Positions 1 to 64,000 of a DNA stretch of 64,000 nt are shown here, one piece after another. Every line of letters begins with the position of its first letter. Positions within the stretch are counted from its first letter, which is position 1. The notes under the pieces are model-generated. The model was not told the origin of the DNA. It saw only the letters and a list, made by a program, of their open reading frames with translations, and made no database searches. The translations under genes and the position numbers were made by a program. Origin of the DNA: Candidatus Latescibacterota bacterium (GTDB lineage: Bacteria; Latescibacterota; UBA2968); assembly GCA_965222605.1 (NCBI GenBank), contig OZ244960.1, forward strand, positions 6,240,001 through 6,304,000, read 5' to 3'.

Positions 1-1
1 T

Positions 2-232
2 TTATGGACACGCGATCCTTATGTTTTTTCAGGTGAAAGCTGGGGCATTATTTATGTTTTACACGATTTTTCGGGTCTGTGTTTTATTCCGCTGATTATG
101 ATGCATGTTTATTTTGCGATACGGCCCGAGAAACTCTTTTATACGCGATCGATGATTAAAGGATGGATTACAGACGAGGAATATCGCGCACATCACGATC
201 CTGAAAAGTGGGATGCAAAAAGAAAGGGCTAA
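2..232 (+). CDS. 3' end of a cytochrome b / formate dehydrogenase gamma-subunit-like membrane protein (partial)
   Basis: Open frame from the window edge: ...WGIIYVLHDFSGLCFIPLIMMHVYFAIRPEKLFYTRSMIKGWITDEEYRAHH...; two His in a TM helix and the SMxxGW..H tail typical of FdnI-like cytochrome b. Confidence 0.7.
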   Translation, partial: LWTRDPYVFSGESWGIIYVLHDFSGLCFIPLIMMHVYFAIRPEKLFYTRSMIKGWITDEEYRAHHDPEKWDAKRKG

Positions 233-239
233 TCAACGC

Positions 240-620
240 ATGGCAGATGTTTTCTCAGAGTGGGCGCAATATATTGAGGCGATTGAGTCGGGCTATGAAT
301 TGATGCTGGCTTATGCCGCACAGGGTATAGAGGGAGATGACGGCCCAGACTCGCAGATACGACACGCATTAAAAGAGATGAATGACGCGCTCGGTAATCT
401 GGGAGAATCCGCAGCGCGTATCGCAAGAGAAAAGGGGCTTACGGATTATCGGGATTTTTTGGACGCGATGGATGTCGATGCCCAAAAAGCACAGGCGGGC
501 ATCAATCTCGTACTCGGAAAGTCCGCCATCAGTTCCCAGTTGATCGACAACTTAAATGCCTCTATTCATTTGCGCGCGCTGCTGACCGATCTGTTTTTGA
601 TCGATGAGGCTTTGAAATGA
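240..620 (+). CDS. conserved hypothetical alpha-helical protein
   Basis: ORF 213..620; ATG at 240 follows the upstream stop by 7 nt; IEAIESGYELMLAYAAQG / SSQLIDNLNASIHLRALLTDLFLIDE. Confidence 0.7.
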   Translation: MADVFSEWAQYIEAIESGYELMLAYAAQGIEGDDGPDSQIRHALKEMNDALGNLGESAARIAREKGLTDYRDFLDAMDVDAQKAQAGINLVLGKSAISSQLIDNLNASIHLRALLTDLFLIDEALK

Positions 621-644
621 GATTGTAGATTTTATGTTTTATCT

Positions 645-679
645 AAAAAGGTCGTGAATATGACTCACGGCCTTTTTTT
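645..679. terminator. bidirectional intrinsic terminator
   Basis: AAAAAGGTCGTGA-atatgac-TCACGGCCTTTTTTT between convergent genes. Confidence 0.75.
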
Positions 680-716
680 GTAGCAATGAAGTTTGTCTGA
701 AGGTGAGTATTGAGTC

Positions 717-1547
717 TCAGGGGCACTCGCCGCGTGTAAGCCTGCTCTGGATGTCGTCTAATACAGCCGGCACATCCCAGATGCCGTCGACGACATAGTG
801 TGCGCCAGACTGATGCATGCGCTGATATACGGCCTCGAGTTGTGTTTGCAGTACTTCGGGATCAAGGCTGTTGATTTCTTCTTCGTTTAGACCGATTTCA
901 TTCCCTGTTTTTGCAAGTCCTATGGTCCACATGCCGGCATTGAGACCCTCTTCGATGCCGGGGATCGTGTCATCGACTTTGACACAGGCTGCAAAGGGGT
1001 ACACGCCCAGTTGCATGGCATTTTGCACACACATCCACGGTGCTGGACGGCCTTCGGGAACGTCGGTTGCGCACACAGTTGCATCGGGTTCGTAACCGCG
1101 CTTTTTGGCTTCTTTCTGCAATAGTGCCATCATTTCGCCTGTATATCCGGTGGTTGATCCTATTTTTAATCCGCGCTTGCGAAACTCGGCAACGGCTTCC
1201 AGTGTACCGGGAATCAAATCGGCGTATTCAGCCAGACAACTCAGTTGCATGGGCACAAATGCTTCAAACATCTCATCGATATCCGATTCCTGCGGTGGGC
1301 GATTGTAGGTCTCTTCCCAGCGCTGGTGTACAGATTCGATTTGAGATATTTTGTGGATGTGGACTTTTTTATGCGCCCCCATTGGCGCACGCGCCTCGGA
1401 CATGCTGATAGGTACTCGCATGCGTTCATACACCTGGCGAAAAACCACAGCAGGCGCGTAACATCCGTAATCCATTGTGGTTCCTGCCCAATCTAACAAA
1501 ATGGCTTTTAGCACACCGCGATATGTACGTCGAAAATAAAAATCCAT
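717..1547 (-). CDS. phnX: phosphonoacetaldehyde hydrolase (phosphonatase, HAD family)
   Basis: DWAGTTMDYGC.AP, ARAPMGAHK (Schiff-base Lys region), GRPAPWM, VKVDDTIPGIEEGLNAGMWT. Confidence 0.95.
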   Translation of the reverse strand: MDFYFRRTYRGVLKAILLDWAGTTMDYGCYAPAVVFRQVYERMRVPISMSEARAPMGAHKKVHIHKISQIESVHQRWEETYNRPPQESDIDEMFEAFVPMQLSCLAEYADLIPGTLEAVAEFRKRGLKIGSTTGYTGEMMALLQKEAKKRGYEPDATVCATDVPEGRPAPWMCVQNAMQLGVYPFAACVKVDDTIPGIEEGLNAGMWTIGLAKTGNEIGLNEEEINSLDPEVLQTQLEAVYQRMHQSGAHYVVDGIWDVPAVLDDIQSRLTRGECP

Positions 1548-1614
1548 TTTCTGTCCTTTCTGGTTCGAGAAAAAAATAAAGTGTCGGTATAGAGATCAAT
1601 ACATAAGGCGAATT

Positions 1615-2751
1615 GTGAAACAGATTACCTACATGGCACCCGGGGCTATTGAGACTGTGCGGTCTTTGTTAGATGATAGAGTTGCGCACTCCGTCTTTGT
1701 TGTGGCTGATCGCACAGCCTACGATAAATCTGGCGCAAGAATGTATCTAAAATCCGCATTACAGGGGCGAGTCCAGGCCATCTTTGATGATTTCGCGCCC
1801 AATCCCAAATACGCCGATGTGATGCGCGGTGTCAAATTCTGGCACACGCATCCTTGTGATATCATGATAGCTATAGGTGGTGGGTCCGCAATTGATATGG
1901 CCAAGCTCATTGGCATTTGCGGTACACATCGCGGGCAATACCGCGAACTTCTTACAGGGGAGATACCGATTCGGGATAAGGCCGCACCGTTAATCGCCAT
2001 TCCCACCACAGCGGGTACGGGAAGTGAAGCGACGCATTTTGCTGTGGTTTATGTTGGGGGACAGAAATATTCCGTTGTACACGCCAATGTGCTGCCCGAC
2101 TACGCAATTATCGATCCCAATCTGACGGCCAATTTGCCGCCTTCTATTACCGCACATACTGGCCTGGACGCACTGTCACAGGCTGTTGAATCTTTGTGGA
2201 GTGTGAATGCAACCGCGCAATCGCGTGTTTTTGCAAGCGAAGCTCTGAGGCTGGTGCTCGATAATCTCGAGGCCGCTGTTCACCGTCCCACACTCGATGT
2301 GCGTGCTAATATGTGTCGCGCTGCTCATCTATCGGGTAAAGCGATTAATATCAGCAAGACCACAGCACCTCACGCGATTTCCTATACGCTCACATCTCAA
2401 TTTGGTGTGCCTCACGGTTTGGCTGTGGCTCTGACATTGGGTGCAGTTTTAATATACAACAATGGGGTAACCAGTGGTGATTGTTGGCATCCCAAAGGTG
2501 TTGCTCAAGTTCAGAATGATATCAGAGGTATCAACAGGCTGATAGGGGTTGAGAGTTCTGAAGAAGCGCGAAAACACATTGACGATCTCATCAGCACCAT
2601 TGGTTGTCCAACCCGTCTGCGACAGATCGGTGTGGATACTGCTGCAGACCTGGAAACAATTGTGCAGAATGTCAATACGGAACGTCTAAAAAACAATCCC
2701 CGCGCCCTGTCACAGTTTGAGCTAAGACGGATACTCCGTGAAATCCATTAA
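1615..2751 (+). CDS. iron-containing (group III) alcohol dehydrogenase, phosphonoacetaldehyde-reductase-like
   Basis: GGGSAIDMAK, IPTTAGTGSEATHFAV, DALSQAVES, HLSGKAINISKTTAPHAISY, VPHG, RLKNNPR. Confidence 0.85.
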   Translation: MKQITYMAPGAIETVRSLLDDRVAHSVFVVADRTAYDKSGARMYLKSALQGRVQAIFDDFAPNPKYADVMRGVKFWHTHPCDIMIAIGGGSAIDMAKLIGICGTHRGQYRELLTGEIPIRDKAAPLIAIPTTAGTGSEATHFAVVYVGGQKYSVVHANVLPDYAIIDPNLTANLPPSITAHTGLDALSQAVESLWSVNATAQSRVFASEALRLVLDNLEAAVHRPTLDVRANMCRAAHLSGKAINISKTTAPHAISYTLTSQFGVPHGLAVALTLGAVLIYNNGVTSGDCWHPKGVAQVQNDIRGINRLIGVESSEEARKHIDDLISTIGCPTRLRQIGVDTAADLETIVQNVNTERLKNNPRALSQFELRRILREIH

Positions 2752-2982
2752 ATCAAAATGAGATGACTCAAACATTGCCCGAAAGTCGAGAGCGCGCTCC
2801 CAAACCGGTTACGCCAGATAGTGGGTAGAGGTAAGATACGACATCCCTGAAGAGAAAATTTTATAGACGAATTGGATTTGTGATGGCAAATTCCGCGTTT
2901 TGTATTATAATTTGTAGTAAATTGGCAGTTCCTAACATTAATAAAACAGACCCGAAATTTCTCAAATTAACGGAGCACATCC

Positions 2983-3468
2983 TTGGAACACAAAGCACAC
3001 ATTGAGGTTGCTAAACCTCCAGGTACACCAGCTAAAGAGAAAGGGGATTTACTTGAAGAGTTAGCAGCGGATCTCTTAAGAATACAGAACTATGATGTCA
3101 CTGAACAACTGCGATTAACCGCTACTGAGCTTGACCTCTTGTGTGAACATCAAGTTAACCGCAAGACCGTTTATGTAGAGTGTAAAGCACACCGAGGACC
3201 TATCAGCGCGGATGTTTTAACTAAGCTATTAGGCACGTTAGAGCTCAAAGGTTATCAAGCGATTGGGAGGTTTGTAAACCAAAAGTTTGAACGTAATTGG
3301 TCTGATAGCTCGGAAATACGTGTGGGAAATGCCCTTCTTCAATGGGCATCCTGGGTTAAAAAAGGAATAGAACAAAAAAGAATTCCCAAACCACCAGGTC
3401 GCATAAAAACAGAACCGGAAAATCAGCTTAGGCTATTTCAGATGGGGGAAAGTACGCATACTCTATAA
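2983..3468 (+). pseudogene. truncated/chimeric Mrr-like PD-(D/E)XK restriction endonuclease domain
   Basis: KGDLLEELAADLL...ELDLL...YVECKAH motif, then an abrupt switch to an unrelated C-terminus after LKGYQ. Confidence 0.55.
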
Positions 3469-3528
3469 CTCATCCCTAGCGAAATGGAAGTATCCGACCT
3501 CGAAATCTCAAGGAAAGGCAAGATACTC

Positions 3529-3804
3529 ATGCTCCAGATTGAAATTCACTCACGCGACCTCGAAAAAGAGGTGAACGCCCTAATCGATGCGGGGCTTTAT
3601 GCCGACTCGCACGCGTTGATGACCGATGCTCTTGAAAAATTGGTCACTACCAAAAAAGAATCTCGCCTTGATGCCGCAATTTTGCTTTATCAACAGCATG
3701 AAGTGACACTCGCCAGAGCTGCGGAATTGGCCGGGATCCACCGTTTTGAGTTTGAAGCTGCGTTGGAAACGAAAGGTATCTCGAAAATCGTAGAAGCCGA
3801 TTAA
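3529..3804 (+). CDS. UPF0175-family antitoxin-like protein (possibly prematurely stopped)
   Basis: AAILLYQQHEVTLARAAELAGIHRFEFEAAL; frame continues TEALQAGVSLIK after the TAA. Confidence 0.75.
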   Translation: MLQIEIHSRDLEKEVNALIDAGLYADSHALMTDALEKLVTTKKESRLDAAILLYQQHEVTLARAAELAGIHRFEFEAALETKGISKIVEAD

Positions 3805-3881
3805 ACCGAAGCCTTGCAAGCAGGCGTTTCACTCATTAAATGACAGTAGAAATCAAACGACAGCACCAAAGGGACTTAGTC

Positions 3882-4373
3882 GTGGTTTTTGTTGATACAG
3901 ATGTGCTTTCCATATTCGCTAAAATTCAACGGCTTCCCTTGTTGTTTACCGTCTTTAATGAAGACCATCTCAATATTTCCACCACTGTAGAGAGCGAACT
4001 TCAAACGGGCATCGCTAAGGGGTTTGACTTTGCACAAAACGTCATAGCATTGCATTCCCAAGGGAAAATCGTAACATATCATCCGACAGCTGTTGACCAA
4101 CGGTTCACTGCGACCTTGCCCAAGACGCTTGGTTCGGGAGAACGCGAGTCAATGGCGATTTGTAAACGGTTGAATGCCATCTTTGTTAGCAACGAGCGAC
4201 GGGTTAAACATCACTGTCGGAAAAATGGGATAGATTGCGTCAATCTATCCGAAATTTTGCGTGCACTATGGGAACGTGGAATTTTGATGCAAGCCGATGT
4301 GAGAAAGGTCATCAGTGAGATCGAGACAAAAGACAATCTTAAATTTCGAACAACAGACCCAATTTTCAAATGA
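3882..4373 (+). CDS. PIN-domain protein (DUF3368-like toxin)
   Basis: VFVDTDVLS, LGSGERESMAIC, VSNERR; downstream of the UPF0175 gene; GTG start inferred. Confidence 0.8.
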   Translation: MVFVDTDVLSIFAKIQRLPLLFTVFNEDHLNISTTVESELQTGIAKGFDFAQNVIALHSQGKIVTYHPTAVDQRFTATLPKTLGSGERESMAICKRLNAIFVSNERRVKHHCRKNGIDCVNLSEILRALWERGILMQADVRKVISEIETKDNLKFRTTDPIFK

Positions 4374-4440
4374 ACTCCATATAACGAACCTCATCAAACA
4401 CCCCGCCTTCGCCATCGTTTTTCTAGATGCGACACGCTTT

Positions 4441-5844
4441 TTATACAGTAAATTCTGGTCGGCCCAGGGCGTCAGTGGATTCTTGGCGCTGGTAAATAGG
4501 GATCTCGCCGCTGGCATCTTCGAGAATACGGCGTTTTGCTCGTTCGATTCTGTCTGCGGCTCTTTCGGCGATGTTCTGGGTGCAATCCGGGTCTGATTCC
4601 AGGTCGAAGACGCGAGGGCCAGAAAAGTCTGCCTGGGAAAAAAACCATGTGGTCTGGTCTTTGTACCAGACAGAATTGCTATAACGGCAGGTCAGATAGT
4701 CTCGCTCGCTGAAAGTGCCTGAGGATTTCACGATGGGTAGCAGGCTTTGTCCGTCGATTTGCCCAAGTGGTGAAACACCGGAAAGATCGAGCACTGTCGC
4801 GGGTATATCGAGGGTATAGACAAAGGCGTCGGAGATAGTTCCAGCGCCTTTATTTTGTGGGTGTCGCAAGATCATCGGGATGCACATGGTACCCGGATAC
4901 ATATATTCTGCGGGTTTGCCGGTTACGCCTTCGGCATTGTCGGCGAAATTTGTGCCGTGGTCGCTTAAAAAAATGACCATGGTATTATCCCGCAAGCCCA
5001 CTCTGTCGATTGTATCGACCAGTCGTCCGAACCAGGTATCCACCATTGTGACGAGTCCGGCATAATTGGCGCGAATAGAAATGAGCCGATCTTCGTAGTC
5101 GGGATTGGCGCTCAGAGGAGCATAAGGCACATTGAGACAAATAGGTTCTCTGTCTTCGCGGCTGCCATACAGGTCGTAGTAGTGGAGCGGTGCTTCCCAG
5201 GTTTCGTGGGGGGTAAAGCTATCGACGTAGAGGTAAAAAGGCGTGTTTGAAGCGTTTTGCTCAAGGAATTCAATGGCAGCGCGAAATGTCCGTGCGGTGG
5301 GCCAGATCTCTTCGGGACGATGGGGTTGCACATTGACCAGATGGGCGCGGATCAGATTTTCGGTCTGTCCTTTTCTGAGCTTGTAACATTCGATCAATGC
5401 CGGGTCTGCTGCGGCTATGGCGCGATAGCGATCCTCGGCCTGGCCGCGAATGAATTGCCACTGGCGAAAGCCCCGTGTAAAATTCATTCCAGGGACAAAG
5501 TAATGGGGAACATCGGCAAAGAAACCGGTGTGATAATCGCTCTGCACAAGTGCTTCGGCGATTGTGCCCTCATCTGTTGACATAGGCTGCCATCCGGCAA
5601 TATAGACATTGTCCCAGGGAACGGGACGATAGTCTTTAAAGGGGAAGGCTCTGCGCCCAGTGTGAAGGGTTCGCCGAGTTGGAATGGTGGGCAGGCACTC
5701 GGGATGGGCATTGGTGAAGCGCACGCCCTCTTCGGCAAATTGGTCGAGGTTTGGCGTGTGGACCCAGTCGTTTCCATAAGCACCCAGGAATGATGTGCGA
5801 AATGTATCGGCTACGATGACGACGATGTTCATAGGGTTTGACAT
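4441..5844 (-). CDS. sulfatase-like hydrolase (alkaline phosphatase superfamily)
   Basis: NIVVIVADTFR, TPNLD, PTIPTRRTLHTGR, PHETW, IFLSDHG. Confidence 0.85.
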   Translation of the reverse strand: MSNPMNIVVIVADTFRTSFLGAYGNDWVHTPNLDQFAEEGVRFTNAHPECLPTIPTRRTLHTGRRAFPFKDYRPVPWDNVYIAGWQPMSTDEGTIAEALVQSDYHTGFFADVPHYFVPGMNFTRGFRQWQFIRGQAEDRYRAIAAADPALIECYKLRKGQTENLIRAHLVNVQPHRPEEIWPTARTFRAAIEFLEQNASNTPFYLYVDSFTPHETWEAPLHYYDLYGSREDREPICLNVPYAPLSANPDYEDRLISIRANYAGLVTMVDTWFGRLVDTIDRVGLRDNTMVIFLSDHGTNFADNAEGVTGKPAEYMYPGTMCIPMILRHPQNKGAGTISDAFVYTLDIPATVLDLSGVSPLGQIDGQSLLPIVKSSGTFSERDYLTCRYSNSVWYKDQTTWFFSQADFSGPRVFDLESDPDCTQNIAERAADRIERAKRRILEDASGEIPIYQRQESTDALGRPEFTV

Positions 5845-5888
5845 TGGGAAATCTCCTTTGGGAAGAGCAGTATGCAAGTGTATTAAAA

Positions 5889-6935
5889 CTATGTTTTTCC
5901 AGGTGCATTCTGTAGTTGTTCATTTCCCCAAGGAAATGATTGCACTTTCAGAGATCGATCCACGTCTGAAAGGGCGATTTTTGCGCCCCCTTGCTTTGAG
6001 GAGTGGTGGATGGCGAATCCGATCTCTGTGGCCCTGCGTGCATGGTTGATATCACAGGCCGTGCGGCTACCCGTTTTAATGGCCTGAACGAGATCGCGCA
6101 CCATTGCCGATCCTGTTGGCCACAGTTCTTCGTCTGTGGGAAGACTGAGGGGCTGGTACGCATCTTCTCGATAGAGATGGGCGTGCGTTGCGTCAGAGAG
6201 GATGGATAGATGACCGTTTGTTCCAGTGATTTGAAAACCGGGGCCTTTGCCGCCATCTGTTGTAATGTAGGCGACTACGCCGTTGTCCAGACCTATTTGA
6301 GCACGCGCAGGCGGGTCGAGTTTGCGGCGTTCATCGTCCGAATTGCCGTGGTCAATTAAACCACTGACCCATAAGGGTTCGGGATCGCCCAATAAGCCCA
6401 GCAAGGCGTCGTACCAATGGCAGCCGTGGTTGATGGTATTGGGCAGGCCATAAGCGACGAGACTTGTGATGGTTCCGATGAGGCCGCTCATATTCTCGCG
6501 AAGGTGGCGATAGGGGAGAGACCAGCGCCGGTCAAGGCCAAAGCAGAGGGGGATGTCTGCACACGCTGCGATGATGCGATCCATCTCCGCAAGGGTGGTG
6601 GCCAAAGGCTTGTCGCAGAGAATACCCCGAACGCCTGCTGTGGCAGCGGCTTCTATCTGATCGGCGTGCATGGTCTGGCGCGTGGCAATGCAGAGTACAT
6701 CTGGTTTGATCTCTTTGAGCATGTGTTCATAGTTACCGAAGGTTGGGATATCGCCCCAAACGTCCTGCCAGCAGGTGACAAATTTCGCTCGCGTTTCTGC
6801 GCCGTAATCGAATACACCGACGATCTGAGTTTCTGGAACGGTCCGAAAAGCCGCGGCAAAATTGTGATGGGTCAAATCGCGCAGCAGCATGCGATGACAG
6901 CCAGCGATGGCGACTCTCAGTTTTTTTTTAGCCAT
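5889..6935 (-). CDS. Gfo/Idh/MocA family NAD(P)-dependent oxidoreductase
   Basis: LRVAIAGC, PDVLCIAT...HAD, ILCDKPLA, NHGCHWYD. Confidence 0.85.
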   Translation of the reverse strand: MAKKKLRVAIAGCHRMLLRDLTHHNFAAAFRTVPETQIVGVFDYGAETRAKFVTCWQDVWGDIPTFGNYEHMLKEIKPDVLCIATRQTMHADQIEAAATAGVRGILCDKPLATTLAEMDRIIAACADIPLCFGLDRRWSLPYRHLRENMSGLIGTITSLVAYGLPNTINHGCHWYDALLGLLGDPEPLWVSGLIDHGNSDDERRKLDPPARAQIGLDNGVVAYITTDGGKGPGFQITGTNGHLSILSDATHAHLYREDAYQPLSLPTDEELWPTGSAMVRDLVQAIKTGSRTACDINHARRATEIGFAIHHSSKQGGAKIALSDVDRSLKVQSFPWGNEQLQNAPGKT

Positions 6936-7171
6936 TAATCCCTCCTATAAATATAATTTACGTATCGAAATCCAAATTAATATATCCAGCGACAAGAGTA
7001 AAGAGTTGAAACACTTTGAATGCCCAAACGAGATTCAGGACTTGCCCCGCCCATGATTTTGCTTATTTTTGTAAATCAAGGAACCATTGAAACAAGCTGT
7101 TGAGCAAGCCAAAAATGATTCGTCAGAATGAATTTCACAAACAAACACCAAAACAAAAAAGGAACCATCCC

Positions 7172-8278
7172 ATGCTGACGAGCCTTACAGTAACAAACTT
7201 CCGCAATCTCAAATCGGTCACGCTGGAAGGTCTTGGCCGGATAACGCTGATTGGCGGAAAAAACGGAGCAGGCAAGACCGCTCTGCTCGAAGCTCTCTGG
7301 CTACTCAGTGGTCCTGATCTCCCGGATTTAACTGCGAGGATGAACGCATTCAGGGGGATGCTTATAAGTGGTCCGGAGATTACCTTCCACGACATTTTTT
7401 GTGACTTTGATATTGGCAGGCACATCAGAATAAGTGCCCATGGAGATTGGGGTAGCCTTCCGCGTAAATTGGAGATCTATCTACAGAATCGCCAACAGAT
7501 TGACACTATTCATTCGGATGCTCTGGAAAAGGCCAGTATAGAACGCTTAACGCGACCCATAACTGAAAGTGCACTTGAGATCATGTTCAAATATCAGCAT
7601 GATAATGAAGAAGAATATGTATCGCGGGCTTGGTGGATTTTGGAACAGAAGTCGGATGACCCTGATACTTCACTGACGGAGGGTATCAGGGGGGAACGTC
7701 AAGCAATTCCCAAAAGACCTACTTCGGTATTCATGGCAGCGGTTCACAGAGAGAACCTTCAGACCACTGCATCGAGATTTAGTAGATTTCAGTTAGAAGG
7801 AATGGACAAAAAAATTCTGGAATTCATTCGTCCATTGGAACCCCGATTACAGGTATTAACGTTGATAACGATCAATAATATACCCGTCATTCACGCCTAC
7901 ATAGATGGTATGGATAGGCCAATACCAGTCCAATTGCTTGGCGAAGGCTTGAATCGAATGCTCGGACTCGTGTTGTCTATGAGCGAGGCAAGTGGCGGAT
8001 TGCTCCTGATTGACGAGATTGAAAACGGACTGCATTATAGCGTACAAGAAGAAGTGTTTTCCATCTTACTGGACTTGGCTAAATCATTTGATGTGCAGAT
8101 ATTTGCCACAACACACAGCGACGAGTGCATCCGAGCAGCGTACCGAGCTCTTAGAAAACATGGACCTCAAGAGTTGGCATTCTACCGCCTTGATCGCGTC
8201 AATGAAGAGGTCAAGGTTGTGAGTTTTGACGATGAAATGCTTGAAACGGCCACTGAATTTAACATGGAGATAAGATAA
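7172..8278 (+). CDS. AAA_21/AbiEii-type ABC-like ATPase
   Basis: Walker A GKNGAGKT, signature LGEG, Walker B LLIDEIENGLH, ATTHS. Confidence 0.85.
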   Translation: MLTSLTVTNFRNLKSVTLEGLGRITLIGGKNGAGKTALLEALWLLSGPDLPDLTARMNAFRGMLISGPEITFHDIFCDFDIGRHIRISAHGDWGSLPRKLEIYLQNRQQIDTIHSDALEKASIERLTRPITESALEIMFKYQHDNEEEYVSRAWWILEQKSDDPDTSLTEGIRGERQAIPKRPTSVFMAAVHRENLQTTASRFSRFQLEGMDKKILEFIRPLEPRLQVLTLITINNIPVIHAYIDGMDRPIPVQLLGEGLNRMLGLVLSMSEASGGLLLIDEIENGLHYSVQEEVFSILLDLAKSFDVQIFATTHSDECIRAAYRALRKHGPQELAFYRLDRVNEEVKVVSFDDEMLETATEFNMEIR

Positions 8279-8374
8279 GTGCCAGACGACCCGAAGATCA
8301 AACAACCGAAACAGGTCATTGTCGAAGGCAACGACGAAATCCGTCCTTTGAAGGACCTCCTCAAAATACTATAA
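8279..8374 (+). pseudogene. N-terminal remnant of a TOPRIM-like (DUF3226/DUF4435-type) partner
   Basis: GTG directly after the ATPase stop: MPDDPKIKQPKQVIVEGNDEIRPLKDLLKIL*. Confidence 0.65.
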
Positions 8375-8429
8375 GGCAATTATTCAAAACCAATTTTAGA
8401 AACAATCACCTCAATATTGGAGTATTAAT

Positions 8430-8870
8430 ATGGCAATTACACAGCTTGAACCCCGAGAAGCAAAAGCAGCGATGGATGAAGCGGAAAATTCTGTTTATAT
8501 CGATGTTCGCACGGAAATGGAGTTTGCTCAGGGGCATCCCGAAGGCGCTATCAATATCCCCATTGCAATCCCCGGCGCGGCGGGAATGATGCCAAATCCC
8601 GATTTTCTGAATGTTGTGCAAAAGATACTTCCCGATAAAGAGCAACCCGTTTTTTGTGGGTGTCAGGTTGGGATGCGTTCTCAGATGGCTGCGGACTTGA
8701 TGGCGCAGTTGGGGTATTCGAATCTGGCCAATGTTCAGGGCGGATTTGGTGGAAAAGTCGAAAATGGCGTTCTCGTAGTGGTGGGATGGCGCGATTCTAA
8801 TTTGCCTGTCGAAACCGATGTCAACGAGTCCAATTCTTACGCGAGTCTGAAGGCGCGGGCTGAGTCGTAG
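8430..8870 (+). CDS. rhodanese-like domain protein
   Basis: IDVRTEMEFAQGHPEGAINIP, GCQVGMRS, NVQGGF. Confidence 0.9.
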   Translation: MAITQLEPREAKAAMDEAENSVYIDVRTEMEFAQGHPEGAINIPIAIPGAAGMMPNPDFLNVVQKILPDKEQPVFCGCQVGMRSQMAADLMAQLGYSNLANVQGGFGGKVENGVLVVVGWRDSNLPVETDVNESNSYASLKARAES

Positions 8871-8951
8871 GGAGACCAGACCATCAGGTGTTTCATTTGA
8901 TGGAAATTGGGATATAAATCCTGTTCAATATTGTGGCAGAGGCAGTTACGA

Positions 8952-9998
8952 GTGATCAGACCAAAGAACACACAAGCGCGCGAGGCATTTGTTGCAGCAG
9001 CAGATTTGCAGGCCGGCAGTCAGGTTTTGGATCTCGGCTGGGAGGGAGACTGCCTCGAATACTTACAGAAAACAGGTGCGCTGGTGACTTTTGTGGGAGA
9101 GGATATTCGCGCTGTGCAAAAGGCAGAAGCTCTTCGGATAAATGGGGTGCTCGGTGAAATGCCCGCACAGATAGTTTCCAATGTACAGGTTGTATTGTAC
9201 AAACCCACACAGAGATCTGCTAAGGGTCAGGTATTTGAATGGATTGATCAGGGTTTTCGAGCACTTGAAAGGGGTGGCGCGCTTTATCTGGCCGGGCAGC
9301 GAAATCGCGGCATTAGAAGTTATGTCGCATATTTGCATGCTGTTTTTGGCAATAGCAAACGCGTAGGGCGCGTGGGCAGAGTGGAAATTTACAGCGCGAA
9401 AAAAAAGCAGAACGATCCTTTGCAAGCACCAGTTGACAATCGAATGACATTTGAATTGCGCGATTTGCCGGGCAGTCCATACGGCGTTGAAACTCGTGCG
9501 GGCGTTTTTTCGAGGGATGGACTCGATAACGGGACGAGGTTGCTAATCGACTGCATGGAAGTTCGGCCCACCGACCGTGTACTGGACTGGGGGTGTGGCT
9601 GGGGCGCACTTGGCATGGTTGCTGCGCGTCTATCTGCAAAAGGCAATGCAACGCTCGTCGATTCAAATATTCGCGCTATTTCCTGTGCAAAGGAAAATTT
9701 GAGGCGAAATCGAATTTGCAATGCAGTGACTCGTGTGGTAGATGCTCGCGTTTTTGACCCGCGCGAAAAATTCGATCTCATTGTTTCAAACCCGCCCTTT
9801 CACGATGGCAATTCAGCGGCACACCCCCTTATTGAGGGTGCTTTTCGGGCACTGCGACCGGAAGGGCGTTTGATGCTTGTTGTGATGCGTCCAGAAGCGT
9901 ATCTGAAACATATCCGCAGGGTTTTTGGGCAGGGGAATGTCAATGTCATGGCTCAAAAAGATGGATATGTCGTTCTCCATGCCCATATTGGGAACTAA
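8952..9998 (+). CDS. rsmC: RsmC-like class I SAM-dependent rRNA methyltransferase
   Basis: GVFSRDGLDNGTRLL, VLDWGCGWG, DLIVSNPPFH, degenerate N-terminal MTase-like domain; start uncertain (8907 or 8952). Confidence 0.7.
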   Translation: MIRPKNTQAREAFVAAADLQAGSQVLDLGWEGDCLEYLQKTGALVTFVGEDIRAVQKAEALRINGVLGEMPAQIVSNVQVVLYKPTQRSAKGQVFEWIDQGFRALERGGALYLAGQRNRGIRSYVAYLHAVFGNSKRVGRVGRVEIYSAKKKQNDPLQAPVDNRMTFELRDLPGSPYGVETRAGVFSRDGLDNGTRLLIDCMEVRPTDRVLDWGCGWGALGMVAARLSAKGNATLVDSNIRAISCAKENLRRNRICNAVTRVVDARVFDPREKFDLIVSNPPFHDGNSAAHPLIEGAFRALRPEGRLMLVVMRPEAYLKHIRRVFGQGNVNVMAQKDGYVVLHAHIGN

Positions 9999-10050
9999 TG
10001 TATCATACAGGCGTTTATCGCAATGAAGTATAAGGTCTGATAGTTGGACA

Positions 10051-10120
10051 CGGGTTTCCGCACGTGTTCAGTCTGGTCCCCTCCCACCAGATTGGGCGTC
10101 TCGCGGAAGCCCGCTTTTTT
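10051..10120 (+). terminator. long GC hairpin with U-tail (terminator or small RNA)
   Basis: CGGGTTTCCGC..TCAGTCTGGT-cccctccc-ACCAGATTGG..GCGGAAGCCCG followed by CTTTTTT. Confidence 0.55.
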
Positions 10121-10124
10121 GTGG

Positions 10125-10199
10125 TTGACACATCCATTTTCAAAGCGTTAATTCTTATCCGGCAAAAGGCTTGACAGTCTGGACCTCCGTTTGTATCCT
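10125..10199 (+). promoter_or_regulatory. two tandem sigma70-like promoters for the Mo-hydroxylase operon
   Basis: TTGACA-17-TTAATT (10125/10148) and TTGACA-17-TATCCT (10171/10194). Confidence 0.55.
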
Positions 10200-10301
10200 T
10201 AGCTTCTTAACAAAATTCAAAAGCATCCGCAGATGATCCCTGTGAAAACGGGTAATAAACGCAGATAAAATCTGTGGTTTTAATAAAGAGGAGGAAAAAT
10301 T

Positions 10302-11177
10302 TTGAACGCATTTGATTATGAAGCACCCCAGTCTGTAGATGAGGCTATTTCTCTGCTTAGCGCGGGAAATGGCAATGTCGGCATTTTGGCGGGTGGCACG
10401 GACTTGATCGCGCAGTTGCAGGAGGGGCGCAAGATCGATTTGATGCTCGATCTCAAGCAGATTCCCGAAGCAACGGCGTTGAGTTTTGATGAGGACAGCG
10501 GTTTGAGCATTGGCGCGGCAACACCGTGTTCCAAAATTTACAGTTATGATGTTGTCCAAAGCCGTTATCCTGCGCTTGTGGATTGTACTTCGCTCATCGG
10601 TTCTATTCAGATTCAAAACCGCGGAACAGTTGGGGGCAATTTCTGCAATGCCTCGCCCGCAGCGGATACCCCACCTGCTGTCATTGTCCTGGGCAGCACA
10701 TGTCGTATTGCAGGGGCAAATGGCACGCGCGAAGTCGCCGCGGAAGATTTCTTTACCGGTCCCGGGCAAAGTGTTCTTCAATCCGGCGAGTTTCTCATTT
10801 CTATTCAGGTGTCAACGCCTGCTGCCAATTCGGGAGCATTTTTCCTGCGATTCATTCCGCGCAATGAAATGGATATTGCCGTGGCCAATGCTGCGGCGTC
10901 TGTGGTTTTGGACAGCGATAAAACGACCATTCAAGAGGCGCGGGTGTCAATTGGAGCCGTTGCACCCACACCCTTGCTCGTTGCCGATGCAGGCGCAGCA
11001 CTTGCAGGGAAAGCAGTAGATGATGAAGACGCAATAGAAGCGGCTTGTGAGGCATCTCGCGCAGCAGCCAGGCCAATTAGCGATATGCGGGGAACTATCG
11101 AACAGCGGATTCACCTGTCCGGCGTTTTGACGCGCCGCGCCATTCAGGGAGCCATTCAGAGAGCAAAGGAGTCTTGA
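10302..11177 (+). CDS. xanthine dehydrogenase/CoxM-family FAD-binding subunit
   Basis: LAGGTDL, IGSIQIQNRGTVGGNFCNASPAAD, PISDMRGT; RBS GAGGAGG with TTG start. Confidence 0.92.
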   Translation: MNAFDYEAPQSVDEAISLLSAGNGNVGILAGGTDLIAQLQEGRKIDLMLDLKQIPEATALSFDEDSGLSIGAATPCSKIYSYDVVQSRYPALVDCTSLIGSIQIQNRGTVGGNFCNASPAADTPPAVIVLGSTCRIAGANGTREVAAEDFFTGPGQSVLQSGEFLISIQVSTPAANSGAFFLRFIPRNEMDIAVANAAASVVLDSDKTTIQEARVSIGAVAPTPLLVADAGAALAGKAVDDEDAIEAACEASRAAARPISDMRGTIEQRIHLSGVLTRRAIQGAIQRAKES

Positions 11178-11181
11178 TCGC

Positions 11182-11658
11182 ATGCCAGGAAAAGTTCACG
11201 TTACAACGACAATCAATGGAGAATCAGTCGAGTTTTTGTGCGAACCTCGGCAGACAATTCTCGAAGTTTTGCGAGACCAACTCGATCTTACGGGCACGAA
11301 AGAGGGCTGCAGCAACGGCAACTGCGGCGCGTGTAGCATACTGGTCAATGGACAGGTTATCGATTCCTGTCTGATGATGGCCGTCGAAGCCGAAGGGCAG
11401 GAACTCACGACGATTGAAGGCGTTGCAAGTGCCGATGGTTTGCATCCTCTTCAGCAGAAATTTCTCGAACACGCAGCTCTCCAGTGCGGTATTTGTACGC
11501 CGGGCTTTATTGTAGCCGCCAAAGCGTTGCTCGATCAAGAGTCAAATCCTTCTGAAGAACGCATTCGGTTATACTTAGCGGGGAACCTGTGCCGTTGTAC
11601 GGGGTATGACAAAATCGTTCGCGCGGTACAAGACGCCGCATCTGTCATGGCCGAATAG
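11182..11658 (+). CDS. (2Fe-2S)-binding subunit (CoxS/XdhC-like)
   Basis: GTKEGCSNGNCGAC, QCGICTPG, GNLCRCTGY. Confidence 0.95.
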   Translation: MPGKVHVTTTINGESVEFLCEPRQTILEVLRDQLDLTGTKEGCSNGNCGACSILVNGQVIDSCLMMAVEAEGQELTTIEGVASADGLHPLQQKFLEHAALQCGICTPGFIVAAKALLDQESNPSEERIRLYLAGNLCRCTGYDKIVRAVQDAASVMAE

Positions 11659-11673
11659 GGAGGTGATCCCATA

Positions 11674-13968
11674 ATGGCGACAAAAACAGAAGATTATCTG
11701 GGCATTACAGATTACAAAGTTATTGGCACCCGTCCGATCCGGCACGATGGCGTCGATAAAGTCGTCGGTCGGGCAAAATACGGTGCAGATATCGATATGG
11801 CTGGCATGTTGCACGGGGCAGTTGTGCGCAGCCCACACGCGCATGCGCGGATCAAATCGATAGATACGAGCAAGGCAGAAGCACTTTCAGGTGTAAAAGC
11901 CGTGATCACGGTTGAAGACCTGCCATTGCAAGAAGACAAAATTGAAGACCTCGGCGAAGGTGCTGCAAATCTCCGCCATCTGCGCGCAAATGTGCTGGCC
12001 GATGGCAAGGTATTGTACCACGGACATGCCGTGGCTGGGGTTGCGGCAACAGATATTCACACGGCGCAGGAAGCCGTCGATTTGATCGATGTCGAATACG
12101 AGGTGCTACAACCCGTTTTAACTGTCCACGAAGCCATGGAAGAGGACGCACCTTTGCTTCTGGAAGACCAGACCACGCAGTCACTGGGCGAGGATACGGG
12201 GCAAAAAAGCAATGTGTGTACCCATTTTCGCCATGAATTGGGCGATGTAGAAAAGGGATTTGCAGAGGCGGAACTCGTCATTGAGCGAGAATTTGATACG
12301 GCGACGGTTCACCAGGGGTATATTGAACCCCAAAATGCCACGTCCTTGTGGGGTGCTGATGATCAGATCACGGTATGGTGCAGCACGCAGGGCGCTTTTA
12401 CCGTGCGCGAACAGACCGCGCAGATATTGGATGTGCCGGTTTCGCAGGTCAAGGTCGTTCCCATGGAAATCGGCGGTGGATTTGGAGGCAAAATTCGGAT
12501 TTATCTCGAACCTCTGGCCGCAATTCTGTCAAAAAAGACGGGACGCCCCGTCAAGATGGTCATGAGCCGAACGGAAGTTCTGCAGGCGACTGGCCCAACT
12601 GCAGGCTCTTTTATCAAGTGCAAAATGGGGATTGACAAAGCGGGCAAGCTCGTCGCCGCATATGCCTATATGGCGTATGAGTCGGGTGGTTTTCCCGGCA
12701 GTTGGGCGGCTCCAGGTGCCATGTGCATTTTCGCGCCCTACAATATTCCCAATGTGCTGATTGATGGTTATGAAGTGCTGGTCAATAAACCGCAGACCAT
12801 GGCTTATCGGGCACCCGGTGCCACCAATGCAGCTTTTGCTTCAGAAACGATTATCGACGAGATTTGCGAGCAATTGGATGTTGATCCACTCGAGTTTCGG
12901 CTCAACAATTCTGCCAGAGAAGGCACGCGACGCGCAGATGGTCCGGTTTATCCGCGAATTGGTAACGAGGAATGTGTCAAAATAGCCCTGTCTTCTGAGC
13001 ACTATGCGACGCAACTCGATGGCAAAAATCGCGGGCGCGGGATTGCTTCGGGTTTCTGGTTCAACGTAGGCTTGAAGTCGAGCGCTGCTGCCAGTGTAAA
13101 TTCCGATGGCACGGTCAGTCTAGTTGAGGGTTCTGCAGACATTGGCGGAACCCGAACATCTATTGCAATGCAATTGGCCGAAGTGCTCGGTATTCGGGCA
13201 GAAGATGTCAAACCACAGGTGGCTGATACGGATTCTATCGGCGATACAGATGTGACCGGGGGAAGCCGCACGACATTTGCAACCGGGTGGGCGGCCTATC
13301 AGTGCGCCCTGGATATTAAGGAGCAGTTGATCGAGCGCGCGGCGAAATTGTGGGAGATCTCGGCTGATGATGTGGTTTTCGACGATGGTACATTTTCTTC
13401 ATCTGACTCTTCTAAGACTGTCTCGTTCAAAGAGTTGGCCGGAATGCTTGACGAAACTGGTGGCCCCGTTATGGGCAGGGCAACCGTAAATCCGTCCGGC
13501 GTGGGTGGAGCTTTTGCGGTAATGATTGCCGATATCGAGGTCGATATCGAAACGGGTAAAGTGGAGATTTTGCGCGTCTCTATGATTCAAGACGCTGGCA
13601 AAGCTGTTTATCCCAGTTATGTCGAAGGGCAGATGCAGGGGGGAGCGGCACAGGGCATTGGCTGGGCGCTCAACGAAGAATATGCCTATAATGGAGATGG
13701 CCTTTTGACCAATGCGAGTTTGCTCGATTATCGGATGCCGACGTGCCTCGATTTGCCCATGATTGAGACCCATATCGTCGAAGTGCCAAATCCCGGTCAT
13801 CCCTACGGTGTACGAGGGGTGGGGGAAGTCCCGATTGTTCCGCCTGCTGCAGCAATTGCAAATGCGATTTACGATGCTGTAGGCGTGAGAATGACGAATT
13901 TGCCCATGTCACCTGGTGAAATTCTCAAAGCGTTGTGGGCAAAAAATGGGGGAAATGGGACAGCCTGA
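11674..13968 (+). CDS. xanthine dehydrogenase family molybdopterin-binding subunit
   Basis: RSPHAHARI, IGGGFGGK, AYRAPG, VEGQMQGG, GVRGVGE. Confidence 0.93.
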   Translation: MATKTEDYLGITDYKVIGTRPIRHDGVDKVVGRAKYGADIDMAGMLHGAVVRSPHAHARIKSIDTSKAEALSGVKAVITVEDLPLQEDKIEDLGEGAANLRHLRANVLADGKVLYHGHAVAGVAATDIHTAQEAVDLIDVEYEVLQPVLTVHEAMEEDAPLLLEDQTTQSLGEDTGQKSNVCTHFRHELGDVEKGFAEAELVIEREFDTATVHQGYIEPQNATSLWGADDQITVWCSTQGAFTVREQTAQILDVPVSQVKVVPMEIGGGFGGKIRIYLEPLAAILSKKTGRPVKMVMSRTEVLQATGPTAGSFIKCKMGIDKAGKLVAAYAYMAYESGGFPGSWAAPGAMCIFAPYNIPNVLIDGYEVLVNKPQTMAYRAPGATNAAFASETIIDEICEQLDVDPLEFRLNNSAREGTRRADGPVYPRIGNEECVKIALSSEHYATQLDGKNRGRGIASGFWFNVGLKSSAAASVNSDGTVSLVEGSADIGGTRTSIAMQLAEVLGIRAEDVKPQVADTDSIGDTDVTGGSRTTFATGWAAYQCALDIKEQLIERAAKLWEISADDVVFDDGTFSSSDSSKTVSFKELAGMLDETGGPVMGRATVNPSGVGGAFAVMIADIEVDIETGKVEILRVSMIQDAGKAVYPSYVEGQMQGGAAQGIGWALNEEYAYNGDGLLTNASLLDYRMPTCLDLPMIETHIVEVPNPGHPYGVRGVGEVPIVPPAAAIANAIYDAVGVRMTNLPMSPGEILKALWAKNGGNGTA

Positions 13969-14018
13969 TTTGTGTGTATCTGAATAGACCACTATGAACC
14001 CAACCCAAAGGGGGTAAC

Positions 14019-14615
14019 ATGAATCGAGTGATTTCAATATTCGCTGCCTGGGGACTGGTAGCCCTGATGGTGCTATGTGTTCCTCAGACAGCCGATGCCC
14101 TGGGGTTGGGGGTCAAAGCGGGCGTGAGTCTGACGCGCGAACCGCAGTTCACCTATTATGGCATGGGTGGACAATTTGACTCTCATCGATGGATGCTCGG
14201 TAGCAATCTCGATCTGGGATCTTTTATCTTGCCCAACTTGCATCTGCTGCCGGGCGTGGATATCGCGGTACAGGAGAATTTGCGCATTTATGTCGCCAAT
14301 CTGGATGTCGTTTACTTTTTTCATCAAACGCCAGTCGGACGAGCCTATATCGGTGGTGGTTTTGGAACCCACTTCTTTCGCCCAAAAATAGCGTCGGACG
14401 CCATAGAGTCAGATACAGCAGTAGAAGGGGCTGAAGATCTCTCTCTCGAGCGCCCACAAAACGATACCAAAATCAGCGTAAATATACCATTGGGATATCA
14501 GCGCAAATTGGGGCCGGTGTTGTCCTGGTTTGGCGAAATGAAACTCATCATTGCCGACGATGAAAAAGATAGCGCATTGCAATTCACAATCGGTTTTCAC
14601 TTTGGTAACGAATAG
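14019..14615 (+). CDS. outer-membrane beta-barrel protein
   Basis: Signal peptide (..QTADA), alternating beta strands, YIGGGFG, C-terminal QFTIGFHF. Confidence 0.7.
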   Translation: MNRVISIFAAWGLVALMVLCVPQTADALGLGVKAGVSLTREPQFTYYGMGGQFDSHRWMLGSNLDLGSFILPNLHLLPGVDIAVQENLRIYVANLDVVYFFHQTPVGRAYIGGGFGTHFFRPKIASDAIESDTAVEGAEDLSLERPQNDTKISVNIPLGYQRKLGPVLSWFGEMKLIIADDEKDSALQFTIGFHFGNE

Positions 14616-14624
14616 GAAGGATTT

Positions 14625-14723
14625 ATGGCGAGTGGTGAACGCAGAAAAGAGCTTCGTCGAAGGCGACAGAGGCAAAAAAAACGCCTTAAAGCGCGCCGTC
14701 GAGAAGGAAGAAGTGGGAAGTAA
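14625..14723 (+). CDS. 32-aa Arg/Lys-rich small protein (DUF6800-like)
   Basis: RBS AGGAAGG; MASGERRKELRRRRQRQKKRLKARRREGRSGK*. Confidence 0.6.
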   Translation: MASGERRKELRRRRQRQKKRLKARRREGRSGK

Positions 14724-14849
14724 GAACTAATAATAGGCATGGCGATTAAAAACGAATAAACAATAAGAACCCTTGCCATATATGCGATTTTTTGTACATT
14801 AAAAAGAATCGTATCAGACCCGTAGTGTCATTTTTCAGGAGGTTTTTCA

Positions 14850-15215
14850 ATGGCTAATCCCAAAGTCATCGCATATTTAAAGCCAGTCTGTGGTTGGAGC
14901 GGTGGTGTGCGCGCTGTTCTGACAAAATATGGATTGGAGTACGAAGACCGCGATATTATTAACAATCCCGACAACTATCGCGAGATGGTTATGAAGAGTG
15001 GGCAGCCCTTACAGCCCTGCGTACAGGTTGGGGATATGATGCTGGCCGATGTCAGCGGTGATGAGTTAGAAGGTTGGTTGATCGCAAATGGCTACCAGCC
15101 CGGAGGTCCAGATCCCGCGGTTCCGACGGATCGTTCCTGTACAGATGAAGAGCATGAAGCAATGGCGCGTACAGCACAGCAACCGACCATTGCCAACCCT
15201 CACTTTGGTCGATAA
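14850..15215 (+). CDS. glutaredoxin-like protein (monothiol CGWS)
   Basis: YLKPVCGWS, KSGQPLQPCV, RBS CAGGAGG. Confidence 0.8.
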   Translation: MANPKVIAYLKPVCGWSGGVRAVLTKYGLEYEDRDIINNPDNYREMVMKSGQPLQPCVQVGDMMLADVSGDELEGWLIANGYQPGGPDPAVPTDRSCTDEEHEAMARTAQQPTIANPHFGR

Positions 15216-15241
15216 AAACAAGGTGGTGGTTTTTTATTGTG

Positions 15242-15270
15242 AGGCGATCCTTAAGGGTCGCCTTTTTCTT
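15242..15270 (+). terminator. intrinsic terminator
   Basis: AGGCGATCC-ttaa-GGGTCGCCT followed by TTTTCTT. Confidence 0.65.
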
Positions 15271-15323
15271 TGGTGCGAATAAGAGCCATTTGCAGATACT
15301 TTTATATTTAGATTGTGAATACT

Positions 15324-16007
15324 ATGCGGACACGCGTTCTGAAAAAAGAGATTGCGGGATGTACTTTGTGCAAACGTCTGGTCGATTACTGTCGCTCCTT
15401 TGAGTTGGCGGAAAACCGCAAAATTGGCGATTGCGATTACTGGGCAAAACCCGTTCCGGGGTTTGGAGATGTCAATGCACAATTGCTCATTATTGGTCTG
15501 GCTCCCGGCGCACACGGAGCCAATCGCACGGGTAGGCCATTTACAGGCGATGGCGCTGGCGATGTGCTGTACCGCGCGCTCTTCCGGCACGGTTTTGCCA
15601 ATCGGGAAACCGCGGTTGATCTCCATGACGGCATGCGCCTGGACAATGTGTATATCACCAATGCCGTCAAGTGTGTTCCGCCTCAAAATCGCCCAAGAGC
15701 CGAAGAAAAGCGCGCGTGTCTCGACTGGCTCGCGCAGGAGATGACCTTCTTGCGTCGGGTGAAAATCGTTCTGGCAATGGGCAGGGATGCGTTTGATAGT
15801 TATCTTCGGTTGGAGAGAACAGCAGGGCGTGTGACGAGGTTGAACACCTATCGCTTCCAACACGGTGGCGTGTACCGGTTTGACGATAAGATCCTCGTGG
15901 CAACCTACCATTTTAGTCGTTACAATATGAATACGGGCGTTCTGACAGAAGATATGATCGATGTTTTGTTCCAGCGCGTGTGCGCATTGCTGTCGGAATC
16001 CACATAA
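15324..16007 (+). CDS. udg: uracil-DNA glycosylase, family 5 (Fe-S)
   Basis: CTLC, GLAPGAHGANRTGRPFTGD, TNAVKCVPPQNRP, YHFSRYN. Confidence 0.9.
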   Translation: MRTRVLKKEIAGCTLCKRLVDYCRSFELAENRKIGDCDYWAKPVPGFGDVNAQLLIIGLAPGAHGANRTGRPFTGDGAGDVLYRALFRHGFANRETAVDLHDGMRLDNVYITNAVKCVPPQNRPRAEEKRACLDWLAQEMTFLRRVKIVLAMGRDAFDSYLRLERTAGRVTRLNTYRFQHGGVYRFDDKILVATYHFSRYNMNTGVLTEDMIDVLFQRVCALLSEST

Positions 16008-16044
16008 GAGGCGGAGCAGGCTCTTTTCTATCTCACGTCTTGAT

Positions 16045-16590
16045 CTACAAGGTTGGATCGATGGGAGGATCCAGCACTGCGATGTAGGGGAGGTTGCGGT
16101 AAGCTTGATTGTAGTCGAGGCCATAGCCCACTACAAATTGGTTCGGAATGGTGAAACCGCAGTGATGGATGGGGACGGGTACAATTCTGCGGTCCGGTTT
16201 GTCCAGGAGGGTGCAAATACCGAGACTGCGTGGGTTTCTATCCTGTAATAACGCGAGAAGTGCAGAAATCGTGTGCCCAGTATCGACAATATCTTCGACG
16301 ATAAGCACATGGCGGTCGGCAATTTCAAGGCTGAGGTCTTTTGCAAATGTCACTGTGCCCGAACTATTTGTACCGATATAACTCGAAATAGCAATGAGAT
16401 CGAGTTCAATGGGACAGCTTATCGCACGCGAAAGATCGACTAAAAAGTAGAGGGCACCTATTAGAATACCCACGAGAACGACACCGTCTGGGTACTGTGC
16501 GGAAATTTCGGCACCGAGTTCACGAACGCGGTTTTGAATCGCTTTTTCGTCGATTAATATAGAACCGAGATGAGGGTCAAAATCCTGCAC
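16045..16590 (-). CDS. hpt: hypoxanthine phosphoribosyltransferase
   Basis: VLIVEDIVDTGHT, LLDKP, FVVGYGLDY..YRNLP; GTG start after GGGAGG. Confidence 0.93.
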   Translation of the reverse strand: MQDFDPHLGSILIDEKAIQNRVRELGAEISAQYPDGVVLVGILIGALYFLVDLSRAISCPIELDLIAISSYIGTNSSGTVTFAKDLSLEIADRHVLIVEDIVDTGHTISALLALLQDRNPRSLGICTLLDKPDRRIVPVPIHHCGFTIPNQFVVGYGLDYNQAYRNLPYIAVLDPPIDPTL

Positions 16591-16760
16591 TGGAAAAACC
16601 TCCCTGGGATAGAAGATAGAATAAATTAAACGATTTATTTTTTTAGTCAAAGAGAACCCTACCAAAAAAAACGTTGATCCATTAAAATGCGCGTTAATAA
16701 TTACTGTATGTTGTAGCGAGGGCGGCGTACATATTTTCTGCAGTATTTGAGAAGAACCCC

Positions 16761-16789
16761 TTGATTCAGATTTGTAAAAATGCTATATT
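16761..16789 (+). promoter_or_regulatory. sigma70-like promoter upstream of mutL
   Basis: TTGATT-17-(TG)cTATATT. Confidence 0.5.
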
Positions 16790-16795
16790 TGCGTC

Positions 16796-16925
16796 GAAGC
16801 TTGTGCTTCACAAAAAAACGCCTTGAATCTGCATGAGGGTAGCCCCGCAGGAAGTTTTCCGCTGTTTTAACACCGGGACTTCGACAACCATTTCGGCACC
16901 CGGCGGGTTAGGCGTTTTTTGTTTT
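16796..16925 (+). ncRNA. candidate structured leader/small RNA
   Basis: Closing stem AAAAAACGCC.TGAATCTGC / GCGGGTTA GGCGTTTTTT enclosing GGG-tag-CCC and CCGGG..CCCGG hairpins. Confidence 0.35.
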
Positions 16926-16948
16926 CTATTTTCACATCTATCCTCAAT

Positions 16949-18736
16949 ATGCCCAATAAAATTCGCATACTCCCGGATGATATTGCCAACCGCATCGCTG
17001 CTGGGGAAGTGGTTGAGCGACCTGCGTCTGTCGCAAAAGAACTGATTGAGAACTCTGTGGATGCGGGATCGGACCGCATTGTTGTTGAAGTTGCTGCCGG
17101 CGGCAAGGAAAGCCTGCGGGTCAGTGACAACGGATGCGGGATGTCGCGCGATGACGCGCTTTTGGCACTTGAACGACACGCGACGAGCAAAATTCAAAGT
17201 CTGGACGACCTGAAAGGGTTGCTCACACATGGATTCAGAGGCGAGGCATTGCCCAGTATTGCCGCTGTTTCGCGTATGACCCTTGAGACTCGCCTGGCAG
17301 ATGCAGTTGAAGGAACGCGAGTATCCGTGGTGGGCGGGCGCGTGCAGGATGTATCCGCGATTGGCCGGGGACAGGGTACGACCATTACATTGCACGGTCT
17401 GTTTTTTAATGTGCCCGCCAGGCGAAAATTTCTCAAAAGTGTCGATACGGAATTTCGACATATTGTGAACGCAGTGACGGCTATGGCCATGGCCTATCCC
17501 GAGATCGGGTTTGACCTCAAGCACAATGGACGCCAGGTGTTGCAACTTGGCAGGTCGCGCTTTGATCGGCGGGCAGAGCAGATATTTGGTGTGCGATATG
17601 GCGCAGATGCTATCGGGATTGAGAGCGTGGTGAGCGGGATTGAGGTTCGGGGCTTTGTGGGCAAGCCCGAGTCTGCGCGAAAATCCGGTGCTCAGCAGGT
17701 TTTGATTGTCAATAACCGATGGGTGCAACACAAAGCCATCGGTTTCGCAGTTTACGAAGGATATGGCGGGCTTTTGCCCAAGGGGCTTGCGCCATCATAT
17801 TGCCTCTGTCTGAGCATTGATCCGGCGCGTGTGGATGTCAATGTCCATCCTTCAAAGCGCGAGGTTCGCTTTGCCGATGAGCGGTCGATTTACAGCCTGA
17901 TCACCCAGGCGGTTCAACAATCGCTGCGCGGCGCGGATATAATCCCGGAAATGAGCGATGCTGTTATGCCCGTGGTCCCTGTGAGCATTGCAGAATCCCC
18001 CGAGATTACCTATCAGCCCGGGCAACCCAAAGTTGGCGGACAGCCCCAGATGGCATTGCCCCTGACGGTGAGAATGTCGCAGGGCAAGGCGAAGCGGGGA
18101 ACCGGGATTAATACCGATGGTCTTGATGAAGAGGATTTTGCGCGGGTTTCCGTATGGCAGTTGCACAGCAAGTATATTTTGGCGCATATCAAAAACGGTT
18201 TGATTGCGATTGACCAGCAGGTTGCTCACCAGAGGATTTTGTACGAACGCGCCATTGACAATATGCATACCCGTCCCGCGACGAGTCAGCGGCTGTTGTT
18301 TCCTCTTACGCTCGATTTCGGTGTCAAAGAAATTTTTATTGTCCGCGAGGCCATGCCGCTATTGGAAAAAATGGGGTTTGGTATTCGCGATTTTGGGGGA
18401 CATACGGTTGTTGTCGATGCCATTCCCATGGGGCTGAGAACGTGGCAAGACGGGCAGCTTTTGAGAGATATGATTCGCGATATGGCCGAAGCCGAGCAAG
18501 CGACTTCTGTTCCGCCTTCCGTGCAAGCGCGTCAGATCGCGCCCGAGGAACATCGGCTCGCATCGGTCTATGCCTGGCACACGTCAATTCGCACGGGTGA
18601 GGATTTATCGACAGAAGAAATGCGCGCGCTTATCGATCAGTTGTTCGCAACGCGAGAGCCTTTCGTCAGCCCTTATGGCAAACCAACGCTTGTGAAGATC
18701 GGGCTGGATGAAATCGACAATCGGTTTAAACGGTAG
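16949..18736 (+). CDS. mutL: DNA mismatch repair protein MutL
   Basis: IAAGEVVERPASVAKELIENSVDAG, RHATSK, GFRGEALPSI, VDVNVHPSKREVRF. Confidence 0.96.
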   Translation: MPNKIRILPDDIANRIAAGEVVERPASVAKELIENSVDAGSDRIVVEVAAGGKESLRVSDNGCGMSRDDALLALERHATSKIQSLDDLKGLLTHGFRGEALPSIAAVSRMTLETRLADAVEGTRVSVVGGRVQDVSAIGRGQGTTITLHGLFFNVPARRKFLKSVDTEFRHIVNAVTAMAMAYPEIGFDLKHNGRQVLQLGRSRFDRRAEQIFGVRYGADAIGIESVVSGIEVRGFVGKPESARKSGAQQVLIVNNRWVQHKAIGFAVYEGYGGLLPKGLAPSYCLCLSIDPARVDVNVHPSKREVRFADERSIYSLITQAVQQSLRGADIIPEMSDAVMPVVPVSIAESPEITYQPGQPKVGGQPQMALPLTVRMSQGKAKRGTGINTDGLDEEDFARVSVWQLHSKYILAHIKNGLIAIDQQVAHQRILYERAIDNMHTRPATSQRLLFPLTLDFGVKEIFIVREAMPLLEKMGFGIRDFGGHTVVVDAIPMGLRTWQDGQLLRDMIRDMAEAEQATSVPPSVQARQIAPEEHRLASVYAWHTSIRTGEDLSTEEMRALIDQLFATREPFVSPYGKPTLVKIGLDEIDNRFKR

Positions 18737-18738
18737 CC

Positions 18739-19662
18739 ATGGCCTCACTCCGAGATATTCTGGTGATTGCCGGACCGACGGCATCGGGCAAAACGGCTGT
18801 GGGCATTGAACTCGCGCAGAGATTAAACGGCGAAATCGTATCGGCAGATGCGCGGCAGATTTATCGTTTTATGGATATTGGGACAGCAAAGCCAACAGCC
18901 GAAGAGCGGGCTGCTGTGCGCCATCATCTCATTGATTTTGTCAATCCCGATAAAGACTATAGCGCCGGACAATTTGCCGAAGATGCATCTGTTGTGATTG
19001 AGGATATTCTGCGTCGCGGCAAGGTGCCCATTGTGGTCGGAGGGGCGGGGTTGTATATTCGCGCGTTGTTCGATGGCTTTTCGCCTATGCCAAAAATTCC
19101 GATAGAGATTCGCGCGCGATTGCAGGGGGAGGGGAGAGATTGTCTTCCCAAATTGTACAAAAGGTTGTGTGAGGTGGATCCAGAATGGGCTGCAAAAATT
19201 CAGGCGACCGATACACAACGCATCCTGCGCGGTTTAGAAGTCTATGAAGCATCGGGCAAACCGCTTTCTGAACATCAAAAGGTGCCGCCAATGCCGCCGA
19301 TTCTTCATGCGGTATCTTATTTTGGTTTGCGCTGGACGCGCGAAGTGCTCTATGAGCGGATTGATGCACGTGCGCGTCGCATGCTAGAGAATGGTCTGAT
19401 TAAAGAAGCAGCAGATATCCGTGACAGAGGTTACGCTCCCGATCTAAACGCGCTCAATGCGTTTGGATACCGCGAAATATTTCAATATCTCGATGGCGAG
19501 ACGACGCTTGATCGCGCGCTTGCCGATTTGCAACAAGGCACGCGACGCTACGCCAAACGACAGATGACATTTTTTCGCAGAGATAAGCGCATTATGTGGG
19601 TGGATGGCAGCGAAGCCGATGGTGTGGCAGATGCTATCTTAAAACAGCTTGAAAAATGTTGA
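18739..19662 (+). CDS. miaA: tRNA dimethylallyltransferase
   Basis: GPTASGKT, SADARQIY, DIGTAKP, RRYAKRQMTFFR; mutL-miaA synteny. Confidence 0.96.
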   Translation: MASLRDILVIAGPTASGKTAVGIELAQRLNGEIVSADARQIYRFMDIGTAKPTAEERAAVRHHLIDFVNPDKDYSAGQFAEDASVVIEDILRRGKVPIVVGGAGLYIRALFDGFSPMPKIPIEIRARLQGEGRDCLPKLYKRLCEVDPEWAAKIQATDTQRILRGLEVYEASGKPLSEHQKVPPMPPILHAVSYFGLRWTREVLYERIDARARRMLENGLIKEAADIRDRGYAPDLNALNAFGYREIFQYLDGETTLDRALADLQQGTRRYAKRQMTFFRRDKRIMWVDGSEADGVADAILKQLEKC

Positions 19663-19687
19663 CACCAAAGATGAACGCCTGTAAATT
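19659..19687 (+). promoter_or_regulatory. sigma70 promoter of tRNA-Gly
   Basis: TTGACA-17-TAAATT ending 16 nt before the tRNA. Confidence 0.65.
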
Positions 19688-19703
19688 GGCTATTTCTTGC
19701 GGA

Positions 19704-19779
19704 GCGGGAATAACTCAGTTGGTAGAGTGCAAGCTTCCCAAGCTTGATGTCGCGGGTTCGAGTCCCGTTTCCCGCTCCA
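19704..19779 (+). tRNA. tRNA-Gly(CCC)
   Basis: 76-nt cloverleaf GCGGGAA...TTCCCGC-TCCA, anticodon arm CAAGC-ttCCCaa-GCTTG, GGTTCGAGTCC T-arm. Confidence 0.97.
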
Positions 19780-19794
19780 TTCTTTTATTAAATC

Positions 19795-20259
19795 ATGAAA
19801 ATTCTCAAATATGTCGCAGTAGCTTTGCTCTTCATCTGCTTGGTGGTCACAGGTCTTTTCGCTTACGTAGCAACCACGCGAATTTTGACCCCCCTGGAGA
19901 GTGTCATTTTGCAATCCTTTTCCTTGCTGGCCGGACTGGGAGGCTCATTCATTTTTGGTCAGCAGTCGGTGCGTAAGGCAGCGAAGGATATCATCAAACC
20001 ACACGCCCGGTCTGCGTTCAGACGCCTTCTCTCCCTCTATCATAGCCTTTCTCGGGTGGCGGCCACTATAGAGTCATCTCAAACTTCGAGTCTCCCAGTG
20101 GAAAATCAAGTGACACTTGCTAAACTCGAAGCAATTGTCGTTGAGCAACTCGCTTCGGCAGATGATGCGATAGAGGAATGGAAAGATATTGTTCCAGAAG
20201 ATGTAGAAGAGTTAGACCAAAGATTCTCTTCTGATAAAACAACGAGGGATAGACAATGA
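19795..20259 (+). CDS. hypothetical membrane protein (2 N-terminal TM helices plus helical domain)
   Basis: ORF right after the tRNA; ARSAFRRLLSLY, ADDAIEEWKDIVPE. Confidence 0.7.
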   Translation: MKILKYVAVALLFICLVVTGLFAYVATTRILTPLESVILQSFSLLAGLGGSFIFGQQSVRKAAKDIIKPHARSAFRRLLSLYHSLSRVAATIESSQTSSLPVENQVTLAKLEAIVVEQLASADDAIEEWKDIVPEDVEELDQRFSSDKTTRDRQ

Positions 20260-20705
20260 CTGAACCTATTCGCGGAAAAGTCGCTAGCCTGCTTAACTCA
20301 CGAGAAATCGCGATAAATATAGGCTATGCTAATGGCGTCACTGTTGGCATGTACTTTGACGTAATGCATCTTGAATCTGGAGAGATTAGAGACCCTGATA
20401 CGGCCGAAGTGTTAGGCTCTATTGTGCGTACGAAAGTCAGGGTGCGGGTTACTGAGGTTCAAGAGAAATTAGCCGTAGCATCTACATACGAACGAGCAAC
20501 CGTTGATAGCCCCGCCTCCTTTGGTCCATTTGCTCGGTCACTTATGCCCCCTAGTTGGATAACGAAGTATGAGATAGAGACACTGAGGAAATCAGACAAA
20601 TTTTCTCCGGTAGATATCGATGGGGATGATAGCGATGTGAAGGTCGGAGACACCGTTGTTCAAGTTATTGAAGATGAAGTAGAACGAGAAAATGCGAATA
20701 CCTGA
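20256..20705 (+). CDS. hypothetical beta-rich protein (FlgT C-terminal-like barrel)
   Basis: ATGA overlap; GKVASLL..REIAINIG..GV.VG..F, EIRDPDTAEVLG, VKVGDTV. Confidence 0.65.
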   Translation: MTEPIRGKVASLLNSREIAINIGYANGVTVGMYFDVMHLESGEIRDPDTAEVLGSIVRTKVRVRVTEVQEKLAVASTYERATVDSPASFGPFARSLMPPSWITKYEIETLRKSDKFSPVDIDGDDSDVKVGDTVVQVIEDEVERENANT

Positions 20706-20735
20706 CAACCGCTTTCTGACTTGAGAAAGCAGACC

Positions 20736-20772
20736 GCGGCGGCGAAGAACGATCCATCTTCGCCGCTTTTTT
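20736..20772 (+). terminator. intrinsic terminator
   Basis: GCGGCGAAGA...TCTTCGCCGC followed by TTTTTT. Confidence 0.65.
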
Positions 20773-20828
20773 GATATGGAGTAGAGGTTCATTTGATTGG
20801 AAAAGACTAATAAATTTGAGGATTTTTC

Positions 20829-21575
20829 ATGGATAATGAAATTCGCATCCACTATGTCAGCCACTTTCTCAAGCTGAGTTTGTGGTATGCGCAATTTCTG
20901 ATGGCGCGGGAGGGAATTGCGTTTGAAAATGCGATTACTTCTCGGGCCAATGTGTATCGCAATACGGATTTTTTTGATGGTGAGCGCCATCCGGCACGGG
21001 GGCATGCAGATCCAGATTGGGACGCCTTTCTGAAGGGGTTGAAGGCCGTTTTTGATTGCTGTGAGGGCGAGGCATGGGAAGAAGAGGGGCTGACCTATTT
21101 ATGGCCCCATGTAAAGAAGGGTTATGGCAGGCCTTCCACAAAAGGACGTCCTTACGAATGCTGGACGTACGGCGATGGCGACGATTATATCGCGATCCAC
21201 ATTGGCAATGTGTATCAGCCCAAATCGCCTCTGAGTGAAATGCGAGATGCATTTATGGGCACATTGCTGCAATTGTTAAAGGATACACAGCAGCGACGCT
21301 CCAATGTGAAGACCGTGAGGTGTGGCAGTTGGCTCAATTCTGTACCACCATTTCAAGAACTCTTTCCCAAAAGCTGGCAAGAGAGTGCGATAGTGAGTCC
21401 AAAAGCGGGATTTACGATGGGGCATTGGGGGCAATTTATGGACCGCACGGGACGCTTTCATATAAAAAATGGCGCACATTTGAGGGCAACAGGTGATTTT
21501 CTCTATCCCTGTTCGACTTGTTATGCGCCTATTGATGAGATTGTGACACACCTGGAAGCTATGGTAAAGGGGTAG
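20829..21575 (+). CDS. hypothetical protein
   Basis: 248-aa ORF with IHIGN, CGSWLNS, HWGQF; weak resemblance to GNAT-C-like domains. Confidence 0.65.
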   Translation: MDNEIRIHYVSHFLKLSLWYAQFLMAREGIAFENAITSRANVYRNTDFFDGERHPARGHADPDWDAFLKGLKAVFDCCEGEAWEEEGLTYLWPHVKKGYGRPSTKGRPYECWTYGDGDDYIAIHIGNVYQPKSPLSEMRDAFMGTLLQLLKDTQQRRSNVKTVRCGSWLNSVPPFQELFPKSWQESAIVSPKAGFTMGHWGQFMDRTGRFHIKNGAHLRATGDFLYPCSTCYAPIDEIVTHLEAMVKG

Positions 21576-22815
21576 GTAATGGTTGTTTTTCCAAAGTCTC
21601 GGGAACGAGGAAGAGGAAGATACCCGCTGCGGAAAGGCCAATGCCTGCAATAGCCAGAGCTGCGGGCGATAGGCCGAAGAGGTCGGCGACATAACCGACG
21701 CATACGGGGCCAGACATGCGCCCGCCATCGCCGATCAGGCGCCAGAGACCCAAAAATTCGCTCAGGGCGTCGCGGGGTGCAAGGTCGGCACCCAGAGTCA
21801 TCATGGCGCCTGAACTGAGGCCATTGCCAAATCCGAGCAGACTGGCGGCAAGGAGAAGTGCGATAAATTCTCCTGTGATGAGGCCAACAGAGAAAAAGGG
21901 CAGGTTCAAGTAAGCGGCAAAGGCTTGTGTGAGCGGGATAAGTGCCATACCAATGGATTGTAACGCGAAACTGGGGACATTGGCGAATTTGCGTCCAAAG
22001 CGATCCATGATGACCCCAGCGGGATAGAACATCATCATGTCGATAAAGCCCGAGATCGACATGATGAGGCCGATTTGTTCATATCCCAGGCCAAGCACTT
22101 CGGCGCCGTAAAGCGGTATGATGATGTAGCGACCACTGCGAATGGTTTGGGCAAAGAGCTGACCTGTACCTGCAGTGATCAAATTTTTTCTGTGGGCGCG
22201 AAAGATGTTGGCAAAGTGTCGCGCAAGACCGTGTTGCGGTGGCGATACGCGCTTGCGAGAGGCTTCAACGGCGATTGCCGCGACCACTGCGGCTAAGAGT
22301 GTGACGCCGCCATAAACGAGGAAGGGATATTTTACGGAGGTGGTCGAGGCAATATAGCCACCGATGACAGGTCCCAGAAAGGTGCCGATGCGGCTGATGC
22401 CACCAAATACAGAGAGGGCGCGGCCCCTCTGGTGGACGGCTGTGGTATCGGCCAAATAGGCATACCGCGAGATGTCCCAAAGTGCGCCGCCGATTCCTCC
22501 CACAAAGCGCAGTAAGAAGACCATAAAGATGGTGGGAACAAAAAAGAGGCCCGCGCCGCTAAGTGCAACTGTTAGCACCCCCAATAGCATCGCGGATTTG
22601 CGACCGATGCGGTTGAGTACTATGGCCGCGGGCAGGTCGCCAACAAGGTGGCCGATACCCTCGGCAGCGAGCACGAGACCGACGAGGCCATAGGAGATGT
22701 CAAACGATTTGGCGTAGAGTGGCAATATGGGGATGAGCAGGCCACTGCCCAGTCTGAGTAGAAAAGTGGGGATGAAGACGGGGAGGATGAGAGGGTTGCG
22801 GAGGATGGTGTTCAT
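21559..22815 (-). CDS. MFS transporter
   Basis: About 12 TM helices; NRIGRK and MDRFGRK loop motifs, RGRALS. Confidence 0.9.
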   Translation of the reverse strand: MNTILRNPLILPVFIPTFLLRLGSGLLIPILPLYAKSFDISYGLVGLVLAAEGIGHLVGDLPAAIVLNRIGRKSAMLLGVLTVALSGAGLFFVPTIFMVFLLRFVGGIGGALWDISRYAYLADTTAVHQRGRALSVFGGISRIGTFLGPVIGGYIASTTSVKYPFLVYGGVTLLAAVVAAIAVEASRKRVSPPQHGLARHFANIFRAHRKNLITAGTGQLFAQTIRSGRYIIIPLYGAEVLGLGYEQIGLIMSISGFIDMMMFYPAGVIMDRFGRKFANVPSFALQSIGMALIPLTQAFAAYLNLPFFSVGLITGEFIALLLAASLLGFGNGLSSGAMMTLGADLAPRDALSEFLGLWRLIGDGGRMSGPVCVGYVADLFGLSPAALAIAGIGLSAAGIFLFLVPETLEKQPLPTPLP

Positions 22816-22908
22816 TGAAGTAAAAAACAAAAAGATAAAGCAGAAAGCAACCATAACGCAGGCACATGATAAGAATTAAAGGTTAAAGGCTGGATTGGAG
22901 GGCAACTC

Positions 22909-23640
22909 ATCGATTTTCCAATACGCGAAATATGCTATGCGAGCGGTATTTTTTGGATTGCGGGTAGCTTGCAGGGGTTGACCGGGTTTGGGTTTAATCT
23001 GCTTTCTGTGCCTGCGATGGTTTTGTGGTTTCCCGCACAGGTGGTTGTACCCGGGGTTTTGATGTCTTATTTGCCTTTGGGCACAGGGCAGTTTATTCAA
23101 CTGCGACGAGATGTGGATTGGAAGGTGCTGGGGATAATTGTGGGCAGTGCGATTGTGGGCATGCCTATCGGTGCGTTTATTTTACGCGATACAGATGCAG
23201 AGGTGATGAAGCGCGCCATTGGTTTGGCAATGATAGTATTGGCAATTGTTTTGCAATTGCGACCGGGTAATCCTTTTCGACATGACGCACTGACCTGTAT
23301 AGGGGTGGGTATGTTCAGCGGTTTTTTGTCCACCAGTATCGGTGTATCTGGACCGCCTCTGGTTCTGTTTGGGCTGAAACAGCGCTGGTCGCAGGAGATG
23401 ATGCGCGCGACGCTTTTGACCTGTTTTTTGTGTACTTCCACGTTGAGTCTCTGTGTGTTGTGGGCGGTAGGGGTGTTGACGCTTGAGAGCTTGCAATTCG
23501 TCCTTTGGGGCGCGCCGGGTTTGATTTTGGGATTTTTGACCTCGACCTATCTCCGCGCACGGGTTCATCAGGTGGCGGTGTTTCGCTGGATTTCGATTGG
23601 GATGGTGATGGCCGGCGGATTGGCCGCGGCGATTTTTTAA
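22909..23640 (+). CDS. sulfite exporter TauE/SafE family protein
   Basis: QGLTGFGF, GVSGPPL; frame open upstream of 22969 to an ATC placed 6 nt after GGAGGG. Confidence 0.8.
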   Translation: MDFPIREICYASGIFWIAGSLQGLTGFGFNLLSVPAMVLWFPAQVVVPGVLMSYLPLGTGQFIQLRRDVDWKVLGIIVGSAIVGMPIGAFILRDTDAEVMKRAIGLAMIVLAIVLQLRPGNPFRHDALTCIGVGMFSGFLSTSIGVSGPPLVLFGLKQRWSQEMMRATLLTCFLCTSTLSLCVLWAVGVLTLESLQFVLWGAPGLILGFLTSTYLRARVHQVAVFRWISIGMVMAGGLAAAIF

Positions 23641-23649
23641 GGATAATCT

Positions 23650-26600
23650 ATGCGTGATATAGATACAACCATTCGCAACTTGATGTCAGAGCGCATTTTG
23701 CTGCTCGATGGGGCGATGGCTACGATGATTCAGGCTTATGATCTGGACGAGCAGGCGTTTCGAGGCGATGGTTTTGGCGATCATCCCGTAGATGTGAAGG
23801 GGTGTAGTGACCTTTTGTGTCTGACGCAGCCCCATTTGATCGCGGATATTCATCGGCGTTTTTTAGATGCCGGGGCAGATATTATCGAGACAAATACGTT
23901 TAACGCCACGCCGGTTTCAATGGCGGAGTATCAGCTTCAGGACCGGGTTTACGATCTCAATGTGGCAGCCGCTCGGGTTGCGCGAAAAGCAGCGGATGAG
24001 GTGACAAAACAAAATCCGAACAAACCGCGATTTGTTGCGGGTTCTCTGGGTCCAACGAGTTGTACGCTTTCGCTGTCGCCCAATGTGAATGATCCGGCTT
24101 TTCGCACGCATACGTTTGAAGATGTGGTCAACGGGTATTACGCGCAGATCGAGGGCTTGATGGCGGGAGGTGTGGATCTGATCCTGGTGGAGACGGTGTT
24201 TGATACGCTCACGGCCAAAGCTGCGCTATTTGCCGTGTCGCGTTATTTCTCAGATCACGGTGTGAAAGTGCCCGTGATGATTTCTGGAACGGTGGCCGAT
24301 CAAAGCGGGCGCACGTTGTCCGGACAGACGATAGAGGCATTCTGGTTGTCTGTGGCGCACGCACAGCCCTTGAGTGTGGGGATTAACTGCGCCCTGGGTG
24401 CGCGGGAAATGCGGCCTTATGTGGAGGCTTTGTCGCATTTTGCACCGGCGTTTATGAGTTGTTATCCCAATGCGGGGTTGCCCAATGAGTTTGGGGAATA
24501 CGACGATTCTCCGGGGCATATGGCGGGTATTTTGGGCGATTTTGCCGCGCAGGGGTGGCTCAATATCGTGGGCGGATGTTGTGGTACCACGCCCGAATAT
24601 ATTGCTGTAATTGCCGAGGCTGTATCCGATAAGGCGCCGAGAAAAATTCCCGAGCGTTCTTCTGTGTCGCGCTTTAGCGGTTTGGAGCCGATGATTATTT
24701 ATCCCGATTCCAATTTTATTATGATTGGCGAGCGCACCAATGTGACGGGGTCACGGCGGTTTGCGCGGTTGATCAAAACGGGCGATTATGCGGCGGCACT
24801 GGCAGTTGCACGCGAGCAGGTGGTCGGTGGCGCGAATATGATTGATGTCAATATGGACGAGGGTTTGCTCGATTCCAAAGATGCTATGGCGACGTTTTTA
24901 AAGCTGATCGCGGGCGAACCCGATATTGCGCGCGTGCCGATTGTGATTGACAGTTCCGATTTCGAGGTGATCGAGGCTGGGTTGAAATGCGTGCAGGGCA
25001 AGGCGATTGTCAATTCTATCAGTTTAAAAGAGGGTGAGGCAGCTTTTAAAGCGCAGGCGGAAACCGTGTTGCGTTATGGTGCTGCGGTTGTGGTAATGGC
25101 ATTTGATGAGACTGGACAGGCGACGTCAATTGAAGACAAGGTGCGGATTTGCCAGCGCGCATATCGCATTTTGACAGAAGATGTCGGGATAGATGCGTCA
25201 GATATTATTTTTGATCCGAATATTCTGACTGTTGCAACGGGTATTGAGGAGCACAACGATTATGCGGTCAATTTTATCGGGGCCGTGAGGCAGATCAAAG
25301 ATCTTTGTCCTGGCGTGAAGACGAGTGGGGGCGTGAGCAATATTTCGTTCTCATTTCGGGGCAATGATTATATGCGGGAGGCGATTCACGCGGCTTTTTT
25401 GTATCACGCCATTCAAGCGGGTCTGGATATGGGCATTGTCAATGCCGGGCAGTTGATGGTATATGAAGAAATCCCCGAGCAGTTACGCGTGCTGATTGAA
25501 GATGTGTTGTTCAACAGGCGGGAGGATGCAACGGAACGGCTGGTGGATTTTGCCGAGTCTGTGCGGTCAGAGGGCAAGAGCCGCCAAAAAGACGATGCAT
25601 GGCGGCAAGGGTCGGTTGAAGCCCGCTTGAAGCACGCGCTGTTACACGGACAATCAGAGCATATCGAAGAGGATTTGGAGGAGGCTCTCGGCAGGTACAA
25701 ACCGTTGGAGATGGTCGAAGGCCCATTGATGGATGGGATGAATGTGGTGGGCGATTTGTTTGGCGCGGGCAAAATGTTTTTGCCTCAGGTGGTCAAAACT
25801 GCGCGCGTGATGAAGCAAGCGGTGGCGTATCTCGAGCCTTTGATGGATGATGAGCAGGCAGGCGGTGGAGCGAGGGGAAAAATACTGATGGCGACGGTGA
25901 AGGGGGATGTACACGATATTGGCAAGAATATTGTGGGCGTGGTTTTGGGGTGCAATAATTACGAGGTTATCGATTTGGGTGTGATGGTGCCCGCAGATCG
26001 CATTTTGAGAATTGCGCGGGAAAAGGGGGTCGATATCATCGGGTTGAGCGGTCTGATTACGCCGTCGCTCAATGAGATGATCCATGTCGCGGGGGAGATG
26101 CAGCGCGAGGGTTTTGACTTGCCCCTTTTGATTGGCGGGGCGACCACGAGCCGCAAGCATACGGCGGTAAAAATCGCGCCGGCTTACGAATATGCAACTG
26201 TGCATGTCAAGGACGCTTCGCGCGCAACGGGGGTGATGGGCACACTGTTGAACGCAGAGCAGCGCGACGAGTATATTCGGGCAAATCGCGAGTCGCAGCA
26301 GCGGGCATTGGCCGAGTTTGATATTTCTCGAAGGCCGCTTATTTCGTATTCGGATGCCCTGGCGCGTCGTCAGGTATTTGATTGGGCACAGGTCGATCTT
26401 CCCAAGCCCAAGTTTACGGGTGTGCAGGATTTGCGCGATTTCCCAATTTCCCAATTGGTAGATTTTATCGATTGGGGACCGTTTTTTCACGCATGGGAGT
26501 TGCGGGGCAGTTATCCCAAGATATTGAATGATCCGCACAAGGGCGTAGAGGCGCGCAAATTGTTCGACGATGCACAGGCGATGCTCCAGGCGATTGTCGA

Positions 26601-27306
26601 TGAGGGATGGCTCCAGGCGCAGGCTGTGTACGGATTTTTCCCGGTAAATGCCGATGGCGACGATATTGTCGTGTTTGAAGACGAGCGCAGAGATGCCGAG
26701 CGGGCGCGGTTGCCGATGCTGCGCCAGCAGCAGGAAAAGCGCACGGGGGGACCGTATTTTTCACTGGCCGATTTTGTCGCGCCTATCGGATATGCAGATT
26801 ATATCGGGGCGTTTGCCGTGACTGCGGGATTGGGCGTTGACGCCAAAGCAGCGGCGTTTAAGCACGCACTGGACGATTACAATGCCATTTTGCTTCAGGC
26901 TATAGCGGACCGCCTGGCTGAGGCATTTGCCGAGTTTTTGCACGCAAAGGCGCGGAGAGATTGGGGATACGGTCTGGGCGAGGCGTTGAACAGTGAGGAT
27001 TTGATCAGGGAGAGATATCGCGGTATTCGCCCCGCGCCCGGTTATCCCGCTTGCCCGGATCACACGGAGAAACAGACTTTGTGGGATTTGCTCAGTGTTG
27101 AGAGAGAGACGGATATTCGGTTGACGGAGAATTTTGCGATGTCCCCAGCGGCTTCGGTCAGCGGGTGGTATCTCGCACATCCCGATGCGCGCTATTTTGC
27201 CGTGGGCAAGATTGACGCCGATCAAGTGGCCGATTACGCACGCCGCAAAGGGATGCAGGTGGCGGAGATGGAACGCTGGCTGGCACCAAATTTGGGGTAT
27301 AGATAA
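23650..27306 (+). CDS. metH: cobalamin-dependent methionine synthase
   Basis: [49 protein letters not shown]. Confidence 0.98.
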
Positions 27307-27632
27307 TGGCGCGCTTCAAGCCAGGTTGTGATAGCAATTCAAACGACGTGATAGAGGCTTTTTGTCGGGAAAGAGGTATCGCAAAGTGGTATTCAAAGAT
27401 ACCGGGGCTTCTTGAGAATCATTTCCCAAATTTAGAAGGTGGCGCGTTCAGCCTCCAAAAAGACGATGAGTCTGACGATGTCTTTGTTGAGGTATTATTT
27501 TCGGTCAGGGGTGTTCGAAAAGAGATTTATGAATATTATGATAGATTTCTCGATACCTGGGTCGAGGATGTCCCAGCAAAGGCAAGAGCATATTTCCAGC
27601 TTCTTTTAGATAATGAACAAATCTTACGTTGA
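27306..27632 (+). CDS. hypothetical protein
   Basis: 108-aa acidic ORF whose ATG overlaps the metH stop. Confidence 0.55.
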   Translation: MARFKPGCDSNSNDVIEAFCRERGIAKWYSKIPGLLENHFPNLEGGAFSLQKDDESDDVFVEVLFSVRGVRKEIYEYYDRFLDTWVEDVPAKARAYFQLLLDNEQILR

Positions 27633-27930
27633 GTATCGAGACCAAGGCTATTGGATTGCGAATAGTCGAGTCTCTCTGGATACTATCGTTTATGCTTTTC
27701 TGGATGGACAATCTCCCGAGAGTATTGCCCAATCGCTTCCTGTATTGACACTTGAACAGATCTATGGAGCTATTGCATTCTATCTTGCCCATCAAACAGA
27801 GATTGAGACATATCTTGAGCACTCGAAAGCGAATTTCGAGACAAGGCGAAAAGCATCCCGGGAATCAGACCCTGTATTTTATCAGAAATTAGCGGATGCA
27901 CGGCATGGCGTTGAGACGATTCACAAATGA
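27613..27930 (+). CDS. DUF433 family antitoxin-like protein
   Basis: IANSRVSLDTIV..F.DGQSPESIAQSLPVLTLEQIYGAIAFYL. Confidence 0.88.
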   Translation: MNKSYVEYRDQGYWIANSRVSLDTIVYAFLDGQSPESIAQSLPVLTLEQIYGAIAFYLAHQTEIETYLEHSKANFETRRKASRESDPVFYQKLADARHGVETIHK

Positions 27931-27947
27931 GAATACGATTTTGCTAA
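27927..27947 (+). pseudogene. few-codon remnant of a DUF5615 PIN-like partner
   Basis: ATGA overlap with the DUF433 stop; MRIRFC* resembles the usual M.IRF.. start of such partners. Confidence 0.4.
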
Positions 27948-27951
27948 AGAT

Positions 27952-27985
27952 CAAAGAGTCTCGTAATTGTTTGCGAGGCTCTTTT
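27952..27985 (+). terminator. intrinsic terminator
   Basis: AAAGAGTCTCGTAA...TTGCGAGGCTCTTTT. Confidence 0.65.
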
Positions 27986-28130
27986 AGTTTTTAGATGGAA
28001 ATGTAACGCGGAACGGGGTACAAATACGATAGCAAGTCCAATACAATATGTCCCTTGATAGATGCACATAAAGTCACTATGTTATGGATGATTGATCAGC
28101 CCTGGATTTATATTATAGGAAGGAATAGCA

Positions 28131-31100
28131 ATGCCACTACCTGGCGGACCCGCTGACAAGATTGGAAATCGCTACGAACTGTGGTGGACGGTCTCTCAAT
28201 TTGTACGGATCATCAATGGAGAAGTCGAAAGTATCCGCATAGAGGATCCGACAATTGATAAAGCCGAGTTTGTAGTCACTGCAGGAGGTTGTCGCGAGTT
28301 TCACCAAGCAAAGCGAATCCATCCAGATGGTAAGTGGAGCCTTTCCTCTCTCCAAAGCCTGCTACATACAATGTTCAATCAGCTTTCTACAAGCACCAAC
28401 ACACGATTCGTTTTTGTGTCGGGTAGTGAGGCTCGAGAGCTGAAAGAATTAACAGAACGGGCTGTGGATGCAAAAGACCTGGAGGAATTCGAGTCAGTGT
28501 TTGTTCGTGCTAAATCCCAAAAGCAAAATTTTAATAGACTCAAAGACGTTTGGAATACTGATACTGACACGGCATACGAGATACTTAGACGTATCGAAGT
28601 TCGTACCATTGATGAGATCGGGATTGGAGACCAAGTGCGAGATTCTTTGGCTGTACGGTTCAACCAACCGGATAACGTATGCGATGCACTCCGCAGCGTT
28701 GCTGAAGATTCGATTCATGAAGAGATCAACTACGAGAGGCTGATCTCATATCTTAAAGGTAAAAGGTTCACACTGCGTCAACTTATCAACCGAAATGATG
28801 CCCCTTCGCTCATCAACGAAGTAACAAGTCGTTATCTCAGAGCACGTCGAAAGCTGATTCAAGGCTCCCTTATTCCACGCTCATCGACTCAAGACCTTCT
28901 TGCCAAAATTAAAGAAAATGCGACCAATGGGGCCGACTGCGTCCTCACTGGCAGAGCAGGGGGTGGAAAAACGGGATGCGTAATCGAATGTGTGGAAGCA
29001 CTCCAACAAAGCAATGACGCTGCCGTGCTTGCCTTCCGCCTGGATCGCATAGAGCCGGTATCGTCAACCAAAGAACTGGGCGAACGTCTTGGCCTTGAGG
29101 AATCGCCAGCACTCGTATTGGAGACAGCGGCTGAGTCCCTATCACGCGACGCAGTACTTATTATTGATCAACTCGACGCCGTCAGCACAACTTCTGGTCG
29201 CAGTTCAGATTTCTTTGAAGTTGTGGAAGACCTTTTGGATGAAGTGAGAGGTTTACGCAATAGCGTGAAATTTCACGTTGTTGTTGTCTGCCGAAAGTTT
29301 GATTGGGAGAATGACCATCGCTTGCGTCGCTCTCTCGGAGAGAACCACATAGAAGTCTCCATCACAGATTTTTCTATAGATGAAGTAAAATCGGTGCTCC
29401 AGAATGGTGGCTTCAAAGCTGAACTATTTGAAACAAGGCAATTGGAGTTGCTCTGTCTGCCGCAAAATCTATCGTTGTTCCTTGATACGGATTACGATCT
29501 CAGCTCGCGACCACCGTTCTTCACACAAAAAGATCTGTTTGATCGCTACTGGGATGAAAAACGCCAGGCGGTTAAGAATCGTATCGCGTCCCTGTCTGAT
29601 CGCTGGATGGATGTGATCCAGATGTTGTGTGACAAAATGACTGAATCACAGCAGCTATCAGTGTTGAGGGAGACTCTCGATCAATTCTCGCCCGATTACC
29701 GTGACTCAATGGTGTCGGAGGGTGTGCTTTCATTTGATCAGAACCGTTATAGCTTCGGGCATGAGGCATTTTTCGATTACTGCTTTGCCCGTGGCTTTGT
29801 GGCAAAAGATGAATCCTTGACAGAGTTCCTCAAGAAATCGGAACAACACCTATTTCGCAGAGCACAAGTGCGACAAGTTCTCATTTATCTTCGCGATGCC
29901 GACCCCGAACGGTATTGCCAAGAACTCAGGGCATTATTGACGGATGAGAATATCCGTTATCATTTGAAAGATCTTGCTGTTGCCGTAGCTGTTGTGATGC
30001 CAAATCCCGAGGAAGCTGAATGGAACGTCCTTGAGCCATGGATTGAATCCGAACTTGAAGCGATCAAGAGCAGTACGCCAAATACGGATAAGTTTGCGTC
30101 TTTGGTGTGGGATCGCTTCTTCTCTTCGCAGCCCTGGTTCCAGATTGCGGATGAAAAAGGTCTTGTAGCAGGATGGCTCTCGTCTAACAAAGAAGCCCTT
30201 GTCGATATGGGTGCATACTATGCTCGGTTTCATCAGAGACATGCAGGAGACCGGGTGGCAGACCTTTTAAAGCCATTCGTGGGAAAAGATGGCAATTGGC
30301 CTCAACGGTTTAAGTCTATTATGCAATCGGCTGATCTTGGAAGCAGTCGAAGGTTTTTTGATTTGTTTTTAAGGTTAATAGACGATGGCACTTTGGATGG
30401 GGTCCCTGGATCAACCGATAACAACCGCACATTAGTGGACAGGTGGCCTGGGTTGATAAGGGCACCTCTTGATTGGATACCAGAGTTAATCAATCATTGG
30501 CTTTTAAGAAGACTATCAATAATTCAAGAGGCATGCGCTCCTGGAGAAAGTCCCAACTGGCGTAACTTATTCAATCCTGACGATTCCGTTTCAAAGTATA
30601 TTTACGATTCTGCAAACCAATTTCCTGACAAGTTTGTGCAGCACGTTCTACCAGTTATTTTGAAAATCTCTGATATTGCTATCTCTCAGGATTACAAAGA
30701 TTTGCCTAAACCTGACACAGTGTGGATGTTTTGGCCCGACAGTGAGTATGATCCAATTGAAGAAGTTTGCAGAAAAGCAGTTGCTTTAGTGGTAGAGAAA
30801 CTCGCTGAAAAGAAGTCAGACCGTATTGCTGAAATTTTGGAAAAGCTAAGGGTCCGAGAGACCTACATGGCAAATTATCTTCTTCTTCGGGCCTATACCG
30901 CTGGCGGAAAATACTTTGCCGACGATGCTGTTTCTGAACTCTGCGACAAAAACTGGCGTTTTCGATGCGGATATTCTGACAGCCCTTACTGGATAGCGAT
31001 TCAACTGATAGAGGCGGTCACCCCTCTTTGTTCCGAAGATAACCGCGCAAAACTCGAAAAGGCTATTTGGGATTACACACCGTATTATGAGAGTATTCCT

Positions 31101-32687
31101 GGCGGGTATAAGTATAGAGGGCATGCTTCTTTTGCTTTGCTATCTGGCATACCGGAGGAATTGCGTAGCGAGCGAGCCCAGGCACATTATGCACAACTTG
31201 AGCAGAAGTTCGGGAAGATGGATTTTGCTCCGAGAAGAATCCAGGTGGACTTGGTGGTCTCTCCAATTGAAGAGCCAGAGGCGGAGAAAATGACCGATGA
31301 AGAATGGCTCAGGAAAATTAAAAGATACGACTCGGATGAGATATTATCAGATCCAGAAAATCTTGAAAAGGGTGGGGCCTTAGAATTTGCACGTATGTTG
31401 CAGAAGTTCGTGAAGAAAGAACCAGAACGATTTGCCCGCTTGAGCCTCAAGTTTCCAGTGGATACGCATCTCTTCTACTTAGAACACACACTATGCGGTC
31501 TGAAAGAAACAAACGGCTTCACCGAACTCAAACTCGAGGTATGCCGCAAAGCGTACTCCGAATCACGCGATAAATATGGAAAGGCAATTACTGACTTATT
31601 GGGTTCCATCAGAGATCAGCTTCCCGATGATGCCGTGCAGATGCTCAATTGGCTGGCAACCGGGCACTCCGATCCGGAGAAAGAATTGTGGATTGAAGAA
31701 ATTGCAGGCGGTACACCCGACTATAGAGAAGATATTCTTAATCACGGCATCAACACGACACGCGGACGTGCAGCCGGGGCAATACGCGATCTTATTCGAT
31801 GGGATGCCTCGTACATTGACCGCTTTCGTGCGACTATAGAATGGTTGGTCAGGGATAATAGTTTATCTGTTCGCGCATGCGCGGCCTCAATACTCTTATA
31901 TATCACGAATCACGATTGGGAATTTGCTTTCGAGCAATTTGCCAGGCTCATTGAACCTCAAGACGATCAAACTGATAGTGACTGCTTGCTAGCGAATCCC
32001 TATGTGGATCATTTCATCTATCATGGACTACGCGATCACTTCGGGCGTTTTCAAGACGTTATCGAAAGAATGTTGAGGTCAGAACTTTCTGAGATAAGCG
32101 AAGCTGGTGCTCGGCTGGCGAGCCTTGCTGTACTTTATGAGCACGACAATGCCGAAGACCTTGTAGAAGAAGCAATACGTGGCAATGCTTCGCAAAGACG
32201 TGGAGTGGCTCAAGTGGCATCTGCAAATATTGGACGTAAGGATTGCCGATCATGGGCAGAGCCAAAACTTCTGCTGTTTTTCAATGACCGCGATAGCGAG
32301 GTCTGTCAAGAAGCGGCAAGATGTTTCGGCAGATTGGAAGGACAATCTCTTGAGTCTTACGAAGACCTGATAAACAAATTTTGCGATAGCGCGGCCTGTC
32401 AGAAAAACTCGTTTTCTCTACTGCATGCCCTTGAGGTATCCTCGCACCAGTTGCCCGGTATCACACACATCGTATGCGAGAAGTTTCTCAAACGGTTTAG
32501 CGACGAAGCGAGGGATATTCATACGGGACGAGCACTGGATGTTACTTTCGTGCCAAAGTTGGTGTTCAGAACATACCACCAACATCAAAACGACGAGTGG
32601 GCGCCTAAATGTCTTGATCTGATAGATCAAATGTGCCTTGAGAGAATGTCTGGGATAGGGCAGAAGTTGGATGAATACGCAAGGTAA
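28131..32687 (+). CDS. Avs-like STAND (NACHT-type) NTPase with N-terminal PD-(D/E)XK/Cap4-like nuclease and long helical C-terminus
   Basis: GNRYE..W, IRIED..IDKAEF...EFHQAK; Walker A GRAGGGKT, Walker B VLIIDQLD, FGHEAFFDY; about 900 aa of HEAT-like repeats. Confidence 0.8.
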   Translation: MPLPGGPADKIGNRYELWWTVSQFVRIINGEVESIRIEDPTIDKAEFVVTAGGCREFHQAKRIHPDGKWSLSSLQSLLHTMFNQLSTSTNTRFVFVSGSEARELKELTERAVDAKDLEEFESVFVRAKSQKQNFNRLKDVWNTDTDTAYEILRRIEVRTIDEIGIGDQVRDSLAVRFNQPDNVCDALRSVAEDSIHEEINYERLISYLKGKRFTLRQLINRNDAPSLINEVTSRYLRARRKLIQGSLIPRSSTQDLLAKIKENATNGADCVLTGRAGGGKTGCVIECVEALQQSNDAAVLAFRLDRIEPVSSTKELGERLGLEESPALVLETAAESLSRDAVLIIDQLDAVSTTSGRSSDFFEVVEDLLDEVRGLRNSVKFHVVVVCRKFDWENDHRLRRSLGENHIEVSITDFSIDEVKSVLQNGGFKAELFETRQLELLCLPQNLSLFLDTDYDLSSRPPFFTQKDLFDRYWDEKRQAVKNRIASLSDRWMDVIQMLCDKMTESQQLSVLRETLDQFSPDYRDSMVSEGVLSFDQNRYSFGHEAFFDYCFARGFVAKDESLTEFLKKSEQHLFRRAQVRQVLIYLRDADPERYCQELRALLTDENIRYHLKDLAVAVAVVMPNPEEAEWNVLEPWIESELEAIKSSTPNTDKFASLVWDRFFSSQPWFQIADEKGLVAGWLSSNKEALVDMGAYYARFHQRHAGDRVADLLKPFVGKDGNWPQRFKSIMQSADLGSSRRFFDLFLRLIDDGTLDGVPGSTDNNRTLVDRWPGLIRAPLDWIPELINHWLLRRLSIIQEACAPGESPNWRNLFNPDDSVSKYIYDSANQFPDKFVQHVLPVILKISDIAISQDYKDLPKPDTVWMFWPDSEYDPIEEVCRKAVALVVEKLAEKKSDRIAEILEKLRVRETYMANYLLLRAYTAGGKYFADDAVSELCDKNWRFRCGYSDSPYWIAIQLIEAVTPLCSEDNRAKLEKAIWDYTPYYESIPGGYKYRGHASFALLSGIPEELRSERAQAHYAQLEQKFGKMDFAPRRIQVDLVVSPIEEPEAEKMTDEEWLRKIKRYDSDEILSDPENLEKGGALEFARMLQKFVKKEPERFARLSLKFPVDTHLFYLEHTLCGLKETNGFTELKLEVCRKAYSESRDKYGKAITDLLGSIRDQLPDDAVQMLNWLATGHSDPEKELWIEEIAGGTPDYREDILNHGINTTRGRAAGAIRDLIRWDASYIDRFRATIEWLVRDNSLSVRACAASILLYITNHDWEFAFEQFARLIEPQDDQTDSDCLLANPYVDHFIYHGLRDHFGRFQDVIERMLRSELSEISEAGARLASLAVLYEHDNAEDLVEEAIRGNASQRRGVAQVASANIGRKDCRSWAEPKLLLFFNDRDSEVCQEAARCFGRLEGQSLESYEDLINKFCDSAACQKNSFSLLHALEVSSHQLPGITHIVCEKFLKRFSDEARDIHTGRALDVTFVPKLVFRTYHQHQNDEWAPKCLDLIDQMCLERMSGIGQKLDEYAR

Positions 32688-32780
32688 TACCGGGCCAAGT
32701 GTTATTCCACCAGACCATCTCGAGTCAGGATGACGGCCAACGTTCTCTTATCACAGGTTTCATAACCGAGATGCAGTGCA

Positions 32781-32905
32781 GCAATGTTGACGCTCGATGC
32801 ATGGGTGTGCGGAACAAGATTATTCCAGATATGCGTGCCACAATGGCACCGAGCCTGACTTTATCGAGAAGGAAAACCGATTCACTGTGCGGCTTTGGAA
32901 TAAGC
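32781..32905 (+). pseudogene. C-terminal remnant of an AlbA_2/HATPase_c_4-type (RecG C-terminal-like) protein
   Basis: NVDARCMGVRNKIIPDMRA, then frameshift, then NGTEPDFIEKENRFTVRLWNK. Confidence 0.5.
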
Positions 32906-32994
32906 CAGGGGACACGCTGGCGTATCAGCCACTCTGACGAGCGGTATCCAACATTCAAAGACGCAGCAGTCTGAAAGAGGGGAGGAGGCACGAG

Positions 32995-34542
32995 GTGGAA
33001 CCATTAGGTTATATCAAGGTCAAAGAATTTCTTGAAAGAACTCGTGGAGCTGTTCGCGGATACGTTATTACAGACGCCAAATACAGAACATTTTCCGCGG
33101 ATTATCAATATCGAGAAATTCATGATGGGTTTTTGATCGTTTCACGTAAGGATGGTACTGGGGATGAAGTAAAGATCAAATCGGAAATCGAACTCAATGA
33201 AGGGTTAGTCTCATTTTTTGGGCTGTATAGCGGAGACGGCGCAAAGGGTAGTGAGGACAAGCATAATTTAGGGGTCATTAAGCCCTCAATTTCATTTTCG
33301 CAAAGGGAATCAAACCTCGTACGTTTTGCAGTAGAACAGTTTCGCAAAATATTTTCAGATGGAATACGGTTTACGTTTTCATTGGGAGAGGATAGTGCCT
33401 TTTTTATGGCAGACGAAGGCTGGGACAGATTAAAAAATTATTATGGGGGATATATTCCAGAAACACCTCCTCTCTCAATAGTCCGACAATCATTAAGTGC
33501 TGCCGATAAGAAGTATTTAGCAGAAAGCCGAGATGTGCCTGGCACCAACGAAGACCATTTAGCCTTCTATTATTTTCATAAGAATGCTATGCAGGAAATT
33601 CTCGCATATGAAAAAGAGATCGATTTGAAAAAAAGCGGATTAGTTTTAGATCGGGCAGATACAGTCACAGCTTCTTTACGGCGACCATTCAAAAAAGGTG
33701 CCCGAGAACCGGGCGGATCCAGCAGGTCTGATGAAATCTATATTGGCGGCCTTAATAGGTTCGGCGAGTTTTTCCTTAAAATGCTTTACGAGATGGAAGA
33801 TTCCATCCATGCGGATACCTGGGTTTCTCCCCAAGGGCTTATTCAATGGATAGACAAACCATCATCTATAGGGAGGGATATTGACGTTAAAGCATTTTTC
33901 TCGTTACATCCCTACGGAAATCTCGCTGGTAATCGCCCAAAAATAATAGAAAATTTTGGTATATTAGAAGGTATGTGGCCAAGGTCCAGAAGGCTTATAC
34001 TCAAGCCAACTTTGCGGATAGATCCCCTTTTCTGTTATATCTCAGGGCTCTATTTGGCCGAAGGATCAACCCCGAAATCCAAAATGTTTGCAATGTTTTC
34101 TCAAAAGGTTACAGGGATGAGCTTGGCGTTTACTTCATCAGAAGACAGAAGCCTTGATTTGATTTTGAGAGCCTTACAGAAGTTATTTCAGAAAGATGAT
34201 TGTGTTGCCACCTGGAAAATCAAGGTTGGATCGCAGTATTTCCCTGAACTTGTTATGATTGGTCTCAAAAACGGCGTACCGATGCTGCGGGGTGGTCGGA
34301 GTGGAGATGGTAAATTGCGTACAATGGAAATTTCGACGGCATTAAAACCCTGGGCTTTAGATACAGCACCAGCTCTTATACCCTTTGAAGATAAATTCTC
34401 CCATGTAGAACCTACGGGCGCCGGTCTGGCCAGATTAGATTTCTCCGCGTCTCCTACTTTGTGTAAATGGTTTTTCCCGTTGCTGATGTTTGCTACATTT
34501 GGGGATACAGTAGAAGACCCCTCCGAGGCGTTTACCTTATGA
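32995..34542 (+). CDS. free-standing two-motif LAGLIDADG-like endonuclease (putative)
   Basis: LVSFFGLYSGDG...ISFSQRESNLVRFAVEQFRKIF and FCYISGLYLAEG...LAFTSSEDRSLDLILRALQKLF; RBS GGAGGAGG. Confidence 0.65.
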   Translation: MEPLGYIKVKEFLERTRGAVRGYVITDAKYRTFSADYQYREIHDGFLIVSRKDGTGDEVKIKSEIELNEGLVSFFGLYSGDGAKGSEDKHNLGVIKPSISFSQRESNLVRFAVEQFRKIFSDGIRFTFSLGEDSAFFMADEGWDRLKNYYGGYIPETPPLSIVRQSLSAADKKYLAESRDVPGTNEDHLAFYYFHKNAMQEILAYEKEIDLKKSGLVLDRADTVTASLRRPFKKGAREPGGSSRSDEIYIGGLNRFGEFFLKMLYEMEDSIHADTWVSPQGLIQWIDKPSSIGRDIDVKAFFSLHPYGNLAGNRPKIIENFGILEGMWPRSRRLILKPTLRIDPLFCYISGLYLAEGSTPKSKMFAMFSQKVTGMSLAFTSSEDRSLDLILRALQKLFQKDDCVATWKIKVGSQYFPELVMIGLKNGVPMLRGGRSGDGKLRTMEISTALKPWALDTAPALIPFEDKFSHVEPTGAGLARLDFSASPTLCKWFFPLLMFATFGDTVEDPSEAFTL

Positions 34543-35528
34543 TTGACTATATTATTATTCCAGGTGTTGATGTTTCTACGCTAAAGATCGTTCCACAACA
34601 CGGGCGTTGGCTCAGAGATTGGTTATTGGACATTGAAACAGAAATCTCTAATGATTCTGTTTCTTCGGCATGGTGTCTTCAAGGAATTTTGGTTGAGCTT
34701 GCTCTTTTCGGATGCGTCCAGACGGATTGGGAAGGGATCATCAGGGAATTATTAAAAGATGAAGAGGGAAAACCGCTTGCGTACTCAGCAAGGTATGAAA
34801 AAAAATTACACAATTTCTCTCGTCAATGGAAACAAACGCCTATCCACGCTATCTATACGCATTGGTGGATTGATAGATACAATGGTTCTGACGCCAACAA
34901 TATCAATGCCTATAGGGACTTGATCAAACGCTGTATTCAGCCAAGTGGTTGGATCTATAATCCCGATGTCAGTCCGACAGATCCCCGAACAAGAATGAAA
35001 GCTGAATTGATGCTCTCTCTTTCTATGGGCGTAGAAATACTGTCCGCTCAGGGCTTAGATCAGACCCAAAAGTCTCTGTTTGAGGCCATCCTGAGTTCGA
35101 CAAATGTAACTGGCTATTTGAGTGCAGAGTGTTTTAGAATGCGTACTCTCCAGATGCTGTCGGCTACCTATTTGGCACCTTATGGCCTGGGAGAAATTAT
35201 TGATCCCTGTGAAGCAGAAGAAGGCTATTGCGATTTCTCAGTAGAATCAAAAGTCGATGATTATATGGGAACGGCCAAAAGGACATCGCGCGACAAGCCC
35301 ATACACTCAGCCATCTCTGCTTTGCATGCTCGTCAAATCGCAAAATATTGCGATTTAGAAACCCAACAAGCAGTCCAATCGAGACTCTCAAATTTTGCTG
35401 GCTATCTCTCAGCGTATCCACTGGATATTCCGGCGTTTCGGATGAGAGATATCGATGTTCCCTTTGGAACAGACCTCTCCCCTTTAGAGATATTTGCCGC
35501 CTCTCACATCATTTCTACCACCGGGTAA
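34539..35528 (+). CDS. hypothetical alpha-helical protein (possible alpha/alpha-toroid)
   Basis: ATGA overlap; 329 aa; CIQPSGWIYNP and CEAEEGYCDF resemble QxxxGW/GF prenyltransferase/cyclase repeat turns. Confidence 0.7.
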   Translation: MIDYIIIPGVDVSTLKIVPQHGRWLRDWLLDIETEISNDSVSSAWCLQGILVELALFGCVQTDWEGIIRELLKDEEGKPLAYSARYEKKLHNFSRQWKQTPIHAIYTHWWIDRYNGSDANNINAYRDLIKRCIQPSGWIYNPDVSPTDPRTRMKAELMLSLSMGVEILSAQGLDQTQKSLFEAILSSTNVTGYLSAECFRMRTLQMLSATYLAPYGLGEIIDPCEAEEGYCDFSVESKVDDYMGTAKRTSRDKPIHSAISALHARQIAKYCDLETQQAVQSRLSNFAGYLSAYPLDIPAFRMRDIDVPFGTDLSPLEIFAASHIISTTG

Positions 35529-35529
35529 T

Positions 35530-38289
35530 ATGAACACATCCGAACAGAGTATCTTGCACTTTAAGGAGTTTGATGATGCGGAACAGGTGCATCTCAAACT
35601 CAAGCCTTATATTCAGCCATTCGAGCAGCTTCTCGCTCAAGGCGAGTTGTACGGTCTTATAGGCGACAGTTACGCGAAGTATCCGTTCTCTAAGCCAGCA
35701 GATCAACAGGTTACACTCGCCCAAAAGAATCTCAAACAAGATCTGTTTAGAAGACTTGCTTATTGGGAACAAATCGGAAATTTGGCACTGGAGCCAACAT
35801 TTCAGATTCTGCTCGAGTCAGAAAAACACTTAACCGACTTAAGTGGTCAAAGCAACTTCAAATTTCACAAATCTCGAAAGTTGCGATACGGGCCGCATGG
35901 CATACACGAGTATCGGGGCAAATTCTTTCCTCAGTTGGTCAAAGCCCTGATCAATTTTGCAGGCTTACAACCGGGGGAGGTCGTTATTGACCCCATGTGT
36001 GGAAGTGGCACGACGAATATTGAAGCCCGATCAATGGGTATGCAAACAATCGGTGCAGATCTCAATCCGCTGTCAGTGAAAATATCTCGTGTAAAGACTT
36101 CTGTTTTTGATCTTGATCTCGCGTCTATTAATACGCACTTGACACGATTTTTGACTGCGATCAAAGAGACTGATATTCGCAAATCGGTCGCCGAATATCC
36201 CTGGAATAAAGACGACACCACCTATCTAAACAGATGGTTTGCCCCAGAGGCCCTCAAAGAGTTGGCGTTTATCCTTACCAAAATTGCAGACACAACGGAT
36301 AAAAAGACGCGGAGGTTTTTGCAGGTTTGCCTGAGCAATATTATCAGATCCATATCCTGGCAAAGAGAATCTGACTTGCGCGTCCGAAAGGAGATTACCA
36401 ACTATACGCCGGGCATGGCAATACAACTCTTGTCCCAAGAAATCAAGAAGAGCATCGCAAAAATCACAGCTTATTTATCTTGTTTTAACGGAATCAAGAC
36501 ATTCCCTCAGTTTACAATTCAAGAAGGTGATGCACGCAATATCCACACTGTTTTTCCGACGTGGGTAGGCAAATGTGATGTTCTTATTACATCGCCCCCT
36601 TATGCAATGGCCCTCCCATATATTGATACCGACCGCTTGAGTTTATCAACGTTAGGACTACTCCCTCGAGGTAGCCACAGGGCGCGTGAGTATGAGATGA
36701 TTGGAAATCGGGAGATCACAAATGCTCAACGGCAGGCATTATGGGAAAATTATCTGGCAAGAAGAAATGGGCTTCCCAAAAACGTAAGGGAGGTTGTCGA
36801 AACAGTTGACGAAGCAAATAAACGCGAGACGGTCGGGTTCCGCAGAAAGAACCTGTCTGCGCTTCTTGGGCGGTATTTCCTGGATATGTCAGATGCCATG
36901 CAGAATGCACTCAAAATGATGCGTCCAGGCCATTTCGGTTTTTACGTCGTTGGAAACAACAGTACCACAATTGATGGCAAACGATTTGAAATTGAGACCG
37001 ATAAACTGGTGTGGGAGATTGGAAAAAAGGTTGGCTGGAAGCAAAGGAAGATGCTCAATATGGAGTTGCTACCCTCGAGAGATATTTTTCGGAATAACAA
37101 GGGATCATCAGAATCGATCCTCTGGTTTCAAGCTTCAGGAGAGAAGCTCCAGAGAAAAGCCATCTACGGAGCGACGAGTAAGCAGATTGAGAATTTATCC
37201 AATGGAGATTGGGATTTTCACAAAGAGAATACGCAACAGCATTTACATGCAATCCATTCCTATCCTGCGCGATTCATTCCGCAAATTCCTAATAAAGCCA
37301 TAAGAACTTGGACCAATCCTGGGGAAGTTGTCCTCGATCCATTCTGCGGATGTGGAACGACACTTTTGGAAAGCGTTATTTTAGGACGGGAGGCCATAGG
37401 TATCGATAATAACGCTGTGGCTTGCTTGATCAGTCGGGCAAAGGTTGCTGATTATACAGATGAAGACATCAAAATCTTGACAGATTTCTTAAGCAAGATA
37501 GATGAGAAACTTTCGACGCTTTCCAAGCCGCTTGAACTCCCCGAATACCATAATGTATCATATTGGTTCAGTGATGATGCCCTAAAAGACTTGGGTAAAA
37601 TCAAGGCTATCATCAATCAATTACCAGAAAAACCAGGTGCCTTTGCGATGGCGATATTTTCGGCCATTATCGTTCGGGTTTCAAACCAAGATAGCGATAC
37701 CCGTTATGCGCGAATAAAAAAATCCTATGACCAAGGCAATGCAATCGAATGGTTTAAAAGCCGCCTCGTAGATGCTCTCAAACGTCTCAAAGCAATCGCC
37801 ACCTTATCCAAGGCTCAAGCAGTTGTTCACTGTATTGATGGTCGAGACCTGAGCGTTATACCTGATGGCAGCGTCAATTTGATCGTGACTTCGCCACCTT
37901 ATATCAACGCCTATGACTATCATAAATATCACCGTCACAGGTTGCACTGGATTGATGGAAGTGTTGAACTCGCGAGAGATACAGAAATCGGAAAGCATGA
38001 CACGTTCACCCGCCCCAAAGCCACGCCAGATCGTTATTTTGAAGACATGCAAAAATGCTTTGCAGAGTGGCAACGGGTCTTAACTCCTGATGGAAAGGCT
38101 TTTGTTGTTATCGGCGATGGTATTGTAAATAAAACACCTGTTCCTGTAGGAGATAAGTTCGTTGAGATCATGGAACAGTTAGGACTTAAGACCGCGGATC
38201 GATGGATACGAACGCTCCAAAAATCTAAGAAATCCTTTAACCAACATGGTCGAATTGACAAAGAGCATGTCCTCTTATTTGAGAAATGA
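35530..38289 (+). CDS. tandem double amino-DNA methyltransferase (N4-cytosine type, motif I before motif IV)
   Basis: Domain 1 HEYRGKFFPQL..DPMCGSGTT..ITSPPY; domain 2 HSYPARFIPQI..DPFCGCGTT..VTSPPY. Confidence 0.9.
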   Translation: MNTSEQSILHFKEFDDAEQVHLKLKPYIQPFEQLLAQGELYGLIGDSYAKYPFSKPADQQVTLAQKNLKQDLFRRLAYWEQIGNLALEPTFQILLESEKHLTDLSGQSNFKFHKSRKLRYGPHGIHEYRGKFFPQLVKALINFAGLQPGEVVIDPMCGSGTTNIEARSMGMQTIGADLNPLSVKISRVKTSVFDLDLASINTHLTRFLTAIKETDIRKSVAEYPWNKDDTTYLNRWFAPEALKELAFILTKIADTTDKKTRRFLQVCLSNIIRSISWQRESDLRVRKEITNYTPGMAIQLLSQEIKKSIAKITAYLSCFNGIKTFPQFTIQEGDARNIHTVFPTWVGKCDVLITSPPYAMALPYIDTDRLSLSTLGLLPRGSHRAREYEMIGNREITNAQRQALWENYLARRNGLPKNVREVVETVDEANKRETVGFRRKNLSALLGRYFLDMSDAMQNALKMMRPGHFGFYVVGNNSTTIDGKRFEIETDKLVWEIGKKVGWKQRKMLNMELLPSRDIFRNNKGSSESILWFQASGEKLQRKAIYGATSKQIENLSNGDWDFHKENTQQHLHAIHSYPARFIPQIPNKAIRTWTNPGEVVLDPFCGCGTTLLESVILGREAIGIDNNAVACLISRAKVADYTDEDIKILTDFLSKIDEKLSTLSKPLELPEYHNVSYWFSDDALKDLGKIKAIINQLPEKPGAFAMAIFSAIIVRVSNQDSDTRYARIKKSYDQGNAIEWFKSRLVDALKRLKAIATLSKAQAVVHCIDGRDLSVIPDGSVNLIVTSPPYINAYDYHKYHRHRLHWIDGSVELARDTEIGKHDTFTRPKATPDRYFEDMQKCFAEWQRVLTPDGKAFVVIGDGIVNKTPVPVGDKFVEIMEQLGLKTADRWIRTLQKSKKSFNQHGRIDKEHVLLFEK

Positions 38290-38347
38290 GTGAATCGGAA
38301 CACGATTCTCAACCTTGTGATCTATCTTGACATAAGGAATCGAAAGC

Positions 38348-39400
38348 ATGAACCAAGAATCACGCTGTCCAATCTGGAATACACCAGCTTCCGGAGAATC
38401 TCTTTTTAATAAAGGGATAGATTCGCCTCGTGCGGGCGGAAGGTACCTCATTACTCTGGAAGCTATTACACTCTTGCCGCAAATTGATGACCGCGTTAAG
38501 GCGCGCTTGACCTCGTGGTTGGTCGATCAGCGACGATTGGGCGTCGAATGTCCGGAAATATTCCAGGAAACGATCAAGATGGTGGAAAAGCAAGAAGATT
38601 TGTCCGTCCACGAGCGTGCAGATCGACTTCTCCAGTATATTGGAGATCAAACTGAAGAGATTGGTCACCGTGTTTCGTTCACAGTTCCCGATATGTCCAA
38701 CACAGCGATAGCAGCGTGGTCGGAATCTGTCGAACGGCAGGAGGTAGAAGTTCTATTAAATTATTTGGGTGAGCAGGGTTGGATAAAAAGCAGTACAGAG
38801 TATAAACATAATACCCTAACAGTCGAGGGATACGCTCGACTTGAAGAACTTGAGACAACGAATGCCGAATCATCAAAAGGCTTTGTAGCCATCTCAGATG
38901 ATTTGACGACTCTACCGACGGAGCCTGGGAAGAAGGTATTAGACGCGGAATCGAAGATGCGGGATGTTTTCATAATTCATGGACACGATGATGGCACAAA
39001 AGAAACTGTCGCTCGATTTATCGAGCGACTCGGGCTAAAGCCTATTATCCTTCATGAACAACCCAACCAGGGACAAACGATTATTGAGAAATTTGAGCGA
39101 TATGCTGAGGTTGCATTCGCCATTGCTCTCCTGACTCCGGACGATACTGGTGGCCTATCGAAAGACGAACAGTCTCTCAAACCACGCGCACGACAAAATG
39201 TCATATTTGAGTTTGGATATTTTATGGGCAAGTTAGGCCGCCAGCGAGTTTGTGCATTAAAAAAAGAGAATGTCGAGACACCCTCCGACTATGACGGTGT
39301 GCTATATATTGCCTTTGATGAATCTGGCGCATGGAAGATGGAACTTGTGAAAGAATTGAAGAACGCGGGATTTGATGTTGATGCGAATCTGGCAATCTGA
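38348..39400 (+). CDS. TIR-like (CAP12/Pycsar-type) nucleotide-binding domain protein with wHTH-like N-terminus
   Basis: VFIIHGHD, ILHEQPNQGQTIIEKFE, LLTPDD, RARQNVIFEFGYF, PSDYDG. Confidence 0.85.
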   Translation: MNQESRCPIWNTPASGESLFNKGIDSPRAGGRYLITLEAITLLPQIDDRVKARLTSWLVDQRRLGVECPEIFQETIKMVEKQEDLSVHERADRLLQYIGDQTEEIGHRVSFTVPDMSNTAIAAWSESVERQEVEVLLNYLGEQGWIKSSTEYKHNTLTVEGYARLEELETTNAESSKGFVAISDDLTTLPTEPGKKVLDAESKMRDVFIIHGHDDGTKETVARFIERLGLKPIILHEQPNQGQTIIEKFERYAEVAFAIALLTPDDTGGLSKDEQSLKPRARQNVIFEFGYFMGKLGRQRVCALKKENVETPSDYDGVLYIAFDESGAWKMELVKELKNAGFDVDANLAI

Positions 39401-39432
39401 ACGTCGTGGAACAGGTCTTGGGACTTTTCCAG

Positions 39433-39475
39433 GTGTTTGTCCACCAATCATTTAGCCTCACAAAATTAATTGATC
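39433..39475 (+). repeat. island-internal repeat, copy A (matches 43825-43873 and 39972-40002)
   Basis: GTGTTTGTCCACCA.T...TTAGCC.CACAA shared with 43825. Confidence 0.65.
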
Positions 39476-39535
39476 ATGCTAAAGGTCTGGCCGAGAGGAA
39501 GTTATGTATTCGAGTTGCTTTCCCGATGTCCTATG

Positions 39536-39862
39536 CTATAGCTTGATACAATCTAACCTCAGCCGAAACCCCAGAGCGGAAATAATAGCCATCAGATTGT
39601 CGAGTTTCGGTTTGCTGCAACTTGAAAGCACACGATAGAGATGTTCGCGGTTCAGTCCGGCGCGTTTTGCCAATGCACCGACCCCACCTTGTGCCTTGGC
39701 GACGTCCCGCAAGGCCAATAACAGCCCATCAGTCTCACCACTTGCTTCACACTCATCCAGTGAGACTTCCAGATAAACCCGAGCTTCTTCGGGGTCTTTG
39801 AGAGATTTTATCAGTCCTTCTTCGTAACTGACCGTGTGTTTCAAAACCTGTTTTTTAGTCAT
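39536..39862 (-). CDS. addiction module antidote protein (HTH)
   Basis: LKDPEEARVYL, LLLALRDVAKAQGGVGALAKRAGLNREHLYRVLS. Confidence 0.9.
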   Translation of the reverse strand: MTKKQVLKHTVSYEEGLIKSLKDPEEARVYLEVSLDECEASGETDGLLLALRDVAKAQGGVGALAKRAGLNREHLYRVLSSCSKPKLDNLMAIISALGFRLRLDCIKL

Positions 39863-39911
39863 GGCTGCGGCTCCTCAAGTCCTGCCAATATGCTTTGGCG
39901 CGTTCAATTTC
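39855..39911 (-). pseudogene. 3' remnant of a RelE/ParE-like addiction module killer gene
   Basis: EIERAKAYWQDLRSRSHD* overlapping the antidote start; rest of the gene absent. Confidence 0.65.
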
Positions 39912-40137
39912 AAAATGTAGCGTACACGCGACAAAAAGTAAACAATAAGACGATACTGCTTCAGAATCTACCCCCACAAGATCAATTGATGATTTTGTGG
40001 GGTTTTTCATATCATCAATTTGTAGGTGCATGATTCGATCAGAGATGCGACCAATAGTACATATTTTGGCATACTATATGTTGATAAATACGACATCACA
40101 TCGTATGTTTATTTTTACACACAAAAGGAGAACCATC

Positions 40138-40389
40138 ATGGCAAAAAACAAGCGTGTTGTTTTTAAGTTTGATGCGCCCAGCTTAAGAGCTTTGGAAGTT
40201 ATGACCAAAGAAGGTTGCTATAACTCGATGGGCGATACGATTTGTGAATCCTTAAAAATTAGTCGCGCGCTCCAAACTCAGGCGAGACAAGGCTTTTCTG
40301 AAATTACATTACTTAACCCTGACACAGGTGAAAAACGCGTTGTTGTCATCCCTCACTTGCAATCATTGGCACAAGAAATAGCCTCTTAA
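40138..40389 (+). CDS. small hypothetical protein (RHH-like N-terminus)
   Basis: RBS AAAGGAG; MAKNKRVVFKFD...LNPDTGEKRVVVIP. Confidence 0.65.
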   Translation: MAKNKRVVFKFDAPSLRALEVMTKEGCYNSMGDTICESLKISRALQTQARQGFSEITLLNPDTGEKRVVVIPHLQSLAQEIAS

Positions 40390-40451
40390 TTTTATTATCA
40401 TCGAGCATCTTTATATCGCGACAATTATCATTTGATAAGAGAGACGAGAAT

Positions 40452-40472
40452 ATGAACAAGTCTTACGTTAAG
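40452..40472 (+). repeat. orphan copy of the DUF433 gene start (matches 27613-27633)
   Basis: ATGAACAAGTCTTACGTTAAG vs ATGAACAAATCTTACGTTGAG (19/21). Confidence 0.55.
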
Positions 40473-40581
40473 CGGTACCGAGATGACACAGACCAGACAA
40501 GACCCCCCCAACAAAAGACTAACCTATCAGAAATTCCCCCTATTGCACAACGCCATGTTGTTGACTTTACCGAGGTGACCT

Positions 40582-41799
40582 ATGGCTGAACCCATTCTAC
40601 GCCAGTTGATATTGCATCGTTTCCGTAGCCTTCGGTTGGAACAAGTAGAATTCGACAACCCGACCTTTCTCGTCGGTCAAAATGGCTCTGGCAAGAGTAA
40701 CTTCGCCGATGCCTTCGCATTCCTCGCAGAGGCAATGGCCTCCCCACTGCAAGCAGTTCTCGATCATCGTGGGGGATTTGCCGCAGTTGCCCATCGAAGC
40801 TCTGCAAGGGGCCGTCCATCAAACTTGGGCTTGTCAGTGGTGTTGGAGAATCTGGATGGCGATACACCCCAGGCGCGATATGCATTCGAGTTACGCGCCC
40901 GGAGAAGCTACGGCTTTGAGGTTGTGCGCGAGCAATGCATCGTGCAGAAGTCAGATGGATCGAGTACCTGGTTTGATCGCGCCATGTCCCCCAAAGGTTC
41001 TTTCATAGGTTGGAAAAGCCGCAGGTATTCTCCTAAACCGCTCATGGAACCGAGCGCCCTTGCCCTACCTCTGATCGGAGGCGACGTGCGCTTTCAGGCG
41101 ATTTCGCGATTCCTGTCGGAAATGCGCGTGTATCGGATTGACCCGGCTGCTCTGCGAACAATGCGAGATGCGGATGGGGGTGTGCGCTTACATTCTGATG
41201 GCAGCAATGCAGCCAGCGTGCTACGCGAGATCCAACGCGAATCTCCGTATGCCTGGAGGCAGATTCTTGAAATTCTCGAAAGTATTGTCCCCGGTACCAT
41301 CGGCGTCCAGCCCAAAAAGCAAGGTAACAAGCTCACCCTGGAGTTCACCCAGGATTGGGCACAGACGAAGCCCGTGAAGTTCGAGGCCCTCAACATTTCC
41401 GACGGCACGTTGCGAGCACTGGGACTGCTCGCAGCGGTTTTTCAGCGTCCAGCACCCTCGTTGCTCGTCATTGAAGAACCGGAAGCCACAATCCATCCAG
41501 GAGCTCTTGGCTCTATTCTGGATATACTACGACATGCTGGGCGTTTTATGCAGGTCGTAGTGACGACACATAGTCCGGATGTTCTCGATGCCAAATGGAT
41601 TGAAGATCGCCACTTGAGGATTGTGAACTGTGATAAAGGAGCGACGCGGATTAGCCGAGTCTCGCCAGCGACACGGGAGGCCCTGAGCGAGCACCTGATG
41701 GGCGCAGGCGAGTTGCTCCGCTCGAACGCTCTGACGCCCGCCGATTTGTTCGACCATAATCCACGCCAACTCAGGTTGTTCGAGGATGACCTCTCATGA
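40582..41799 (+). CDS. AAA_21 family ABC-like ATPase
   Basis: GQNGSGKS, ISDGTLR, VIEEPEATIHP, VTTHSP. Confidence 0.9.
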   Translation: MAEPILRQLILHRFRSLRLEQVEFDNPTFLVGQNGSGKSNFADAFAFLAEAMASPLQAVLDHRGGFAAVAHRSSARGRPSNLGLSVVLENLDGDTPQARYAFELRARRSYGFEVVREQCIVQKSDGSSTWFDRAMSPKGSFIGWKSRRYSPKPLMEPSALALPLIGGDVRFQAISRFLSEMRVYRIDPAALRTMRDADGGVRLHSDGSNAASVLREIQRESPYAWRQILEILESIVPGTIGVQPKKQGNKLTLEFTQDWAQTKPVKFEALNISDGTLRALGLLAAVFQRPAPSLLVIEEPEATIHPGALGSILDILRHAGRFMQVVVTTHSPDVLDAKWIEDRHLRIVNCDKGATRISRVSPATREALSEHLMGAGELLRSNALTPADLFDHNPRQLRLFEDDLS

Positions 41800-41930
41800 T
41801 AATCCAGCCAATCGTGGAAGGCTACGGAGAGGTGAAGGCGTTCCCTGTACTGTTGCGCCGTCTCGTTGAGGAGGCGCAAGCCTGGACCGTCAACATCGGG
41901 CGATCAATCCGAAGATCGCGCTCTCAGTAG
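41796..41930 (+). pseudogene. N-terminal remnant of a DUF4276-type TOPRIM-like partner
   Basis: ATGA overlap; MIIQPIVEGYGEVKAFPVLLRRL...RSRSQ*. Confidence 0.7.
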
Positions 41931-41939
41931 GAAAACAGC

Positions 41940-42480
41940 ATGCATATTTATATCGTATTTGCTCATCCGAGTAGGCGATCTTTTACGGGTGATGTGCTGG
42001 CGGAATTTTGTCGTGGATTGCGGGACGGGGACACTCTTACGAGATAGGTGATTTGTACGAAATGGATTTCAGGACTGATCTGATGTACAGGCTGAACACG
42101 CCAAGATCGAGAAGGCTGATGGCCTGGTATTCGTATTTCCAGTTTGGTGGTGTGATGGTCCAGCAAAATTAAAGGGATGGTTTGATCGGGTCTGTGTCTG
42201 TGGATATACGTATGTGTATGAGAACGAGGAATACCCGATGTCTCGACTCGCGATTGATAAGGCGTTGGTCTTGTGTACTGCGGGTCACACACTCGAGCAT
42301 CTCGAAGAAACCGGTATTTTAGAGAGTATGCGGTGTATCTATCTCAGTGATCGCCTTCGTCCTGGAATAGGCGTGGCACGGGCGGATATGGTTGTATTGG
42401 GAGATACGGCAGAAGGCGGAGAGGGCGTAAGGCAGAAGAATTTCGCACAGGCTTATCAATTGGGGAAAGAGTTTTGTTGA
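41940..42480 (+). pseudogene. frameshifted NAD(P)H-dependent flavodoxin-like oxidoreductase
   Basis: MHIYIVFAHPSRRSFT / HSYEIGDLYEMDF / ADGLVFVFPVWW..PAKLKGWFDRV split across frameshifts. Confidence 0.8.
42378..42480 (+). repeat. 103-bp direct repeat, copy 1
   Basis: About 85% identical (15 mismatches counted by eye) to 43707-43809. Confidence 0.9.
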
Positions 42481-42586
42481 CGTAATCTCAAACTGTTGTG
42501 GTTTGATCATGGTGTAGATTTTTTTATATTTTAAAAATCAAAGGTAAATTGAAGGCAGGCACACATCCAAAATAGGAGATGGGACG

Positions 42587-43705
42587 ATGGGCCTCAAGAT
42601 TCAAAACCTTACACTAAAACATTTTCGCGCATTCCGAGAATTGCGTATTAATGGCTTGGGCCGCGTGAACCTCATCACTGGAAAAAACAACACCGGAAAG
42701 TCGTCGGTGCTCGAGGCATTACATATTTTCGCTCATGGCGCAGCACTTGACGTAATTAGCCACGTACTTGAACGGCGCGAAGGAAACATTAGAGTAGAAG
42801 GGGAAGGGCGTACTGCTGATAGGGAGCGCCTAATTCAAATTTCCACTCTGTTCTATGGGTTCCCCGAACCTTCAGATTTCACAGAGCCGATCGTCATTTC
42901 CACCAAAGACAATTCATGCCCTATGCGGTTGACGATGCAGGTAGGCTGGTTTTCGGAGGAACGTGGCACCGACGGCAACTTGCGGTTGGTTCCTTTGCAA
43001 GCAGACTCCTTTGACGAGCCAGATGACGTCGCAGCATTGGTAGTTGAGACACAAAATAAAAAAAAGCGAATCCTTGCACTGGAAAGGCTTGAGCGATACT
43101 CTTACCTGAGCAGAATTTCCGCACCTGGTTCTGAAACCCAAATACCCTGCATCTTTGTCAGCCCTTATGATGAACGGACAGCGATATTGGCTCCCTTATG
43201 GGACAGGATTTCGCTAACAAAATTCGAGAATCATGTCGTTGAGGCTTTGCAAATCATCGAACCACGGATATCTGCTGTCAATATGATATATGATGAAAAC
43301 AGTAACATAGGACGCAAGGCGATTGTCCGGATTGAGAATATTGATCGACCTGTACCGCTACGGTTGTTGGGCGACGGCGTGAATCGCCTTCTCGACATAG
43401 CCCTCTCGCTCATCAACGCTCGCGGGGGGCTCTTGTTAATAGATGAATTTGAAAACGGCTTGCATCACACAGTCCAGTTCGATGCCTGGAAGACTATATT
43501 CCTCTTGGCCAGGGAACTCGACATACAGGTCTTCGCCACTTCGCACAGTTGGGACGCGGTGGAGGCATTTCAGCAGGCTTCGGCAGAAATACCTGAAGAA
43601 GGAGCTCTCGTGCGTCTGACCCGAAGAGGTGAAGAGATCATTCCCACTGTATTCTCAGAAGATGAACTGGCTATTGTGACTCGTAACAGAGTCGAGGTAC
43701 GCTGA
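42587..43705 (+). CDS. AAA_21/AbiEii-type ABC-like ATPase (paralog of 7172..8278)
   Basis: GKNNTGKS, LLGDG, LLIDEFENGLH, ATSHS, C-terminal VEVR. Confidence 0.88.
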   Translation: MGLKIQNLTLKHFRAFRELRINGLGRVNLITGKNNTGKSSVLEALHIFAHGAALDVISHVLERREGNIRVEGEGRTADRERLIQISTLFYGFPEPSDFTEPIVISTKDNSCPMRLTMQVGWFSEERGTDGNLRLVPLQADSFDEPDDVAALVVETQNKKKRILALERLERYSYLSRISAPGSETQIPCIFVSPYDERTAILAPLWDRISLTKFENHVVEALQIIEPRISAVNMIYDENSNIGRKAIVRIENIDRPVPLRLLGDGVNRLLDIALSLINARGGLLLIDEFENGLHHTVQFDAWKTIFLLARELDIQVFATSHSWDAVEAFQQASAEIPEEGALVRLTRRGEEIIPTVFSEDELAIVTRNRVEVR

Positions 43706-43706
43706 T

Positions 43707-43809
43707 ACGGACGGATATGGCTGTGTTGGGAGACATGGCAGAAGGCGGAGAAAGTGTGAGGCAGAAGAATCTCACACAGGCTTATCAGTTGGGTAAGGAG
43801 TTTTGCTGA
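43707..43809 (+). repeat. 103-bp direct repeat, copy 2 (3' end of the flavodoxin-like gene)
   Basis: Begins 1 nt after the ATPase stop; encodes RTDMAVLGDMAEGGESVRQKNLTQAYQLGKEFC*. Confidence 0.9.
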
Positions 43810-43824
43810 AAGTATTCCATATAT

Positions 43825-43882
43825 GTGTTTGTCCACCAGTTAGTTAGCCCCACAACTTCAATTAATTTTGTGGGTTTTTTTA
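43825..43882 (+). repeat. island-internal repeat copy B with terminator-like hairpin
   Basis: GTGTTTGTCCACCAGTTAGTTAG-CCCCACAA-cttcaattaatt-TTGTGGG-TTTTTTT. Confidence 0.65.
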
Positions 43883-43965
43883 TTTTTGCTAAACTATTTT
43901 ATTTGAAAAACATTTGATGTGTTTGACTGAGCGTCGTATTATTGGGAAAATAAAGGAGGTGACCC

Positions 43966-44118
43966 GTGCCAAATATAGAGACAATCAAGTCGGCAAATAA
44001 AAAAGATTGGGACAAATGGGATAAACAGATTGAGGAGGACTCAAAATCGGGAAAATTGGATTTTTTAATTGCTGATGCTATGAAAGAGAAAGAGAAGGGA
44101 ACGCTTGTCGAATCCTGA
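43966..44118 (+). CDS. small antitoxin-like protein, apparently internally deleted
   Basis: RBS AAAGGAGGT; MPNIETIKSANKKDWDKWDKQIEEDSKSGKLDFLIADA...; no toxin follows. Confidence 0.55.
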   Translation: MPNIETIKSANKKDWDKWDKQIEEDSKSGKLDFLIADAMKEKEKGTLVES

Positions 44119-44135
44119 CCTTTGAAAGGTATAAC

Positions 44136-45551
44136 ATGCGCAGAGCAAAAATTGTGAGTACACTTGGTCCTGCGAGTTCTTCAGATCGCGTGATAGAGCA
44201 ACTGATTGGGGCGGGGGTAGATGTTTTTCGGCTCAATTTTTCACACGGGACGCGGGACGAACACGCAGAAAATGTTGGGCGCATTCGGCAGATTGCGGAT
44301 AACATGCAGCGCAGTGTCGCCATTTTGCAGGATTTGCAAGGGCCAAAAATGCGGGTGGGGAAACTCGCACAGGACCCGATTGAATTGAGAGAAGGCAACA
44401 AGCTGACAGTGACGACCCGCGAAGTTCCGGGCGATGCCGAGTGTGTATCGACAACTTATGCGGGATTGCCCCGAGATGTGAGGCCAGCGGATCGCATTTT
44501 GCTCGATGACGGGCATATTGAGTTGATGGTGCGCGAGGTCTATCGCTCAGATGTCGTGTGTGAAATCGTGGTGGGCGGGCTGTTAAAATCCAATAAGGGT
44601 ATCAATTTGCCCGGGGTGCGGGTCAGCGCGCCTTCTCTGACGACAAAAGATCGAGAGGACCTGGATCTGGGCATCGAATTGGGTGTGGATTATATAGCTT
44701 TGTCTTTTGTGCGGGAACCCGACGATGTGCGAGAGGTTCAACATATTATTGAACGGACAGAGAAGGAGATCCCCGTTATTGCAAAGCTGGAACGCGCCGA
44801 AGCCGTTGATCATCTCGAAGATATTCTCGATGTTGCCGATGGTGTGATGGTTGCGCGAGGAGACCTGGGCGTAGAATTATCACCCGAAGACGTGCCAGTG
44901 ATCCAGAAGCGCGTGATTTCGGCGGCTAACCGCGCGGGGGTATTCGTGATTACGGCTACGCAGATGCTGGAGTCAATGACCGATCATCCTCGGCCCACGC
45001 GCGCCGAGGCGTCAGATGTCGCCAATGCGATTTTCGACGGTACAGATGCGGTGATGCTGTCCGGCGAGACTGCGATTGGCAAATATCCCGTTCAAACCGT
45101 GCAGATGATGGCGCGGATTATTGAGAAGGCCGAAGCGAGTGTGGAACTGGCTCCGCCAATTTTGAATCTGGATTCATCGCTCTCTTTCCCGGATGCGATT
45201 GGACAAGCCGCCGCTGCGGTATCGACGGCGGTATCTCCCAAAGCCATTGTCGCATTTACCCAATCGGGATCTACTGCGCGTCTAATTTCAAAACGCAGAC
45301 CGCGCACGCCGATTATTGCGTTTACGCCCAGCGCGCGGATATGTCGTCGGTTGTGCTTGTGCTGGGGCGTTGAACCCCGTCAAATTACGCTGATCGACGA
45401 CACGGATCGCATGGTTGCCGAAGTTGAAGCGCGTTTGCTCTCTGAGGGCAATGTGCGTTTTGGAGATACGCTGGTAATTCTGGCCGGTGCGCCCATCACG
45501 GCGCGTGCCGAGACCAATTTGCTGAAATTGCATCGGATTGGAGAAACTTAG
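44136..45551 (+). CDS. pyk: pyruvate kinase
   Basis: KIVSTLGPAS, RLNFSHG, DLQGPK, MVARGDLGVE, ATQMLESM, PTRAEASDVANA. Confidence 0.98.
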   Translation: MRRAKIVSTLGPASSSDRVIEQLIGAGVDVFRLNFSHGTRDEHAENVGRIRQIADNMQRSVAILQDLQGPKMRVGKLAQDPIELREGNKLTVTTREVPGDAECVSTTYAGLPRDVRPADRILLDDGHIELMVREVYRSDVVCEIVVGGLLKSNKGINLPGVRVSAPSLTTKDREDLDLGIELGVDYIALSFVREPDDVREVQHIIERTEKEIPVIAKLERAEAVDHLEDILDVADGVMVARGDLGVELSPEDVPVIQKRVISAANRAGVFVITATQMLESMTDHPRPTRAEASDVANAIFDGTDAVMLSGETAIGKYPVQTVQMMARIIEKAEASVELAPPILNLDSSLSFPDAIGQAAAAVSTAVSPKAIVAFTQSGSTARLISKRRPRTPIIAFTPSARICRRLCLCWGVEPRQITLIDDTDRMVAEVEARLLSEGNVRFGDTLVILAGAPITARAETNLLKLHRIGET

Positions 45552-45624
45552 ATCTCATGGATGAAAAACAGGTAGAAAATGCCGCGATCTCATGGCCCCT
45601 ATCTCCTCCAACTCCTGATTTCTT

Positions 45625-47418
45625 ATGAATCATTGTGACAGAATGGATTACATCGATCTCTTAAAGGTCCTCTTCGTCAGATTGAGGACCTGTTTTATAC
45701 TGGTCGCTCTGATGGCTGTTGCGCCGGCCTATGGGCAAAATTCATCCGATGACCCCATTGTGAGAAGGCTCCACATTTCGGGCGATCGGGTGATCTGGGG
45801 AAGTGAATTGAAAGCTTTGATGATTACGCGCGCTTCGCCGTGGTACGATTTTTTGCCTTGGATCCACGCACGCAGATACGATCCTTTGATCTTTGCATCT
45901 GATCTGGAAAGATTGCGGGCGTATTATCGCGGTCGCGGCTATTTGGCAGTCGCGGTGCATTCGACTGTTGAACACCTTGACACTGATGAAATAGGGCTGG
46001 AAATACGCATCACAGAAGGGCCTTTGACGCGGATTTCCAGGGCGTCGGTAATCGGCGGTGAAGACATGGAGAACGCTTTTGAACAGCTCGAGGGCAAGCC
46101 GCTATCGAGCGATCTCGTAAACAAGGGTGTATCGCAGGTGGTAAGCGGGTTGCGGAACAAGGGCTATGCATTTGTGCGTGCTGAGGTTGAAACGACCACC
46201 GTGGCACAAGAAGTCGCACTCGTTCTAAAACTTGCACCTGGCCCTGTATGCAGCGTGGGCGTTGTGCAAATATCGGGGTACAAAGCCATGGCGGAAAATA
46301 CCATCTTGCGCGGTCTCACATTTAAGCCGGGCGATCAATTTAGCGAAGAGGCATTGCAAAACAGCCAGTACCTGCTCTACCGTGCGGGAGTGTTTCGGTC
46401 TGTGGCTTTGGGATTGGCAGATAGCGTGGCGCACGGCAATCGGGTGGATGTAGCTTTGCGCGTGTCCGAACGCCCCTTTCGCACGTTGCGCGTGGGCGCG
46501 GGGTACGACACGGATGAAGACTTGTGGGCCTCGGGCGCGTGGACGCATCGCAATTTTGGAGGGGATTTCCGTCAGTTCAAGCTGTCTGGGCGCGTTTCCG
46601 GAAAGAACAGGGAAGCGGTTATCGGCCTGCGGCAGGCGCATTTTAAGAGCAGTCGCAATTGGTTGAATATCGGTGGGTTTGTGCAGCGCGAACGGCAGGC
46701 GGCATTTGTGCAAGAAGAGGTGGGGGGCAATATATCTCTCGAGAGAAATCTTACGAGGGCTACAGATGTGATCGTGCAGTTCAGCAGTGGCGTGGTGGAT
46801 TTTTCAGCCGATAGCGCGTTTGCCGAGACGAAGGTCGGGTTGCTCATGGACACGCGCGACGATATTTTTGACCCGCAATCGGGTATGCTCGCGCAGTTCA
46901 CTGTGCGCGAACGCGGGCGTTTTTTCAGGTCCGATGACGAATTTTTGCAGGCAACGGCAGAGGGGCGATGGTTCCGCCGCATACTATGGCGAAGTGTGCT
47001 GGCACTGCGCGTGCAGGGCGGCGTGATTTTTGAACTGGGCAAGGCGGGTGGCGTGCCCAATGTCGAGCGGTTTTTTGCAGGCGGACTCAATAGTGTGCGG
47101 GGATGGGGATTAAATGAATTGGGGCCAAAAGACCAGCAGGGCGAGCCAACAGGTGGTTTGAGCCGTGTGGAGATGAGCATGGAGATTAGAACGCAGATGT
47201 TTTTTTTTCTGGGCACAGCTATTTTTGTAGATGCGGGCAATGTCGATGTGGCACTGGGCGCGTTTAACCCTGGATCGTTGAAGTACTCTGTGGGAGCGGG
47301 ACTTCGATATTTGAGTCCGGTTGGTCCCGTAAGATTTGATGTGGGCTACCGTCTGTCAGATGATAGGATGGAGAAGAAACGCATTCAGTATCACATTAGT
47401 TTGGGGCAGGCATTTTGA
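45625..47418 (+). CDS. tamA: TamA/BamA-family outer-membrane protein (POTRA plus barrel)
   Basis: RFFAGGLNSVRGW, GLRYLSPVGPVRFD, C-terminal HISLGQAF. Confidence 0.85.
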   Translation: MNHCDRMDYIDLLKVLFVRLRTCFILVALMAVAPAYGQNSSDDPIVRRLHISGDRVIWGSELKALMITRASPWYDFLPWIHARRYDPLIFASDLERLRAYYRGRGYLAVAVHSTVEHLDTDEIGLEIRITEGPLTRISRASVIGGEDMENAFEQLEGKPLSSDLVNKGVSQVVSGLRNKGYAFVRAEVETTTVAQEVALVLKLAPGPVCSVGVVQISGYKAMAENTILRGLTFKPGDQFSEEALQNSQYLLYRAGVFRSVALGLADSVAHGNRVDVALRVSERPFRTLRVGAGYDTDEDLWASGAWTHRNFGGDFRQFKLSGRVSGKNREAVIGLRQAHFKSSRNWLNIGGFVQRERQAAFVQEEVGGNISLERNLTRATDVIVQFSSGVVDFSADSAFAETKVGLLMDTRDDIFDPQSGMLAQFTVRERGRFFRSDDEFLQATAEGRWFRRILWRSVLALRVQGGVIFELGKAGGVPNVERFFAGGLNSVRGWGLNELGPKDQQGEPTGGLSRVEMSMEIRTQMFFFLGTAIFVDAGNVDVALGAFNPGSLKYSVGAGLRYLSPVGPVRFDVGYRLSDDRMEKKRIQYHISLGQAF

Positions 47419-47465
47419 AAAGTCAAAAGAAGACAGCGAGTAATTTGAGCTGTCTCACGGCACAG

Positions 47466-47528
47466 ACACAGATGAACGCAGATAAAGGGTGCAACCGTAG
47501 GGGCGTGCCCTGTGCCCGCCCTTGAGAG
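47466..47528 (+). repeat. REP-like composite element (ACAGATGAAC repeats plus GTAG-GGGC hairpin), copy 1
   Basis: ACACAGATGAACGCAGATAAAGG..CGTAGGGGCGTGCCCTGTGCCCGCCC. Confidence 0.7.
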
Positions 47529-47537
47529 CGATTTGAC

Positions 47538-50500
47538 ATGCACAGACGAGCGAAATCAATAATCTGGATCATGGTCAGCGCGGGCATTGTGCTGGCGGTG
47601 GTGGCGATACTGGTCGCGGGTGGCTATGCCAATGGTCTTTTGCGCGGGTTGGCGCAACGCGCCCTGTCCCGGCAAGGGGATGAGATCTATCTGATTGGTG
47701 AGATCCAGGGCAATCCGCTGGGGGATTGTCGCATTGTAGATGTGCAAGTTGGAGATTGGGTGCAGGTAGATACGCTCGATGTGGCGTACAGTTTTTGGAG
47801 CCTGATAAGGGGTAAGGCTTTGGTCCGTCGGCTGCGGTTGTCGGGGATTGAAATGCGGATTGACGCTTCTGGCGAAGGGACCGAGACGCCGAGGTGGGAT
47901 GCTCCGCCACCCCTGAATTTAGATATCGAGTCGCTGGAGATTGCGGATGCCAATATTGTAGTTGATGGCACACAGGTACGCGATCTCGCCCTAAAGGGCG
48001 CTATTTTTGCGGGAGAATCGGAGTGCCGTTTGATCCTGGAGCGTTTTCGTTCGGTGCAATTCGATCCGCCGCTGGAGATAACCAATCTGTCTGGTATTGC
48101 CATTCTGCAGGGCGGTCACTTGCAATTGAACGATGTGGCGCTGCATACCCGTGAATCTCGTATTTTGCTGCGTGGGTCGGTGCGGCAATTGGATAATCCC
48201 GAGGTGGATCTCGTAGTGGAAGCCGATTCTTTGTGGCTGGCAGATCTCAGAAATCTGGTCAATCTGCCCACACGTGCTGCGCAGGTGCGTGGAAACGTGA
48301 AAGGTAGCCTGCAATCCCTTGTTACAGAACTGGTTGTGAAATATGAAGAAGCTTCAATTGCGTTTAATGGCGTTATGGGAATTGCGCCGTTTGCATTGCG
48401 CGGAGATGTGGTCTTTAAGATCGAGACCGATGATCTTATTTCGTTGGGATACACTGGTGGATTTGACACCGATTTACCCCGTATCAGCACACGCCTGGAC
48501 GGGATGATTACTTTTGCAATAGATTCTTCTGGCGTGGAGAGTGCTGTTGCCGAGGGTGTTTTTCGGCGCGTGCAGTTTGGGGATGCGCGATTCGATTTTG
48601 TGCGTCTTGCCGGTAATTTGGCAAATGGCCTGTTGCAGGCACAGGTCACTGCTAACGGACCAAGTGGCAATATAGTGGGTAGTGGTGAAGTGCGATTGAC
48701 CTCCAGGGATGGCGAATGGGAAATGCGATTCCGCGATCTGCACACTGGCCATTTTCCCGGCGTGCCCGAAAAAGTCGGGCGGACGACGGGGCGTATTGAG
48801 GGTGCGAGATATGTAGATCAACGACTTTTTATCGATCATTTTGAGACGTCTTTGCAGAATTGGGGAACGCACATCAACGGAAATGGGCAATTGCATTTTG
48901 AGGGAGAAAAGCTGGCTATTGCAGGGAATATCCAGGCGAAGGTCGCGTTACCCTTTTTGACGGGTACAGTAAAGTGGGGCACATCACTGACGCTTGAGGG
49001 CAATGTGGATGGCATCGCGGGCGGCGAGTTGACCATTGAATTGGCGGGGGATATTGTGGGCAATGCTGCGGCAGACAGTTTGCGCGTTTCTGCATTGGTC
49101 GATTCTGAGTGGGCATCTGATATTCGCGCTGATCTATCGGGCGCGGGTGGGGTGTTTTCCGCTCAGGGGCGTATTGATCGGCATTCTGAGGGCCAATGGC
49201 TGATGGATGTGCAGGATTTAGAGGCGATAGGCGAGGTGGTTGATCTGGATTTGTCGGGTACGTTGACCCTATCGGGTACATGGTCGGGAACATTAGATAC
49301 GCCCGGTTTTACTGCACAAGGTAGCGCAGATAGTCTCGTTGTGGTGGGCATCCCGCTTCAGAATGTTGGGATTGAGACGCGATGGACGCGCCCAGATTCG
49401 GGGGCTATCGCCTTGCGAATGGATCGCTTAACCTGGGGGGATCGGTCTTTGCAGGCGGTGTTCTTAGATGCCGTGTATGCACGCGGCGAAACATCATTTT
49501 TTTTCGGTAGCGACGAGCAGGTGGATAACCGCGTCCTTTTTTTGGGACGCGTAGAGCAAAAAGAAGACCATTTTCAGGTGGCAATGGATTCACTTTACGT
49601 TAAGGCCGATCAAGTGGTGTTGCACAACGAGGGGCCTGTTCGGTTTGCGTATTCGCCATCTCACGGCGTTCACATCGGGCATTTGGTGCTTTCTGGGCCA
49701 GCGGGGCGTCTGATCGCGCGAGATCAACAGGGTTTTCAGGCGACTGTAGAGGTGTTGTTAAAAGATCTGGATTTGCGCCCCTGGGCGTTTCTGGCGGGCG
49801 TTTCAGATGTGGGTGGTGTTCTCAATGGGGAAATAATTTTTGCTGGCACATTGACCGATCCACTCGTTTTGGGTCAATTCGCGCTCGCAAATGGTAAAAT
49901 ATCAGGTGTGGGATTCGATAGTGCCGCAGGAGAGGTGTCCCTGGGCAATGACAGGATACACTTTGACGTGAAAGTCGTACCCGATGGAGATGAGGTCCTG
50001 GCACTGTTTGGCTACTTTCCCATTGCAGGTGCAGGTGATATGCATCTGCGCGCTCGGTCTGAGGGGATCGCGCTCAAGACACGCCAGAACTTAACGGAGA
50101 AAAAAACGGAATTGGCCGGGATAAAACGATTCGAGGGATTGACATTTGGCACAGTGCCAAACGCGTTTTTCGGTGCCGCTGAGGGGATTTCAGGGATGTT
50201 CTCGTTCGATCTGGAAGCGCGTGGTCGTTTTGAGCAACCGGACATTCGAGGGGTGCTCGAAATTCGAGATGGGGCGTTCCACCTGCCCGATCTGCATCGG
50301 TCTTACACACCTGTTTTTGGACGGGTCGTGGTTGGAGATGGAAAAATTCAGATTGACAGCCTTGCGATTGGGGCTTCGGCAAATATTTCCGGCGATATAA
50401 TGCTCGAGGGTTTTTTGCCGAGCAAATGGAATTTATCTGCACAATTCCGCGATTTTGAACCGGTTGCCCGGCCCGAACTACAACTCGTAATAGATGGACA

Positions 50501-51422
50501 ATTGCAGTTCACCAGCACGCCGCAGGGCAACAATGTTAAGGGCAAACTGGCGATGAAACAGGCAGAGATTCGCCTGGCGGAATTGCTCGGGGTCCCGAGC
50601 TTGGCGACGAAACAGGCAGAGATTCGCTTGACGGAATTGTTCGAAGGACCGGGTACGGAAATGCCGCCGTTTCTGAGGGATCCTGAAATACACCTGCAAG
50701 TGTCTGCCGACAGACAGGTGTGGTTGCGCGACCCGACCTTTGAGGTGGAAATCGGGGGCGATTTGGATGTGATAAAAAATCGCGAAGATTCGCGTATTTA
50801 CGGCACGATGTCGAGCCGCCGGGGCAATTACATCTGGCAAAACCACCACTTGCGTATTACACGAGGTGAAATTCAATTTCAAGGCAGACCCGACTGGAAC
50901 CCCGATCTGGATATTCGCGCCGAGACGCGCGTGCGAGCTGTGATTACAGAGGGCGAGCCGCCAAAGCCTGTTGATATTATTGTCACAGTGGGGGGGACAT
51001 TGACGTATCCGCAGATTTCGTTTGATAGCGATTCGTCATTGGGAGGGGATGCGGGGAATATCGCATCTCTGCTGTTGACTGGCAGACCGGCTGATCAATT
51101 TCAGTTTTCCGGCGGGCACACGCTGGACCTGGTTTTGGGAGTTGCTGCAAATCGCCTGGGGCGACACATTGGACAAAAACTGCGTCTGGATCTGGTGGAA
51201 ATCGATATTGGCGAGGGCAATATCTCCAGGATTCGATTGGGCAAGTATATTGGCAACAGGTTGTTTATGAGTTATGCAAAGGATATTTCGAGCACGGCTT
51301 ATGAAGCGGCGATGGAGTTTGAGATCTGGCCAGAAGTGATATTGGAAGCGAGTCAGATAGAAGAGGAAGATACGCGACGCAGGCGAGGATCGGTAGGGTT
51401 ATTCTGGAAGAAAGAGTGGTGA
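47538..51422 (+). CDS. tamB: translocation/assembly module TamB
   Basis: N-terminal anchor, long beta-taco repeats, C-terminal NPDLDIRA..GGTLTYP..RLGKYIGNRLF (DUF490). Confidence 0.85.
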   Translation: MHRRAKSIIWIMVSAGIVLAVVAILVAGGYANGLLRGLAQRALSRQGDEIYLIGEIQGNPLGDCRIVDVQVGDWVQVDTLDVAYSFWSLIRGKALVRRLRLSGIEMRIDASGEGTETPRWDAPPPLNLDIESLEIADANIVVDGTQVRDLALKGAIFAGESECRLILERFRSVQFDPPLEITNLSGIAILQGGHLQLNDVALHTRESRILLRGSVRQLDNPEVDLVVEADSLWLADLRNLVNLPTRAAQVRGNVKGSLQSLVTELVVKYEEASIAFNGVMGIAPFALRGDVVFKIETDDLISLGYTGGFDTDLPRISTRLDGMITFAIDSSGVESAVAEGVFRRVQFGDARFDFVRLAGNLANGLLQAQVTANGPSGNIVGSGEVRLTSRDGEWEMRFRDLHTGHFPGVPEKVGRTTGRIEGARYVDQRLFIDHFETSLQNWGTHINGNGQLHFEGEKLAIAGNIQAKVALPFLTGTVKWGTSLTLEGNVDGIAGGELTIELAGDIVGNAAADSLRVSALVDSEWASDIRADLSGAGGVFSAQGRIDRHSEGQWLMDVQDLEAIGEVVDLDLSGTLTLSGTWSGTLDTPGFTAQGSADSLVVVGIPLQNVGIETRWTRPDSGAIALRMDRLTWGDRSLQAVFLDAVYARGETSFFFGSDEQVDNRVLFLGRVEQKEDHFQVAMDSLYVKADQVVLHNEGPVRFAYSPSHGVHIGHLVLSGPAGRLIARDQQGFQATVEVLLKDLDLRPWAFLAGVSDVGGVLNGEIIFAGTLTDPLVLGQFALANGKISGVGFDSAAGEVSLGNDRIHFDVKVVPDGDEVLALFGYFPIAGAGDMHLRARSEGIALKTRQNLTEKKTELAGIKRFEGLTFGTVPNAFFGAAEGISGMFSFDLEARGRFEQPDIRGVLEIRDGAFHLPDLHRSYTPVFGRVVVGDGKIQIDSLAIGASANISGDIMLEGFLPSKWNLSAQFRDFEPVARPELQLVIDGQLQFTSTPQGNNVKGKLAMKQAEIRLAELLGVPSLATKQAEIRLTELFEGPGTEMPPFLRDPEIHLQVSADRQVWLRDPTFEVEIGGDLDVIKNREDSRIYGTMSSRRGNYIWQNHHLRITRGEIQFQGRPDWNPDLDIRAETRVRAVITEGEPPKPVDIIVTVGGTLTYPQISFDSDSSLGGDAGNIASLLLTGRPADQFQFSGGHTLDLVLGVAANRLGRHIGQKLRLDLVEIDIGEGNISRIRLGKYIGNRLFMSYAKDISSTAYEAAMEFEIWPEVILEASQIEEEDTRRRRGSVGLFWKKEW
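50548..50643 (+). repeat. 54-bp-period in-frame tandem duplication inside tamB
   Basis: AMKQAEIRLAELL / ATKQAEIRLTELF. Confidence 0.8.
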
Positions 51423-51442
51423 GGAAAAATAAAATATAGGGG

Positions 51443-51481
51443 AAAAAACTGCCTCCCGAGATTTTTGGGGTGGCAGTTTTT
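51443..51481. terminator. bidirectional terminator
   Basis: AAAAAACTGCC.CCC...GGG.GGCAGTTTTT between convergent genes. Confidence 0.7.
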
Positions 51482-51483
51482 CA

Positions 51484-53184
51484 TTATGGGGTAATCTTTA
51501 GAAGCTCAGCCACTTCTTCTGATGTGCGGTATTTGCCGTCAAAGAGTTGGAGAAGATAGAGTTGGTAGGTGAGGTAGCGCCCCAGAATGATAGTGTGGTC
51601 TTCACCTGCGAGGTGGCGTTGCCAGAGTTTGGAGGTTTCAGATGTGTTGTAGAGAAGATGGTCGCACAAATTTTTACCCGGCGATTGGCGCAACCAATTC
51701 GCGTAATCGGCAAAGGTATGGGACGGGCGGTTGTGCAATCGGGTGAGACCCCGCAGGATTTTGACGGTCCAGGAAGAATGGGATAAGGGAAATCCCGTGG
51801 CTTGATAGGGAATATTTTTGAAATATTCGGGAAAGGTTTCGAGAAGCATTTGTCGGTAGAGGCGATTGTTGGCTTTTTGTTGCAGGGGAATAGAATAGAG
51901 AAATTCCTGAACCTGATTGTCGAGGAATGGCAAGCGGTATTCGAGGCCGTGCAAAAGTCCCAGCCGGGGACCGTGCAGGGTGAACCCACGCATGCGCCAG
52001 TCTATGTAAAAAGCATGTGCTGATCCCGCCTTGTTAAATGCGGTTTCCAAATGTTGGATCACGTCGCTATTTGCCCGGATGTGTAGCTTATTTTTCAGGT
52101 AGGCTGAGAGTTGGTTGGGGCGAAACAGATGGCCTGCACCTGCTAACCCGTCGCCTCCTGCGCCGTTGAGGCAGATATCACAGGCTTCTTTCTGTTGCTT
52201 GAGGTGTTCAATACCGTGCATATGGAGCAGGTCGAGTGCGCCATCGGCATACCACACGCCGGAGATTCTCGGCAAGAGCCAATTTTTATTGTGGAGGGGG
52301 AGGACGGTATGTGGCGCGTTTTTTACAGATGCTGCTTGAGCTGCAATGCGAACATCGGCACTGTCGGGATGGCCAAATGTGAAGGTTTTAGGTACTCGGG
52401 ACATGGCGGCGAGAATCGCACGCGAATCGAGGCCTCCGCTGAGAGCGAGACCGGTTTGCGACGTGGTTCTCTGTTCTACGGCAGTGCGAAAGCGCGCGCC
52501 CAATTCATGTGCCAATTCGCGTTGGCTGTGATGCCGAGCAAGGGGGACAATTTCATCCCACGACCAGTAGCGTCGCTGTGTAAGACTGCCGTCCGAGATG
52601 CGAAACGTCATTTTCGTTGCAGCAGGCACGGGCGCGACGCCTTTGAGCCAGGTGCGATCAGAAGGCAATTGTCCTGTGGCAAAAAATATGTCGCGGGAAA
52701 TGGGGTCAATCGCAGGCGAAAACCCGGGCAGCGCAAGAAAAGCTTTGGTCTGAGAGGCCCATGCAATGCGATTGCCCAGGCGCGTCCAGTAGAGCGGGCG
52801 CAAGCCATAGCGATCAGTGACAATGTGCAGTTCATTTTTGTGCGTATCGAAAACCACCCCGGCAAAAAGGCCATCGATACGGTTCAGTAGTTCGCGCTCG
52901 TCCGTGATGGCATGAACCAAAAATTCGGGGTCAGAAGTAGCAGATCGAGCCAGCGTGGCGCGATCAAAAAATTCACCGTCGAGCCAGGCAATATGTCCCG
53001 TTTGCGTCTGGCAAACAGGGGGGGTGGCACGCCAATCTGGCGCGAACGCGACGCCCGCAATGTGCGGGGCAACGACGAAGGGATGCGCTTTTTGGTGTAC
53101 GACAAGGCTATCTGCCATGCGCGTGAGTTCGCGGGTGAGTTCGCGGAAGTCAAGAGGCGATTGGGATGTGAATCCTGCGAGCAT
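51484..53184 (-). CDS. asparagine synthetase B-like (Ntn plus ATP-PPase) protein
   Basis: IDGLFA, TDRYGLRPLY, ALSGGLDSR, NGAGGD, RLPFLD. Confidence 0.85.
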   Translation of the reverse strand: MLAGFTSQSPLDFRELTRELTRMADSLVVHQKAHPFVVAPHIAGVAFAPDWRATPPVCQTQTGHIAWLDGEFFDRATLARSATSDPEFLVHAITDERELLNRIDGLFAGVVFDTHKNELHIVTDRYGLRPLYWTRLGNRIAWASQTKAFLALPGFSPAIDPISRDIFFATGQLPSDRTWLKGVAPVPAATKMTFRISDGSLTQRRYWSWDEIVPLARHHSQRELAHELGARFRTAVEQRTTSQTGLALSGGLDSRAILAAMSRVPKTFTFGHPDSADVRIAAQAASVKNAPHTVLPLHNKNWLLPRISGVWYADGALDLLHMHGIEHLKQQKEACDICLNGAGGDGLAGAGHLFRPNQLSAYLKNKLHIRANSDVIQHLETAFNKAGSAHAFYIDWRMRGFTLHGPRLGLLHGLEYRLPFLDNQVQEFLYSIPLQQKANNRLYRQMLLETFPEYFKNIPYQATGFPLSHSSWTVKILRGLTRLHNRPSHTFADYANWLRQSPGKNLCDHLLYNTSETSKLWQRHLAGEDHTIILGRYLTYQLYLLQLFDGKYRTSEEVAELLKITP

Positions 53185-53336
53185 AAAAAAATACCTATTT
53201 AAATACCCACTGACGTTCGTCCGAGATTACATGTATCCAATATAAGGAAAACTTTATGATTTCACTTTTCATTTTTCGCTTTTATAGGTACAATAGGACA
53301 GTTCTAATATCGTCGCATTTAACCACAGAGGTCGAA

Positions 53337-54569
53337 ATGGCGGAGAAGAATTACAAGGTTCGCGCAGCGCATTGCAATTGGCGGGCATCGGAGGAAGAAA
53401 TATACCGGACGTTGCGCCGAATTACAGACCCATTGCACCGGTCGTGGGAAAAGTTGGAGAAAGCCAATCGGATTGTGATCAAGTTCAATATGATGAAGCT
53501 ACACAATCGCATTATTTACTACATGGGACGGCGGCGCGAGTTGGTCGATGACATGGTCGCCCGCGCTGTTTTGCGTTTGTTGCGAGAACGAACCCGTGCG
53601 GAAATTGTTGCGACGGATACCAATCCCTATACGCGCGAACATCTGATGGGTGAGGATTTTAATTACGCGCATATTTTGAAAGAATACGATGTGGGGTTTG
53701 TCGATTCAAACGCGCCGCCCTTCAAACAGTATGATGTGCCGGGGGGCGGATGTATGTTTGACCGCTATACACTCAGCGCGTGCTTTGAAGGAGCCGAGGT
53801 GGTTTCTGTGGCTAAGATGAAGAATCATCTGTTTATGGGTGTTACGCTATGTATGAAAAACCTGTTTGGTTTGCCTCCGATCACGCTGCCATACGGCCGC
53901 GTCCGATCCTATTATCACCACTTTATCCGCCTGTCTTATGTGTTGCCCGATTTGGGATTGATTACCCAACCCTGTTTGAATATCGTAGATGCACTAACCG
54001 GGCAATGGGGTAGAGAGTGGGGCGGACAGGGGCGTATCTGCAATGCGTTATTAGCGGGCGACCATGTAACCGCTACCGATGCTTGTGGAACCTATTTGAT
54101 GGGTCACGACCCCGCGTCTGATTGGCCTAACCCGCCGTTTCGACGCGACCGCAATCATTTGTTGATCGCGGCTAAGCGCGGTTTTGGTACGGTTGATTTG
54201 CGGGAGATCGATTTTGAAAGCGAGGTATCTGCCCCTTTGGCCGAGTTTGATTCGGAGCGCACAGATAGCGAGAAAATAGTGGAAAGCTGGCGCCGCACCA
54301 CCTGTGAGCAGGCTCTGATTTACCGAGACCGGCGGCGGGGTATCGTTGACCGATATCGGAATGAATTTATCTTTTTGCAAGATGGCGACGTGGTCTGGCA
54401 CGGTGCGGACCCCGCCAATTTGGGCAGCCGCAGACAGTTGAGCGGACAGAAAAAGGACCAGGGGATGTGGCTTAAGTTAGTCGATCCCGAAGAAACCGAA
54501 GGCGAACGCTTTGAGACTTATGAGGCGTGTTTATCCGCAGATGGCGCAGAAAAAACGCGAATAGTTTGA
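53337..54569 (+). CDS. DUF362 domain protein
   Basis: IVIKFN, VSVAKMKNH..GVTLCMKNLFG, LNIVDAL, DHVTATD. Confidence 0.8.
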   Translation: MAEKNYKVRAAHCNWRASEEEIYRTLRRITDPLHRSWEKLEKANRIVIKFNMMKLHNRIIYYMGRRRELVDDMVARAVLRLLRERTRAEIVATDTNPYTREHLMGEDFNYAHILKEYDVGFVDSNAPPFKQYDVPGGGCMFDRYTLSACFEGAEVVSVAKMKNHLFMGVTLCMKNLFGLPPITLPYGRVRSYYHHFIRLSYVLPDLGLITQPCLNIVDALTGQWGREWGGQGRICNALLAGDHVTATDACGTYLMGHDPASDWPNPPFRRDRNHLLIAAKRGFGTVDLREIDFESEVSAPLAEFDSERTDSEKIVESWRRTTCEQALIYRDRRRGIVDRYRNEFIFLQDGDVVWHGADPANLGSRRQLSGQKKDQGMWLKLVDPEETEGERFETYEACLSADGAEKTRIV

Positions 54570-54582
54570 GCGTTTTACGCAG

Positions 54583-55338
54583 ATGAAAGGCGAAAAGGAT
54601 AGGTTGCGAACTGAGTTACTCATGTTAGAAGGAAATACTGCCCATGTCTGGGCAGTGGATTTAGAGCGCGAGACACACCTGTTGGCCGAGGTGCTATCGG
54701 CAGATGAGTGGGCGCGTGCCGATAGGTTTCTCTTTGAAAAGCACCGAGCGCATTTTGTTGCTGCACGCGGATGTCTGCGTGCGATTCTCGCAAAATACAT
54801 GGAGTGCAAGCCAGGTGAACTGGCTTTTTTTTATGGCGAACACGGCAAACCCGCTCTGGCATCTCCTTGGGATAAATCCCAATTGCGATTCAATCTGAGC
54901 CATTCGGCAGGACTGGCCCTTATCGCGGTTTCTCGGTGCTGCGAGATTGGGGTTGATGTTGAGCATCTCAGTCGCAAGGTCAATCAGATGAAAAATATTG
55001 CGAGACGCTTTTTCGCGCCTGGCGAATACAAGCGGTTGTGTGCGTTGCCGCGAGAAGAACAGCGTCGGGCTTTTTTTAATTGCTGGACGCGCAAAGAGGC
55101 ATATCTGAAAGCTGTGGGTACCGGTTTTGCTCAGTCATTAAAAAATTTTGAAGTCAGTTTGGGGCACAAGGCAAAATTGTTGCAAATAAAAGAAGGCAAT
55201 ACAGAAAATTGGACGCTGCGGCACCTCGCCCCTGCGAAGGGTTATGTCGGCTCGGTCGCGATTGCGGGGAAAGATGTTGAGGTGAAGATGGTGAAACACT
55301 TGTCGCGTGATCTTTGTCTCAATAAGGGTGTGAATTAA
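54583..55338 (+). CDS. Sfp-type 4'-phosphopantetheinyl transferase
   Basis: HGKP, FNLSHS, IGVDVE, WTRKEAYLKA.G.G; start may be 54622. Confidence 0.92.
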   Translation: MKGEKDRLRTELLMLEGNTAHVWAVDLERETHLLAEVLSADEWARADRFLFEKHRAHFVAARGCLRAILAKYMECKPGELAFFYGEHGKPALASPWDKSQLRFNLSHSAGLALIAVSRCCEIGVDVEHLSRKVNQMKNIARRFFAPGEYKRLCALPREEQRRAFFNCWTRKEAYLKAVGTGFAQSLKNFEVSLGHKAKLLQIKEGNTENWTLRHLAPAKGYVGSVAIAGKDVEVKMVKHLSRDLCLNKGVN

Positions 55339-55355
55339 AACGCAAGGGTGACTTG

Positions 55356-57575
55356 ATGGATCGTTTACTGGATAATGGACATAGTTTGAATTGGTTGAGA
55401 CACGCCTTGCCCGATGGGGAAGACGAACTTATCCGGGTGCAGACAGATCTGGATGAAAAAGGCGACTTCGGAAACCAGTGGGTGGTTGTGACGCGCAAGC
55501 GCGTGCTGGTGCGGCAAAATGGTGCTATTGCAGATATTCCTATTTCCGAAATTGAACTGGCGCGAACTGAGGCTTTGGTGGGCGGTGCGCGTCTGGAAAT
55601 TCATCGAAAAGATAAGCCGACCGTTCACGTTCCGTATTCCCTGACGCAGGCACAAAAATTTTCGGAGACCACGCGAGGAATTGAGCAACTGCGCAAGGAG
55701 CAGGAATTTTTTATTAATGCGAACCTCGATCGCACAATCTGCGAATCGTGTGGCCGACTGTTGCCCGAAAAAAATGGAATATGTCCAGCGTGTTTGAACA
55801 AATTTGCAACGCTGGGGCGCCTTGCATCGTATTTGAAGCCCTACAAAAAACGTGCGATTGTGCTGGCTCTGGCGTCTATTGTGACGACGGTTGCCGAGTT
55901 GATTCCGCCTTATGTAACCAAGCTCATTGTCGATGACGTGTTGGTGCTGCCCGAGGGCGCAGAGGCACTGTACGACGAACGGCTCAGTTTGCTCGGCTGG
56001 CTCGTGATGGTTCTGGTGGGGATCCGGCTGCTAACCTGGGGGGCAGAATGGGCGCACGGCTGGACAGTTACATGGCTTTCCGCGCGGGTGACGGCGGATA
56101 TCCGCAGCCAGCTTTACAGGCGTTTGGAGTTGCTCTCCCTGCAATTTTACGACAAACGACAAGTTGGCGCAGTGATGTCTCGCGTGACGACAGATAGTAG
56201 CCGCTTACAGCTTTTTTTGGTCGATGGATTGCCCTATCTGGTAATCGAGGCAATGATGTTGCTGGGGATTCTCGCTGCGTTGTTTATGATGAGTTGGTCA
56301 CTGGCTATTCTGGTGCTGATTCCCGTTCCGTTAATCATGATCTGGGGATATGCGTTTTATCGGCGGATGCGGAAACTTTTTACCCGCTGGATGCAGTCGT
56401 GGTCTGAAACCATGGCGCGAGTCAATGAAGCGCTCACGGGTATTCGCGTGGTAAAGGCGTTTGCACAGGAAAAGCAGGAAATCCGGGTATTCAAAAGGCG
56501 CAATGACAAATTGACGCGCATCGGCATTACCACAGAGGTCAACCGGGGCATTTTTTACAAAACGATGACCTTATTGACGGCGGCTGGCGTGATTATTGTG
56601 TGGTATTACGGGGGGCTGGAGGTGATCGATGGGGAGTTGACGCTCGGCACTTTGATGGCTTTTTACAGTTATATGATGTTGCTCTACGGGCCGCTGGAAT
56701 GGTTTGGGATGGTCAATTCGTGGATGACGCGCGCCATGGCCGGAGCAGAGCGCATTTTTGAAATTATCGACACGCCATCCGAAGCGTATCAGGACCCCAA
56801 TGCCGTGCCGATGCCCCATATTGAAGGGCGCGTGAAGTTCAATGACGTCACATTTGGATACGACAAGAGCAAGCCCGTGCTTCACGAGATCAACCTCGAT
56901 GTCAAACCGGGGGAGATGATCGGGTTGGTGGGAAAGTCCGGCGTGGGCAAGACGACAACGGCAAATCTGATTTGTCGGTTCTACGATGTTGACCGCGGAA
57001 GCATTGAGGTGGATGGGGTGGATTTGCGCGATATACGGCTGGAGGATTTGCGGTCTCAAATTGGCATTGTGTTGCAAGAGCCATTCCTGTTTTCGGGCAG
57101 CATTGCAGAAAATATCGGCTATGGCAAGCCGGGCGCAACATTCGATGAGATTGTGGCAGCGGCCAGGGCTGCCCATGCACACGACTTTATTGTGACGAAG
57201 TCCGATGGCTATGATACGCTTATCGGCGAGCGTGGAGAATCGCTTTCGGGGGGTGAACGGCAACGCGTGTCCATTGCACGGGCTATTTTACACGATCCCA
57301 AAATTTTGATCTTAGACGAGGCCACATCGTCTGTTGATGTGCAAACGGAAAAACGCATTCAAGATGCGGTTGTGCGATTGGTCAAAGGACGAACGACTTT
57401 TGCAATAGCCCACCGTTTATCTACCCTTCGCAATGCCGATCGGTTGCTGGTGATGGATGCCGGACGCATTGTGGAAATGGGAACTCACCGCGAATTGCTG
57501 AAAAGAAAAGGTGCGTTTTACAAATTGGTGCAGATGCAAGAAGAGATTTCACAAATTATAGCGATTAAGGAATAG
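55356..57575 (+). CDS. ABC exporter (TMD plus NBD) with N-terminal PH-like domain and Zn ribbon
   Basis: CESC...CPAC, GKSGVGKT, LSGGERQR, LILDEATS. Confidence 0.92.
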   Translation: MDRLLDNGHSLNWLRHALPDGEDELIRVQTDLDEKGDFGNQWVVVTRKRVLVRQNGAIADIPISEIELARTEALVGGARLEIHRKDKPTVHVPYSLTQAQKFSETTRGIEQLRKEQEFFINANLDRTICESCGRLLPEKNGICPACLNKFATLGRLASYLKPYKKRAIVLALASIVTTVAELIPPYVTKLIVDDVLVLPEGAEALYDERLSLLGWLVMVLVGIRLLTWGAEWAHGWTVTWLSARVTADIRSQLYRRLELLSLQFYDKRQVGAVMSRVTTDSSRLQLFLVDGLPYLVIEAMMLLGILAALFMMSWSLAILVLIPVPLIMIWGYAFYRRMRKLFTRWMQSWSETMARVNEALTGIRVVKAFAQEKQEIRVFKRRNDKLTRIGITTEVNRGIFYKTMTLLTAAGVIIVWYYGGLEVIDGELTLGTLMAFYSYMMLLYGPLEWFGMVNSWMTRAMAGAERIFEIIDTPSEAYQDPNAVPMPHIEGRVKFNDVTFGYDKSKPVLHEINLDVKPGEMIGLVGKSGVGKTTTANLICRFYDVDRGSIEVDGVDLRDIRLEDLRSQIGIVLQEPFLFSGSIAENIGYGKPGATFDEIVAAARAAHAHDFIVTKSDGYDTLIGERGESLSGGERQRVSIARAILHDPKILILDEATSSVDVQTEKRIQDAVVRLVKGRTTFAIAHRLSTLRNADRLLVMDAGRIVEMGTHRELLKRKGAFYKLVQMQEEISQIIAIKE

Positions 57576-57591
57576 TTTGTCAGAGGTTTAC

Positions 57592-59871
57592 ATGAATCAC
57601 TTATCAGGAAAACCATTGATCGAAAAACTCCCGTCATCCGTGGCAAAAAAGCTGCGTGCGGCGAAGCCCAATGGCGAGACCGTGCTGATGCAGGTAGCGA
57701 CGGATCTGGACGAGTCCCTGAATTATAACCCGCAGTGGGTGGTGGTGACCGATCAACAGGTGCTGGTAATTCCCGAATCGGGTGTGGATGGCACGCAGTC
57801 GATGGCGATTGGCGATGTGGAAGACGTGAAAGTGGAGGAGCGCGTTGGGTTGGGTGCCCTGGCGTTGACGCACAAAGCAGGACCAGAAATACAGGTACCG
57901 TATTCGCCATCTCTTACTGCCGTGTTTGCCGAAGTAGCCGATGGGATTCGGCAGTTGACGGATAATGAGCCGCTAACATTGCCCACAGAATTGGAGCAGA
58001 CGCACTGCGAGCATTGTGGTCATCGGTTGCCCGAAAAAAATGGGGTGTGTGCTGCGTGTTTGAAAAAGTGGCAGACATTTCGGCGCATTGTGGGTTATAT
58101 GGTCGCTTATCCCGCGCGCCTGGTTACAACCATAGTGCTGACGTTTGTCAGTGCTTTATTGACGCTGTTGCCGCCCAAAATTACAGAGTACGTGATTGAC
58201 GGTGTTTTGATAGCGGGCTGGGACGCGGTTGCGATTCCGTTTATTGCATCAACGGATCGCCTGAATCGATTGGGGCTGTTGATTTTAGGGCTTATTATTA
58301 TACGGCTTTTAATCTGGGTCGCCGATGTGGTTATGGCGGCTCTGAGTCGGTCATTGGGGTTGCGAGCTATCGGCGATTTGCGGGAAGATCTCTACCGCGC
58401 GTTTCAGATGGTACCCATTCGTTTTTACGATCGGCGAAAAGTCGGTGCGCTGACATCCCGTATGAATAATGATACAGACCGCCTGGAAGGAATCATGACG
58501 TATGAGTTTTATTATGTGTTTTCCAACAGTTTGTTATTTGTCGGTATTCTGGGATTTCTGGCGTGGATGAACTGGCAACTCACACTATTTGTGGTAGCAC
58601 CTATTCCGTTGATTGTGTTCGCCGGCACGAGGATCTGGTACCGCATTATGACATTCTGGACGCAGTGGTCGGGAAAGTGGGGCAGGCTATCGGCGCAGTT
58701 GAATGAGTCCATTCACGGTATTCGCGTGGTGAAAGCATTTGCACAGGAAGCAAAAGAGAGCGAGCGTTTTGACCAATACAACGAAGATCTGCGCGATGTG
58801 GACACCCGGGGCGAACGAGCCTGGTTTGTGTTTTTTACGGTGACAAATCTGTTGATGAACACTGGCGTGTTTTTTGTATGGTATTTTGGCGGAAGACAGA
58901 TTCTGGATGGTGAATTGACGCTGGGTGGGTTGATCGCATTTATGAGTTATCTCTGGATGTTGTACCAACCGCTGCGCTGGTTTGGCGATTTTTACAGTTA
59001 TATTTTGCGGGCATTTGCCGGCGCACAGCGCGTGTTCGAGGTGATCGATTTTGAACCCGAACCATACCAAAAACCCGATGCCGTGCGGCTGCCCAAAATT
59101 GGGGGTGGTTTGAAGTTCGAGTCCGTGTTCTTTGGTTATGATCCCGGCAAACCCGTGCTCAAGGGAGTTGATCTGGAAGTGAAGGCGGGCGAAATGATTG
59201 GGCTTGTGGGCAAGTCCGGTGCTGGCAAGTCAACGCTGATCAATCTGGTGTGTCGGTTCTACGACCCCGATCGCGGGCGCTTGCTGGTGGATGGCGTGCC
59301 GATGACCGATGTGAATTTGCGCGATTTGCGATCCCAAATCGGCATGGTGCATCAGCAGCCCTTTTTATTTGATGGCACGATTGCCGAAAATATCGCCTAT
59401 GGCAAACCCGACGCGACCTTTGACGAGGTGATGCGCGCCGCAATCGCAGCCGAAGCACACGAGTTCATCGTCAAAAAATCCGATGGTTATGACATGCGGG
59501 TGGGGGAAGGCGGCGGGCGTCTGTCGGGCGGGGAAAAACAGCGGGTGTCTATCGCGCGAGCGATTTTGCACAATCCGCGGATTCTCATTCTCGATGAAGC
59601 CACGTCTTCGCTGGATACGCCAACCGAGAAGAAGATTCAAACGGCGATTGCGCGTCTGGTAGAAGGGCGCACGACATTTGCCATTGCACACCGTTTGTCA
59701 ACCCTTCGCAGCGCGGATCGGCTCGTGGTTATGGATGAAGGCAATATCGCCGAAGTCGGTACACATCAAGAGTTGATGGACCGGGAGGGCATTTTTTACC
59801 GTCTGGTCAAGACACAGCAAGAGACGACGTTGGATATGTTTATGACTGCGGTGGGGATAGAGTTGGAGTAA
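57592..59871 (+). CDS. paralogous ABC exporter with N-terminal PH-like domain and Zn ribbon
   Basis: CEHC...CAAC, GKSGAGKS, LSGGEKQR, LILDEATS. Confidence 0.92.
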   Translation: MNHLSGKPLIEKLPSSVAKKLRAAKPNGETVLMQVATDLDESLNYNPQWVVVTDQQVLVIPESGVDGTQSMAIGDVEDVKVEERVGLGALALTHKAGPEIQVPYSPSLTAVFAEVADGIRQLTDNEPLTLPTELEQTHCEHCGHRLPEKNGVCAACLKKWQTFRRIVGYMVAYPARLVTTIVLTFVSALLTLLPPKITEYVIDGVLIAGWDAVAIPFIASTDRLNRLGLLILGLIIIRLLIWVADVVMAALSRSLGLRAIGDLREDLYRAFQMVPIRFYDRRKVGALTSRMNNDTDRLEGIMTYEFYYVFSNSLLFVGILGFLAWMNWQLTLFVVAPIPLIVFAGTRIWYRIMTFWTQWSGKWGRLSAQLNESIHGIRVVKAFAQEAKESERFDQYNEDLRDVDTRGERAWFVFFTVTNLLMNTGVFFVWYFGGRQILDGELTLGGLIAFMSYLWMLYQPLRWFGDFYSYILRAFAGAQRVFEVIDFEPEPYQKPDAVRLPKIGGGLKFESVFFGYDPGKPVLKGVDLEVKAGEMIGLVGKSGAGKSTLINLVCRFYDPDRGRLLVDGVPMTDVNLRDLRSQIGMVHQQPFLFDGTIAENIAYGKPDATFDEVMRAAIAAEAHEFIVKKSDGYDMRVGEGGGRLSGGEKQRVSIARAILHNPRILILDEATSSLDTPTEKKIQTAIARLVEGRTTFAIAHRLSTLRSADRLVVMDEGNIAEVGTHQELMDREGIFYRLVKTQQETTLDMFMTAVGIELE

Positions 59872-59886
59872 ATGGCAAAAGCAACT

Positions 59887-59961
59887 ACAGATGAACACGG
59901 ATGAACACAGATGAAAGGCGTGTGCGTAGGGGCAGTGCCCCTGTGCCTGCCCGTTTAAGAG
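59887..59961 (+). repeat. REP-like composite element, copy 2
   Basis: ACAGATGAACACGGATGAACACAGATGAAAGG..CGTAGGGGCAGTGCCCCTGTGCCTGCCC. Confidence 0.7.
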
Positions 59962-59982
59962 TAATTCTGATTGGAGATTTTG

Positions 59983-60552
59983 ATGGCTACGGATATGCTG
60001 GAGATGGAAGTGGAAGAGATTGAAGAAAATACAGAGGAATGGAAGCCGATACCAATTGAGATGGTGCATCCCGAATCGGTCGATCCGGGTAAGATCCGCT
60101 TGTTTAAGGAGCCGCAGTGGATTTTGCGGATGACGATTGAAGGGGATAGGTCCTATACTCGCGTGAAAGTAGTGCGGGCCGCGCCTTTGACAGAGCCAGA
60201 TCGCTATTTTTGTATTCTGGATATAAAGGATGAAGCGATCTGTATGATCAAAAATCTTTCTGATTTGCCACAAGAGAGCCAGGCTCTGGTGTATGAGGAA
60301 CTGGACAATCGATATTTGACGGCGGAGATCCAGAAGATCGTGGCGTTGCAAAATGAATATGGCGTGACGTACTGGACTGTCGATACCGACCGGGGCAGAC
60401 GCGATTTTGTAGCCAAGTCCGTGGCTGAAAACGCACAGTGGTTGGGAGACACGCGGTTGATGATTTTTGATGTGGATAACAATCGCTTTGAGGTACCCGA
60501 TATACGGGCGCTGGACCGCCGCAGCCAGGGGCTGTTGGAATCGGTTGTGTAA
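59983..60552 (+). CDS. DUF1854 domain protein
   Basis: VVRAAPLTEPDRY, EELDNRY...I.KI, YWTVDTDRG, FDVDNNRFEVPD...LDRRS. Confidence 0.85.
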   Translation: MATDMLEMEVEEIEENTEEWKPIPIEMVHPESVDPGKIRLFKEPQWILRMTIEGDRSYTRVKVVRAAPLTEPDRYFCILDIKDEAICMIKNLSDLPQESQALVYEELDNRYLTAEIQKIVALQNEYGVTYWTVDTDRGRRDFVAKSVAENAQWLGDTRLMIFDVDNNRFEVPDIRALDRRSQGLLESVV

Positions 60553-60578
60553 AAAAGATTTTAAGGGCAGTTTTTGTG

Positions 60579-60767
60579 TTGACAATGCGTGTTAATGTAA
60601 TATTCTATTAGGGTACTCTAAGACCCAATTAAGGCAGGAAGAAGCTGGAATTATTATTCTGTGCAACTTCCCGTTGGATCTCAAGTGTGCAACCTGTGGC
60701 ATTTGACTGGCATATTATGTGAAACAACCGAGTGCCATAGGTATTCTGGCACTCGGTTGTTTTTTTT
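60579..60767 (+). promoter_or_regulatory. promoter plus leader ending in a strong terminator (attenuator or sRNA candidate)
   Basis: TTGACA-16-TATTCT; AAACAACCGAGTGCCA-loop-TGGCACTCGGTTGTTT followed by a T-run. Confidence 0.5.
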
Positions 60768-60914
60768 GCGAAATGAGACAAACGTTTGTGTCACCTAAAG
60801 AAAAAAAGGAAAAAATACCCACAGGCATATGTTATGCCTGCAGGAACGGCGGAGGGCCTATATTGGGTTGGCAGACCTGTGGCGATCAGAACACAGATCG
60901 GGGAGGGAGATTGA

Positions 60915-62498
60915 ATGGCAAAACGCACAGAATCACCCACCCGTTTATGCCTTATACTCATTATCGCCAGTCTGCTGAGCCTACTGTTCTTGCTTTCCCC
61001 GTTTTCTCTTTCCTCACAAATGAGTAGCTTTTCCCTTTCTCTGGACCTGAATGGTTCTGAAGGCGATCAGGCTGTCCAGTCTCTTGATGTATTTCCCAAT
61101 CAAGTTATTTTCATTCAGATCTTTGGTAAAGATATTCAGAATGCGAACAGTTTTTCTCTTCGCTTTGAATACCATGCAATCCAGGTTGTTTACGAGGGGT
61201 TTGATACGGGCGATGTATGGCCCAATACCTCAGCACTCTTAGAGCAAGATTCGGGTTCTGTCGAGATCAATATTGCGTCTTCTGATGGATCTGCAATGGT
61301 CAACAGCGGTCTGATCGGCACACTGCGTTTTCGCACCACAGATGCGTTTTCGGGCACACAGATACGGTTGGTACGTGCCGTGCTTGGTCGGGGGGAACAA
61401 CCCGAGGCCGTAACCTTATCCGTCAGCGTTGCCCTACAGGTGGCTGCTCCCTCTTCCCTGGACATTGACGGGAATGGGTTTGTGGATTTTTCCGACTTTT
61501 TGGCGTTGGCGGGCACCTTTGGGTCAAATCGAGGCGATGCACGGTATGAAGGTCGGCTGGATCTGGATAGCAACGGATCTATTGAATTTTCAGATTTTCT
61601 CGAATTTGTTGGCGTATTCGGCAAAAAAGTATCACGTCCATTCTTGCCGGTCTGCGACCGCACCGCGCAAGTGCGCGACGCGATTGTGGCGGCAGTATCT
61701 GTAAGCACCTGTGGCGATGTGACAGAGGTGCATCTCGCTGCGATAGATTCTCTCCGTGTGGTTGGAACAAGCCTCTCAGAACTGCAAGCCGACGATTTTT
61801 CTGGTCTAACCGCTCTGACATGGCTCAACCTGAGGGGCAACCAACTGACCAGCCTGCCGGATCGCATCTTTGACAGCCTGACCGCCCTGACATGGCTCAA
61901 CCTGGGTAACAACCACCTCAGCACAATCCCACCCGAATTGGGCAACCTGTCCAATCTCACTTACCTGCATCTCGGCCGCAATCAATTGAGTGGTGAAATT
62001 CCTGTGACATTGGGCAACCTGAACAGTCTCACGTACCTGTCTCTTGGCGGTAATCAATTGCTTGGGGAGATTCCCGCGGCATTAGGTGGCCTGAACAGTC
62101 TCACGTACCTGTCTCTTAGTGATAATGAGTTAAGTGGAGAGATTCCATCCGAATTGGGCAATTTGTCCAGGATCACGAGTCTGTATCTTAGTGGCAATCA
62201 GTTGCGTGGGGAGATTCCCGCGGCATTGGGCAACCTGTCCAATCTTGAGCGGCTAGGTCTTAACAACAATCAGTTGCGTGGAGAGATTCCATCCGAATTG
62301 AGCAGGCTGACCAATCTCACTGGCCTGTGGCTTAGCGACAATCCGTTGCGTGGTGCCCTTCCTCAGAGCTTGACAGAGCTGACAAAACTAAAGGAACTTC
62401 ACTTTGGGGGCGGGGGGCTATGTGCGCCGCTTGATGCTGCCTTTCAAGCATGGCTTCAGGGCATTGCAAATACCAATGGCTCGAATTGCTCTGGATAG
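60915..62498 (+). CDS. secreted cohesin-like + dockerin/EF-hand + leucine-rich repeat protein
   Basis: Signal peptide; DIDGNGFVDFSDF and DLDSNGSIEFSDF; about 8 24-aa repeats LTYLSLxxNQLxGEIPxxLGNL. Confidence 0.88.
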   Translation: MAKRTESPTRLCLILIIASLLSLLFLLSPFSLSSQMSSFSLSLDLNGSEGDQAVQSLDVFPNQVIFIQIFGKDIQNANSFSLRFEYHAIQVVYEGFDTGDVWPNTSALLEQDSGSVEINIASSDGSAMVNSGLIGTLRFRTTDAFSGTQIRLVRAVLGRGEQPEAVTLSVSVALQVAAPSSLDIDGNGFVDFSDFLALAGTFGSNRGDARYEGRLDLDSNGSIEFSDFLEFVGVFGKKVSRPFLPVCDRTAQVRDAIVAAVSVSTCGDVTEVHLAAIDSLRVVGTSLSELQADDFSGLTALTWLNLRGNQLTSLPDRIFDSLTALTWLNLGNNHLSTIPPELGNLSNLTYLHLGRNQLSGEIPVTLGNLNSLTYLSLGGNQLLGEIPAALGGLNSLTYLSLSDNELSGEIPSELGNLSRITSLYLSGNQLRGEIPAALGNLSNLERLGLNNNQLRGEIPSELSRLTNLTGLWLSDNPLRGALPQSLTELTKLKELHFGGGGLCAPLDAAFQAWLQGIANTNGSNCSG

Positions 62499-62501
62499 GC
62501 G

Positions 62502-62592
62502 TCACTCGGGCGGATAAGGCGGATGTGTTGGTGGCATAGTGGGTCTCCTTTCTAACTGCTGATAAGGTACCCACCGAAACGGGTCAAGTCCA
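62502..62592 (-). mobile_element. IS3-family left-end remnant
   Basis: Minus strand: TG-initiated end TGGACTTGACCCGTTTCGGTGG, RBS AGAAAGGAG, MPPTHPPYPPE* (OrfA-like start, truncated). Confidence 0.6.
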
Positions 62593-62624
62593 CGAATTAA
62601 ACCATTAGTTTTTCATATCATTTG

Positions 62625-62670
62625 AAAAAGCCCGACTTGAACAGAAAAGCCGGGCTTTTTCTTTTTTTTT
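62625..62670. terminator. intrinsic terminator
   Basis: AAAAAGCCCG.CTT...AAG.CGGGCTTTT followed by a T-run. Confidence 0.65.
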
Positions 62671-62720
62671 ATGCTATTTAATTTGAGAAATAGCTGTTTT
62701 CCTCTTGTTGGGCAATCGCG

Positions 62721-62908
62721 TCACTCTGTTGAATATAGCCTGCGTCTAAATTCATCGAGATTGGACACCTGTATCGCCGCGCGGAGCAACTGCTTGAGGC
62801 GTTGCAAGTCATCGATGGCGGCAATGCGAGCAGATAGAGGGTCTGTCTCGCGGAGATCAATCGAATCTCCAATACTTCCCGGATACTTTCCTGAATACCT
62901 TGTTCAAT
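62721..62908 (-). pseudogene. C-terminal remnant of an Rpn/DUF4351-like protein
   Basis: IEQGIQESIREVLEIR, then frameshift, then DLRETDPLSARIAAIDDLQRLKQLLRAAIQVSNLDEFRRRL. Confidence 0.55.
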
Positions 62909-63046
62909 GAGGCGTTAAGCGGTTTTGACCAGTTCTTTCTTGACAAGTACTCGCTTAATGCCATATCCTGATCACGGCATGGGCATCATGACGGTTTGCA
63001 ATGCCAATCAGGTCGCTTGGGAAGCTTTTTATATGGTGAGGATACT

Positions 63047-64000
63047 ATGAGCCTGACAAAATTGAAGCTAAAACAATTTACCGCGTTTTCAGAGTTAGAC
63101 CTGACACTTTCCCCCGGCATTAATGTTTTTATGGGTGGAAACAGCACGGGCAAGACCCATCTTATGAAGGTTTGTTATGCGGCGTGTGACGTCGCTAAAA
63201 CGGGTGATCCATTCGCAGAGAAGTTGATTCGGGTATTTCTTCCATCGGGCCGCGCTTTGGGGCGCCTGGTCAAACGCCAAAGGGGGCGGAACAGAGGCGT
63301 TGTAGAAGTATGTCGCGGCAATCGGAAACTGCGAGCTTCGTTTTCTACCTACAGCAAGGTAGCGGATTCCGCCACGATAACAGGTGCCAACCGCTGGACA
63401 GATTCATCATTGGAGAGCGTCTATATTCCGGTTAAGGAAATGCTTGCCAATGCACCCGGGTTCTCTTCGCTTTATGCGAGACGCGAAATCCACTTTGAAG
63501 AAGTCTATGCGGATATTCTGGATCGTGCCTATCTTCCGGTACGGCGTGGTCCTATGGACAGGCTTCGCAAGCGTCTGCTCGTCATTCTGCAAAAGGCCAT
63601 GGACGGGAAGGTCGCAGTTAATAATGACGAATTTTTCCTGCGTAATAGACGGGGAAATCTCGAGTTTTCTCTGCTCGCAGAGGGAATGCGTAAACTGGGT
63701 CTATTGTGGATTTTGATACAGAACCAGGTCTTGCAGAAAGACTCAGTGCTGTTTTGGGATGAGCCTGAGACCAACCTGAACCCAAAGTTGTTTGGCACAT
63801 TGATGAACGTCCTGCTGGAATTACAGCGCGCTGGCGTTCAAATATTCTTCGCTACTCATGATTACGTCATCCTCAAAGAGCTTGACCTACGAAAAAAAGA
63901 TGATGATGCAGTGGCTTTCCATTCGCTATATCGAGATGAGGCAGGTGAAGTAGCTTGCCACACGACAAATAACTATCCCGATATCCATCCCAATGCGATT
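63047..64000 (+). CDS. AAA_15/AAA_21 ABC-like ATPase (partial, runs off the window)
   Basis: MSLTKLKLKQFTAF, GGNSTGKT, LLAEGMRK, LFWDEPETNLNP, FATHDY in one frame. Confidence 0.85.
   Translation, partial: MSLTKLKLKQFTAFSELDLTLSPGINVFMGGNSTGKTHLMKVCYAACDVAKTGDPFAEKLIRVFLPSGRALGRLVKRQRGRNRGVVEVCRGNRKLRASFSTYSKVADSATITGANRWTDSSLESVYIPVKEMLANAPGFSSLYARREIHFEEVYADILDRAYLPVRRGPMDRLRKRLLVILQKAMDGKVAVNNDEFFLRNRRGNLEFSLLAEGMRKLGLLWILIQNQVLQKDSVLFWDEPETNLNPKLFGTLMNVLLELQRAGVQIFFATHDYVILKELDLRKKDDDAVAFHSLYRDEAGEVACHTTNNYPDIHPNAI

Follow-up and report, generated by a model that had tools for sequence, protein, structure and literature searches.

A LAGLIDADG-fold protein, a toroid partner and two methyltransferases in a candidate restriction-modification cassette from a Latescibacterota genome

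Gene content of the locus

The window analysed here is a 64,000-nucleotide stretch of contig OZ244960.1 from a Candidatus Latescibacterota bacterium. Near its middle lie three consecutive genes, referred to below as B, C and D, with the following features.

32980..32988, plus strand: Shine-Dalgarno-like sequence GGGAGGAGG, read directly, 6 nt 5' of the gene B GTG
32995..34542, plus strand: gene B, an ORF of 515 aa encoding a double-LAGLIDADG-fold protein, a putative restriction nuclease
33199..33240, plus strand: LAGLIDADG helix 1 of B (residues 69-81, motif FFGLYSGDG; DSSP), with D81 as putative catalytic residue
33445..33996, plus strand: inter-repeat insertion of B, about 185 aa (residues ~151-334), from alignments and secondary structure
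34024..34065, plus strand: LAGLIDADG helix 2 of B (residues 344-356, motif ISGLYLAEG; DSSP), with E356 as putative catalytic residue
34539..35528, plus strand: gene C, encoding an alpha/alpha-toroid protein (329 aa) that belongs to no known family, from its ORF and model
35530..37134, plus strand: gene D module M1, a fused DNA methyltransferase (DPMCGSGT ... TSPPY; Pfam N6_N4_Mtase/UPF0020; PADLOC MTase_II, 1e-78)
37135..38289, plus strand: gene D module M2, a fused DNA methyltransferase (DPFCGCGT ... TSPPY; PADLOC MTase_II, 2e-76, residues 566-931)

The gene B ORF begins with a GTG start codon and is separated from the upstream gene by a 307-nt spacer. Its TGA stop overlaps the ATG of gene C (ATGA), for which a longer ORF is also possible from 34467. 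Gene D likely starts at the ATG at 35530, 1 nt past the C stop, within an ORF open from a TTG at 35494. To judge from the sequence, B, C and D form a tightly coupled operon opened by B. Promoter-like and terminator-like sites show no clear excess over shuffled sequence (9 promoter-like sites against a shuffle mean of 12.4, s.d. 3.5; 11 terminator-like sites against 6.2, s.d. 2.6). In gene D two SPPY DNA methyltransferases are fused, which other loci encode separately as M1 and M2; among PDB sequences, M2 matches methyltransferases of the N4-cytosine and N6-adenine types. A low-GC island that also carries other defence-type genes surrounds the cassette. No flanking repeats delimiting it were found in a repeat search, and no tRNA gene lies near it. 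An upstream STAND NTPase and a downstream TIR gene were considered as further components and rejected: neither is conserved alongside B, the one exception being a 32-aa match of the NTPase at locus L001.

Motifs and predicted fold of the gene B product

A first-pass annotation of this DNA had described B as a free-standing LAGLIDADG-like protein with two motifs about 275 aa apart, large insertions between them, retained acidic residues and its own ribosome-binding site, and each of these points is borne out. FFGLYSGDG occupies residues 74-82 (nt 33214-33240) and ISGLYLAEG residues 349-357 (nt 34039-34065), the positions originally given, at a measured spacing of 275 aa. The strings said to trail them, ISFSQRESNLV..F and LAFTSSEDRSL, are present, and an insertion of ~185 aa separates the two repeats. 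GGGAGGAGG stands 6 nt before the GTG as the claimed ribosome-binding site, and the free-standing character of the gene agrees with the 307-nt upstream spacer, the lack of a Pfam Hint domain in B and the lack of any Rfam family, introns included, within 27000-41000.

The acidic residues D81 and E356 are invariant across 45 family members that reach down to 23% identity, as are Y78, G80, G82 and K84 around the first motif and G351, Y353, A355 and G357 around the second; at least 363 homologues of B were found in all. K84 (nt 33244-33246) lies beyond the range of helix 1. The inter-repeat insertion carries a conserved basic loop, RRPFKKGARxPGGSSRSDE, in which K234 and G235 are invariant, and D81, E356, K84 and K234, among others, are unchanged in a separate divergent set of 22 sequences. 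The N-terminal half of B (residues 55-160) aligns in register with the C-terminal half (330-470) at an hhalign probability of 91% (E 1.1e-6), which points to homologous halves and an internal duplication. The motifs lie beyond chance because their residues are invariant, the halves align in register and both motifs are helical in the model. Alignment of the basic loops that follow the two repeats (215-300 against 420-515) is weak (E 0.022, probability 2%), and a symmetry between K234 and K436-440 is tentative.

The AlphaFold model of B (pLDDT 94.6, pTM 0.93) has the paired LAGLIDADG domains whose presence the first-pass annotation had made the test of its reading. Helices 69-81 and 344-356 terminate at D81 and E356 by DSSP, and each repeat consists of a helix, two short strands, a helix and a strand; extra strands follow the large insertions (223-229 and 245-251; 468-473 and 480-485). 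Comparison of the model with 48,161 PDB representatives using VIA-align returned exactly 15 chains with Z>=5, all of LAGLIDADG fold, and the first row below them has Z 3.9. The best match is I-DmoI, aligned over 179 of its 183 residues to model residues 65-507 (rmsd 3.9) with a Z of 9.7, a moderate value for a 515-residue model. PI-PfuI and the TliVMA intein endonuclease follow at Z 8.9 each, and the WhiA structures 8dy9_I and 3hyi_A at Z 8.0 and 7.7. The model assigns B to the LAGLIDADG fold, as a two-domain pseudo-dimer. A merged profile of the repeats, searched against 177,635 PDB sequences, likewise placed I-DmoI on top (E 0.069) and in seven of the top eight rows, with the B motifs in register with GLIIGDG and GLYVAEG of I-DmoI and with Q103 paired to the Gln of its ITQKS strand, an active-site residue of that enzyme.

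Family libraries and other searches return little for B. Pfam (E<=0.1), NCBIfam, PADLOC and PHROGs, LAGLIDADG models included, give nothing; PF00961, PF03161, PF14528 and PF14527 match neither B nor 26 relatives, the latter searched at E<=10, and Pfam at that threshold yields for these 26 alignment members stray matches in at most two members per family. Pfam likewise detects no HTH family in B, and a PF14528 search of the source genome found no match. The full-length B profile against PDB sequences gave noise (E>=0.26). Aligned with the intein LAGLIDADG_3 family, the N-terminal repeat scores weakly (hhalign E 0.004, probability 8%), and the C-terminal repeat shows no relation (E 0.33). Foldseek with the B model gave no PDB match at E<=0.001 and a few intein endonucleases among its weak rows, a BFVD search gave weak rows that are mostly intein-bearing giant-virus proteins, and LAGLIDADG_3 clusters in the ESM Atlas, at 0.84 against a mark of 0.9, serve as leads. 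In its setting B departs from the LAGLIDADG homing endonucleases as a biological class: it has its own ribosome-binding site and start, no Hint domain and no Rfam intron, and its flanking genes vary.

The toroid partner and conservation of the cassette

The gene C product is modelled with 13 helices (pLDDT 87.8, pTM 0.88) as an (alpha/alpha)6 toroid, a closed barrel of paired helices. VIA-align matches it to the geranylgeranyltransferase beta subunit 3dra_B (Z 15.6, rmsd 4.5, 272 residues aligned); the best 50 rows of that search are all alpha/alpha barrels at 4-12% identity, and the best Foldseek rows show the same folds (E 0.011). Pfam has no match for C, other family libraries return noise alone (NCBIfam Rep helicase, E 0.031; PHROGs, E 0.14 and 0.33), as does its profile against PDB sequences, and prenyltransferase/cyclase clusters in the ESM Atlas reach 0.85 (mark 0.9) and count as leads. 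Ten residues of C are invariant (R152, E156, E197, R200, K238, D240, K247, R248, D252 and E317), and they lie in long interhelix loops. The role of C is a guess, because these searches reveal in it no nuclease-like or known DNA-binding fold.

Homologues of D adjoin B in all 22 genome loci. A full-length C accompanies them in 20; of the other two loci, one retains a remnant of it and the other is cut off by the end of its contig within B. No other ORF of at least 100 aa is common to more than 8 of 23 loci, and most of the ORF sets found in 4-8 loci run on the opposite strand within B, C or D; nor does an ATPase, a helicase or any further component recur with the cassette across the 23 loci. The association extends to a B subfamily of 25-30% identity, in which two methyltransferases of the same family flank B in 10 of 16 metagenome contigs, the other six being at most 3.3 kb long and ending at B or C, and in which a C-like ORF lies downstream of B in every contig that has downstream sequence (11/11). 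The link between B, C and the methyltransferases holds through changes in gene order and orientation, and the flanking genes differ between loci.

Cassette loci occur in about 11 phyla, including one archaeon, and a full cassette lies on a viral contig. In the source phylum B is present in 4 of 168 genomes, and both other copies of B in the genus are broken, one by a frameshift and the other reduced to a remnant. B is truncated at locus L014, and C and M1 have been lost at L008; at L001 and L014 a broken B stands beside methyltransferases that tblastn matches over their full length. Linkage of the putative nuclease gene to methyltransferase genes is a trait of Type II systems, and so is a mobile, patchy distribution with decay of the putative nuclease gene; the loci display both.

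A restriction-modification reading and its alternatives

We consider it probable that B, C and D constitute a mobile restriction-modification system acting on an asymmetric site, B being the nuclease and C a partner that it cannot do without. In host DNA the two D modules would each modify one strand, or one half, of that sequence. B, a pseudo-dimer within a single LAGLIDADG chain, would recognise the sequence in its unmethylated form and cleave both strands with two adjacent active sites, one built around D81 and the other around E356, where the LAGLIDADG helices end. C would be made by translational coupling with B and would most likely be B-bound, helping in DNA binding, methylation sensing or cleavage control. 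The first-pass suggestion that insertions in B may bind a partner fits this invariably co-encoded, translationally coupled protein, and its attention to M-modified DNA accords with the conserved presence of two methyltransferases. Its description of B as domesticated is best taken to mean recruitment into a mobile restriction-modification cassette as the putative nuclease, with no implication of a housekeeping role in the host. Known LAGLIDADG enzymes cleave DNA through the minor groove, with 4-nt 3' overhangs as the product, and their sites are long, at 14-40 bp. Sites of that length sit poorly with a restriction enzyme, which needs its site to occur in short phage genomes and to be covered at every occurrence by two ordinary methyltransferases. 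Also weighing against the reading are the absence of family-model and Foldseek (E<=0.001) matches for B, the moderate Z of its best structural match and the presence of the catalytically dead WhiA folds among those matches. A speculative form of the reading, which we hold to be rather unlikely, is a LAGLIDADG core cut down in specificity and sensitive to methylation, with C itself active as a DNA-acting hydrolase or a cleavage-gating sensor; such a two-protein mechanism would be without precedent among restriction enzymes and would offer a natural methylation-controlled meganuclease scaffold.

The division of labour might instead be reversed, with B reading the sequence or, at the most, nicking DNA and C supplying the catalytic step on DNA from a hydrolase-type site in the loop face of the toroid, so that restriction would need both proteins and involve no classical LAGLIDADG double-strand cut. 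Such an arrangement would account for the conservation of C with B as deep as that of the methyltransferases, and for invariant C residues in long interhelix loops of a fold common to many enzymes (prenyltransferases, cyclases, glycoside hydrolases). A pure reader would not, however, need the two acidic residues and K84 that are invariant throughout the B family, the best 50 structural rows for C are all non-nuclease alpha/alpha barrels, and alpha/alpha-toroid folds are not known among nucleases or DNA glycosylases; we regard catalysis by C as doubtful. A methylation-linked system of another logic, in which B and C attack modified foreign DNA or modification by D serves as a signal, is improbable. 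It would give a place to C, otherwise an unexplained extra component, and the D modules do show weak matches to the MADS/mad2 and DUF1156 anti-phage methyltransferase models, but these cover 35-55 residues at the SAM-binding motif only and fall far below cut-offs. Across the 23 loci the cassette has no ATPase, helicase or other component as a conserved companion, and the simplest Type II-like arrangement is a compact nuclease with a pair of methyltransferases.

Two further readings remove B from restriction altogether. Free-standing homing endonuclease genes occur in phages and bacteria, and the LAGLIDADG fold, intact catalytic pair and patchy distribution of B could befit a selfish element of this kind, a chance neighbour of methyltransferase genes that homes into alleles lacking it and plays no part in defence. 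Its link with C and two methyltransferases nevertheless lasts to 25-30% identity despite changes in gene order and orientation, and a link that outlasts divergence and rearrangement argues for a functional unit over chance insertion; the differing flanking genes imply that there is no conserved target gene, and no intron or intein is present. A selfish origin of the association is accordingly very improbable. Still a shade harder to credit is a catalytically silent, WhiA-like regulator that would bind DNA to control methyltransferase expression in the manner of a controller protein, with C in an unrelated role. WhiA structures are among the matches to the B model, and no canonical LAGLIDADG Pfam model recognises it, but the invariance of D81 and E356 and the lack of a detectable HTH family speak against silence, a protein of 515 aa with a 329-aa partner is oversized for such a task, and a broken B beside methyltransferases matched at full length (L001, L014) is the pattern expected of a toxic nuclease.

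The restriction-modification reading would make B, C and D a kind of system not found described in the literature searched, in which no LAGLIDADG restriction enzyme was found either. In the reviews consulted, restriction-enzyme catalytic folds are given as PD-(D/E)XK, HNH and GIY-YIG, with PLD and half-pipe as rarer cases, and LAGLIDADG, the 'meganuclease' fold, as the sole homing-endonuclease family without restriction-enzyme relatives. A 2014 review (PMC4081073) names PD-D/EXK, HNH and GIY-YIG as the main Type II catalytic themes, and the word LAGLIDADG occurs 0 times in it. If the reading is true, a LAGLIDADG cassette with more than 360 homologues in about 11 phyla would bring a new fold to restriction enzymology and join homing endonucleases and restriction-modification systems by evolution. 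It would also raise the questions of how a fold suited to 14-40-bp sites works with ordinary methyltransferases and what the toroid partner does. Compact, methylation-sensitive nucleases or nickases for asymmetric sites might follow for biotechnology, and defence annotation would gain a missing model, since PADLOC and NCBIfam recognise neither B nor C.

Among characterised proteins, B resembles I-DmoI, PI-PfuI, I-SceI and the I-OnuI family in having two LAGLIDADG helices, each with a terminal acidic residue. Its D/E pair lies in GDG and AEG contexts as in GLIIGDG and GLYVAEG of I-DmoI, nearly the whole of which superposes on the pseudo-dimeric core (179/183 residues). At 515 aa it is, however, far larger than the single-chain homing endonucleases of about 190-250 aa, the extra length comprising a 60-residue N-terminal beta domain, the ~185-residue insertion and an 80-residue C-terminal extension, and it differs from I-DmoI-type enzymes in having no Pfam LAGLIDADG match and no intron or intein, and in being consistently co-encoded with a toroid protein and a pair of methyltransferases. 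With WhiA/DUF199 it shares a free-standing bacterial double-LAGLIDADG fold (Z 8.0 and 7.7), in WhiA, and putatively in B, recruited for a function of the host. WhiA, a transcription factor of bacteria, has a degenerate version of the fold in which the catalytic acidic residues are gone, and it bears an HTH at its C terminus, whereas D81 and E356 are invariant in B and no HTH is detected. C is alike in overall fold to protein prenyltransferase beta subunits, terpene cyclases and other (alpha/alpha)6 barrels; unlike them, it is encoded in a putative restriction-modification operon, shares 4-12% identity with them and has no Pfam match.

As a whole, the cassette is comparable in the logic of its gene content to Type IIT/IIS systems such as BbvCI, combining two methyltransferase activities with two co-transcribed proteins that are not methyltransferases in a compact, mobile unit. 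The subunits of BbvCI-type enzymes are PD-(D/E)XK nucleases. BbvCI itself is an asymmetric-site system with a pair of methyltransferases and a nuclease of two subunits (PMC6326814), and the 2014 review (PMC4081073) presents the two different catalytic sites of Type IIT enzymes as suited to an asymmetric site. Unlike BbvCI, the present cassette would hold both putative catalytic sites in one LAGLIDADG chain, B, and its second protein, C, is predicted to be an alpha/alpha toroid.

Gene B and its predicted fold

The observation of a two-motif reading frame is confirmed: the first-pass annotation had described a free-standing LAGLIDADG-like protein, and the frame and both motifs lie exactly where it had placed them.

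32995-34542 (+): gene B, 515 codons, GTG start
6 nt upstream of the GTG (+): GGGAGGAGG, read in the sequence
33214-33240 (+): LAGLIDADG motif 1, FFGLYSGDG, residues 74-82
34039-34065 (+): LAGLIDADG motif 2, ISGLYLAEG, residues 349-357

The motifs are spaced 275 residues apart, and a gap of 307 nt separates B from the upstream gene. The claimed lack of intein or intron context also holds, as Pfam finds no Hint or intein domain in B and no Rfam family, hence no intron family, has a match within 27000-41000.

B matches nothing in Pfam, PADLOC, NCBIfam, or PHROGs, the LAGLIDADG Pfam models match none of 26 relatives even at E<=10, and a full-length B-family profile finds nothing among PDB sequences. 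The family is nonetheless large and strongly conserved, with 363 homologues at E<=0.001 among 8000 candidates scored, all of them termed "hypothetical protein" or left without a name, and 88 representatives in a library clustered at 50% identity. Invariant columns in a 45-member alignment extending down to 23% identity include Y78, G80, D81, G82, and K84 as well as G351, Y353, A355, E356, and G357, in keeping with the acidic residues (D81 and E356) originally read as retained. The same pattern recurs in a divergent set (n = 22). The protein is also internally duplicated, its N half (55-160) being homologous to its C half (330-470; hhalign probability 91%, E 1.1e-6) with GLYSGDG/GLYLAEG, SFSQRE/FTSSE, and SLGEDSAYF/KVGSQYF paired in register. 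A profile of 16 N and 16 C repeats, searched against 177,635 PDB sequences, ranks I-DmoI first (E 0.069), and variants of this enzyme make up seven of the eight best rows. Both I-DmoI motifs (GLIIGDG and GLYVAEG) fall in register with the profile, and Q103 of B aligns to the Gln of I-DmoI ITQKS. Taken alone this link is marginal, though it is specific.

An AlphaFold2 model built on the 45-sequence alignment is confident (mean pLDDT 94.6, pTM 0.93), and its helices 69-81 and 344-356 terminate at D81 and E356. Foldseek returns nothing at E<=0.001 for this model. VIA-align, run exhaustively against 48,161 representatives, yields exactly 15 chains at Z>=5, all 15 with the LAGLIDADG fold, before the next row falls to Z 3.9.

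Matches to the B model at Z>=5 (VIA-align)
I-DmoI (2vs8_A): Z 9.7, rmsd 3.9, 179/183 residues aligned, B model range 65-507
PI-PfuI: Z 8.9
TliVMA intein endonuclease: Z 8.9
WhiA: Z 8.0 and 7.7
E-DreI, I-Tsp061I, PI-TkoII, mMsoI, PI-SceI, an I-OnuI-family enzyme, engineered I-CreI, I-WcaI, I-LtrI: Z>=5

By its model, B is a single-chain double-LAGLIDADG fold, with the paired domains that the first-pass proposal called for. The large insertions it had noted correspond to ~185 residues separating the two repeats, besides a ~60-residue N-terminal beta domain and a ~80-residue C-terminal extension. Family conservation, internal duplication, the PDB sequence link, and predicted structure agree that the motifs are meaningful. 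The original interpretation of B as a putative LAGLIDADG-fold nuclease is supported.

The B-C-D operon and its conservation

B opens a tight operon, its TGA stop overlapping the start of the next gene as ATGA.

34539-35528 (+): gene C, 329 aa, ATG start at 34539
35530-38289 (+): gene D, ATG one base after the TAA of C

Neither database searches (Pfam, PADLOC, NCBIfam, and PHROGs) nor a profile search of PDB sequences assign C to a family. Its good, nearly all-helical model (pLDDT 87.8, pTM 0.88) is an alpha/alpha toroid. The best structural match is a geranylgeranyltransferase beta subunit (Z 15.6, rmsd 4.5, 272 residues aligned), all 50 listed matches are alpha/alpha barrels, and the best Foldseek rows show the same folds (E 0.011). 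The invariant residues (W64, P79, Y82, Q99, G137, S145, R152, E156, E197, R200, G229, F233, K238, D240, G244, K247, R248, D252, P294, F309, G310, and E317) lie mostly within long inter-helix loops of the model, a placement that would suit an active site as well as a surface for interaction.

In D, two modules of DNA amino-methyltransferase type are fused (Pfam N6_N4_Mtase; PADLOC MTase_II at 1e-78 and 2e-76), and both have an FxGxG-type motif (DPMCGSGT; DPFCGCGT) followed by TSPPY. Among PDB sequences D matches both N4-cytosine and N6-adenine methyltransferases, only across the SAM motif, so that either base may be the modified one; SPPY is commoner among N4-cytosine enzymes.

A genome scan using one genome per species returned 22 B loci. 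D homologues adjoin B in all 22, as one fused gene or two, in some cases upstream of B or on the opposite strand (the latter in L016 and L018, and likewise in most of the divergent loci described below). The modules are fused in the window and some relatives and form two adjacent genes in L003, L004, L012, L015, L021, L022, and L044; the fusion therefore arose or broke repeatedly. C is full in 20/22 loci; in L008 it is reduced to a 49-aa remnant, with the first methyltransferase lost and the end of the second module retained, and in L013 the contig ends within B. Clustering of all ORFs >=100 aa from these loci and the window places B in 23 loci, methyltransferases in 23, and C in 21. No other set is common to >8 of the 23, and those common to 4-8 are mostly opposite-strand ORFs within B, C, or D; no small nuclease of >=100 aa is conserved with the cassette. 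A family of 234-359-aa ORFs, which could be a mobility gene, lies upstream of the cassette in 4/23 loci (L006 7223-8302, L007 7041-8120, L010 6666-7448, L019 493-1197).

The association extends to a divergent B subfamily (25-30% identical to B, motif GDGNKT) on 16 metagenome contigs. Ten carry the same-family methyltransferase pair beside B, and the other six, none longer than 3.3 kb, stop at B or C. A C-like ORF of 321-373 aa directly follows B in all 11 contigs with downstream sequence; the C HMM matches eight of these (E 5e-15 to 2e-7), and the remaining three match an HMM built on the divergent C-like versions (E 6e-23 to 3e-14). One viral contig contains the full cassette.

Distribution and genomic neighbourhood

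The 22 loci span ~11 phyla (Latescibacterota, Poribacteria, Bacillota, Bacteroidota, Chloroflexota, Nitrospirota, Pseudomonadota, Myxococcota, Bdellovibrionota, and others) plus a Thermoplasmatota archaeon. Within the window's phylum B occurs in 4/168 genomes, the window's own counted, and both other copies in its genus are broken. In a 92%-identical relative (G084; L001, 10590-10680), B has lost one nucleotide at an A7 run and also contains a TAG, although the frameshift could be a sequencing error; in L065 (G082) a remnant of residues 4-213 persists without C and with only a 24-aa trace of D. B in L014 is truncated to residues 281-509. GC content is 0.44-0.47 over 28000-40000 of the window versus 0.49-0.53 in most of the remainder, consistent with horizontal acquisition, and the cassette region begins directly after metH (23650-27306) amid defence-type genes. 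Phyletic breadth, sparse occurrence, broken copies, lower GC, and defence-type neighbours together make the cassette behave as mobile modules for restriction-modification or defence do.

The neighbouring genes are as follows.

28131-32687 (+): STAND-type NTPase, 1518 aa, directly upstream of the cassette (PADLOC candidate PDC-M54A, 2e-19; Pfam nSTAND_NTPase5 below cut-off), possibly carrying a HEAT repeat close to its C-terminus
38348-39400 (+): TIR-domain protein of CAP12/Pycsar type (350 aa; Pfam 1.6e-41), directly after the methyltransferase (PADLOC candidate system PDC-S35, 3e-79)
39536-39862 (-): HI1420-type antitoxin
40582-41799 (+) and 42587-43705 (+): two AAA_21/AAA_15 (AbiEii/OLD-like) ATPases

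Together these give 28-44 kb the look of a defence island right after metH. The NTPase, probably a separate defence gene, and the TIR protein were both rejected as parts of the unit, neither being conserved with B across loci.

A candidate restriction-modification system

The cassette is best read as a probable restriction-modification system. Each D module would mark one strand, or one half, of an asymmetric site, which would suit the two non-identical DNA-reading halves of a pseudo-dimeric B monomer. We infer that B cuts unmodified copies of this site via D81 and E356 and is sensitive to methylation, with C as an obligate partner, made in step through translational coupling and probably held in complex with B.

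The acidic pair bears on two other assignments. C might supply catalysis while B only reads DNA, an unlikely division of labour given that D81 and E356 are invariant. The same invariance argues against a WhiA-like regulator, the least probable of the alternatives despite the WhiA structural matches. A selfish, free-standing homing endonuclease is scarcely more probable: the deep linkage of B to C and two methyltransferases, kept despite changes in gene order, argues against chance homing. That the cassette follows some other methylation-linked logic is improbable, if somewhat less so than homing.

Searches of full-text literature, which did not extend to REBASE or subscription journals, turned up no description of the nuclease fold and partner protein of this putative restriction-modification system and no LAGLIDADG restriction enzyme; a prior description is possible. 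The available portion of a review that treats homing endonucleases together with host proteins gives the restriction-enzyme folds as PD-(D/E)xK, GIY-YIG, and beta-beta-alpha-metal (PMC3384342), and the word LAGLIDADG occurs 0 times in the available portion of a 2014 Type II review (PMC4081073). Two recent papers bring up LAGLIDADG, solely in other contexts. The main difficulty for the restriction assignment arises from comparison with known LAGLIDADG enzymes, which have long recognition sites. For a restriction enzyme built on this fold, either the site would have to be short or recognition would have to be reshaped by C and the insertions.
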